Assembly (NCBI RefSeq): GCF_964204645.1
Contig: NC_134030.1
Location: forward strand, 12,359,947-12,423,946
DNA from: Tubulanus polymorphus
Lineage: Eukaryota; Animalia; Nemertea
Direction of reading: 5' to 3'
Length of the DNA stretch: 64,000 bases
Shown here: in pieces, positions 1 to 64,000 of the stretch
Position numbering within the stretch: position 1 is the first letter of the stretch
How the letters are laid out: each line of letters opens with the position of its first letter
Translations under genes and position numbers: made by a program
The notes under the pieces: model-generated
Told to the model about the DNA's origin: nothing
What the model saw: the letters and a program-made list of their open reading frames with translations, nothing else
Databases searched by the model: none

Positions 1-90
1 ACATACCTAACGAAAATATGTAACCAGGAAAATATAATGACTTGCGAATTCAATACTTATGTATGTACGTTTATAATGAAGAAAGACTAC

Positions 91-328
91 CTGTAACAAT
101 GCTATAGTAATTCGGAAAAGTCAATGTTGGAAAAACAGGATCCAAATATTCCACGTTAACGCCATTATTTATCAGACTTCTAAATCCTTTCAATCCGTCT
201 ATATCTAAATAATCAGGACGAAAACCTCCCACATACAATACTAAAAGTTTCGACGGCCTAGTCTTGTCTACGGTCAGAATAGAACGAAATAACAATAAAA
301 AACATATTGCTATATACATATAGAACAT
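91..328 (-). CDS. First coding exon of an ectonucleotide pyrophosphatase/phosphodiesterase (ENPP4/5/6-like) gene; gene continues beyond the window start
   Basis: Signal-peptide-like N-terminus, then LLVLYVGGFRPDY and VFPTLTFPNYYSIVTG (ENPP catalytic Thr motif). Splice donor ACAG|GTAGT at 91/90. Confidence 0.85.
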
Positions 329-1074
329 TTTGCCTTGATATCGCCCTCAGTAGTTCGACGCAAATGCTCAACGGCGTGCATTGGACCTGTAGGGCATACG
401 TGATAAGATAGTTTAAAGCGGAATATCGATTTTTGCATGACCCTTTTTGCAATCAATTCCCTGTCATCATATTACGAATAAAACGAATAAACAGATTAAG
501 CCGAGCAACGTAGACATTAGACCCGCACACGACACTAGCTTTTCGTACCGTACGATGTTCTAAATACTCCGACCCGCGCATACCTTCCTTGATCTTCCAT
601 AGCAAAATATATCCAATTTTCCTGAAACAATTCGTTAAAATCTATTCAATAAAGACTTATAATTCATTTATTGCAATACCGCATCTTAAATGAAACCATT
701 TTAACTATTTTTCTTGGAGTGAGAACTGTATTGAATGAAATTCCTTTTGGGAACTAGTCTTGAATTAGTCAATGTGTTACTGCATCTGTTTTGAAAGAAA
801 AACTAACTGTATTGAACGAAAAATGTTTGTCTCGAACCAAAAAACTATTGTATTGGATGAAAAATTCGTGTCTTGTACGGAAACCCTTTCTTGAAGGAAC
901 AAACATAACATCTCGAATGTTATATTTGAATCTCAATCTCGAATTTTATATTTGAATTCGAATCTCAACGTCTTTCTTACCGTTATCTAACTTATCCTTC
1001 GCCATATTTCCATGCCGGCATAGTAGCCACTACAGCCTTGTTCACAAATATGTGGAGCTTATCAGATTACGTAC

Positions 1075-1381
1075 CAGGGGAGGATCCAGACGGGAGCACA
1101 AGGAGCACGTTCCCATCGCAATTTTCCTGTGCCCTTTTGAAAATACAATGACAATACTTCTCAGGACACTTTTTCCACCCGCATCTAATAGGACAGCAGT
1201 CCGCAAGATTTAATTTACGTGTATTCTCTCAAATGTCCCTCAAGTGCCTAGAAATTGTGTGAAAATGTAATGAAATTTCAAATACATTTCCCGACACTTT
1301 CATGACTAGCCTTTGTTCAGTATAAATACCATTTTAATTTCGTTGTGCTTCTTTCAAAATATGCCCCTGGATCCACTCATG
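1075..1381. mobile_element. Non-autonomous DNA transposon (MITE)
   Basis: Imperfect TIRs CAGGGGAGGATCCAG / CTGGATCCACTCATG, flanked by direct repeat CGTAC (1070-1074 and 1382-1386). No ORF. Confidence 0.6.
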
Positions 1382-2309
1382 CGTACGTATACCTATCTAA
1401 CCCAACTGCCTCGCCCCGTGCATAAGGAAAAAATGGTATTTTCCATGAAAAATAGATAAGCCACTCCGCGGCCATAATTGAAATGTAAATTCGAGACTTC
1501 GTTTTTTTCGTGAACTGTCGTCCCATTTTCCGGAAAACCAAGGGTGGGTTTAGGGAGGTGCGAGCAACAATTTTTCTAATCTGCTTATCTCAGTTTTTTT
1601 TTACACGATCAATAGTTTATTAAAACTCTTACAAAATATATTGCAAATTAGGGGATTATGGTAAAATGTCCCATCAAACAAATGATGATTTTCGAAAAAA
1701 CGCAGGTACCGACGGCGAAATGAAATAGCGCCAGCATGATGCAGGACCTACTCAGTTCACTTACTAGTGTATTCGCAACATTGACGTAGCCACATTGACC
1801 ACGCTCCATCCACGAAAGATAAAATTGTAAAGTTTATTGTAAGTACTAATCTTATATCCATGTTCAATAAAAAGAAATACTTAGATCTTAATGTTATAGT
1901 ACATTAATAAGTACCACAAAAACTCACATTTTTACGCTCCCTTTTTACCATTTTTGTGAAGTGTATCCTACCCAGGACATCCCCCATATGCTGTCGGCTT
2001 TACCTCAAGTGAAAAGTTTCATGAATGAATGCAAATAGCTTGGAACATAGAATGTCTATACCGCCTGCCATTCCGCATATCGTGGGGCAAGTAAACGCAA
2101 CATGAGATTAACCCTGGACGCAGCCGGTTATAAGGGAATCCGTTCGAGATGATGGATTAAACGAAACGCCAGAGAAGGCGCGCACCCCCACATGGAAAAG
2201 TCTATAACCCTGAAATTTTACAGGATAATGAAAAACAGTGAACTGAAATTCTACAGAAAAATGAAAAATAATGAACAAACTGATAGCAAAAAGTTTATAT
2301 TCATAAACT

Positions 2310-2500
<191 letters not shown>

Positions 2501-4584
2501 CGTGAAGTCAATTATGAAACTTAAATCTTATCGTTGTAATGATTTATTCAAAAAATTAAACGACATGTATAATCTTAAAGATAAATGGAATGTGATTTTT
2601 ATCAGTGTTGAGAGTGCGTAAATTCTGAATCGCTGTTCATTTCCTTAAACACATATCATTAGTTTCATCGCATGGTTCGTGTCCATTCTTGTCCAAGATG
2701 CACTGATATTGAAATATTGGTGATTCTTGGGCGATGTCTCCATTTATGGCAATCGGCTTAAGAGAATGAATTGTATCTGAATCGCTTTGGAAAAAAGCTT
2801 TCACGAACGAATAGTTGATTGAAAATGGTTGATAATTCGCATTAATGAGTAAGGAAGATATCGATCAGGCAAAAAAGATACAATGTTTCTCAAACACTGC
2901 AATTTCCAAAAATGACATAGCCACTGGGTTTGTAAATTCTAAAGAAAATCTGTGAAAACCACCAGGAAACAATTTTGTATCATTTTCTACGTATCGTACG
3001 AAAATTTTGTCTTTTTAGAGAACACAAAGAAAGAAAGAAAATGATGCACGTGTTCTATACAGAATAAGATGGGGTGGTGCAATTTGAAAACCGACGTGAT
3101 AACATTTACTTCACATCAGGCATTTTTGGCTATATGCAAACATCACACTTTATCACAATGTGAACGGTCACATATCGTCTTTTCTAGTAATTGGTTAGAC
3201 CTAGCTGTTTCATGACCCAGCTTGGTCTGAGAAACAGGGTATAATTTTGTGCCTCAAAATCTTCAAACATACCTCGCATACATGCTTCTCGGGGCAACTA
3301 CATTCAGTGTATCTAGAATCCACGAGTTCCGATGGAGCGCATAATTCGCCAGATCTCACAGCAGTACAGTCGCTTTTGCAAACCTATAAAAATACATAAG
3401 CATTACGCTAGTGCCATCACAAACATCACAGACTCTTTTACAAAGATGAACAAATAGTATGTACATAAGGCATATATGAAGACAAGGCATTGACTGCTTG
3501 TCGATTTCACAGATGAAGATGTTGCTAATGATTTTTAACAAAGCAGTTTTTAGGACGGGTGCATGCTGAAATCCCGTAAAAGAATTACGAACCAATGTAA
3601 ACGCAAGACCTAGAGTTGTTTATACTGTCTATATCTCTATAGACGAATAAATCCGTGTTATTTACTCACCCCGTATCGATATCTAATGTTGGGCAAGTCA
3701 TGAATATTTTCTATACTCGAGCAGTATACGTTATTATTATCAAACAATGCGTGATCCAAGGGCTTAGCTACAACTAAACAGCTGAAAACCCATGTAAATG
3801 TGATAAAGAAAATTACTATCTTCATTTTCCCTGTATATACGTCTGTGATGCTTTCAACTCTTCTCGGTGCATGTCAAGATGTCATTGAAAATATTCGCTT
3901 ATACTCAAACTGAATAACCAATTTTGAGTGACAGATAACAGATGACACCAATTATTTCGCCTAAATTACTTCTTACACATGAATCACCCTCATTTTAATG
4001 ATAATCCTATGCAAATGCCTCAATAGATGACAGCTATATTTTGGTATCAAGGTGGTCACTAGGTTCAAAAGCACAAAAAGCCCTGCACTGCAAACATTTA
4101 GCTGAAATTGACACCTGACATCTGATTGTTTTTAATTCTTTTCCCACCTAAGAATTTCAGTAGCTACTGATTTTGTGCTGTACACAGGGCAGCCTAAGGC
4201 TTTTTACATGTACAGTCAAACCTCTATACGCCAAAACAACGCCAAAATAAGCCAGGTCCCGAATGGCGGTATAAAGAAATGCTCGATGTGATTCTCCAAA
4301 TAATTACCAAGTGCACCATCAACGCATTCTCGTCATATTCATTGAATTCTTCGGGCACTACTTTAAGAACTTCCCCTCTGTGCTGCTGGTCCTCAGATGA
4401 AACTAATGATAGCCCTTGACCACGTTACTCTCAGGATAGACGATATTGATACTTAACCATTCAAACAGTGAGTGATGGTATAAACTATCGTGGCTGATTC
4501 GGGCCAAGTAAAAGAAACAATTTTCGTGCAATATGCCGCGCAAAAAATATATTGCTTCGTAATTAATTGGTATAGAAATTAATT

Positions 4585-4842
4585 TTGGCGCGTATCTGCG
4601 CGGTAAAATTCGTTTCTGCGGCGCACAGAAACGGACGCAGAAATGAATTTTACCGCGCAGAAACGCGCCAAAATGGGAGCAGAAACGAACCTTCATTTCT
4701 GCGCCCGTTTCTGCGCGTTTCTTCGCGGTGATTTCTCGTTTTGGGGCCCCGCCGAAACGAACTTCGTTTCTTCGCCCGGTTTCTTCAAAACGCAGAAATG
4801 CAGAAATGCAGAAACGCAGAAATTGGCGTGTTAATTTTACGG
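4585..4842. repeat. GC-rich fold-back repeat, probable MITE remnant
   Basis: Many GCAGAAA(C/T) / TTTCTGC motifs. Hairpin GCGCGGTAAAATTCGTTTCTGCG (~4598-4620) against CGCAGAAATGAATTTTACCGCGC (~4636-4658). Confidence 0.5.
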
Positions 4843-5940
4843 ACAATGTTAAGGTTTCATTTGAGCTGCATTATGTAGTTGTAACCTTTCTGTGGTTTAA
4901 TATCACGATCGGATATTTTCACAAACCACGTGTTGGTATAAGCCCATCCGATTATAAAAAGGTTACCACCAAACGATTGGGTAACTTACTAAGCTGCATG
5001 CAAACATATTTTTACTACACAGCCGCATAAAAACGAATCTGACCTTCGAACTCACTCAATTTGCTTGCTCGTTTACGATTTGGTTGCTGAGAAAATAAAC
5101 ATTTTTGTCTCATCAGCGGGATATTTATTACTACGAGTTTCGTTCATTGTTTATCCGTTAATCTGTAGATGGAAACGCTCGCAAATTGATATTGAGATAA
5201 AAAAATCTTTCTTATCTAAAAAATCTAATCTGTAGACAATTGTTATACAATTTGACTAATAAAAAGTTTTATTTTTGATGCAGTAATTATTTCTTTCTTT
5301 AAGTACAGTAATGTGGTTTTTTCTCCCAATTAGAGGTTCTTGCTAGACCATGTGGGTTTATTATCAATTGTTTACGTCTAGCGAAAGATACGGTCTGCGC
5401 GTGCGCCGGTCTCGTGTGAAAATAAATGCGCGGATTGGGGGCCCCATCTGGGGTACCATCATATATATTAAACCAGGGTGTTTCGATATCAGATATTGAC
5501 GTCGTTAAACGTGGACCTATTTTCATCAATTGATTTAGAAGAACCGGCTAAAAAAATTGCTTTAAATTCTGAGATATTGTGTAACGAATCGTCCGCTTGT
5601 CAAAAATCGTCCGCTAGCTTGTCAATATCAATTCAATTGATTGACACGCTAGAAGCTGCATTAGTATACATTTTACACACTCAGTCCAAAGGGCCCGATT
5701 ATGAAGAGAATTTGTTGTTGCTGTATCGGTGTAGGCATAGGCCTGCTTCCAATGAAAGTTCCTGCCTGTTGAAATCGCTCTACATTTAGATTTTAGGCTA
5801 TAATAGAGAGTCAATAGCACTGCCACCAACTGGCGTGTGCTGACTGCTGGTAAATGCAATCAATGAAATTTTTTCTTTTTTCATCACTTGGATGTTCAAC
5901 TTCAGTTTGATCTTAAAACACATGTTATTTTACATCTAAT

Positions 5941-6520
5941 CACTGGGTACCACAGAACGCAAGCTGTTTAATTGTTACTGGGTACCACGGAACACAAGTT
6001 GTTTGATTGTCACTGGGTACCACGGAACACGAGTTTTTTGATTGTCACTGGGTACCACAGAACACGAGTTGTTTGATTGTCACTGGGTACCACGGAACAT
6101 ATGTTTTTTAAAAATATCTAATCACAGGGTACCACGGAACACAAGTTGTTTAATTGTCACTGGGTACCACGGAACACAAGTTGTTAATTGTCATTGGGTA
6201 CCACAGAACACAAGTTGATTAATTGTCACTGGGTACCACAGAACACAAATTGTTTAATTTTCACTGGGTACCACGGAACACATATTTGTTATTTTATATT
6301 CAATCACTGGGTACACAAGTTGTTTAATCGTCACTGGGTACCACGGAACACAAGTTGTTAATTGTCATTGGGTACCACAGAACACAAGTTGATTAATTGT
6401 CACTGGGTACCAGGGAACACATGTTAGGCCTATTTTGTATTAAATCTTGTTTGCTTGTCACTGGGTACCACAGAACACGTGTTATTTTGTATATAATCAC
6501 TGGGTACCACGGAACACATA
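5941..6520. repeat. ~35-bp minisatellite, about 14-15 units
   Basis: Consensus CACTGGGTACCACGGAACACAAGTTGTTTAATTGT with some longer variant units. Confidence 0.92.
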
Positions 6521-7457
6521 TTTACACAAGGCCTGACGGATAGCCGCCACTGCGGCGCAGGACACTCATTACTAAGACATTAGTGGAACACTTTTTATTA
6601 AGTGTCGGCCAGTAAGACCGATTAGAGGCATCCGTCGCAAAAACCATGGTTATTCTATAACTGGGTACCGAACCCATATAGAATAGAAATCGTATGAATA
6701 TTAAGCGCCGAAATCGATGGCAATAAAATGTTCAATAAAGTTTTCATAAGAATTTGAGTGGGTACGAGAGACACACTGGGTATCACGGACTGGGTACTTA
6801 TAGCGGACACATGACGTCTCCGTATACCGTTGAATAAACTCGCTTCCCCGCCGCGATTTTTTATATATCGCAAGTGAGTTTCCGCCATTTTGTTTGTAAT
6901 GCGCATGCTCGACATTCAGTTTGTAAACACAATCCACACGTGTGCGCTACACTCGCTGTATCATAGACTGGTTGCCTGTTTCCATCAATATGAAGACATA
7001 GACTGGTCGCCTGTCCAACCCTGCGCCACCTGCATTCGCAGCCAGAATAGTCTAAAGACGCTTTTACGAAACTGAATCTTTGTAAATCGATTTAAGTTTC
7101 ACGTTTACGGCACACGGTTTAGTGAATCCGATTTGGTAAATCAACGCATTTATGGAAACGGCTTAGTAATTTGATTTACTAAATCGACTGACTTGCTCGG
7201 CGAGCAAGTTAGTGTGATATTCTCACCATCCGTTTTGCGGGCATGATGCAGATATATAGATATGGGGTACAAGCCGGGGCTGCCATTCTTATCACACCTA
7301 TAGCCTTAACTCTCATAATCCCCAAACAACCCACAATCCCAACTCTCATATACCCCAAAACCCCAATTCTCATTAAATCCCCAACCCCAACTCTCAAAAC
7401 AAATCCAACCTACCTCCAAATGTAGAAACCCTACGAATCCTGCAGTCGGCCGAACAG

Positions 7458-7463
7458 TTTTTT

Positions 7464-7495
<32 letters not shown>

Positions 7496-8153
7496 CTTCA
7501 TATAAAATGAATATAATGAGCGCAGATAGTACATATGAATATTGAAAATACAATTACAGTGACAAGATGGTAGCATACATAGATACATACAAAATACAGA
7601 CATTTACCTACGTACACGTACCCGTCCAGATATACATGTTACACATTAATATTGATTAGAAGTTTCACAAAACACCGGTTGGTCAAATCATAGAATTTGA
7701 TTTGAGTTCTATGGTCTAATATAGACTGATAACCCGTATACACATTTCGTCACACTGAAAATGTTTGCAAAGCTTATAAGCTTGGTCTGTTTAAGAAGTA
7801 GCCAAGAAGGTAACGTTGTCTAATTTGGTTATAAAAGTCACACTGGAAAATAAAATGATACTCGTCACCCAGTTTGTTTCTATTACATTAGGTGCAAATT
7901 CGATCTTCCCGGTTATTCTGTCATAGCGACCAATTTCGATTGGGAGCTTAAGGTTAGAGCATCTAAATTTATGGATGGGAATGAAATTTCGTGTAGATAA
8001 AAAAGAAAAATACTCGGACCCAATCTAGTTTAATATTCCTATATATCGACCATTTGAATGAATTGTTATCGGTTTGCCATTTTTGAATAAATTGAACTTG
8101 CAGTCTTGCTTAACTATTTGACCAAGGTATTTGACACTTGGGAAATTTTGATA
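7458..8153 (-). mobile_element. 3' portion of a degenerate LINE (CR1/RTE-X-like): ORF2 C-terminus, 3' UTR and tail
   Basis: Minus strand reads YQNFPSVKYLGQIVKQ/RLQVQFIQKWQTD...KFRCSNLKLPIEIGRYDR../EDRICT*CNRNKLGDEYHFIFQC (LINE C-terminal Cys/His motif), then AATAAA and an (AAACT)n-An tail at 7458-7494. Confidence 0.85.
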
Positions 8154-8383
8154 GTATAATATCCACACTGATCAGTGGTTTCTCGTTCCGCGGTTATGTA
8201 GTGATTGGGGATAAAAAACGAAACCCGGAACAAGTAGCCACATACGCTGGTTTTTTTTTTTTTTAATATCTTAACCCATCCTGTATTTCATTGGCCCATT
8301 CCCTCCACTGTACAAGGCACACCTGTCACACTCGACTCCCCATCTTCCGCAAACTAAGAAGTGACCGCGTCACTAGTGTCACA

Positions 8384-8419
8384 TGATCAGTGTGGATAGT
8401 ATAATATCCACACTGATCA
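8384..8419. other. Putative YR recombination site (B1/A2 junction), copy A
   Basis: TGATCAGTGTGGATA-GTATAA-TATCCACACTGATCA: 15-bp perfect inverted arms around a 6-bp spacer. Confidence 0.8.
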
Positions 8420-8687
8420 GTGGTTTCTCGTTCCGCGGTTATGTAGTGATTGGGGATAAAAAACGACCCAACCCCTTACTGATAACCACAACAAATACTA
8501 AACCTTTCCACAACTACACCCAAACCCCAACTATACTAGGCCGAGTGAAACGAGGCCAAAAATCAGAAGACAGAATATGCATCCGAAGTCGATTTATTTA
8601 GACCCGCCTTAGAAATCGGGTATATCAATATACAAAATTCGTATAAGCGTCTAGTTTCTTATCGATATAAATTGGCGTACGTAGAAC

Positions 8688-10025
8688 CTACATGGATGAA
8701 AACATTGGTTTAAACCCGCTTGTAGCATTATTCAGGCGATATGATTCTACACTTTTATCAGTTAACTGTCCCATAGCTTGACCGAGAGAGTCAGAGACTT
8801 TACCCTGCATCACACAAGCATGTTTGGTGTAATGCTTTGCCATGGACTGATGCTTCCAACCAATATAAGAAGTCACCTCTTTAGATGTATGGCCCAAAGA
8901 AGCCAACATAACGGAGCATCCAACCCTAAAACTATGCGGGGTCTCACCGTCATACATACAAATTTCTTTTAGGTAAGTTTTCAAACGGCTTCCCACCGCA
9001 TTCGAGTCGAGTCCGTTATTAACGATAGCGCCCTCTTTATTCGTTATCCGGAATAAGTAACCCCCTCCAAGGTCAACTCCAAGCGCCTTTACAACAGCAA
9101 AATACCTTTCAATCGCCAAAACCGGGCACAGAACCGGGTTGTTAAAACGAGTAACTACGGATGTCAAAACCGAACCATCCCGCAGTGTTTTCCCGAACGT
9201 TAGATTTAAAATGATTACCCTTCCATCGTCACTCTGAGAGATCCCATCTGTCAAAAACCGACCTAAGTCTGCCGCCCTATGTCCTGTTAGAAAATCAAGT
9301 TTGAAGAAAGCCTGGTCCCTTGCTAAAATATACTCCGTTACCGCGGGTAAATCTGGGACAGCCAAGCGTTTATCAATAGAGAGAATCATTGCCGTCAATT
9401 TGCTAAGGTACATTGGGACGGCTTGTTTAGGGGTGATCATAGCCACCGATTGCTCCTTCTTAGTCACTCTCAGGTATTGTTTTACCTCTTCTGATATGGT
9501 AGGATTCCCAGTTCCGCGCTCGGGATGCCAATAGCCAATTTTACCAATCGAGTTAAATATTGCCCTTATCTGACCCAGATAGGAATCGACCGTTCCGGCT
9601 GCCAGTCTTTTGGGGCATAAACAACCACCGGTCCTTGGTGAGGCCTTCGAGACTGCTTTCCAACCTCGTACCGGACAGGTTAAAGAGTGTACTACTGTTT
9701 TACCCCGAGCATCCCTGAATACCATGAACCTACAGATATCCCTAGGTGATGCCGTCAACAAGGATCTCGATGGGCGCAGTGACCCGAGGAACAAGACCAA
9801 ATCTTCTTCCAGTTTTGACTTCTTTCGGCCATAAACAGAGTTGCGCTCACTCTCTGACATAGATTTTAACCGGGCATCCAAATCTTTTAATGGTAAGGCT
9901 AGCAATGTACCGTTCTCGCCATCCGCCTTGCTTAACTCTGAACCACAATTGTAGCAGAAATTTGAGTGCTGTCGCGAGCGATGTCCACAGTCCGCACAAT
10001 GGTTCTCGTGATGCAGAGACAGATC
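8688..10025 (-). CDS. Tyrosine recombinase with N-terminal zinc ribbon and ALOG domain (terminal exon), copy A
   Basis: Open frame with TGHRAADL (R), GKT (K), PHSFRVG (HxxR), IGWK, AKHY (Y) and ALOG signature GKTVVH...C...CLCPKRLAAGTVDSYLGQIRAIF. Acceptor TTTTACAG|GAT. Confidence 0.9.
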   Translation of the reverse strand, partial: DLSLHHENHCADCGHRSRQHSNFCYNCGSELSKADGENGTLLALPLKDLDARLKSMSESERNSVYGRKKSKLEEDLVLFLGSLRPSRSLLTASPRDICRFMVFRDARGKTVVHSLTCPVRGWKAVSKASPRTGGCLCPKRLAAGTVDSYLGQIRAIFNSIGKIGYWHPERGTGNPTISEEVKQYLRVTKKEQSVAMITPKQAVPMYLSKLTAMILSIDKRLAVPDLPAVTEYILARDQAFFKLDFLTGHRAADLGRFLTDGISQSDDGRVIILNLTFGKTLRDGSVLTSVVTRFNNPVLCPVLAIERYFAVVKALGVDLGGGYLFRITNKEGAIVNNGLDSNAVGSRLKTYLKEICMYDGETPHSFRVGCSVMLASLGHTSKEVTSYIGWKHQSMAKHYTKHACVMQGKVSDSLGQAMGQLTDKSVESYRLNNATSGFKPMFSSM

Positions 10026-10212
10026 CTGTAAAATATGACAGATCTTAAAAGAACCATAACAAACGAGGTATATCAGAAAAGACAAAGCGTTTATTAACGT
10101 AAAAGCAGAGTTATGCATCCGGATTTTACCGTGCATAGATCAGAGTAGAAAATAAAGACCACCGTTACGCAACACCATGTTATCGCTCAGGAAAACATGT
10201 CAATTTAATCTT

Positions 10213-12386
10213 TCAATCTAATCTATCAAAATCTATCCTATAAACAAACAGATCCCACGGGATGCCTACTGTAACCTCCACAAAACCTTTTTTAGTCGGA
10301 TATTTCAAAACACCCACATCTCCCTTTTTGCCAAGCAGGCGACGTTTGGATGCATGAGAGGTTACCAAAGGCCACCAGAATGGCCTCGGAAAGATTTCTG
10401 GAATGACGATAGATGTTTCTTTGACCGCGTCTGCCAAGAATCGTAAAACCGCCGGTATCTTAGAAATTGGCGGAAACACATATGGATTAACCTCGTCGCA
10501 TAGATTTTGTGCGAACAGATCTACACCACAAGAATCAGTAGATGGCGTTGGCGTAAAATGTCGTAGTGGAGAGCCTGACAAATCTACCATTACGTTCGAA
10601 TCAAGGGCCATCAAATCAACCGAGTGTCCGTTTTCACCCCCATATTCACGTTGCACGAGCTGCCACATACGCGGAGATAACATACATTCCGATTTTCGCA
10701 AAATTCGCGAGGGAGCGTCTGCTAGATTCTCTTTTGACGGTACATAATGCAATTTCAACAACACATTTTGTTCTGCTGTTAGTTCAAACAAAAGCTTAAT
10801 TGCTTCTGACAGATCATGTGATTTGGAACCTTCACCAACCCATGCCGCAATCATAGTTTTATTATCTACAAAAGCGTCTACTCTACTGTCTCCAATTTTA
10901 TCAGAAACCACCATTAAAACGTTTTTAAGTGCCAGGGTTTATTACAATGGGTTTTTGTACCAGCTCCTGTGGCCAATAATCGGAGGGCTCAAACCTCTGC
11001 TCACCAATCGTGACTATCCCACCCCATCTAAAGAGGATGCGTCCGTGTACATCTGAATTCTGACATGCCACTCTTGGCGCCACCTTACCACCCTTGGCAA
11101 ACATTCAATTATCTTTCAGTACTCTATCTCAGTTCTGAGGTTGCCCCCAACCCTAATGAGTCTCGAGTTTCTGAATGCCTTAGAAATAGCTAAGTTTGAC
11201 TCCCTTGTATAAAGCTTCGCAGCTGGTACAACCAACGAGAAGGATATGATCTTACCCACAAACCGCTGAATGGTTTTAATGTTAACGAATTCGGACGATA
11301 AAATATTGTCCCTTAAAATGGCAAATTTTACCACCTTATCATTTGGGATCTCAAAACGTTCCTCTATAGTGTTAACAAATAAGCCTAAATGCTTTAATAA
11401 CTGACACGGTTCCAGGACGCATTTAAGGAGGCCTAGAAAATACCCTAGTCTTGTTAAAACTTGGGCCGTCATATATAGAGCTAGCCTAGCCTTTGTGATG
11501 GATTCTAAACCCCTAGCCGAGGAACTTAAAAGCTCCCCATTTAAACGGTCATCAATGTATTGAGTTATCTGTACTCCTAGGTCTCGAAGGTAACCCGTTG
11601 CAACCAAGCCAGTTTTCTGGTATATATAGGCCGAGGCCTTAAAACCAAAAGGAATAACGGTGTAAACGTAATACCAACGTTTCCAGTTGATTCCCAAATA
11701 CACCTCACTTCCCGGTGTTACCCTGATGTGGTCGTAACCACTTTTATCATCGACAGAGGTCATAAACGCGCTTTTATGTAGCATGCGAGGTACGTTTACC
11801 AAAGTTTCCAAATGGAAAGGCGAGTCCCGAATCCATAGATTTAGAAATCGTTCGTCGTGGCACATTCTGGGTTTCGTGGGTTCAACCGTCAAGGGCATAA
11901 CTAAATGCGGGGTGGATCGACCCCAACCTTTCCCCAGACCTTGAGTGATCCATTAGCCACCCGACCTTTTAATGTTGTAGAAATAAAATCTTCAAATTGT
12001 TCGCAGTTTCCAGCATTCGGGAACACCGTTTTTGGGGGCGCATCACAATCATACGTCTTGCCTTTAAACTGACCCTTAAACCTCTTAAAGAAATCTGGGA
12101 TATGAACACCATCTCGCACCCAAGATAATATCGTGTCTGACAACGGATCCTCTGACTGCCGTAGAATAAATTCCCATTCCTCCAGATGGCGACTCAGTTC
12201 ACCTGCGACGAAATTCTCCGGGTCCCTGAGGGGCAGGTCAAAAATTGTCAAATTGTTATACTTGTCCGCCGATTTCGAAACGGTCTCGGCTGAGACGACC
12301 TCAGGCAACGGTAACTGGACGGATGAACCTCTAGCACCAACCCAAAACACGGGTTTACACACAGGTATCTTCAACGGAACAAAATC
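10213..12386 (-). pseudogene. pol: Disrupted pol (RT-RNase H-methyltransferase-like), copy A
   Basis: Split over ORFs 11901-12410, 11116-11898 and 10213-10914. Motifs DDKSGYDHI, PFG, YIDD, YTDASS, VPSKENLADAPSR, VDLFAQ..PYVFPP..WWP. Same lesions as copy B. Confidence 0.88.
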
Positions 12387-12627
12387 CTGAAAAGACACAC
12401 TAAGGTCCATCAGTCCAGCCCCGTTGCCAGCACGACATAAGCCGTGACAACAGACTTAGATAGCCTGTGACAACAAAGCCAACCGATCACAAACAACCGA
12501 TAACAAAATGAATTATCCAACATATGATCAATTTAATGGAGAGAAAATAACCTTGTTTAACATCTTTAACAACACAATATAACATTACGTATCATCCAAA
12601 ACTAAATCCAATCAGGTTCTAACTCAT

Positions 12628-13170
12628 TTAGACAACCTCACTTTCAGTCTTCGTTACCACTTGTGGTTGCTTATTCTCAGGACAGTCGCGAACAAAATGA
12701 CCCTCTTTGCGGCATAAGAAACAATTCCCCCTAGAACTTCTCCCTGCTCTCCTTGTACCGTAACCTCGGCGCCCAACATATCCCCTGCCTACACCCGACC
12801 CACCCCAATAGCCGTAAGTTGGGTAATAATTGTTTGTGTGCGGCTTTTTAGCCCATTTTGCCTCCACTGATGCCACTTTTTCATCATCCGGGGAGCCAAT
12901 CAAACGCCTACACAAAGCAGGTAAGTCTGGAGAATCGATATTTCTCTTGATACTTTTCAGCACAGAATCAAAATACCCTTTTTTCGGATCTGTGGTTTCA
13001 GCTGCCACCTCTACCAAGCCTTCCATACAACCGAGAAGGAAGTATGGATCAAAGAAAGAGCCCGGCCTTTGAAGCGCTGCCCTCACCTGCATCAGAGCGC
13101 TCTCTACTGAACGAGCTGGATGTGTAACCTTCTTCTCGAGTTCCTCCAGACGCTCTAACAATTTTTTGTC
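12628..13170 (-). CDS. gag: gag-like nucleocapsid exon, copy A
   Basis: Zinc knuckle CFLCRKEGHFVRDC preceded by an RG-rich tract. Acceptor TTTCAG|GAC. Confidence 0.82.
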   Translation of the reverse strand, partial: DKKLLERLEELEKKVTHPARSVESALMQVRAALQRPGSFFDPYFLLGCMEGLVEVAAETTDPKKGYFDSVLKSIKRNIDSPDLPALCRRLIGSPDDEKVASVEAKWAKKPHTNNYYPTYGYWGGSGVGRGYVGRRGYGTRRAGRSSRGNCFLCRKEGHFVRDCPENKQPQVVTKTESEVV

Positions 13171-13651
13171 CTGAAACACACGAGATAAATACAAATATAG
13201 ACTAATCAGCATGACTTCGCAGTAAATAGTTTAAAAGATCGCCATGATTTCGGTTAACGAACATACAATCTATAGTCAAATCTATCATCCTAAATGTTTC
13301 ATGCTTCTGCTTCATACCATTACCTACATCTTAATGGGTTATCTTTACATTCCATCTTGCATCTTACATTTTCAGAAGCTGTCTTTTAAAAAACCTAATC
13401 TCTATGAACTTTCTCCTCCAGTAAAGGAAACGAAAAATCCTCTAACATAACCAAAACAGATCCCCATTCTGTACCCACTAAATCCTGGTATGTGCAAAGG
13501 CCCAGAGCAATAAACCTTAAACGCACAGAGCTACACATGTTTTTAAACAAATGTCTATTAATTTCCCAATAAATCTACCCAGTCCAGGCCTACCGACCAA
13601 GCCCGGGGGCTACAAATACAGATATAAAACTGAGAAAATAAAAACACTCAC

Positions 13652-14044
13652 CGGTTCAGAAACCCCATCTGGGGTTACCGCATCACTCTCCGCACCGACC
13701 GTGCTTGTACTAGGTGCGGGCACAGACTTCCTTTTTTTTGGTACCTGAGGGAGCTTGTTCGCGTTCTCGTTAGCGAAAATTATCAAGTGGTGCGCTAGCA
13801 GCGGACCTTCCGTCTCCTCCCAGTCCACCAGCGTTAACAGATCACTCATCTTTTTACCAGTCAGTGAAAATACCGCATCATCCACATACTTCCTCGGTGC
13901 CGCTTCTAGTGGCTTAAGCCTTTCGAACCTAGCTAAGGCTGTAGGCCGATCTAGGTTCAGATCTAACCCTCTTAATCTCAATAACATGGGGATGATGTCC
14001 ACCGTTTTCAAACCGTCTGACGATTTTAAAACCACCGGTTCCAT
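13652..14044 (-). CDS. Shared 131-aa N-terminal coding exon of the YR retrotransposon, copy A
   Basis: TTTCAG|AG-ATG acceptor and start, CCG|GTGAGT phase-0 donor, PKKRK motif. Confidence 0.72.
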
Positions 14045-14734
14045 CTCTGAAACAGATATGCGAAAAGAACATCAAAATTACTACCGCATCGTACCAGGAA
14101 TAAAATTTAAAAGTATTAGCAAACTGATCCTAACAACCGTCGACAAAGTTTAACCAAATATATACATGTGACCAGACCAGAAAAACGTTAAATTTTCGGC
14201 CACATGCCGAAATTATTTCTCTAGCCACCATCTTAAATTAAACAAGAACTAATACGACAGTAATACACTAATAAAAACTCACCTTAAATCCTCTGTACGA
14301 TACACAGTCAAACAAGTCTAATAATACCACCGAGCTCCAAAACTGTCCTCAAATCTGAAAAGCGATTTGACTAACAGGACTTGATGCTAACCCAACACTA
14401 CCGCTAACTACAAAACGAGACCAAGGACTAGGTAAAACGTCACCAGATTGCCTTTACACGCCCAGTAAGATTAAACCGAATTTTGAAAAGCCAATGAAAT
14501 CCCACAAAAGAATTCCAAATCCAGACCTTGGAAATGCGCCTATGAATGAAATAAATCTAGCAAAATGCACGCACTGTGACTTACAGTATTTACCCACGTC
14601 CCAATAAAGGCAAAAGCAATCACGCATGTAGCACTGTAACCTAAATGTCATTGACGGTCAAAATGTACCAAAGTACCCTAGTACTTCTAACCTGACCGAG
14701 AATTTTGCCTCAATAAAATCACTATCAATCCATC

Positions 14735-15075
14735 TCCCGTGCTTCATCCAAAATACTGCACTTATCCCAGAAAATCTAAAAGACCATCTGCCCGTGCTTA
14801 AACCCAAAATCACGGTACCGTATAACCCAAAACATCAAAATCAGTGTTTCATCCGAAATGACTGCACCAAAATTAACAAACCTAGTGCTTCATCCTAAAT
14901 TACTGCACTAAAACTAACAAAACCAGTGTTTCATCCGAAATGACTGCACCAAAAATAAATAAAAACCAGTGTTTCATCCGAAATGACTACACTAAAATCA
15001 ATAAACTCCAGTGTTTCATCCAAAATGACTGCACTAAAACTAATAAACCCAGTGTTTCATCCAAGATGACTACAC
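14735..15075. repeat. ~38-bp tandem array in the element 5' region, copy A
   Basis: Repeated CCAGTGTTTCATCCGAAATGACTGCAC..AAA units. Confidence 0.85.
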
Positions 15076-15949
15076 CAAAGTCTCCAAACCAGGCAAAAGG
15101 GGACGAAAACTAAAGAGGAAACCACAAACAAAATTCCAAAGAAAAATACCAAATGCTACCGGAAAGGAACCACAGAAAATCGGCAAACGCAGGAGACAAA
15201 ACTCACCACAAAACAGCTGACCACACACGTCCGATAGCTTCGAAAGCAAACTAAGAAGTGACCGCGTCACTAGTGTCACATGATCAGTGTGGATAGTATA
15301 CACTACTATAGTGATACTGTAACGCTGCTTGCTGGTGCGTTTGACATTTCATCAGCAGAAGATGAGCGCTGTATCTTCTGTTTGATAGAATTTGTAATAA
15401 ATTGTAATTTCTTGTGACCTGAAAATACTAAGCAGCAAATTTAATCGTCGCGATCGGGCGAAAAAATACGCTCAACCTTTAGCCGAACTATCGAAAAGAA
15501 GTTACCGTTCTGCGTACGAATTCGGTCGCTACGTTCCTATTTACGTTGGAACTCACACTCGTCCGTTGAATGAGCAGAACAGGGCAATCGATGTTCATTC
15601 AATAACCATGCCGGCCATGCCGGCCATGCAAACAAAAGACAGCCTACCGTCTACGGATGGAAGACGCGCCACGCCTTCGATGTCGTCGACGATTAATTAA
15701 AAGTTGAATTTCAATCGACGAGATAAATCCAATTGGGTTCTCCACCATGCTGTATTGATCTCCTCTCTCTTTTGCTTCGGATTCCGTGGATCGAGTGGAT
15801 TAAAAAACCCTAAGAGGACAAACGATTAACTTCGATTTAACATATCTTTATTTTTCCATCTCAAATACGCTTCTCTATGGCATCAACGCTCCCTCTACAA
15901 AATCACGTGACACTTACGTCACACAATCAATATTACTATATAACATTTT

Positions 15950-18606
15950 CTACGCTGAAAGGTTTGAGGCTGAGGACTTCTTTAACGAATCCAATGTAGA
16001 TATTTCTAATTTGAAAGCAGATATTCGTCTCAACAAAGAAAATGCGTTAATTATTGGGGTTATCGCCTGACTGATTTCTGCAAAACTCACGGGTTACTTA
16101 TTGCAAATGGCAGAATTTGGTAAGGATAGAGGTGTGGGTGCTTATACATGTCTTAAACGGAATAGCCAGCGCGTCATAGATTGTCTCGTCCCACATCCTA
16201 AAGTGTGCCGAGTTCGAATTCAAAGAGTTTAACCATATGTTTTCGGATGTGCACTACCCAATTAAGTGTATTCTAAATACATTGGACCGTATCGAGTGTA
16301 ATGTTCCCCCTCGTTTTAACAATAAAAGGAATAAAGAGAAGTTAAAGTGGAATCCCGTGAACCAGGCAATTTGAGAATCTTTTCCTCAAAAATTTTAGAT
16401 GATATGATATCAGATATATCACTGAATAAAATTTACTGTAACGTTGCGAATGAACGGTTATGTGAACACTTGGTCGAAGCAACTGAAGCGTCAATGGGTA
16501 GGTTTAAAATCAACAACAAGGGTCAAGAAGTACACAAAGCAAGGACTCGGTATTCTATAATGCAAATGTAAAACTGAATCAGAGAAACTTTAGAAGAGCG
16601 AAACGACGCTATCGATTTAGCAAAACTAATACTAATCGTATAAATGTTAATGATGCCTCTAAAGAGTATTAAGGATCTCTGAAACGCAGGAAGCTAGAAC
16701 AGGCAAAATTACATAACAAGACTCTGAGATCAATGGAAAATAGGTACCCAAAATATTATTTCTAAATATTTCAAAATACCGAGTTGTTCTGCCTGTAAAG
16801 CTTCTCTGGAAGATCTCTTCCACCATTTTAGTCACCTAAATGACAATATAGATGAGAGTTGTTCAGTAGAACAAAATATATCTAATGTAGAAACTTCGTT
16901 GATAACCTATTTGTCGATGACTTGAATAAGGATATAAACGGAAGCGAAAACCCCCTGAACCAGAACCAAGCGGGCTTCCGGAAGAAGCGTAGTATCAGAA
17001 CTGTATAGTATCAACGAGCATATTTCTTATTAAAACAATTGTGGACCTTTTCTTGAAAGACAATAGAAAGTTGTACTGTGAATTTATTGATTATATTAAG
17101 GCATTCGACACTGTATGGAGGAGAACAATGTATAGCAATATAAGAGCTGTAGTTGAAGTTAAGGAGGTTAATTCAGAATCTTTCCAAAATAATCTTGGTT
17201 TAAGACAAGGAGAAAATTTATCGCCGGTGCTCTTCTACATATGCGTCGATGACCTCGACGAATACATGTATTAAAATAGTTGCTCATCTATCAATTTCCC
17301 TGTAAGGCCACACCAAAAGAAAACCCTGTTTCTCGGGCCCGACCGACCCGATATTTCCCCATTTCAAATAATCATTTTCAGAATAAAATATCCGCCTACT
17401 GACCCTTTTTCAAAATTTTAGGTGAATAAACTTTTTTCAAAAATATATATGTGGCCGACCGACTACCAAACTCCTTTCTCGTAAATATTTTTTTACCAAA
17501 TCATGATGTCGGCACTGAGATCAACATCAATAACATTTTATTATATCGGATTTAAAATTTGATTCTGGAAATGGCGCAGCCATGCTCAGACAACTTTGCT
17601 AATCGGACTTTGATGGCGACTTTGGAGTGTAAAATTCCTGGAATTCCGTGAAATATGTTCAAAATATAGTTTTTTTTATAGTTAATTGTACAAACACCTC
17701 AATTTCCTTTTATTATTGTGGTCTACTAGCTGTTAATCATATTCCTGACTAAAAATTTAGTTCAGTAAAAATTATTTACGGCAACCTACCCACTGATAGA
17801 AGAATAAACGATATTTTTTTTCTATAAAAAGAAAAAAAAATGTCCTACCTACCTACCCATTTTGGTGATTGCCCTGCCCGAGAAATAGGATTTTCTTTTG
17901 GTGTGGCCTAAATGATATGTGGCTCCGGCTCTTAGCATTATTGTATGCAGACGATACTATCTTGATAGCTGAAAGTGTAGCTAATCTGCAGCAGATGCGT
18001 GATGTAACGGCTAGTTATTGTAAATTGTGGAAACTAATTATCATTACCGATAAAACGAAAGAAGCTCAAAGCGTTACCCAACTTTTTACATAGACGGAAA
18101 TGAAATAAAAAACTAAAGATTTTCGATACCTAGGGATAATATTTAACTACACTGGGTCGTTTAGTAAGCGTAAGGAAAGTATTTGTGAACATGCCAAGGA
18201 AAGACTATTTATGAACTTAAAAAGGTGAAAGAACAGTTACTGGAACTGGATGTAGCTCCTAGGTCATTTGACTCTATGTTTGCACCAATTCTAACATTTT
18301 GGGCTTAGGTTTGGGTTTTCGAGGATGTACAATGTATTGAAATAGTCCATCTCCTTTTTTGCAAGTGTATACTCAAACTCAAGCTGTCAACTCCAAATGG
18401 TATGATAAGGTCGTTTCCCTCTTGAAATAATAATCAAGATCAGGTTAATAAATTCTGGGGCAATCTAGTCTCAAGACAAGAGACGGTTTTTTTGTTAAAC
18501 TGTATCAAGTTTTATCAAATAACATTAAATAAAATTTTATTAGGTAATGTGAATTCCAAATGGATGACTTTTGCCAAATCTATTGCGGCTTTGGTGAATT
18601 CTGGTT
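15950..18606 (+). mobile_element. 5'/central portion of a degenerate LINE (APE endonuclease end and RT), interrupted by a MITE and by the YR element
   Basis: Fragments ANGRI/GKDRGVGAYTCL...VIDC, FSDVH, NQAGFRKKRS, FIDYIKAFDTVWR, GLRQGENLSPVLF, LYADDT, FRYLGIIF, ending CGFGEFWF at the copy B junction. 5' boundary approximate. Confidence 0.85.
17306..17908. mobile_element. PIF/Harbinger-type MITE inserted in the LINE RT
   Basis: 32-bp TIRs GGCCACACCAAAAGAAAA(C/T)CCT(G/A)TTTCTCGGG with 2 mismatches. TAA duplicated at 17303-17305 and 17909-17911. Removing it restores INFPVNDMWLRLLALLYADD. Confidence 0.92.
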
Positions 18607-18829
18607 CTATCCACACTGATCATGTGACACTAGTGACGCGGTCACTTCTTAGTTTGCTTTCGAAGCTATCGGACGTGTGTGGTCAGCTGTTTTGTGGTGA
18701 GTTTTGTCTCCTGCGTTTGCCGATTTTCTGTGGTTCCTTTCCGGTAGCATTTGGTATTTTTCTTTGGAATTTTGTTTGTGGTTTCCTCTTTAGTTTTCGT
18801 CCCCTTTTGCCTGGTTTGGAGACTTTGGT

Positions 18830-19170
18830 GTAGTCATCTTGGATGAAACACTGGGTTTATTAGTTTTAGTGCAGTCATTTTGGATGAAACACTGGAGTTT
18901 ATTGATTTTAGTGTAGTCATTTCGGATGAAACACTGGTTTTTATTTATTTTTGGTGCAGTCATTTCGGATGAAACACTGGTTTTGTTAGTTTTAGTGCAG
19001 TAATTTAGGATGAAGCACTAGGTTTGTTAATTTTGGTGCAGTCATTTCGGATGAAACACTGATTTTGATGTTTTGGGTTATACGGTACCGTGATTTTGGG
19101 TTTAAGCACGGGCAGATGGTCTTTTAGATTTTCTGGGATAAGTGCAGTATTTTGGATGAAGCACGGGAGA
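18830..19170. repeat. ~38-bp tandem array in the element 5' region, copy B
   Basis: About 8 units of GTGCAGTCATTT(C/T)GGATGAAACACTGG + T-rich linker, degenerating towards the 3' end. Confidence 0.85.
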
Positions 19171-19548
19171 TGGATTGATAGTGATTTTATTGAGGCAAAA
19201 TTCTCGGTCAGGTTAGAAGTACTAGGGTACTTTGGTACATTTTGACCGTCAATGACATTTAGGTTACAGTGCTACATGCGTGATTGCTTTTGCCTTTATT
19301 GGGACGTGGGTAAATACTGTAAGTCACAGTGCGTGCATTTTGCTAGATTTATTTCATTCATAGGCGCATTTCCAAGGTCTGGATTTGGAATTCTTTTGTG
19401 GGATTTCATTGGCTTTTCAAAATTCGGTTTAATCTTACTGGGCGTGTAAAGGCAATCTGGTGACGTTTTACCTAGTCCTTGGTCTCGTTTTGTAGTTAGC
19501 GGTAGTGTTGGGTTAGCATCAAGTCCTGTTAGTCAAATCGCTTTTCAG

Positions 19549-19620
19549 ATTTGAGGACAGTTTTGGAGCTCGGTGGTATTATTAGACTTGTTTGACTGTG
19601 TATCGTACAGAGGATTTAAG
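19549..19620 (+). other. Predicted non-coding 5' exon of the element transcript
   Basis: Acceptor CTTTTCAG| at 19548 and donor AAG|GTGAGT at 19620/19621. A further GTG|GTGAGT donor lies upstream at 18696/18697. Confidence 0.5.
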
Positions 19621-19858
19621 GTGAGTTTTTATTAGTGTATTACTGTCGTATTAGTTCTTGTTTAATTTAAGATGGTGGCTAGAGAAATAATTTCGGCATG
19701 TGGCCGAAAATTTAACGTTTTTCTGGTCTGGTCACATGTATATATTTGGTTAAACTTTGTCGACGGTTGTTAGGATCAGTTTGCTAATACTTTTAAATTT
19801 TATTCCTGGTACGATGCGGTAGTAATTTTGATGTTCTTTTCGCATATCTGTTTCAGAG

Positions 19859-20251
19859 ATGGAACCGGTGGTTTTAAAATCGTCAGACGGTTTGAAAACG
19901 GTGGACATCATCCCCATGTTATTGAGATTAAGAGGGTTAGATCTGAACCTAGATCGGCCTACAGCCTTAGCTAGGTTCGAAAGGCTTAAGCCACTAGAAG
20001 CGGCACCGAGGAAGTATGTGGATGATGCGGTATTTTCACTGACTGGTAAAAAGATGAGTGATCTGTTAACGCTGGTGGACTGGGAGGAGACGGAAGGTCC
20101 GCTGCTAGCGCACCACTTGATAATTTTCGCTAACGAGAACGCGAACAAGCTCCCTCAGGTACCAAAAAAAAGGAAGTCTGTGCCCGCACCTAGTACAAGC
20201 ACGGTCGGTGCGGAGAGTGATGCGGTAACCCCAGATGGGGTTTCTGAACCG
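19859..20251 (+). CDS. Shared 131-aa N-terminal coding exon, copy B
   Basis: Acceptor TTTCAG| at 19856, ATG at 19859, donor CCG|GTGAGT at 20251/20252 (393 nt, phase 0). Confidence 0.72.
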
Positions 20252-20732
20252 GTGAGTGTTTTTATTTTCTCAGTTTTATATCTGTATTTGTAGCCCCCGG
20301 GCTTGGTCGGTAGGCCTGGACTGGGTAGATTTATTGGGAAATTAATAGACATTTGTTTAAAAACATGTGTAGCTCTGTGCGTTTAAGGTTTATTGCTCTG
20401 GGCCTTTGCACATACCAGGATTTAGTGGGTACAGAATGGGGATCTGTTTTGGTTATGTTAGAGGATTTTTCGTTTCCTTTACTGGAGGAGAAAGTTCATA
20501 GAGATTAGGTTTTTTAAAAGACAGCTTCTGAAAATGTAAGATGCAAGATGGAATGTAAAGATAACCCATTAAGATGTAGGTAATGGTATGAAGCAGAAGC
20601 ATGAAACATTTAGGATGATAGATTTGACTATAGATTGTATGTTCGTTAACCGAAATCATGGCGATCTTTTAAACTATTTACTGCGAAGTCATGCTGATTA
20701 GTCTATATTTGTATTTATCTCGTGTGTTTCAG

Positions 20733-21275
20733 GACAAAAAATTGTTAGAGCGTCTGGAGGAACTCGAGAAGAAGGTTACACATCCAGCTCGTTCAGTAGA
20801 GAGCGCTCTGATGCAGGTGAGGGCAGCGCTTCAAAGGCCGGGCTCTTTCTTTGATCCATACTTCCTTCTCGGTTGTATGGAAGGCTTGGTAGAGGTGGCA
20901 GCTGAAACCACAGATCCGAAAAAAGGGTATTTTGATTCTGTGCTGAAAAGTATCAAGAGAAATATCGATTCTCCAGACTTACCTGCTTTGTGTAGGCGTT
21001 TGATTGGCTCCCCGGATGATGAAAAAGTGGCATCAGTGGAGGCAAAATGGGCTAAAAAGCCGCACACAAACAATTATTACCCAACTTACGGCTATTGGGG
21101 TGGGTCGGGTGTAGGCAGGGGATATGTTGGGCGCCGAGGTTACGGTACAAGGAGAGCAGGGAGAAGTTCTAGGGGGAATTGTTTCTTATGCCGCAAAGAG
21201 GGTCATTTTGTTCGCGACTGTCCTGAGAATAAGCAACCACAAGTGGTAACGAAGACTGAAAGTGAGGTTGTCTAA
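20733..21275 (+). CDS. gag: gag-like exon (spliced product 311 aa), copy B
   Basis: TTTCAG|GAC phase-0 acceptor, RG-rich region, CCHC knuckle. Confidence 0.82.
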   Translation, partial: DKKLLERLEELEKKVTHPARSVESALMQVRAALQRPGSFFDPYFLLGCMEGLVEVAAETTDPKKGYFDSVLKSIKRNIDSPDLPALCRRLIGSPDDEKVASVEAKWAKKPHTNNYYPTYGYWGGSGVGRGYVGRRGYGTRRAGRSSRGNCFLCRKEGHFVRDCPENKQPQVVTKTESEVV

Positions 21276-21516
21276 ATGAGTTAGAACCTGATTGGATTTA
21301 GTTTTGGATGATACGTAATGTTATATTGTGTTGTTAAAGATGTTAAACAAGGTTATTTTCTCTCCATTAAATTGATCATATGTTGGATAATTCATTTTGT
21401 TATCGGTTGTTTGTGATCGGTTGGCTTTGTTGTCACAGGCTATCTAAGTCTGTTGTCACGGCTTATGTCGTGCTGGCAACGGGGCTGGACTGATGGACCT
21501 TAGTGTGTCTTTTCAG

Positions 21517-23690
21517 GATTTTGTTCCGTTGAAGATACCTGTGTGTAAACCCGTGTTTTGGGTTGGTGCTAGAGGTTCATCCGTCCAGTTACCGTTGCCT
21601 GAGGTCGTCTCAGCCGAGACCGTTTCGAAATCGGCGGACAAGTATAACAATTTGACAATTTTTGACCTGCCCCTCAGGGACCCGGAGAATTTCGTCGCAG
21701 GTGAACTGAGTCGCCATCTGGAGGAATGGGAATTTATTCTACGGCAGTCAGAGGATCCGTTGTCAGACACGATATTATCTTGGGTGCGAGATGGTGTTCA
21801 TATCCCAGATTTCTTTAAGAGGTTTAAGGGTCAGTTTAAAGGCAAGACGTATGATTGTGATGCGCCCCCAAAAACGGTGTTCCCGAATGCTGGAAACTGC
21901 GAACAATTTGAAGATTTTATTTCTACAACATTAAAAGGTCGGGTGGCTAATGGATCACTCAAGGTCTGGGGAAAGGTTGGGGTCGATCCACCCCGCATTT
22001 AGTTATGCCCTTGACGGTTGAACCCACGAAACCCAGAATGTGCCACGACGAACGATTTCTAAATCTATGGATTCGGGACTCGCCTTTCCATTTGGAAACT
22101 TTGGTAAACGTACCTCGCATGCTACATAAAAGCGCGTTTATGACCTCTGTCGATGATAAAAGTGGTTACGACCACATCAGGGTAACACCGGGAAGTGAGG
22201 TGTATTTGGGAATCAACTGGAAACGTTGGTATTACGTTTACACCGTTATTCCTTTTGGTTTTAAGGCCTCGGCCTATATATACCAGAAAACTGGCTTGGT
22301 TGCAACGGGTTACCTTCGAGACCTAGGAGTACAGATAACTCAATACATTGATGACCGTTTAAATGGGGAGCTTTTAAGTTCCTCGGCTAGGGGTTTAGAA
22401 TCCATCACAAAGGCTAGGCTAGCTCTATATATGACGGCCCAAGTTTTAACAAGACTAGGGTATTTTCTAGGCCTCCTTAAATGCGTCCTGGAACCGTGTC
22501 AGTTATTAAAGCATTTAGGCTTATTTGTTAACACTATAGAGGAACGTTTTGAGATCCCAAATGATAAGGTGGTAAAATTTGCCATTTTAAGGGACAATAT
22601 TTTATCGTCCGAATTCGTTAACATTAAAACCATTCAGCGGTTTGTGGGTAAGATCATATCCTTCTCGTTGGTTGTACCAGCTGCGAAGCTTTATACAAGG
22701 GAGTCAAACTTAGCTATTTCTAAGGCATTCAGAAACTCGAGACTCATTAGGGTTGGGGGCAACCTCAGAACTGAGATAGAGTACTGAAAGATAATTGAAT
22801 GTTTGCCAAGGGTGGTAAGGTGGCGCCAAGAGTGGCATGTCAGAATTCAGATGTACACGGACGCATCCTCTTTAGATGGGGTGGGATAGTCACGATTGGT
22901 GAGCAGAGGTTTGAGCCCTCCGATTATTGGCCACAGGAGCTGGTACAAAAACCCATTGTAATAAACCCTGGCACTTAAAAACGTTTTAATGGTGGTTTCT
23001 GATAAAATTGGAGACAGTAGAGTAGACGCTTTTGTAGATAATAAAACTATGATTGCGGCATGGGTTGGTGAAGGTTCCAAATCACATGATCTGTCAGAAG
23101 CAATTAAGCTTTTGTTTGAACTAACAGCAGAACAAAATGTGTTGTTGAAATTGCATTATGTACCGTCAAAAGAGAATCTAGCAGACGCTCCCTCGCGAAT
23201 TTTGCGAAAATCGGAATGTATGTTATCTCCGCGTATGTGGCAGCTCGTGCAACGTGAATATGGGGGTGAAAACGGACACTCGGTTGATTTGATGGCCCTT
23301 GATTCGAACGTAATGGTAGATTTGTCAGGCTCTCCACTACGACATTTTACGCCAACGCCATCTACTGATTCTTGTGGTGTAGATCTGTTCGCACAAAATC
23401 TATGCGACGAGGTTAATCCATATGTGTTTCCGCCAATTTCTAAGATACCGGCGGTTTTACGATTCTTGGCAGACGCGGTCAAAGAAACATCTATCGTCAT
23501 TCCAGAAATCTTTCCGAGGCCATTCTGGTGGCCTTTGGTAACCTCTCATGCATCCAAACGTCGCCTGCTTGGCAAAAAGGGAGATGTGGGTGTTTTGAAA
23601 TATCCGACTAAAAAAGGTTTTGTGGAGGTTACAGTAGGCATCCCGTGGGATCTGTTTGTTTATAGGATAGATTTTGATAGATTAGATTGA
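21517..23690 (+). pseudogene. pol: Disrupted pol (RT-RNase H-methyltransferase-like), copy B
   Basis: TTTTCAG|GAT phase-0 acceptor. Frameshifts near 21993, 22872 and 22964; in-frame TGA at 22785-22787. Confidence 0.88.
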
Positions 23691-23877
23691 AAGATTAAAT
23701 TGACATGTTTTCCTGAGCGATAACATGGTGTTGCGTAACGGTGGTCTTTATTTTCTACTCTGATCTATGCACGGTAAAATCCGGATGCATAACTCTGCTT
23801 TTACGTTAATAAACGCTTTGTCTTTTCTGATATACCTCGTTTGTTATGGTTCTTTTAAGATCTGTCATATTTTACAG

Positions 23878-25215
23878 GATCTGTCTCTGCATCACGAGAA
23901 CCATTGTGCGGACTGTGGACATCGCTCGCGACAGCACTCAAATTTCTGCTACAATTGTGGTTCAGAGTTAAGCAAGGCGGATGGCGAGAACGGTACATTG
24001 CTAGCCTTACCATTAAAAGATTTGGATGCCCGGTTAAAATCTATGTCAGAGAGTGAGCGCAACTCTGTTTATGGCCGAAAGAAGTCAAAACTGGAAGAAG
24101 ATTTGGTCTTGTTCCTCGGGTCACTGCGCCCATCAAGATCCTTGTTGACGGCATCACCTAGGGATATCTGTAGGTTCATGGTATTCAGGGATGCTCGGGG
24201 TAAAACAGTAGTACACTCTTTAACCTGTCCGGTACGAGGTTGGAAAGCAGTCTCGAAGGCCTCACCAAGGACCGGTGGTTGTTTATGCCCCAAAAGACTG
24301 GCAGCCGGAACGGTCGATTCCTATCTGGGTCAGATAAGGGCAATATTTAACTCGATTGGTAAAATTGGCTGTTGGCATCCCGAGCGCGGAACTGGGAATC
24401 CTACCATATCAGAAGAGGTAAAACAATACCTGAGAGTGACTAAGAAGGAGCAATCGGTGGCTATGATCACCCCTAAACAAGCCGTCCCAATGTACCTTAG
24501 CAAATTGACGGCAATGATTCTCTCTATTGATAAACGCTTGGCTGTCCCAGATTTACCCGCGGTAACGGAGTATATTTTAGCAAGGGACCAGGCTTTCTTC
24601 AAACTTGATTTTCTAACAGGACATAGGGCGGCAGACTTAGGTCGGTTTTTGACAGATGGGATCTCTCAGAGTGACGATGGAAGGGTAATCATTTTAAATC
24701 TAACGTTCGGGAAAACACTGCGGGATGGTTCGGTTTTGACATCCGTAGTTACTCGTTTTAACAACCCGGTTCTGTGCCCGGTTTTGGCGATTGAAAGGTA
24801 TTTTGCTGTTGTAAAGGCGCTTGGAGTTGACCTTGGAGGGGGTTACTTATTCCGGATAACGAATAAAGAGGGCGCTATCGTTAATAACGGACTCGACTCG
24901 AATGCGGTGGGAAGCCGTTTGAAAACTTACCTAAAAGAAATTTGTATGTATGACGGTGAGACCCCGCATAGTTTTAGGGTTGGATGCTCCGTTATGTTGG
25001 CTTCTTTGGGCCATACATCTAAAGAGGTGACTTCTTATATTGGTTGGAAGCATCAGTCCATGGCAAAGCATTACACCAAACATGCTTGTGTGATGCAGGG
25101 TAAAGTCTCTGACTCTCTCGGTCAAGCTATGGGACAGTTAACTGATAAAAGTGTAGAATCATATCGCCTGAATAATGCTACAAGCGGGTTTAAACCAATG
25201 TTTTCATCCATGTAG
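23878..25215 (+). CDS. ALOG-domain tyrosine recombinase exon (spliced product 576 aa), copy B
   Basis: TTTTACAG|GAT phase-0 acceptor; CxxC...CxxC ribbon, ALOG motif and complete R-K-HxxR-W-Y catalytic set. Confidence 0.9.
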   Translation, partial: DLSLHHENHCADCGHRSRQHSNFCYNCGSELSKADGENGTLLALPLKDLDARLKSMSESERNSVYGRKKSKLEEDLVLFLGSLRPSRSLLTASPRDICRFMVFRDARGKTVVHSLTCPVRGWKAVSKASPRTGGCLCPKRLAAGTVDSYLGQIRAIFNSIGKIGCWHPERGTGNPTISEEVKQYLRVTKKEQSVAMITPKQAVPMYLSKLTAMILSIDKRLAVPDLPAVTEYILARDQAFFKLDFLTGHRAADLGRFLTDGISQSDDGRVIILNLTFGKTLRDGSVLTSVVTRFNNPVLCPVLAIERYFAVVKALGVDLGGGYLFRITNKEGAIVNNGLDSNAVGSRLKTYLKEICMYDGETPHSFRVGCSVMLASLGHTSKEVTSYIGWKHQSMAKHYTKHACVMQGKVSDSLGQAMGQLTDKSVESYRLNNATSGFKPMFSSM

Positions 25216-25483
25216 GTTCTACGTACGCCAATTTATATCGATAAGAAACTAGACGCTTATACGAATTTTGTATATTAATATACCCGATTTCTAAGGCGGG
25301 TCTAAATAAATCGACTTCGGATGCATATTCTGTCTTCTGATTTTTGGCCTCGTTTCACTCGGCCTAGTATAGTTGGGGTTTGGGTGTAGTTGTGGAAAGG
25401 TTTAGTATTTGTTGTGGTTATCAGTAAGGGGTTGGGTCGTTTTTTATCCCCAATCACTACATAACCGCGGAACGAGAAACCAC

Positions 25484-25519
25484 TGATCAGTGTGGATATT
25501 ATACTATCCACACTGATCA
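25484..25519. other. Putative YR recombination site (B1/A2 junction), copy B
   Basis: TGATCAGTGTGGATA-TTATAC-TATCCACACTGATCA. Confidence 0.8.
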
Positions 25520-26340
25520 TGTGACACTAGTGACGTGGTCACTTCTTAGTTTGCGGAAGATGGGGAGTCGAGTGTGACAGGTGTGCCTTGTACAGTGGAG
25601 GGAATGGGCCAATGAAATACAGGATGGGTTAAGATATTAAAAAAAAAAAAACCAGCGTATGTGGCTACTTGTTCCGGGTTTCGTTTTTTATCCCCAATCA
25701 CTACATAACCGCGGAACGAGAAACCACTGATCAGTGTGGATATTATACTGTACGCGCGTGTGTTTGTGTGTGCAACAGTCTAATAATCTAATGATTTCCG
25801 CGCGCACGTGGAGGCCTTGTGTAAGTGGATGTTCGCTTACACTTCAATGTCAATCGATTCAATCACCCGGTATTAAAATGAAACAATACCTATGGCGGAT
25901 AATAATTATATTCATACCAGTAATGAGCATTTGAAATTCGCACGTATACGGCACCTAGTCTAATGAAACGTTCGCCATTCTATGGCTTTCCCATAATTAT
26001 TTTAGTAGCGCCGGAATTCCCCGTATATCACAAAAACAGCCAATCACATTAGCTCGTAGAGACAACGCCCCCAATCGAAGTCATTGCAATTTTATACGCG
26101 AGAGCTAAGAATTTTCCCGCCAAAAACAGTTTTTCGTAGAATTTTTACAATGTTGACCATGTCATCGACGGAGGTTCGCCATGTCTTCAATCGCATCGAT
26201 TATACGTCGTTTACGCCGAGAACCAATGAAACAAATGCCCACATATAAAAACGTACCGCGATTTTACATGAATTGGCTCAATGCCAACTTCATATTGCTG
26301 ACAAGGGTAACTCCAAAAATCGCACGTGGAAAATCGCTAC

Positions 26341-26470
26341 TATCCTTGATGACGTGAGTTGATCTTTCACGTCATGACATTATCCTTCACGTAATGAGTT
26401 TATCCTTCACATTATGAGTTGATCCTTCACGTTATGAGATTATCCATCACGTTATGGGTTTATCCTTCAC
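26341..26470. repeat. 20-bp minisatellite, about 6 units
   Basis: (T/G)ATCCTTCACGTTATGAGTT-like units. Confidence 0.8.
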
Positions 26471-28599
26471 ATGGTGACTAGAGTGTCTGTTTGGCGGGGA
26501 TGGCCGCCCGTAGAAGCTCACAAATTCTTCAAATTTGAGGCCAGTGCCGGTTACTGACGAAACAAAGTTTATCGACTGACATGATTTTCAATAATTTCAC
26601 GATAGGACTGCTTTATGTAGCTTGCATCTTCACTCAGACAAATCGTTGTTACGCGCCACCTACACCCTGGCGCGCGTACTCTATAACTGATACGTAAAAC
26701 ACGCAGCGAATACGAGACTATGAGGCGATATTGCCTACGCGACTGTACACGACTGTTTTCAACGTGAACGCTCCACTGGGCCCTAGTTAACAATCTAATA
26801 CAAATAATCAGGCTCCAAAACGGATCGCTGATGCGAACGTTAATGAAATAACTTCAATTAATGGTGATAACACGAGTATTCCAGTATAAAATCAAATATC
26901 AGACTCATCTCTAAAAATTCGATTCTATCAGTAAATCAGCCGTGTGGCGAACAGCAGAAGTAAATTTCTGCATTTTGAAACCATATTTTCGTCAGATATA
27001 TTGATGCGACGTTAACTTACGCACGGGATATCAAAACTAGATGAATCATTGAACACTCGCACCCAATAAATCGTTATATCATACGCCTTGAATATCAGTA
27101 TTCGCGCTAGAAAGGATGAATATCAACCTATTCAATCATGCCGCCATTTTGTTTGTGAAATGACGCCCACCAGCTGATCCACCTCATTCAATGTTATGAC
27201 GTCATGATGGAAGTCAAAACCGGGTCAACACAAATTATACATAACCGAGATTTTGGGGGATTTTGTCTTCGAAAGCCCATAGCTAACGAAGATAGCGTCG
27301 GATCTTGGCGATATAAGGTTCTTCCGACGCAAATAGCATTGAATTTTCACATGTGTTATTTTGGGCAGTTAAAGATGCTGCATAAAAAACGTGCTCAAAT
27401 AAATCGAATTTTTGAAACTTGTTGGTAAATTTCTCAAAAACTATGAAACCCACGGCTTTCAACTTTGCGCACTATAAAGAAAAATCTATTACGAAATATA
27501 TTTTTGCTTAATCCGTTCAATTCGCCCATTAGTAGTGAAATTACAGGCTACTGAAATTGCCTTTGAGAGTGCTAAAAATAGCGTAGTGTATTAAGCATGC
27601 GAATGATGATCGATCGGCCAGACCGTTGACAAAAATTGGCGCCTGGAAACTGTAAAAAGGCTTATTCAATTCAGTTTACATGTATAAGTTAACACATTAT
27701 CCAACAAACTTTACCGATATCTGGGTAGAAGAATTAACGGATTTCATATTTGGTAGGTCCCCTGCGATAATATATGCATTCGTGAGTCTAAAAATCCAGT
27801 TCAAAGTTAATTGAAAATGAACTAATTTTGACAACGAACAACCTACTGCTCGCCACGCCCTGGTGGGATAGCTGGTTTTGCGGGTACCCCATTACAAGGT
27901 ATGACTTTCTAAAATTCTAGATTATTCACATTTTTGGTTTCATCAATTTAAATTAAAGCCTTTCACCTCCCGTTATCTCACCAATTGATATCCTGTATTT
28001 CTTACACACTAGGCATTTTCCCGGAGGTGCCATCATTTCTTTGTGAAAATGATTGTCTTGCATTTCGTTGTATCAATGAATGACGTCGGCAGCAGGTACG
28101 CGAACTTATTACACGAGTTCACGATATCAGCGATGCCTGTTCTTCGATTTCCTCCGAGTTCTTCGATTAGACCTGAAAATGAAACCCTTTGTTTCGTTCA
28201 CGGTAGGTCGGGTGTGGTGGTACGTAGGCGTGTAAGGGATACAGAATTCATATATAAAATAATTGACCGATCAAATGAATGAGAGAGAATATTCCCTATT
28301 TCCAGACGAAATAAAAATTAATGGCATTTAATGTTATCTAGTTTTTCAGGGCATTCTATTCTTTAATTGAAAAAAATTCGTTTGAACGTAAAAAACCATT
28401 TGAATACGGTACGCGTGCCAGTGGTTATTTTGATGAAAAAAGCAGGATTGATGCACAGAGGATGGACACTACGCCATATAAATTCACATTGAAGAAACAC
28501 CGTTCAGGTATGGATAGGTTTCAACTATTGAAAAATACATAAAAAATTAAAGTTTTCATGTATTCCATTTGACCCAATGGTACATGTTACTCACACTTA

Positions 28600-28870
28600 T
28601 TCCCTAAAGTTAATTCAATTGCTTCTTACCATATCTTACTCAGAACAAGATCTACACCTAGAAAACTATCTAGTCTCAGATCTTCCAGATAAACTCGCTA
28701 TTAATTTTACAACATCCAGTACTGCAAATCGTGAGCTTGCAGAAAGAACATGTCAGTTGTGTTATAATGGGATTGGGGATGAATTTACTATATCTTTTCA
28801 ACTCTAAATATTCATACCTAAATGAAAGTATGGTATAGACTAGACAGGGCATTTTTACACGAATCACTAA
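28600..28870 (+). mobile_element. Short degenerate LINE 3' fragment
   Basis: LENYL...ELAERTCQLCYNGIGDEF matches the LINE C-terminal CxxC..GDE motif also seen near 7860-7950. Confidence 0.6.
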
Positions 28871-30004
28871 TGCAAACTAGAAATAGATCCTACGTTATCC
28901 GTCTTTCTTCGCTGGTAGGATTATGAGACTATGAGACACAATCCATTGTCGCTAATATGTATGTCAAATATGTAACGTACTGTAGTTCACTTAATAATGT
29001 ATTGAATTGTCTTTTGTATGAAATGAAGTAAGCACCAGATTTTGTGAAATATAACCAACGTAATCTTGACGGGTTGGTGCAACGCAATCGCAGCTGTCCC
29101 TGACCTGACCACATCGTAATAATCTAAGAACTTAGCTAGAACAGTACTGATCTTGACAGTAGGACCCACGATAGGTGCATAAAGCATCCGCGAGCTCTGT
29201 GATTGCTGTCTTTGGTAGAGTTCTGTAATTGAATCGTGACACATGTATTTCCCTGATCCACGCTTTGCTCAATATATTGCAACAGACGTAAGTTTATGCT
29301 AAGATATTCTACGTACATTTTTTAAGGTGTCAAATAATCTATTTATGATCCATTCTATTGTAATACTGCATGAAAACTCATAGTATAACCCAGAAAACAT
29401 CTGTTTTTAGGATGCTATTTTATCATGACACTTTTTAGTTTGAGTTTTTTTTGGATAACAAACGATAAACAAGTAGAATATATTCTACGTATTCTAATCA
29501 GTAAATTGGAAGTGGTTAAAACCTACTTTAGTATAAGTATACTAAGTTCTGAGTACATTTTGATCTTCACGTCAACGTTAAAGAAGTGAAATGCGAAATA
29601 GGCATGCTACATTTTAGCATGATATCCTATGATAAAATCCAACTCAAATTATTGTGAAATAATTCCTAGAATCACATCATCTCTAATTACGGCTGCCAGA
29701 AATTCTAAGTGAATACCGATGCCTGTGTTGCGTTCAAACTCTGTCAGATCGTCAGTTGGAATTGTCTGCTTTTCTGTTCATTTGTGGCAGTCGTTTTCAT
29801 CAAATCAATTCCCACTTGCTAGTTATAGTAGCTGCTGATGTGTATTTCGGATACAGTCAAACAGCATATATGGATATAATTTTTCTACATAAGCGTTTTG
29901 TTTTATAATATCTAGGCCTATTCACTTCCGTTGAATATTTCGAAAATGTGATAATCCGAGTGTGGATGACCGTCAGTCGAAAACATTCTTAGGGTAATCC
30001 ATTA

Positions 30005-30543
30005 GGCCACTCGAAGTTGATTCCTAGTTTCCTATCCTACAATCTTTCATGACGAGGATGGGCGAATTTTATTCTCATTAACGTATTTGAAATAAAAAAG
30101 CTGAGCAAAAAACAATTCCCTATATTATTTTCAGGAGACGAGGGAGGGCGATTTTCTTTTTCATTTTTGAAGTAAAAACGCCTCCTTCGCAGTACTGTCG
30201 TCGTCTCATATGACGACCGTCAAGTTAGAACGGAAATATCCTTTGACTCGGACGAAATTTCTATCGACAAAATCATTACGGCCATTCATGGAGGCTCTAC
30301 AACTTTGAATTCCGTCATCGATAACACTTACAACGTACGTCAACAAAAAAAATAGAAGAGACAACCACAAAAACGATGGTGCGTGATGCGGACGGGTGGA
30401 TTTTTATCTTATAAAACACAGACGAGCAGCTATTTTGCGACGCGGGAATGCACGTTTCATTTTCTGAAAAATTTCTATTGGACACAATTTAAGTGTCGCG
30501 CGTGGTTTTCAAATTGATGAGTAGGAATTAACTATGAGTGTCC
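30005..30543. mobile_element. Harbinger-like MITE (older)
   Basis: Imperfect TIRs GGCCACTCGAAGTTGATTCCTA / TAGGAATTAACTATGAGTGTCC, flanked by TTA and TCA. Confidence 0.6.
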
Positions 30544-31289
30544 TCAAATCTAATAACTGACAAAAATGATGCTCAAAGCGATTTTTGTGAATTTCCATAA
30601 TTTCCATAATTTCTCGGTACTTAGTTTGAATAGTTAATTTCCAGTTGATTGAATCGCACGCAGGAACCAATCAATTAGTTGAAAGGGTCTATGTCGCGTA
30701 TATTGCTAATTCTGCCCGTAATTCATCGTCATTCTATACGAGCATACAGAGAGAAAAAATTTAGTTATTCGACTGTTTTAATTTAATCTAGGAAAGCCTT
30801 CGTCGATTTACCTGTTTTAACTGCCTTCTGAAATACATTTGCTGCTGAAGTGTGAATGGAATAAACAATAATTGCAGTTTGTTGAAATGGTGAAATGTTC
30901 AGTTACGATGACAGAAGACGGATGGCATAAAGAACCATGAACTGCCAAAATGGAATTAAATTCAAAAGTTATTGAAAAAGAAACAAAGAATGAAACTACC
31001 ACCTTGGTGATCTCCATAGCAGCGACCCATTAACGTTTCCACTGATCACCAGTTTGCCTTTGTTCGATGAATAACTTTAAAGTTTCAACATAATAATTTA
31101 GATTCCTGCTTTATTCTTAACAGATAGCTCATTTTTCGTTCCCAAACGGGATATCAAACTCAGTCAAATGGAATAAGATTGTGACACCGGAAAATAAACC
31201 AAACGGTACGATTGAGGATAGATATTTTCAAAGATAATTTTTCACAGTTTTTTTGATGCAGGTTTAACCTTTTCTTGCATTTTTCAGGT

Positions 31290-32448
31290 CTATTTAACGT
31301 TCAGATATATTTGTAGTCCAGCCGGTTTGCACCCACCACAGTATCCTCCGCAAGCACCTGTTATTACCTTGCCGACCTTAATCGGTATATTTATAGATGT
31401 AAACGATCCAGTTGAGGGCCAAGTCGTCTATAAGAAAACAAAAAGGTGCTAAGATTATTTAAGGTTGTGTGCTATCGATACTATTAATATCTAATTCTCA
31501 CCTTCGATGACACAGCAAAGTCGGTACCAGTAAGGTCAATTCTAAATTTGCCACCCGCCGTGTATTTAGAGATACAACTGCCTGCCACGCCATATTCAAG
31601 AGGTTTCTTGTCTCGAACAACTATACTAAATGATTTATCGGTTATGTCCACTGAAACTGTCTGAAAGATATATCTTGTAGTTGTATGAATAACTAAAACG
31701 TGACTGTCATGCAACTGGCGTACATATATTAGAAAACCATGGGAAATACTTACATTGGGAAGAAAACGAACCTTTGTGAAGTTCGTCATCGAGTTGTACG
31801 CCCAATGCGATGGTCCCCATTGTTCGGAATAATTGTTGACAGGCCCTGCAGGTAAGGATAAGTACTCCAATGGCAGCTCGGATAGTTTCGACATACCTCT
31901 GCAATACACCGTTGTTGGTACTGCCGGTTCTCCTACATAAACAGTGTATTCGCCATTTTGCTTATTGCCCAATTGATTCAAATATAAACATGACTTCGGG
32001 GAATGGACTGCCGCCATAATTCATCATCATACGTGAAAAACATTTTAAAAAAAGAATGTCATCATCACGAACGTCGGATCATAGGCTTTTGAACAAAATA
32101 TAAGCTTGAAACAATTCATATTCTGAAACAATTATGATAATTCTACTTACGGTGCACATAAATTGCCTTGCCTGTGGCTGGGATTAATTTCGAATCAAGT
32201 CTTCGTATGATATAACAATCAGCCGAATTTTTTTCGTAAATAAATGCATTACATATTCTTCCAGAGTTTTGTTCAACACCGCACATAACCGCGCATTCTC
32301 TAGCGGACCTAGCCCTCGTCGTGTGCTGGTGTGGAAATGTGTATCCCCGCTGAATAGAGAACTTATTCCCGTTCTCCACTGCAAATTTAGCCGATATAGA
32401 ATGAAGCAAAAAGTGAGCAACCAATGTCATAGCGAACAACGCAGCCAT
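31290..32448 (-). CDS. Secreted PAN/Apple + GON domain protein, 4 exons (32448-32151, 32007-31754, 31660-31502, 31427-31290), 282 aa
   Basis: Signal peptide; PAN-like ECAVMC...CNAFIY...C; GON-like PKSC...GEYTVYV...VYCRGM...EYLSL, FTKVR, YGVAGSC...GKFRIDLTGT, CGGYCGGC. All introns GT-AG with consistent phases (849 nt). Confidence 0.82.
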
Positions 32449-33423
32449 CTTACATCTGAATCACTTTTCGAGTGCCAAACGCGCCGGTTACTTCCGTTTC
32501 GTCGCAGCTTACGAAAGCGGATATTGAATCAGATCCATTTATTACAAAAACAATTTGAGATGTTGAACATTTGACTTGTGTGTGGCATCTAGATGAGCGT
32601 GCAGTTACATATATCCCAAACAACAAATGCCTTGACAGCTTGACGGATATATTCAGTTTTCGAAGTTGGTAAACGGACCCACTAATCATATAGTTTAAAT
32701 CTATTGGTCTGATGTTTCAGGAATGCTGCTTATCATTTGTTATTTTTTATTTCCGTTTCTGTGATGACGAGATTCAATTGAAATCCTGAACAATAAATTC
32801 ATATCTTATTCATTGTGGGGTTTGTTTATCAATCTATGATGTTACGAGAAAAACATTCAAAAATGATTACTCCTAATCGCAGAGAAAGTATTTTAGTGCA
32901 CTCTTGAAATCGCTCCCTAAATGTTTGCCTCTACCATATCACGTTGAGTTATTCCTTTAGGATTTTTCGGCAGTTTCAGGATCTTTGAATCGACGTTAAC
33001 GCAATGAAAACAATTTGAGTTTGATTGATGAGTTGCGTAATCCGCTCAATTTGTCTACTAGAGCTTGTCAGCGTGGAATTCCATTTAAATGTTTTTTCGG
33101 AAGTCTGCAAGGAAACAGTTTTCAAAGCCAGCGAGTATTTCTTTTCATTTGATACTCGATTAAGATTTAATCACAAAGTTAGTCTTCCATGGACATCGTC
33201 GCGCCTCGAGCATGGACTGCAACGTAATTAACTGGTATAGTCATTTGCAAAAGCGTTAGAAATTTGTTATTGAATTGATCTCAAGACAGCGTCTATGCGT
33301 TCAATGCATACGGTGGAGGACAGCTCAGCGTTCCTCGGGAGCAGCATCTCTGTATGCACTTAAAGTTTAAAGATATTTTGCAGCGGGTAACCACTTACGT
33401 ACGTACTCAAGGGGGCCCTATGC

Positions 33424-33425
<2 letters not shown>

Positions 33426-33471
<46 letters not shown>
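33426..33471. repeat. (TA)n microsatellite
   Basis: Direct observation. Confidence 0.97.
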
Positions 33472-33473
<2 letters not shown>

Positions 33474-34044
33474 AATATATGGACCTTGGAGAAATTATGG
33501 TACTAGATCGTCAGTGTAGACGATTAGTACCAGTGTAGATGGTTATGTAGCTTATCTGCCAGTTCGAATTGAGAATAAATACGGATGAAGTGAAAACCTT
33601 GTAACACCGTAACGAAATTTGTAGCACTAACTAACCCAAAATATGTTAAATGGCCCAATCATTTCCATTATCATTTCCATAATCACTCCATCTTTCAGTA
33701 AATCTATGTGCAATTTTGTCATAAAATTCGATGAAATTCACGGACCTGCGAAACAAAAGTTGAGTATAGATGAGACGGCTGCTGGTTAAACTGCGACTCG
33801 ATGGAATATTTCAGTGGTGATACGAATTTTATCAATCAATGGTTTTTACTATATACGGATTATCCAACCATAAAAGCTATTTTTTAGCACAATCAGACCA
33901 CATTTATACTAAAAATGAAAATACGGATTATATTATATGGATAATCAGAAAGGTATTAGGCTTTTTAACAAGAAATAAACGGGACCGGAAAAGCTAAAAA
34001 TACGGATAAGTCGGCTCCGGATTAAGAGAACTTGAATGTATATA

Positions 34045-34150
34045 CACTCAACCCCTGATATACCGCCCTCCCATATACCGCCAACCCCTCAATGTTACAT
34101 CGCCATACAAATACATAATAAAACACCCTCGATATATCGGGGGTTGACTG
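34045..34150. mobile_element. Tiny Tc1/mariner-type MITE
   Basis: TA-flanked TIRs CACTCAACCCCTGATATA / TATATCGGGGGTTGACTG. A related end (TACAGTCAACCCCCGAT) occurs at ~49857. Confidence 0.65.
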
Positions 34151-34835
34151 TATTTTCTGTTTTGGACAATGTCCCGAGCTTATGTCTGATCATTATGTGC
34201 TTAACCCCCAGAGAATTTGCTTATCCGGCAATGTTTTTGGGAAACGTCGTATACCCTACTGTGGTAGCGGTAAGAACTATAGGGAAAATTCACGTTAACG
34301 ATGTCAAATCCTTCAATTTACGTGCATGAAATTATCGTCTCGACGGCGGCGCTACACTGGATAAGCTCATTTCAGTTAATAGAGTTAACGTGTTGAGTCA
34401 TCCCCCAAATCGCTGTAAGAAACTTCACGTTGGTTATCAAATCAGGCTGCACTTTCCCATAGGTTAAACACCCGAGTAATATAACGTCAGATTTGATAAT
34501 TTCCGAGATCAAGCTTCGTTTATCTTTCGACCTTGATTGTTGTCTACCGGAAGATGGAATATTCATCTCAGTAAAATATGTCTGCCTTTAACAGAGACAG
34601 ACACTTCTAAACGTGGCAATCGAAAGAGAAAATATAAGAGCACACTCTTCTGAAAAGCAGTCAAACGGAAAGGGCCTTTTTATCCAGTTAATGCGAGACT
34701 TTGGGTCAAGAAGTTCACATATATACACACAATTTATTGACTTACATTTTAAAATATAAATGCTTTTGATAATGTTACATAGTCGGTTAATATTTTTTCC
34801 ACATTTATTTCGGTATAAGAAACATTAAGTTCATA

Positions 34836-37800
34836 TCAAATCGTCTCATGTAGCCCTCCTGCGATGAATGAAATACTAGCTACAGTGATTGCGGTTAAGA
34901 CAAGTGAAAAAGGATGTTTTCCGTTATTGGCACCGCTTGCACAAATGTTCACCTGCTGCTGTTGTTTTTCACTATCTGGAATATCGTGCCATTTCAGCCC
35001 ACGTTCAAAAATGACCGGTGCACCCGAGTCAATGAATGTCGTCTCTAGTTTATTTATGGGGCCACTTGACATTGGTTCCTCGAGAAACCTGATCTTATAC
35101 GAGTTGACAGATTCACCATCGGCCGCTGAGAGAAAATACAAATCCCCGATGTACTTTATGACAAATACCATCTGTTCGTCGGTTTTATGCAGAATGCCGT
35201 GTCCTACTTTGCCGTGAAATAGATGCAAATGATTGTCAGTATCGTTAAAAACAATTGTCAAATTACCGAAAACCAGATGCCCAAACTGACCGACAAAATG
35301 CCACAGTGGCCGATTTGGCCAGATGGGTTCAGTGTGAGGCTTTTTTGAATAGAGGTCGTCATTGGACATGTCTGTTTCTTCTTCCTCTAAATTGAACCTT
35401 TGGCTAGCGTAGTCAGCCCTGAACCACGGTTCGGGAAACGAACACGAAGTCGTCTGATTCAACCACGGTTTCAAGCCGAGCACAACATCCGCTATGAAAT
35501 GATGAATGATTCTCGTGGTGTCCATAGCATGCGCGGTCATCGGACCGTTCACTGACGTGAATATACCCAGATTCATTTCTCTAAACAGCCATATCAAAGA
35601 CGTATAGCCACTTATTAAGCCGTAGTGCATAGCTACCTCGTAACCTATGAAATAGAAGATAGGTCTTCAGAGGTACTGTGACATCATGTGCAGATGCGGA
35701 TGTCCGAGGGCCCTTAAAGTTTTGGAATAAGTATTTGATATAAAAAGAATTAAATTAGGATTATGCGGACATCTGTGAAAAAGCAGTATGAAATAGGAAT
35801 AATCACATTATTTTAGATAAATGACCAAAAAGCGCCAGACCTCCATTAGTGAAGGCAAGTTTTTCTAGTCTTCATGTAATATCATTACGTTTATGTATAA
35901 AATACCGAATTGAAAATGCTATTTCTAGAATATACATTTTGTGCACATACCGACTGGATAAAAGAATAAAGGCCCCACCTCATCAGTACAAAGACACTGT
36001 TGAATAAGTGAACTCATCAAAAATATATTTCTTTTTCGAATAAGCGACCGGTGAATTATAATTGCTAGTCAGAGGGGCAGAAAAATTTAGATTTACAAAT
36101 AATCAAACAACGTTAGCGTATCGCGTACAAACTTTTAAGTATCATATTTAAAATAGGTAACAAATTTTCATTTACCTCTATATGTTCCAGATCCCCAGCC
36201 TAAACCATAACCGGTTCGTCCTTCCGATATTGGAAAGGTCGGTTTGCGAAGTACTTTTCGCCAGTTTGGAGTCGGTGTCAGAATCTGGGGCGAAAATAAA
36301 TCCCTGAAAACTTTTTCTTTGACTAAGCGTTCTCCGTTTCCTAATTTCGTTTCATTTAGTTGAAAGGAGATCCATTTTACCATATCATCGGGGGTGGAGC
36401 ATATTGAACCAGCGGGTCCAGCAGGATACACTGCCCTATAACACATGCATACATAATGGAATATACTACAATGCCTTCTACAAAAACGATATCTTTAAAT
36501 GTAATCTGTAAATCAGTATCTACTTGTGAGAGTTTACGAAAAACCTTACCTGACGAGAGAAGGCTTGATTTGTTTCAGCTTTCCGTGAAATGACATATGC
36601 GGCATGGCCATATTTGTTTGGTGGTCCTCAAAAGTTGGGCTATCAGCGAAAACAGTTGATGACATTCCCAGTGGAATGAGAAACGTCTCGCGAATAAGAT
36701 CATCCCATGATTTCCCCGTTATCCTCTCCGCTATGTATCCGGCCAACATGTACATGTAGTTGTTGTATGTGTAAGCAGTGTTCATGCGTTTCTTCGGTCG
36801 CATAAAACGAATCCGGCTGAAATATTGGTTTTATTTATACAATTGATATAGATTCGGCTCTTTACACACTTCTGAGATTTAAACATGATTGAAGATATAG
36901 AGGAAACGGCACGTGACAACTTCTTAACGTTTCAGTTTCGACGCCCTATTGCGCTGCCCAATAATGTCACAAAGAAAGGACGACGTAACGTAAAACATAT
37001 CTGTAGGTTAAAATTGGATTCCTAATATGACCTGCTAAACCTATGATTTAAGCTCTTCGAAATACAATACGGACTTATCTACTTACCGAACAAGCTCTTT
37101 TCTAGACCTATAAAAACCAGTCATCAGCGCACCAAAATAACTTGGTATACCAGTTCGGTGAGCAAGGATATCCCTGAGTGTCATATGATTGGTACGATAG
37201 GTGTCACTAAATTGTATCTCCGGAACAAGGTGGTGGATTGGCGTGTCCCATGACATGCTAGAAAGAAAATAGTACATAGATATGTGCATTAAATGAAATT
37301 ATAAGTATTTATGCGAAAATGGACAATGGACAAACTCATTTTGACGGAAGTTTTATGATTTCCAACAAATTGTGAATATTCACAGTTTTCTATGAGGGTG
37401 GAGCCTACGAATATTCTACTCGAATGTGAATCAGTGCAGTGCGAAGGTATTTCCAAAAGGAAAAATTAGCTCTGAGGTGCTTGTTATCTTTCATTTATGA
37501 TGAAATTCGCTCTCGATATATATATAAGGAAAATGATATCATGCCATCCCGGCCTATTTCTGTACGGACCCGCCTCCCGGAATTCTGCACAAAAAAAATC
37601 ATATTTAAAAAAAATTGTGTTTTAGTCTTCCTTCGTGTTTTTATCGCAATTTTTCAGCACAACAAATTTGTTATGTCCGTCTTGATTTTCAATCTGATAA
37701 CTTGCAAAAATTCCGTACTCCAAGTAATCAAAACAAGGCCCTAACTTTATTGTGATTGGATGTATGTCACTAGAAATTGGATATGATGCAAGAATTAGGT

Positions 37801-38221
37801 TGATTAGCTACAATTGAAGAATATGGTCAATTTATCCAATGCAATGCATTAGTCATCTTAAATCCTCCTGATTATCTCGGATATAAGTGTTAAGAATTAG
37901 GAAAAATTCCTACCTGGAATTGCGACTTATGAGTGAGGCAAGTAGAGTGGATGTAAATCCTTTAGTTATTGATCCTATGCAGAATAGTGTCGACTGGTTG
38001 ACCGGAGCTGACTCATCGACTTTCCTTGTTCCAAATCCATCAACTATCAATATCTGGCCGTCTTGTACAACGGTCAATCCTAAACCGGCTACCTTACGAC
38101 ACGCAATCGTTTCTCGTACGAATGTCTTTATCGAGTCCCGTTGCTGCGGCGTAAAGACAATCCCACTGCCATGATTTGCAAGAAATACCGCAACGAAGAG
38201 TGACCATCTAAGGTCGGGCAT
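34836..38221 (-). CDS. Beta-lactamase/PBP-like serine hydrolase, 5 exons (38221-37914, 37257-37087, 36816-36550, 36435-36176, 35644-34836), 604 aa, signal peptide and probable GPI signal
   Basis: FCIGSITK (SxxK), LAHRTG, YTYNN (YxN), PAGSICST, YGLGW, HYG motifs. GT-AG introns with phases 2,2,2,1 (1815 nt). Hydrophobic C-terminal tail. Confidence 0.9.
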
Positions 38222-40570
38222 TCTTAAGCCTGTTACTTAAAATTCACCTTTATCAGCATGAAAAATACAGTTACGTAAATGATGGATTTCTGAAAACGTA
38301 CACCGGAAACTATTCATATCGTGTTTACTGCGAAGAGCTCGTGACGTAAATTTTACTGATTACTACAATAACGCCGTGACATATGCCCAACGATCTTAAA
38401 GCAATACCTACCTCTCCTATGATCTCTTCAGAAATAAACCCGGATACCGTAATGAAAACGATATCATACTTTCAAAATCATCGCTAATCGGTTTCATTAC
38501 GCTGCACTGATTGAAACGGTGATCCCATCGTTTTTTCAGGGTTTATTCACGTCAGTGTCAATTAGAAGTGACGATAGGATATTCAAGATATTTTCTCGAC
38601 CAAAACTTTTTTGGTGGAATGCGTAAGTGAAGTTAAGTCATAACAGATTAACCTCTTAGTCATTTACATCCATTGTGTAATCGAGTATCGCAAATCAACG
38701 TCGTTATAAATTTTTTGCACGAATTCGTCCATTCGCCCTACTACTGCTACGTATATTCTATAAGTTAATGTACTCATACATCACCATCCACATAAGTTCA
38801 GTAATCCCAGCTTGAATTTGAACACTATTTAACGTCGTATGGTATACATATTTGATTATGCGCTGGAAAAATGTAGTCAACATATCTGGTCCACACGAAT
38901 GTTGAACGCCTAGTTATCAATGACCGTCACCTTCCATAAATGTGTACCAATTTCGGAACGCCGATCGTTGATGTGGAATCCAACCATCATGCGAACTAGT
39001 AGACGCCCTCGTCTAATTAGCGCGCAGGATTTTCAGGGATTAGGACAGGATGGTTCGATGGCTGAAAACGTATCCAATTCCTGTTATCGTCTAAGAACCC
39101 AATATCCGCTGTCGGGTGCCAAGGCAATCCGCTCCACTGATAACATCTGATGATCCGGTGTGGCATTTTGTAACCAATTTCATTCGATTGGTGATGAACC
39201 TTCCGGGTTTATAGTCAATTCTCGTTGATATAAAATTGCATGTACAGGAGTCGCCATTCTCATTTCACCCATATACAAGATAGTAACCACACGAATGCAT
39301 CAATTCGTAGACACGTTTAGAGGTTACCAGTATTTCCTTGACCATCACTTTTTACTTAAAAAATCGCCAATTGTGACCGTAATAAGTTAATAAACCCACA
39401 GTTAGGAGAGAAAAAACTAGGAGACATTGACGCAGCCAGCCACTTGTCTATGGAAACCTACTGTGACCCTGTTGACCATTGACTGAATGAAATAGCTACG
39501 TATAATTACTTTTCCTGTATGTATTGACCGTTGACCTGTTGGCGTGCATTGCCTGTCAGACATTATTGTTTGATCATGACTGGCTTGACGAGTAACTGAA
39601 GCTAATGGAATCTTTGAACGATTCTGCTTAAGGTCCACATGATTAACATAATATCGACAGTAGCTCATGACATCATGGCTAAAATCCATTGATTGATCGG
39701 TTATTTCTTTAAAACACTAGAATACTAATTCTAGAATTCAAGAATAACTCGGATCCAATGGATTGAACTAGATGTTGGAATCAATTTTATTAAGAATTAA
39801 ATAGCGGGAGGGATTCGAGTGATTACTCCAAGGTTGCTTCTAGTTCACGATAAATCCTCCCGCTGATATCTGGGTCAACATCCGCGAATCGTGACGCCAG
39901 CAGATTTACTAGTCAGCGCGGTTTCAAACGTAGTTAAAACATCATAGCACGTACTTTTAAAATTGCTAACTGCATCTCATCTCTTATATGATATGTATTC
40001 ATCATTCTAGAAGAACTCATCTCGACTTTTTAATTCTGAGATGAATTGTATTTTTAGATTCTTTTAGTTTCTTTAGATTAATTGTTATATTTGTACTTTT
40101 TACTCTACGCAAATTATCTTTGTGCCCAAGTCCGGTATACGATATATTTTTTTTTCTTGAAAAGATCTGTGCTCGAAGTATGTAAAAAAAAGGCCTACGT
40201 AATACAATCCTGTTAATTTACTGAAGCAAACGAAATCTACCAATCAAACAAATAACGGGTCAGTCCCTATTTCAAAGTAAAAAAAACTTACTGAAGCATT
40301 TGCCAATATTCTACTGAATTATTTCCGTGATTATTCATGGAAATCCACACCTGAATGAGTATTGAACTATACGAGGACAGCGCACTGTGTTTCTATGTGC
40401 ACGTGCGTAGACGCTTGAACTTGAACATATTTATTGCACCATATATAGAACTTATACATAGGTTAAGACATGCAGTAAGTTGACAGAACAAAACATTGAA
40501 GAATGATATTTAGTAAACGCCCAAGACTTCATTGAACACGTTCTCCCTCAGCTGAGACTCGAACCCAATC

Positions 40571-41458
40571 ATGGGCGACAATCCCCGCCCAAAAGATGAT
40601 GTTTTGTTTCACTTAGCGAAAAAGACAATTTCACGCCGCATAGACATTTTCGCGCCACGAAGACATTTTCGCGCCGCGAAGTCATGTGCCGTAATGTCAG
40701 TAGATGGTGCCACGTACGTATAGATTATGTCATCCTGGTAACCCGAAAATAATTATTTCAGCGTTATCATTTTCGCTGTTTCAACGTTTCGACTAGCAGT
40801 TTGCACGATCTTCTTAAAATGATAGACTGGTCGCCTGTCTAATTCTGCGCCACCTGCATTCGCGGTCGACCGGTGACCAGTCAACTTAAAATGACGGACA
40901 TTGGAAAACACAGAAACAGTTCGCCTTTGAACTGGGAGAGCGTTATTTTCTATCGGCCAGAGCAGATCTCACAGCGCATGCGCAGCGGAAGTAAACAAAC
41001 ACACGAGTCTGGTGGATAGAAACACTAGGTTTAGGTGGTGTCGGTTTTCTATCCATCAGACCAGGATCGTTCAATTGTTGTGATGGATAGAAATTAGGTT
41101 TCTTATCGTTTATTTAACCGTCCAGAGTAGGATCTATTATATATGCAGGGCTTTCTTTTAACTTTGAATGATCGGTGGGTTTTCGTTCAACAAACATATT
41201 CTAATTATTTCAAAAGTATGTTTTGTGCGTATCAAAGGGCAAACTCATTTTTTTCCTTTTGAATGATTTTTATGTTTTTGAAATTATTTCCGGGTTTCCC
41301 AGGATGACGTCATTTTCATCTACGTGGCGCCATCTACTGACATTTCGGCGCATGACTTAACGGCGCAGAAATGTCTTCGCGGCGCGGATTTGTCTTTATC
41401 GCGGCTTTATTACTACGCGTAACGAAACACAGTCTTTTTGGCGAGGATCGTCGCCCAT
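40571..41458. mobile_element. Non-autonomous DNA transposon with long imperfect terminal inverted repeats
   Basis: ATGGGCGACAATCCCCGCCCAAAAGA versus TCTTTTTGGCGAGGATCGTCGCCCAT; subterminal inverted match ATGTCAGTAGATGG(T/C)GCCACGTA. TSD not clearly resolved. Confidence 0.75.
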
Positions 41459-42977
41459 ATCCAATGGCACTGCGCGACTGCACATCAAGGCAGTTAAGTT
41501 CAGTAACGTGTGCGAATCTTCACTTGAGGCGCTTGCTGCAGAGGCGTCCGCACACATGAGGCACTTTATATTTAGTTCATTCTGTAAATGATGCGTTCAA
41601 TGGGCTCATACAGATACGGCAGTACATAACAATCCTCATTATTTACGGAAGGTTTCCCACTATCTATCGCTATCTAATGGTGCCATTTCATATATTCATA
41701 TTTGGCCAGTATATGTGTGTAGCGTTACACTGCGTTCTTCGCGGGTAGATCGTGTGAACAGTTGGCCGTTGACAGTCCACCGTTAGAGTAAACTATGAGT
41801 AGTACAACCTGTCAACCCTGTCAACCAGAACTGAAGTATGACAGTTATTCCAGTTATTGATTTGATTCAAATGATGGGAGAAATCTTTAAAAAAAGCTTC
41901 TTTTTGTAAATGACGTGATCAAGATGAACATAACTTGTAAATATATTGAAAATAAAGACGGGCAAAACAAAAAATAAAATTGTGATGAAAACACGGAGGA
42001 CTAGATATATTTTTTGTCAGAATTCTGAGGGCGGATCCGTGTTCCAATCAAAAAGATGCCTAATAAACTGTAAAAAGAAATTTAAAAAGAAATTTGTTTG
42101 CCAATGTCCTTTTAGCAATGACAGCTTTAAGAAATCAATGGTTCTCCCCTTTCATGATGTCAAGGTAGTAAATATTCCTTACACCTAGCACCATTCCCGT
42201 GTCAGTCGAGTTGGAGACCATTGGTCGTCGTGTACCACTGAATTGATCTTGTTGGATTTTTACCGCTCTCGGGTCTAAATTCTCTATAGTCAAACAGACT
42301 GACGAACTGACGAATTGACAAAAAGTGACGACTAACTATTCTCGACGAATCAATCATGGGTATAAGTAGATAATACGAGCGTTTTTCGAGGGAAAAGTTG
42401 AGGATTGCTAGGCCATATCACCCCGAGTCTAGGAAATACATTATGTACCCCAGGACTGCGTGAAATAATGTTTCAATTGCGGTTTGACTACTTTCGTACT
42501 TTCTCTACGGGCATTTTCGGGTCGTATCGCATCGAGGACTGTGGTCATGGCACGCTATGACTGAGGCAAGAAACCTGATATACGACTCGATAATAATACC
42601 GCGGGTATCATTAGTTTGATGCGATAGTGCCTTTCAGTCATTTTGACGGCTTCGTCGATCGCCAATTCGCCAAACACAGCTTATACAAACATCATCGATC
42701 TGTTGTGGTGTTGAATTTTGAGGTTGTCCGCTTCTGTTGTGATCTCTACCACTGTTATGGTTGCGTTTCTCTACCAGCGATGTCGTGCAGGATCTGTCTT
42801 TAGGCCAGGTCTTTCTTCCCAGTTCTTGACTTTGGCTCCCGTATATAACTTAACTACTTCTTAAATTATATATTCGTTTATTATCTCTTAACTCGTTGTT
42901 TACAGATTCTTCCCCGGAGCTCAACTCCCGTGCTTACTAAAAACCCCCTTATTTATCTAACTTTCTCTTGTATAACC

Positions 42978-43145
42978 GGTGCAGGAGCTCTTCTATACAT
43001 GGCTTGGAATTCATTGCTTGTGATGTATTTATACGTCACAACATTCCTCCCTATTTATATAACTTTAACGTGTGCAGGTCCTCTTCCACACATGGCTTGG
43101 AATTCATTGCTTGTGACGTATTTATACGTCACAACATTCCTTCCA
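42978..43145. repeat. Tandem duplication with ~93-bp period
   Basis: Two copies of TGCAGG..CTCTTC.A.ACATGGCTTGGAATTCATTGCTTGTGA.GTATTTATACGTCACAACATTCCT. Confidence 0.85.
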
Positions 43146-44645
43146 TCCATGTATGGGCGCTGACGTATCTGCACACGTCATAATTTTCTATAAATATATT
43201 TCCGCACTCAACGGAGCGCATAACCGGACCATATTAGCTCTTCCTACGTTGACACATACGTCACTTCCAGACTTGTTTATTTATATAATTTCTATTTATG
43301 TTTATGTACGACGTACATATCCAGGCAGGTTGTCTGGTAACTGCGCTGCTGGCCATGAACTCCCGCTTCTGTATATTACTTGTTGATTTTGTTTAAATGC
43401 TGACAACTGAAACCTACTAATGTGTTTCCTAAAGGCTTGTTGATATAATTTCATAGATCTACTTGGAAGCTAATATTTTCATTAATTATTTCATCAAAGT
43501 CTCCATAATAGATCCTCAATTCGCCCATCGCCAAACTAACTACACATGATCGCTTTAGTTGACCCTGGTGAGACAAGATTCGAAACAAGAATAAGACGGT
43601 GAAATTTTATCAATTGTTTCACATATTATATTCTATACAATACGCTGCAGTGATTATCAAATAAGACTACAACTACATACACATAACCTGATGCAACATG
43701 CTTTATGATGGTGGAGACTACATTAATTTGAATAAAAAATACATTAGAATACGATTTTTTGTTTTGTGGATTTTTATCATTAGATCGTCATGAATTCATC
43801 CAAAGGTTTATGTGGAAAGGATGCGGATGTATTGAAAACAAATGTGTTGACATGTAAATGCAAATAATAACTTCAATTTTGAATTCAATGATATATCTTT
43901 TCAGTATATTATAATCTCAACGATTTAATTTTTAGTCTAGGAACAGTATACGTTACTTTGGACTTAGCTGCTGGAATTTGTGTAACTACATGTACATAGA
44001 TAATTGACAATCATAAACGTCGTATTGCATACACAATTGACTAACATATACTAGTTACATTCACGATTATTGTATCCTGATGCTAATTTTCCTGTAATGT
44101 GAAGTTCTTATCTTTTAGATGATAGCTGGCGCTACGATTAAGTATACCTGAAACGTCTACAAAAATTAAAACCGCCTTCGTTCTCATTTGAGTATTCAAA
44201 AGATTAGTACTAGTATAACTATGGCTATACTTAATATGTAACAACACGACGAAAACAAAAAAAAAGATTTCCTGATTAAAGATTAACACAGATTCTAATA
44301 TATATGTTTATGTTTGGTATGAATAGCTTGATGCGCACACTGGTCATTAGTGTTTATCATAAAGATTTTTAACACAGGTGGAATATCTATGGCGCAACAA
44401 ATCTAAAAAATGTCCACATGCTTGGATTACGTAGTCCTGCCCCACGTGCATAATAGTAATTACTGATGTTAAAGATTGTGGAAACAGCCGTCGCGCTATC
44501 ATCACCATTTTTTCTTGTTTTATTGCTAACATAATGTTTACAGTCACTTAATCGCCGTCTCTCGTTCCTGTGTATACCCGTTTTTAGCATTGAAAAATAG
44601 TCATATACAGTAGTAGCAAGATAAAGTTTTCCGGCTTGCCACATT

Positions 44646-57904
<13,259 letters not shown>

Positions 57905-60900
57905 TTCTGAAAGACTATAGAGGAAAGATAAATGTTATATATTTCTATCTAGTGGGTCTATATGTATATCACGATAATGTTAAACCTGCCGCACACGTTC
58001 CTGGTTTCCCGCCTTCCGTTTTGGTCAAGGGGTCAATTGATTTTATGAACTTGCGGATCTATGCATGGAAATTGCAAAACATGTTGTAGATGCCTAGTCC
58101 GCGGTATATCATTGACAACTGTGCGACTGTATGATACTTGCTTAAGGAGTAAAATGATTATTCGTTAACATACTTGGCATCATCAAAGATCAATTCATAC
58201 ATGTATATAAACATCATGAACAAGCAAATGAGGATTAATCCACAGCCGTAATCTGAATGATATGAAACGTTGCTGAAATTTGCATCGTCGATTAATGACT
58301 TATAATTAGAAAGATATGTCACATCTTGCTCCCTTGATGTATCATTCCATTTGTAGGATAGGCTTTCTACCTCTATTACTTTGTGGTACTTTTGTGGATT
58401 ATCATGCTCATTGCCTTTAACGCTCTTTGTTTTTTTTTCTTTTGGGTGGGGAAAGAGCGCATTCGGCAATGAATCTATCGACAACTTCTGTACATTAGCA
58501 GATATTTCATGATAGTGGCACTGATTGTTTAGCTGTAGAAGTCAAGCATTAATATCGAGATGTATACACCCCAGGCAAAGATCTTTTATTGAAAATATGA
58601 AACAAAAGAGCACTTATAGAAGACTCTATCTTAATTAAGATGTCTATACGACTGTGCGTATTTCCCGGAGATGTTGATCGATGCAATCATTGTTATAAAC
58701 CTGACGACTCGAAATGGATACTATCATTTAAGAACAATAAGTCAAGCTTTACACATCTTTATAGTTTATCGAAGGTGAAGAGCATTGAAGCATCGACCGT
58801 ATTTTAAGTTCGATGTTTATCTTTCAATGTATTTCCTGCATTTCATTACGCTAAGTAAGTTTCATTTCCTGATAAATCGTTTTTATTTGTGTTCTTGTTT
58901 CATCAGGAAACCGACCGATGATATATAATCCCGTTAATCTTGGCAGTTTCATCTATAGTGCAGCTTAAGTCAGGGATGCAAAATCGGATGACTGAGCATT
59001 CATCGACAATGTTATCTACGTTGTCACCGTTACTTAGAGCAAGATGCAGAGAACCCTTCCGCATCGACGTGTCCATTGAATATTCTCTCGGACAAACCAC
59101 GCGAAAATGAATTTTCAGCACTATGCACCTCATATGTCAGCCATCTTTGAGTTAGTATTATCTAAGTAGGTATGAAGAAGGCATTCGTCGGAAACTTTAT
59201 TTTGAACCGATGTTTTGTGCCGTAAGGGAGCCCAGGCTGTCAGCAGACTTCTTTGATGTGATGCCGGATGCAAAGGTGATATCGATAAAGGTTTCTATTT
59301 GTGGCAATATTAATACAAAATATCAGCGTGATACTTGGAGTGATGTTGTCGAGGCCCCATAACGCAACGAAACCTTGCGGAAATTGCAGTAAAGCGAATG
59401 GTAATTAATTTCGTTGCAAGACAAGCATCGTTTTCAGATGAACGCCGTGGGAGGTAACTAAAACACAGTTTTTCATTAAACACGACAATAGACAAGCGTC
59501 TTAATGCGGCTTTTTATGGTGTAATTCGTCCGGGCAAGTCCGAGCAGGTCCACCGTCAAACCCAAAACATGCGGTTGGCAAATTTTGAAATTCATACTTG
59601 GAAGAAAAATCAGTCATTCCTCGACATCATCTATACTATTTAGGTCTAATATTGATTTTGGTATTCATGAGTCTATACTATTATAAGGCTACCATCGATT
59701 GAGATTCGCCTTATGCCCTATGCATTTCCCAATATCTTTTCCATTTTCTTTTTCTTTTTTATAAGCAATCTCTAGAAGTCCAGTAATCCCTTCAAGAGCT
59801 ATATTCCCTTTTCATCACAAACATAATGTGTAACTAAGCACATTCGTAACAAGGAAATAATTCAATTAACCAAAATGAAATGGCTCTACAACTAAAATGT
59901 TTTTTATCTATTCTGTGGTACATTATATATTTCTCTTTGGCATCAAACACATCCGACCTTTGAGTAATCATTATGTCCTGAATGATTACTCCTAGATTAC
60001 TCCAAACCGACCATAAAGTAGATAAACATTGGCTCGAAAAAATAACGCACGTACCCTCTCAACAAAAAACATTTGATTACCAGCGTTTGGATCGGTACAA
60101 ACCCGGTCGACAATCAAATAAGCGTTTATACACAGAAGCCACACAATTGCCGCAAGTCGGCGATTTCGTGAATCAAATTGTCGAAGGTACGACGCGCAAT
60201 AGCTTTGTACAAGGTGTAATACAGTTTTTGGTTGAAAAAGAAAGCATTAAACGTAAAAAGCATGCACTGGATATTCTCGCGAGTTAGAAACCTTCAGCGA
60301 TAAGTTTTCGTGGGTGGATTTTTTCCAATCCCAATACAGTAGTTGTAATTCCGTTCTTGACGATCGGTATCTCAAAAGAAATTTAATTATCTTAACATCT
60401 AAGGATAATATTCAAAAATAATAGCAAGATAGGATTAGGGAATTAAGCATTCATTTTTGCGAAAAGTTACTTACGTCAATGTTATAAGGCACGAATTTCT
60501 TTTGGTATTCCGGAGAATAAAGGTAAAAATAGCCTTGCGGTTGCTGAAGTATCTCTCGTGTGATAGAAGCTGCGGTCGAATGCAGTATGTGATATATCAG
60601 CATTCACTCTGTAACAATGCACATCAGCCATCAGGTCCCTGCTGATTGATTAACACCGTCTTAATTATAGCTCCTCTACTCGCCATACGCTTGTGCCATT
60701 TCGCCACCACATTCAATCTTTATCATGTTAATCAAACACATTTTCATAGTCATCAGAACCCTTATATGTCATCCATCATTTACTCTGTTATCCATCTGGT
60801 CTGTCAACCAAATGACGCCGTTGTCTGCGGAGCATATCTCGCTGATTTAGCACGTGGAAAAAGCCACAAAAATAGGCAGATGGTCAGTAGACATAATTGT

Positions 60901-62859
60901 TGAATTTGCTGAAACTGTAGACGTCGAAAATTCCATTCCATTTATCATGTCATTATTAAATCATGGACCGTAAAGGTTATAAAGTCCGTGGTTAATCGAT
61001 GACTCTCAAAAAATGTGCTCGTTCTTCGTGCAATTCTCAATCATCCATCATTTTCTTGCGGGGTCAAGCTGGGTTATCAGACATTGCAGGCATGCAACAG
61101 AGGTGAACGTACGTTGTTTCATTAGTCAAAGGATTGCTCCTTAGTATCTTATTCATTGATACATCTTATTCATATGGATTTCTCATTAACAATATTGTCA
61201 CAATACTTACAATATAAAAGACGAAAGCAAACAGATATCCAGCGGTTGGAGAACAATCTCAACGTTATATACAATAGACATTCGCGTAGATATACATTGG
61301 CTGGAAACCGGAATTTGTTGGTCAATGAATTACCAAGTATAAACCTTATACGTAATAACCTGGGGGGGGGGGCAGTGAAACAACAAATGAAGGATTATAT
61401 AGACAATTCCATGAAACATTATTCTAAAAGTTTTTCGTTTCATCTAAATCCCATCTTCAGAGAGTGAAGAATGTAGTGGAAAAGCTGTACCCGGGTGGAG
61501 GGACATCTATGGGATGAGTTAACCGTGCGATTGGGAACACTCGGTTCACTGGCCGAGTGCTGGCCGACTCGAATGTAGAGTGAGATGCAGGACGTAAACA
61601 TGACAAGATATTAATTGTTCCTCTTTTGTCCGCAAAGCACACGAAAATTCGTTGTCAGTGAGATATAGGGGCTGGCGCCAACATGAGCAGTTGTCAAAAT
61701 CAGAAGGCAAGTGTGTTACAATGTCATCCTGATGGCGCTGCACCTTAAATCAGTGCAGTCTGATGGCATGTGTCTAAAATCCACTGAACTTTGCACTGAT
61801 GCATTCGAACGAAATATTGCTGATAGTTTTTCACTAAGCGTTTTTAAAAATCACTCTAGTTTAACTTAAGAAATATGTTGGAAAAGGTTTTGGGACGAAT
61901 GTATTTTCCGCAATGCCGTGGAACAAAACTACGGAACTACGGTTATTTGGCAAACGCTGTGTAATTTGAACATTTTTAAAGAAACATTTAGATGTGCTAT
62001 ATTCCTTGTTAACGAAATTACTATGAGATTGCTATTAATGATTATTCATTGTAGTAGTAGTAGTTGTTGTTGTTGTTTTTTCAACATTTACTAAGTTTCT
62101 GATCTAACTTGCTTTTGAAGTGAGGACCCATTTCGGGTGATAACGCAAAGAAATTGAAAATGTGAAGCAGGGTGACATAAAGACAAAACGACAGGACGAA
62201 AATCACACGACAAAACAAAAGATAACGCGACATATTGACACATTTGGTTGTCTCCCTTGCGGAAAAAAAACATATTAACGTTTTGTCGCGTTATTTTCGT
62301 TTTGCCATTCTCTCATCCTGTACATTAATGTCTTGATTATGTTTATTTTGTGCACGTGCAAATGGTTTTGTCAACCGCGAAACACAATATTGTTGTAGCC
62401 TATTGGGGTGGTCGAAGAAACAAAAACGCCCCCATTTCCATGTAGGTTCATTTTAACAGCAAACATAGCATCGTCGGCATCGCATTGTCTAAGTATAAAT
62501 CATGTAGACATCGTTTGGAACATTGATATCCTAATATTCCGTTGTAATGAAGTGCTGAGATCGTGGGCCGTTGGGTCTGTAATATTCTCATGTAGAGGTA
62601 CTGGCATCATAGCGTAAGATTCCTGATATTCCTTTGTAAAAAGGTACTGGGGTGTAGGGTATATGGTTCCTACTGTTCCCTTGTAAATATGACCTGTACA
62701 TACATTAACAACGCAATTACCGACGATTCCGACCATGTGGGCTTAGTGCCTGAAGCGGTGTGTCGATGACCGTACGAGTAGGACAGGCGAAACCCAGATA
62801 TTGGGGCCTGTAGTTACACTTCTTTTTGAAGTCATTGGCAACCTAAATCAAAACTCATA

Positions 62860-63120
62860 CGTGATTAATTCCTGTGATCATAGAAATGCGATGATTGTGG
62901 TTAAGATAAATCCTGTGATTGTGCGGTAATATAGATTAGATGCTGTGACTGACCGTGAAGTAGGTATAGATGCTATGATTATGGGATGTCGTATATCATG
63001 CTTTAGATCCTTGTGATTGTTGGGCGTGATGTAGGTGCTGAGATTGCGGAGTCATAGAGATGGTGATAGTGGGATGGTATAAACACTGTGATTGAGGGTT
63101 GATATAGATGTCGTGATTGA
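62860..63120. repeat. Degenerate ~30-bp tandem repeat
   Basis: Recurrent ATAGATGCTGTGATTG-like motif. Confidence 0.5.
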
Positions 63121-63299
63121 AGACTAGTTAGTTAGAAGTAACGCAAACCGACAATGTATAAGGAAAGCGGATCACTCGCTACATAGCCATATAAGAACCC
63201 TTTACATATGGCTTGATCCTCTCACACTCATGTGTTACGCTTGACCCAAATTGAGAAAAATCCAGCATCGATCGTTGAACTCTGATTGCTTTAATATTT

Positions 63300-64000
63300 T
63301 TGGGTTTTTAGTACAAAAAGAGACTCTGACTACAATGTTTCTACCTATTTGAAGAAAAAACTCAAGTTAGACACTGACCTACCAGGTCGATTAAGTCAGA
63401 GAAACATTGACGTATCAATATCAATTTAGACTACTCACGATATTGATGATAAACGACAACAAAAATATACGTCCTCCGACGTTTTGGATAGATTTCCTCT
63501 ATCCATCTTCAGAGATTTATCTAAAATGAGTGGACAGCTGGTAATATATAAAATATTACGGCGGAGTTAGCCTTGAAATTTTTTAAAAGTATGGTCGTAC
63601 TTGTGCTTTAGTACGGGTGTGAAATATGGGGTTCCAACATCAGCAGAAATTGGAGAGGAATTCTTTGTCTATGGCGAATTTGGTATTTTTCCTCTTTTCG
63701 TACAATTCCAAATACAAACCATAAAGTACTTGGTAGATACATTGAAAGCTAAGACAAGCAAATCAACTCGACATTTGTACGATGTATAATGCTAGCTGAT
63801 ATACATAGTCAACCACACTTAGTCAATTGGACATCTCAAGTGAGAGACCTTTTATGTAATTTAGGCTACGGCAATGCATGGTATAATCAATCTATCGATA
63901 ATGAATTATGGTTTTTTAGCTCTATTGAGCAACGCATTAAAGACCAGTTTTCACAAAAATGGTATAACTGGATCAATAATTCAAATAAAACTCAATTTTA
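63300..64000 (+). mobile_element. Degenerate LINE ORF2 C-terminal fragment running off the window end
   Basis: YGCEIWG, FFVYGEFGIFPL, VRDLLCNLGYGNAWYNQSIDNELWFFSSIEQRIKDQFSQKW. 5' boundary approximate. Confidence 0.8.

What the first reader, a model, noticed from the sequence alone, without database searches (positions are those of the whole stretch)
8100..25770. The two inverted copies have swapped flanks: the 3.3-kb segment between them is inverted
Seen: the LINE ending at 18606 (+; TGC GGC TTT GGT GAA TTC TGG TT) continues in frame at the outer flank of the other copy (8153 downward, minus strand), giving CGFGEFWFYQNFPSVKYLGQIVKQ/RLQVQFIQKW. That matches the intact motif in the independent LINE at ~63860 (LGYGNAWYNQ...IEQRIKDQFSQKW). 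Reciprocally, copy A's 5' flank joined to copy B's 3' flank rebuilds an imperfect palindrome. So B-5' pairs with A-3' and A-5' pairs with B-3'. Inference, three explanations: ectopic recombination between two nearby inverted insertions (a potentially flip-flopping inversion); intramolecular replicative transposition, which in bacterial systems leaves exactly this product and would be new for a YR retroelement; or misassembly across 7-kb near-identical repeats.
Basis: partly seen in the sequence, partly recalled or inferred. Interest (0 to 1): 0.8.

Follow-up and report, generated by a model that had tools for sequence, protein, structure and literature searches.

The report
Retroelement pair flanking an inverted segment
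Two almost identical 7.1-kb copies of a tyrosine-recombinase retrotransposon sit in opposite orientation around a 3.3-kb segment, and an old LINE split between them shows that segment has been flipped, a well-known result of recombination between inverted repeats, if the assembly is right.

Summary
The main observation holds. Copy A (8154-15296, coding strand minus) and copy B (18607-25748, coding strand plus) are 99.93% identical and inverted relative to each other.

A decayed LINE runs on the plus strand up to 18606/7. It resumes on the minus strand at 8153 and continues to its (AAACT)n tail near 7458. Database LINE ORF2 proteins align to both pieces, never overlapping and with a mismatch of 0-4 residues in the eight best-fitting of the 26 that hit both, so B's 5' flank and A's 3' flank were once one insertion site.

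The codon at the join needs one base (C at 18607) that the element and the target share.

The element is a split-direct-repeat YR retroelement (Ngaro or Pat1-like). Its YR gene is intact and its RNase H region carries in-frame stops. It has an internal palindromic recombination site, and the two copies carry these sites in inverted orientation.

Most likely there were two nearby insertions, followed by an inversion through recombination between the copies. Homologous recombination is the likelier route; YR-catalysed exchange is possible. Misassembly and a one-step duplicative inversion are not excluded, and only long reads can decide. This is an ordinary kind of event, with moderate interest.

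The parts
7458..8153 (-). 3' part of the old LINE: C-terminal ORF2 domain with its Cys/His motif, the 3' UTR and an (AAACT)5 poly-A tail. It abuts the 3' end of copy A.
   Evidence: tblastn of database LINE ORF2 proteins, e.g. P0176 residues 1046-1117 and P0096 residues 1027-1136. Tail sequence seen.
8154..15296 (-). Copy A of the YR retroelement (7143 nt). In coding order: A1 15246-15296; 41-nt tandem repeats 14842-15079; gag with zinc knuckle about 12631-13230; RT about 11119-11952; RNase H and tail 10216-10938; YR with ALOG domain 8688-10136; B1 8399-8466; A2 8349-8398; B2 8154-8221.
8384..8419 (.). Internal full recombination site of copy A (the B1|A2 junction, equal to the predicted circle junction). 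It has 15-nt perfect inverted arms around a 6-nt asymmetric spacer.
   Evidence: only two matches in the window, none expected by chance; inverted repeat I4.
10941..11118 (-). Stretch of pol between RT and RNase H with four in-frame stop codons. Their first bases on the coding strand are at 11118, 11016, 10944 and 10941. Copy B has the same stops at 22785, 22887, 22959 and 22962.
   Evidence: Coral homologues P0030 and P0072 align straight through this stretch in one frame.
15297..18606 (+). The inverted segment. It holds about 190-500 nt of unassigned sequence, then the 5' part of the LINE (endonuclease and RT, decayed) from about 15825 to 18606. A 603-bp MITE-like insert lies at 17306-17908.
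18607..25748 (+). Copy B of the YR retroelement (7142 nt). YR ORF at 23767-25215, RT at 21951-22784, gag at 20673-21272.
25484..25519 (.). Internal full recombination site of copy B, inverted relative to the site in copy A.
8251..9768 (.). The only stretch where the copies differ: 8251 (poly-T length), 8367, 8626, 9532 and 9768. The inner 5.5 kb next to the inverted segment is identical in both copies.
25749..26000 (+). 3' flank of copy B. This is the partner of the 15297 side in the reconstructed second insertion site.
   Evidence: No LINE signal found here.

Best explanation
Shown: an old LINE, already decayed and carrying a MITE, received one copy of a split-direct-repeat YR retroelement at the point now split between 18606/7 and 8153.

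Inferred: a second copy of the same element inserted about 3.3 kb away in the opposite orientation. Its site is now split between 15296/7 and 25748/9. Each insertion happened without a target duplication, by exchange between the element's circle junction and a target sharing a short core with it. After un-swapping the flanks, those cores are 5 nt (CTATC) and 6 nt (TATACT).

Inferred: the two inverted copies then recombined with each other, most likely by ordinary homologous recombination. That flipped everything between the exchange points and left each copy with one flank from each original site. The complete identity of the inner 5.5 kb, against five differences in the outer 1.6 kb, suggests gene conversion accompanied or followed the exchange. 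A structure like this could flip again.
For: - The copies are inverted and 99.93% identical.
- LINE collinearity across the two flanks holds against 26 independent database proteins, and to within a codon against P0096.
- The middle LINE piece lacks its 3' end and the left piece is only the 3' end. This is unusual for LINEs unless one copy was interrupted.
- Element anatomy is A1-[gag, RT, RH, YR]-B1A2-B2, and B1A2 equals the junction of its two ends. This matches the published model of integration from a circle without target duplication, through a short sequence shared with the target (PMC3266345, PMC7192593; Crypton microhomology of 4-6 bp in PMC13465315).
- As assembled, copy B would have only a 2-nt core (CT) and copy A a 9-nt one (TATACTATC). 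Un-swapped, the cores are 5 and 6 nt (read).
- All 5 differences lie in the outer 22.6% of the copies. By position alone that is p about 6e-4, and CpG density does not explain it.
- Exchanged flanks on inverted copies are the accepted mark of inversion by ectopic recombination (PMC2775673).
Against: - No reads, second haplotype or other individuals were available, so the orientation rests on the assembly alone.
- The second flank pair has no independent feature spanning it.
- Two insertions of one family within 3.3 kb is a coincidence unless the element prefers to land near existing copies.
- A single crossover does not itself make the inner 5.5 kb identical, so a conversion tract of unusual length or repeated events must be assumed.
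- Both copies share the same in-frame stops in pol, so both retrotranspositions would have needed enzymes supplied in trans.
Confidence: 0.55

Rival explanations
1. The inversion is real but was made by the element's own tyrosine recombinase. It would act on the two internal full sites (8384-8419 and 25484-25519), which lie in inverted orientation, as Flp does on FRT sites in the yeast 2-micron plasmid. About 17 kb between the sites would then be a reversible switch whenever the YR is expressed.
For: - Each copy holds exactly one complete site, with 15-nt perfect arms and a 6-nt asymmetric spacer. The two sites are inverted relative to each other, and no such site is expected by chance.
- The YR ORF is open in both copies (483 codons). 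The residues R287, K316, H401, R404, W427 and Y436 sit in columns invariant across 13 relatives.
Against: - Nothing in the sequence marks the exchange point.
- No expression or activity data exist.
- Site-specific exchange does not explain the identical inner 5.5 kb.
- Homologous recombination between 7-kb repeats of 99.9% identity needs no special enzyme.
Confidence: 0.15
2. Assembly artefact: the true genome has the un-inverted order, with each copy sitting cleanly in its own site. The assembler chose the wrong orientation for the 3.3-kb segment because its two neighbours are identical over 5.5 kb.
For: - The inner 5.5 kb of the two copies is identical. Only reads longer than about 5.6 kb that link a variant site or an outer flank to the middle segment can fix the orientation.
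- The un-inverted order would restore a single clean LINE interrupted by one element.
Against: - A contig that runs through two 7.1-kb repeats of 99.93% identity, with no gaps and with the few differences kept, implies long reads. Such reads would usually span one copy. This is inference only.
- The clustering of differences points to real exchange between the copies.
Confidence: 0.15
3. One-step duplicative inversion: only one insertion (in the LINE) ever happened. A single DNA-level event then both copied the element in reverse orientation at a nearby site and inverted the interval. This is the topology of intramolecular replicative transposition in bacteria, or of a replication template switch.
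For: - The product has the same topology as the two-insertion route.
- It removes the need for two independent insertions 3.3 kb apart.
- Both copies share the same pol defects.
- The YR gene is intact.
Against: - The element encodes a YR and no DDE transposase, and there are no target duplications.
- My literature searches turned up no replicative strand-transfer mechanism for YR retroelements.
- Copies born identical should not show differences confined to one end.
- The second site carries its own 6-nt core shared with the circle junction, as expected for an ordinary integration.
Confidence: 0.1

Closest known systems
Inversions made by ectopic recombination between inverted transposon copies (Galileo in Drosophila buzzatii, PMC2775673; also reported for IS elements, Ty, L1 and Alu)
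   Same: There are two homologous copies in opposite orientation at the two ends of the inverted segment. Each copy carries one flank from each original insertion site.
   Different: This element makes no target duplication, so the swap is read from a split LINE rather than from exchanged duplications. The inverted segment is only 3.3 kb. No third copy is available to show that the two copies are chimeric, and no un-inverted allele is known.
Ngaro and Pat1-like (split-direct-repeat) YR retrotransposons of the DIRS order (PMC8547959, PMC4157794, PMC3266345)
   Same: It has the A1-[ORFs]-B1A2B2 repeat layout, with the internal repeats downstream of the YR. It encodes gag with a zinc knuckle, RT, RNase H and a YR with an ALOG-type N-terminal domain. 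It inserts without target duplication.
   Different: It is only about 40-50% identical in protein to the nearest database relatives (amphioxus, corals, sea anemones, molluscs, an annelid). A 128-nt spacer lies between A2 and B2. RNase H is interrupted by stop codons. Whether it has the methyltransferase domain that separates Pat1-like from Ngaro is unresolved.
Flp/FRT inversion in the yeast 2-micron plasmid; Cre/lox between inverted sites
   Same: Two full sites, with inverted arms and an asymmetric spacer, lie in inverted orientation on one molecule alongside a cognate YR gene with the catalytic residues in place.
   Different: No evidence that the enzyme acts on integrated copies, and no evidence that both orientations exist.
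Intramolecular replicative transposition (Tn3, Mu, some IS elements)
   Same: The end product is the same: two inverted copies flanking an inverted interval, each copy with one old and one new flank.
   Different: That route needs a DDE transposase and leaves target duplications. This element has a YR, replicates through RNA and shows no duplications.

Membership tests
TE-mediated inversion by ectopic recombination | Two homologous copies in opposite orientation at the two breakpoints | tested here: met
   7.1-kb arms, 99.93% identical, inverted.
TE-mediated inversion by ectopic recombination | Exchanged flanks or target duplications between the two copies | tested here: met
   LINE ORF2 is collinear across the B-5' flank and the A-3' flank. 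The other pair has no independent marker.
TE-mediated inversion by ectopic recombination | Both copies chimeric relative to other copies of the family | not testable with these tools
TE-mediated inversion by ectopic recombination | Un-inverted or empty alleles exist in the population | not testable with these tools
   No reads, haplotypes or other assemblies of this genome could be reached.
Ngaro | Split direct repeats A1-[ORFs]-B1A2B2 with the internal repeats downstream of the YR | tested here: met
   (repeat families D4, D5). Definition taken from PMC8547959 and PMC4157794.
Ngaro | RT/RNase H plus a tyrosine recombinase, and no integrase | tested here: met
   Pfam RVT_1 and Phage_integrase with ALOG. 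RNase H is recognised by homologues only and is interrupted by stops.
Ngaro | No methyltransferase domain | tested here: inconclusive
   Pfam finds nothing in the RNase H-tail ORF even at E up to 10. A confident model (pLDDT 91) gives only weak Foldseek hits to N6-adenine methyltransferases, with TM about 0.4 and E about 3e-4.
Pat1-like (echinoderm form) | Split direct repeats, gag zinc finger, YR in the same orientation, plus a methyltransferase domain | tested here: inconclusive
   Repeats, zinc knuckle and orientation are met. The methyltransferase domain is unresolved.
DIRS1-like | Long inverted terminal repeats with an internal complementary region | tested here: not met
   The termini are split direct repeats. 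Only 15-nt arms at the junction are inverted.
Replicative (Tn3/Mu-type) intramolecular transposition | DDE transposase and target duplications in inverted orientation | tested here: not met
   No DDE domain among the element's ORFs. No duplications at the four junctions.
Site-specific invertible segment (Flp/FRT type) | Two full recombination sites in inverted orientation plus a cognate YR with catalytic residues | tested here: met
   Sites at 8384-8419 and 25484-25519. R, K, H, R, W and Y lie in invariant columns.
Site-specific invertible segment (Flp/FRT type) | Both orientations present, and switching depends on the recombinase | not testable with these tools
   Needs single-molecule reads or an activity assay.

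The most novel reading that the evidence does not exclude
The pair of integrated copies forms a natural Flp/FRT-like switch in an animal genome. The element's own tyrosine recombinase would flip the roughly 17 kb between the two internal full sites, so inverted pairs of such retroelements would be reversible, enzyme-driven inversion modules rather than passive substrates for homologous recombination.
Probability: 0.15. Interest if true: 0.75.

Novelty: new member of a known kind. Interest (0 to 1): 0.4.

Why it matters
If the orientation is real, this is a clean, nucleotide-resolved small inversion made by a young YR retroelement pair. My literature searches found no such case described for this poorly studied element class.

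It also gives two usable facts about the family:
- The predicted circle junction looks like a classic recombinase site, with 15-nt inverted arms around a 6-nt spacer.
- Both reconstructed targets share 5-6 nt with that junction, which fits the microhomology model proposed for DIRS and Crypton elements.

Inverted pairs carrying intact YR genes and full internal sites would be a good place to test whether these recombinases act on chromosomal copies. As a general phenomenon, inversion between inverted repeats is ordinary.

Tried and rejected
- **In-window LINE as reference.** Using the LINE at 63.7 kb gave E=1.9, too divergent. I replaced it with 37 full-length database LINE proteins.
- **LINE continuation or target duplication in the other flanks.** None was found in the right flank or at the 15297 side, so the second flank pair remains unsupported by an independent marker.
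- **Core length as a test of pairing.** The total microhomology is 11 nt under either pairing. Only its distribution differs (9+2 against 5+6), so this argument is suggestive only.
- **Fold-back or hairpin artefact.** Rejected, because the inner flanks of the two copies are unrelated sequences.
- **Two unrelated truncated LINEs.** Rejected, because the same proteins hit both pieces without overlap in protein coordinates, and in the eight best-fitting alignments the two pieces are contiguous to within 0-4 residues.
- **CpG decay as the cause of clustered differences.** Rejected, because 25% of CpGs lie in the 23% of the copy that holds all the differences.
- **Other copies or alleles.** A metagenome scan for the recombination site found nothing. 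The exact proteins are not in the protein collection, where the best hits are 40-50% identical.
- **Organism.** A GON-domain ORF search gave no taxon. The contig is not human: its nearest relatives are in amphioxus, corals, sea anemones, molluscs and an annelid.
- **Joined LINE query.** I did not build or search a joined version of the two LINE halves. Each half was compared separately by reference.
Full report
**What is in the sequence**

The window holds a single long inverted repeat. After realignment and a one-base correction of the boundary, copy A is 8154-15296 and copy B is 18607-25748. They differ by four transitions (A coordinates 8367, 8626, 9532, 9768) and one poly-T length difference (8251). 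No other copy or fragment of the element lies in the window.

**What the element is**

The ORFs lie on the minus strand in A and the plus strand in B. Pfam finds a gag zinc knuckle, RVT_1, and a tyrosine recombinase with an ALOG-type N-terminal domain.

The ends are split direct repeats:
- A 51-nt A1 at the 5' end recurs as A2 near the 3' end.
- A 68-nt B1 just upstream of A2 recurs as the terminal B2.

This is the A1-[ORFs]-B1A2B2 layout given for Ngaro elements (PMC8547959), with the internal repeats downstream of the YR (PMC4157794).

The internal B1|A2 junction equals the sequence formed by joining the element's two ends. It is a 36-nt site with perfect 15-nt inverted arms around the asymmetric 6-nt spacer TTATAC. 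It occurs exactly twice in the window, at 8384-8419 and 25484-25519, in inverted relative orientation, with none expected by chance.

The YR ORF is open in both copies, with one amino-acid difference. The canonical R, K, H, R, W and Y positions fall in columns invariant across 13 relatives.

The pol frame is not intact. Coral homologues align through the RT-to-RNase H stretch in a single frame, and the window element has four stop codons there (B 22785, 22887, 22959, 22962). It also changes frame near element position 3345-3393. Both copies share all of these features.

Whether a methyltransferase domain is present is unresolved, and that is what would make the element Pat1-like rather than Ngaro. 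Pfam is blank. A confident model (pLDDT 91) gives only weak fold matches to N6-adenine methyltransferases.

The nearest protein relatives are 40-50% identical and come from amphioxus, corals, sea anemones, molluscs and an annelid. The contig is therefore from an invertebrate animal and is not human.

**The test of swapped flanks**

The middle segment carries a decayed LINE on the plus strand, with endonuclease and RT motifs, ending at 18606. The left flank on the minus strand, from 8153 downward, carries a LINE C-terminal domain. That ends in an (AAACT)5 poly-A tail near 7458.

I therefore searched the protein representatives with a 93-residue RT piece of the middle LINE. That gave 37 full-length ORF2 proteins with endonuclease and RT domains.

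Each was compared separately with these proteins.
- All 37 proteins hit the middle piece and 26 also hit the left-flank piece.
- In no case do the two pieces overlap in protein coordinates.
- The protein residues left between the two alignments match the codons left in the DNA, with a median excess of 7 and an excess of 0-4 in the eight best-fitting cases.
- P0123 runs 843-975 on 18216-18611 and 975-1062 on 8168-7914.
- P0096 aligns GFGEVWF to 18587-18607 and 1027-1136 to 8103-7780. The spacing from that W to the next conserved W is 28 residues in P0096 and 27-28 in the window.

The LINE was therefore one continuous copy, cut at a single point now divided between B's 5' flank and A's 3' flank. 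A LINE piece lacking its 3' end beside a piece that is only the 3' end also fits a single interrupted copy.

- The quoted peptide needs the C at 18607 to complete the Phe codon. That base is both the element's first base and part of the target.
- The 'imperfect palindrome' of the other flank pair is 5 of 7 matching bases and is not informative.
- No LINE signal or target duplication links the 15297 side to the 25749 side. That pairing follows from topology alone.

**Junction cores**

I compared the four junctions with the circle junction.
- As assembled, the flanks of A share 9 nt with it and those of B share 2 nt.
- After un-swapping, the LINE site shares 5 nt (CTATC) and the second site shares 6 nt (TATACT).

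Published models have YR elements integrate through a short sequence shared by the circle junction and the target, without target duplication. This is 3 bp for DIRS1-like elements (PMC3266345, PMC7192593) and 4-6 bp of microhomology for Cryptons (PMC13465315). Two cores of 5-6 nt fit that better than 9 and 2. The total is the same either way, so this is supporting evidence only.

**History**

All five differences lie in the outer 1615 nt of the copies, and the inner 5.5 kb next to the inverted segment is identical.
- By position alone this is about p = 6e-4.
- CpG density does not explain it, although two of the four substitutions are at CpG sites.
- The inner parts therefore share a more recent common origin than the outer parts.

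I read this as gene conversion between the arms. It would mean the arms do interact in vivo, which favours a real recombination event. A recombinant cDNA or a polishing artefact could give the same pattern.

**Mechanism and ranking**

Inverted copies with exchanged flanks are the accepted signature of inversion by ectopic recombination (PMC2775673).

| Explanation | Probability |
|---|---|
| Two insertions, then inversion by homologous recombination | about 0.55 |
| Two insertions, then inversion by the element's own YR at the two internal sites | about 0.15 |
| Misassembly of the orientation | about 0.15 |
| One-step duplicative inversion | about 0.10 |

- The one-step route would remove the coincidence of two insertions 3.3 kb apart. 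It has no known chemistry for a YR retroelement, leaves no duplications, and does not explain the one-sided differences.
- Against misassembly, a gap-free contig through two 7.1-kb repeats that keeps their few differences implies long reads. That is an inference, not a test.

**Limits**

- A metagenome scan for the recombination site found nothing.
- No reads or other alleles could be reached.

**Verdict**

The central observation is real and well supported. It belongs to a known kind of event (repeat-mediated inversion) in an understudied element class. The enzyme-driven flip is a testable and more interesting possibility.

Noticed in passing
17303-17911: A 603-bp MITE-like insert (17306-17908) sits inside the LINE reverse transcriptase. 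It has 34-nt terminal inverted repeats at 94% complementarity, and TAA on both sides, a duplication that I recall as typical of PIF/Harbinger elements.
   Followed up: partly
10941-11118 (A) and 22785-22964 (B): Both copies share four in-frame stop codons in the RT-to-RNase H stretch, plus a frame change upstream of RT. Coral homologues read straight through this stretch. The element therefore looks dependent on enzymes supplied in trans, although its YR gene is intact.
   Followed up: yes
22965-23687 (B), 10216-10938 (A): The region after RNase H has no Pfam match but folds confidently (pLDDT 91). It gives weak structural matches to N6-adenine methyltransferases (PCIF1, KsgA/DIMT1). A nearly invariant N-P-Y-V-F-P-P stretch lies in it.
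   Followed up: partly
8251-9768 vs 24135-25652: All differences between the copies lie in the outer 1.6 kb and the inner 5.5 kb is identical. One of the differences changes YR residue 202 (Tyr in A, Cys in B).
   Followed up: partly
14842-15079 and 18824-19061: About six tandem copies of a 41-nt unit lie in the element's 5' untranslated region.
   Followed up: no
5940-6425: A satellite-like array of a 35-nt unit (about 14 copies, with a higher-order period of 174 nt) lies in the left flank.
   Followed up: no
7330-7396; 26355-26472; 2315-2498: Three further tandem arrays: a 24-nt G-rich array just beyond the LINE tail, a 20-nt array in the right flank, and a (TA)92 microsatellite.
   Followed up: no
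63000-64000 (+): A second decayed LINE of a related family runs off the end of the window. 18 of the 37 database LINE proteins hit it.
   Followed up: partly
31484-32017 (-): An ORF with a GON domain (Pfam E=1.4e-15), probably an exon of a host ADAMTS/GON-like gene. The word search gave only distant hits and no taxon.
   Followed up: partly

Follow-up and report, generated by a model that had tools for sequence, protein, structure and literature searches.

Organization and classification of the element

The 64,000-nt stretch of Tubulanus polymorphus DNA analysed here (the window) contains two inverted copies of one retroelement, of which copy B is described in detail (Table 1). As an earlier note on this DNA had claimed, copy A mirrors the layout of copy B and the ORFs for gag, for pol and for the tyrosine recombinase (YR) do not overlap. 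Since the two copies differ at only 4 of 7045 positions, copy A is a twin that offers no independent support for the splice sites. Copy B is bounded by split direct repeats in the arrangement A1/B1-A2/B2, which the earlier note had missed.

Table 1 Features of the element in the window (positions are those of the window; a slash marks the exon boundary).
Feature	Position	Strand	Remarks
Copy A	8153..15296	-	inverted twin; sites and breaks same as copy B
Split direct repeat A1	18607..18657	+	5' end of copy B; repeat family D9
Non-coding exon 1	18607..18696	+	donor GTG/GTGAGT; 18607 not a mapped 5' start; joint 18696>19496 in X4
Tandem repeat array, 41-42 nt	18824..19060	+	within intron 1; repeat family D7
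Non-coding exon 2	19496..19620	+	donor AAG/GTGAGT; joint 19620>19857 in X4
Coding leader exon, proposed to be shared	19857..20251	+	ATG 19859; 131 codons; phase-0 donor CCG/GTGAGT
Intron before gag	20252..20732	+	skipped by GT..AG joint in X4
gag exon	20733..21275	+	180 codons; CCHC zinc knuckle; acceptor TTTCAG/GAC
Candidate poly(A) hexamer ATTAAA	21366..21371	+	gag-pol spacer
Predicted pol exon	21517..23690	+	N-terminal region, RT, RNase H, degenerate methylase-like domain; acceptor TTTTCAG/GAT
Candidate poly(A) hexamer AATAAA	23808..23813	+	pol-YR spacer; ATTAAA also at 23694
Predicted YR exon	23878..25215	+	zinc ribbon, ALOG domain, tyrosine recombinase; 445 codons; acceptor TTTTACAG/GAT
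Repeat B1	25437..25505	+	repeat family D10
Repeat A2	25504..25554	+	repeat family D9
Repeat B2	25681..25749	+	3' end of copy B; repeat family D10

The combination of RT/RNase H with a tyrosine recombinase places the element in the DIRS order, with Pfam matches to RVT_1, Phage_integrase and ALOG (the RT_RNaseH match was weak in relatives) and with no DDE integrase or protease family among the listed domain matches. The YR ORF joins a zinc ribbon (DZR, E = 5e-4), an ALOG domain (ALOG_dom, E = 2.7e-19) and the recombinase (Phage_integrase, E = 4.9e-8) in one frame and has all of the recombinase residues R..K..HxxR..W..Y, and the CCHC zinc knuckle of Gag (zf-CCHC, E = 3e-5) fits the Pat1 form of PAT-like elements. 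The ends are direct and split (A1..B1 A2..B2), as in the PAT-like group, rather than the inverted terminal repeats with an internal complementary region of DIRS-like elements sensu stricto. A conserved region of ~160 residues after RNase H carries an NPYVFPP motif and looks methylase-like. Sequence searches of Pfam, PHROG and PDB with this C-terminal pol region returned no match; the better rows for its low-confidence model (pLDDT 54) include methyltransferases, among them a cap-specific adenosine methyltransferase (E 0.06, Z about 4). The region may thus argue, weakly, against a Ngaro-like assignment. The element is an ALOG-bearing YR retrotransposon with split direct repeats and most resembles the PAT-like group; the YR tree contained no reference elements. 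No relative turned up when viral contigs were scanned.

The leader exon is spliced to gag

Further copies of the element were read as contigs of public runs, of which X1-X3 are DNA-like and X4, a single run not on record as RNA, is transcript-like. The genomic copies retain the introns. All three joints listed for X4 have GT..AG ends at consensus donors, and one of them is 20251>20733: in Tubulanus polymorphus, the leader is spliced to gag. The other two reveal two non-coding exons upstream of the leader that are absent from the earlier note, although joint 18696>19496 has only 29 letters on its short side. The earlier note had the bounds of the leader exon right but did not place its start codon: the exon begins at 19857, directly after its own acceptor (TTTCAG), and the 393 nt from ATG 19859 to 20251 make the 131 codons that end, as the note had stated, in phase 0. 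The resulting leader-Gag protein (131 + 180 = 311 aa, the length given before) is identical to RefSeq protein P0002, with 0 mismatches over leader and gag; the RefSeq, GenBank and Logan proteins used throughout are predictions.

The leader has no Pfam family. When it was searched against proteins clustered at 50%, eight matches were obtained at E ≤ 0.001, and the repeat-rich P0114 and P0118 were set aside. It is predicted to contain a three-helix domain (residues 51-95) followed by a disordered linker, and the leader/gag junction would fall at the end of this linker, directly before the first Gag helix. The leader-Gag model gave no Foldseek match at E ≤ 0.001; its best hits in a fold search (Z up to 7.9) were helical bundles that covered the gag part only. 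A two-copy model of the leader scored 0.00.

A candidate phase-0 acceptor precedes the recombinase in relatives

The earlier note had proposed that one donor serves three acceptors, at 20733, 21517 and 23878, all in phase 0 with their downstream ORFs. The phases are as described, as are the predicted lengths of leader-YR (131 + 445 = 576 aa) and of leader-Pol (a pol span of about 724 codons plus 131), and the joint to gag was seen in X4; 20251>21517 and 20251>23878 are not among the three X4 joints listed.

For YR, the acceptor was followed through relatives. Among 31 loci, 13 shorter than 3 kb were left out and 6 of the 18 longer ones had no usable YR 5' end. In all 12 relatives thus compared, a pyrimidine tract and then an in-frame YAG stand at the start of the conserved region; this YAG is the top-scoring AG in 11 and an in-frame TAG stop in nine. 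By nucleotide sequence the 12 fall into seven groups, and phase 0 was found in 7/7 (chance (1/3)^7 = 5e-4), as compared with 22 of 104 control anchors placed inside pol coding frames. The conservation of acceptor phase, which the earlier note had named as a test, holds in relatives that are only 33-46% identical in YR, with pol noisier than YR. In the window itself, a crude acceptor score ranks the gag and YR acceptors at the top.

These data bear on the possibility that only gag uses the leader, with pol and YR translated from their own ATGs (21493 and 23767), the RNAs being unspliced or begun internally, and with the acceptors arising by chance. The window copy does have such in-frame ATGs (for YR, 23767 and 23788 upstream of the acceptor), two of the 12 relatives (L023 and L024) have open frames with a Met upstream of YR, and among the three X4 joints leader-to-gag is alone in leading from the leader to an ORF. 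Against this, translation from the upstream ATGs, the competing outcome named in the earlier note, is excluded for YR in 9/12 relatives by the in-frame TAG directly before the conserved protein, and chance acceptors are countered by the contrast in phase between the seven groups and the controls. With the pol evidence and the bivalve records of leader-YR and leader-Pol described below, we consider it very unlikely.

A second possibility accepts the pol and YR acceptors but takes their donors to lie in non-coding 5' exons or host exons, so that translation would start at a downstream Met and the proteins would have no leader peptide in common. The only YR contig in X4 departs from the element at 23873, five letters ahead of the predicted acceptor, and is joined there not to the leader but to 474 letters foreign to the window (a 30-mer from this loose end is absent from the window with up to 6 errors allowed). 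That the contig departs so close to the predicted acceptor also speaks for this acceptor itself. The non-coding donors at 18696 and 19620 are strong, and the first YR Met after the acceptor, at codon 56, lies directly before the ALOG match. However, phase 0 would not need to persist across groups if the donor were non-coding, a downstream start would cut away the zinc ribbon, which is conserved, and about 160 pol residues that are conserved too, and in the bivalve records it is the coding leader that is fused to YR and Pol. We regard this arrangement as improbable.

The pol acceptor

The evidence for pol is noisier. The pol of copy B carries three breaks, namely frame changes near 21990-22000 and near 22872 and a stop at 22785-22787. 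The 21517 acceptor, with a modest score that would suit a chance site, is outside the top three AGs upstream of pol. A first automatic test found phase 0 in 4/9 relatives and took another site as the window's own top AG. Since frameshifts in decayed copies lay upstream of the anchors, a three-frame view was then taken, in which visual judgement gave 8 clear, five ambiguous and two negative cases out of 15. The commonest contig of each of X1, X2 and X3 has lost 2 nt at 21503, between ATG 21493 and the acceptor (depths 264.9 of 499.9, 149.5 of 149.5 and 48.7 of 48.7, respectively). This loss puts pol's own ATG out of frame in these contigs, which excludes for them the start at 21493 that the earlier note had named as speaking against splicing, and the 161 codons after 21517 contain no in-frame Met.

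The weakness of the pol test leaves some room for a scheme with two acceptors only, in which gag and YR are spliced to the leader, while pol is translated from the gag mRNA through reinitiation or readthrough, or is reached from a second donor in gag. Donor-like sites do occur within gag at 20816 and 21261, and the mollusc model P0081 has leader, gag, pol and YR in a single protein. Yet an in-frame TAG precedes pol in L002, L005, L007, L010, L014, L015 and L020, and two bivalve proteins, P0094 and P0101, fuse the leader to Pol, either at the residue that YR uses or at a point matching the register of a genomic acceptor. Such a scheme is hardly probable at all.

Of 12 spacers, nine have candidate poly(A) hexamers on the sense strand and seven have them on the opposite strand (shuffle odds 0.02-0.69), which may hint weakly at separate 3' ends. 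X4 leaves two stretches uncovered, about 21233-21551 and 23822-23872, while the pol contig of this run ends at 23821, 13 nt past the AATAAA at 23808; these gaps, the contig ends and the depths were not counted as evidence because contigs cannot show ends or absence.

One N-terminus on Gag, Pol and YR in bivalve records

The N-terminus of the Magallana gigas YR model P0050 matches the leader at 32% identity (E = 6e-14). In one oyster family, a common N-terminus is found on Gag (P0117, P0092), YR (P0050, P0087-P0091) and Pol (P0094), and the proteins diverge at the same residue. Further pairs share an N-terminus, namely P0099/P0101 (Gag/Pol), P0098/P0044 (Gag/YR) and, in Mytilus, P0096/P0097 (Gag/YR), and the switch point of P0101 is codon-exact in register with the genomic pol acceptor of L021. 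In the oyster records, Gag reads uninterrupted through the leader donor.

At the level of DNA, leader donors were in phase 0 in all five leader ORFs scanned and in L021. The short leaders of L001, L008, L009 and L010 were selected visually, and L008 has a weak donor. One group of relatives has no more than a short Pro/Ala-rich peptide as its leader. The gag acceptor was in phase 0 in 5/5 loci, a test that is partly circular since two of the five anchors were set from ORF starts.

Other arrangements were seen as well: Mytilus models have the ORF order leader-YR-gag-pol, leader homologues begin Mytilus STAND/ankyrin proteins, and the relative L006 has an SGNH hydrolase ORF after YR.

Proposed expression strategy

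The element splices its leader exon to gag, and we think it quite probable that it also splices this exon to pol (21517) and YR (23878), with an intron-retaining RNA as the copying template; the latter two joints are judged from sequence. The observation of the earlier note is confirmed and its three-way splicing interpretation is supported. In this scheme, Gag, Pol and YR would each come from their own spliced mRNA starting with the leader exon, and competition among the acceptors would set the Gag:Pol:YR ratio, replacing the overlapping frames of other DIRS-order elements. The minimal role of the leader would be to supply the AUG; here and in molluscs it would also add a small helical domain, and historically it may have been the N-terminal part of Gag.

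A broader reading, on which our judgement is evenly balanced, is that in a wide animal YR clade the genomic RNA encodes no mobility protein, and that Gag, Pol and recombinase are alternative 3'-terminal exons on one coding leader, possibly with their own poly(A) sites upstream of B1-A2-B2, such that the mRNAs would be uncopyable and the intron-retaining RNA copyable. Such a modular design, if true, would explain shuffled ORF orders such as that of the Mytilus models, and why intact metazoan copies are misread as dead.

In the literature searched, which did not extend to the Poulter/Goodwin reviews and Repbase, we found no description of shared-leader splicing for YR retrotransposons; the element is of a known kind and its proposed expression strategy would be new. 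How ORF2 and ORF3 of DIRS-order elements are translated is unsettled in the literature examined, which has overlapping ORFs and no splicing, and a shared coding exon with three acceptors would be a concrete mechanism. Keeping introns in the copied RNA while needing splicing for every protein would be unusual for a retroelement and would imply control of intron retention, export and packaging as in complex retroviruses, reached independently. ORF-based annotation would misread such elements: in-frame TAG acceptors would pass for nonsense mutations and the leader exon would be overlooked, which probably leads to underestimates of their activity. By way of the splice sites, the leader or the YR exon could also become joined to host genes, as with the leader homologues of the Mytilus STAND/ankyrin proteins.

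Comparison with known systems

In the adenovirus major late transcription unit, a multi-exon non-coding 5' leader is joined to alternative 3' bodies. The likeness to the proposed plan would lie in the leader and the alternative 3' bodies, possibly with their own poly(A) sites, and is an analogy only, as this DNA virus is unrelated and has no reverse transcription. In Copia elements, the enzymes come from full-length RNA. The plant Ty1/Copia shGAG strategy uses one spliced subgenomic RNA for Gag, and splicing with early termination balances structural against catalytic proteins (Oberlin et al. 2017, PMC5580714), whereas in the Tubulanus element all three ORFs appear to lie behind acceptors.

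Close in domain content are the ALOG-containing DIRS1-type retroposons of marine animals and Ectocarpus, which have the set seen in the Tubulanus element, where the methylase is a candidate: a zinc-knuckle Gag, RT and RNase H, an adenine methylase that is inactive, and a YR with N-terminal zinc ribbon, ALOG and catalytic domains (Iyer & Aravind 2012, PMC3537659). That study regards the metazoan copies as inactive ORFs with stops, and its main text, as far as available, contains no 'splic', 'intron' or 'exon' and describes no shared leader exon. PAT-like elements of the echinoderm Pat1 form, found in molluscs and cnidarians, have A1..B1-A2..B2 repeats, a Gag zinc finger and an MT domain, with YR oriented the same way (Szitenberg et al. 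2014, PMC4157794; Piednoel et al. 2011, PMC3266345). The split direct repeats, Gag zinc finger and YR orientation are common to both, but the available text of these two papers describes no spliced expression, and the Tubulanus ORFs are non-overlapping and likely without usable starts. Ngaro-like elements share the A1..B1-A2-B2 repeat layout and the gag/pol/YR order, and an SGNH hydrolase ORF like that of L006 is reported after YR in amphibian Ngaro (PMC9210276, PMC3783388, PMC8547959). The accessible parts of these papers mention no splicing, and Ngaro lacks an MT domain, whereas the Tubulanus element seems, from the model, to have a methylase-like C-terminal pol region. Foamy viruses express pol from a singly spliced transcript (PMC5294762), so that, by analogy with the proposed Tubulanus plan, Pol comes from its own spliced mRNA rather than from a Gag-Pol fusion, with competing acceptors below one donor. 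Foamy gag, however, is translated from unspliced RNA (PMC5294762) and the major donor lies in the LTR R region, while Tubulanus Gag needs splicing and the exon proposed to be shared is itself coding.

Leader-to-gag splicing in the window element

The retrotransposon (copy B) carries split direct repeats A1, B1-A2 and B2, as seen by repeat comparison within the window, and its inverted twin (copy A) shows 4 differences from it over 7045 positions. Pfam assigns a zinc knuckle to gag and RVT_1 to pol; the last ORF, which encodes the tyrosine recombinase (YR), matches zinc ribbon, ALOG and phage-integrase domains. The earlier note predicted that one coding leader exon is spliced alternatively to gag, pol and YR; the donor and all three acceptors were found where it had placed them, each in phase 0. 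The leader exon likewise begins at the proposed base and holds an ATG, but the ATG itself lies two bases past the exon's own acceptor.

Five public sequencing runs (X1-X5) were available, of which X2 and X3 come from the same sample and X4 has no recorded library type. X1-X3 behaved as DNA: none of their three joints fell at splice sites, and their contigs run through the introns. X4 behaved as RNA, with GT..AG ends at all three joints (Table). These joints place two non-coding exons upstream, making the leader the third exon, and establish the leader-to-gag splice. Furthermore, one RefSeq T. polymorphus protein, P0002 (two accessions), is identical to the leader joined to gag (0 mismatches), and a second one, P0001, has 6 mismatches. 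None of the three X4 joints listed connects the leader to pol or YR; since contigs drop rarer branches, this neither supports nor refutes those splices. In the predicted structure of leader-Gag, a confident three-helix unit (residues 51-95) is followed by a disordered linker and then by the Gag core, which begins at residue 132, exactly the splice junction.

An additional acceptor-like site (TTGTCACAG) also lies in phase 0, but two codons after it comes a stop, so its use would give a peptide of the leader alone. RefSeq has a leader-only model, P0003 (135 aa), with a different end.

Table. Positions of the element, its observed and predicted splice sites and neighboring features (window coordinates unless a related locus is named)
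Feature	Position	Remark
Copy B	18607-25749	plus strand, 7.1 kb
Copy A	8153-15296	minus strand
Spacer between copies	15297-18606	3.3 kb
Right flank of copy B	25744-25900	
Leader exon	19857-20251	ATG at 19859
Gag acceptor	20733	
Pol acceptor	21517	
YR acceptor	23878	
Acceptor-like site	21439	
X4 joint	18696>19496	GT..AG; weak, 29 letters on short side
X4 joint	19620>19857	GT..AG
X4 joint, leader to gag	20251>20733	GT..AG
Pol breaks	near 21990-22000; 22785-22787; near 22872	
Tandem array in long 5' intron	18824-19060	
Tandem array in long 5' intron	L001:1862-2739	
Tandem array in long 5' intron	L008:3023-3648	
Tandem array in long 5' intron	L010:622-1701	
Tandem repeats/minisatellites	2252-2514; 5920-6538; 26341-26480; 46311-46513	unrelated to element
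Gap in leader homologue	L021:1541-2887	
YR matches	L015:5546-6226	strand opposite pol
SGNH/GDSL hydrolase ORF	L006:8571-9227	downstream of YR

Starts of pol and YR

Could pol and YR instead initiate at their own ATGs (21493 and 23767), as the earlier note had allowed? For pol, a 2-nt loss at 21503, between the ATG and the acceptor, puts this ATG out of frame in the most abundant contigs of X1-X3, and the next 161 codons of the window pol frame lack Met. The acceptor score did not rank the window pol acceptor first. For YR, translation may still begin at 23767 or 23788 in this copy. In the X4 YR contig, the match to the element ends at 23873 and is followed by 474 letters absent from the window, which probably belong to a host exon joined by splicing to the YR acceptor (23873-23878). 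The five letters TACAG, common to both sides, set the boundary at the predicted site, which suggests that this acceptor is functional, in X4 with a foreign exon.

The window pol is broken at three spots; at the second and third of these, contigs from other copies depart from it. The transcript-like X4 pol contig (21552-23821) agrees with the window at the breaks, without mismatch or gap, so that X4 appears to hold transcripts of a defective copy.

The two copies lie head to head. A loose end in X1 at 25744 links the left flank of copy A to the right flank of copy B; the spacer therefore probably lies inverted with respect to the original insertions, via recombination between copies or via assembly. 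In X1, the right flank of copy B reaches a depth of 16,578, marking it as a repeat of very high copy number. A short overlap with the flanks, TATACT/CT, occurs at the ends of the element and at its B1/A2 junction; the insertion has no evident target duplication.

Predicted splice sites in related loci

An RT-based scan gave 31 loci, 18 of them at least 3 kb long, and 12 of those 18 contained the YR 5' end. First, all 12 have an in-frame YAG behind a pyrimidine tract right before the conserved YR start; in 9 it is TAG, an in-frame stop, which makes an upstream ATG unusable for YR there. Across the 12 loci, which span 7 nucleotide groups (YR identity between compared groups mostly 33-46%), a simple acceptor score chose the site in phase 0 in all but L001, where an AG 14 nt upstream was favored. 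Among 104 control anchors within pol coding frames, 22 were in phase 0. Second, the gag acceptor was in phase 0 in 5/5 loci, two anchors being taken from ORF starts. Third, pol was noisy: 4/9 relatives had phase 0 in a first pass, and inspection of 15 by eye called 8 cases clear and 2 negative, with 5 ambiguous. The proposed acceptors are conserved for YR and gag, less clearly for pol. Finally, in 5/5 scanned loci and in L021 the leader ORF upstream terminates at a GT in phase 0; homology to window or oyster leaders holds for the leaders of L006 and L021, and the remaining ones are short, Pro/Ala-rich and selected by eye.

An intron-like gap of ~1 kb splits the L021 leader homologue, and no gag match was found within that locus. 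The strand switch in L015 recalls Kangaroo-type elements, or may result from a rearrangement. The hydrolase-bearing element of L006 also has a methylase-like pol end. In the window element and several relatives, the long 5' intron contains tandem arrays of 26-58 nt units.

Leader homologues in mollusc proteins

The leader aligns with the N-terminal part of a YR model from Magallana gigas (32% identity, 135 columns, E 6e-14), and a profile from three such N-termini matched 31 proteins, these records being predictions. In each family (P0117/P0050/P0094, P0099/P0101, P0098/P0044 and P0096/P0097), one N-terminus runs on into Gag, Pol or YR, switching at one residue. The Pol switch of P0101, an ORF on a 1818-nt Logan contig, is codon-exact in register with the genomic acceptor of L021. 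Past the switch residue, oyster-family Gag reads V-K or V-R, codable as GTN-AR, so the oyster donor, judged from protein, probably lies inside an uninterrupted gag; the leader would then be the front of Gag, with an additional intron there in the window element.

Mytilus gene models P0073, P0097, P0103, P0106 and P0107 are ordered leader-YR-gag(-pol), which suggests a relative with YR ahead of gag. Leader homologues also occur in host-like proteins (Mytilus P0104, P0105, P0108-P0113; Magallana P0093), N-terminally, several with STAND NTPase/ankyrin domains, and at the end of an integrin-like model; exon capture is possible, as is a source of the leader.

Proposed expression strategy and known systems

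The feature is real, and we consider it probable that an element of a known kind is here expressed by a new strategy: one of three joints was seen directly, and the other two are well supported indirectly. A single transcript would start near A1. The RNA copied would be the intron-retaining form, which keeps A1 and B1-A2-B2, because the copies bear introns and because of the replication model published for split-repeat elements (PMC6681497, in part). In spliced RNAs, the leader would join one of three acceptors, so that acceptor choice would set protein ratios. The leader would always supply the AUG and, in some elements, also a small helical domain. Hexamers weakly suggest a possible poly(A) site for each ORF.

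In the literature covered, no leader exon shared in this way is described; Repbase, Poulter & Butler 2015 and Goodwin & Poulter 2001/2004, which may mention introns, lie outside that coverage. Word searches of partial texts on DIRS/Ngaro/VIPER elements (PMC6681497, PMC7192593, PMC3783388, PMC8547959, PMC9210276, PMC12477816, PMC13465315, PMC5890265, PMC9341512) gave no natural splicing. The domain layout is that of the ALOG-bearing DIRS1-type retroposons of Iyer & Aravind (PMC3537659), in whose main text, as far as available, 'splic', 'intron' and 'exon' are absent. The split repeats and zinc knuckle fit the echinoderm form of Pat1, from the portions available of PMC4157794 and PMC3266345, and we lean towards a PAT-like placement. 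As for the methylase domain of PAT-like elements, Pfam, PHROG and PDB sequence searches with the end of pol gave no match, and a low-confidence structure model had methyltransferases among its better matches. Functional precedents, in the parts covered, are the spliced pol of foamy viruses (PMC5294762) and the shGAG of Copia (PMC5580714).
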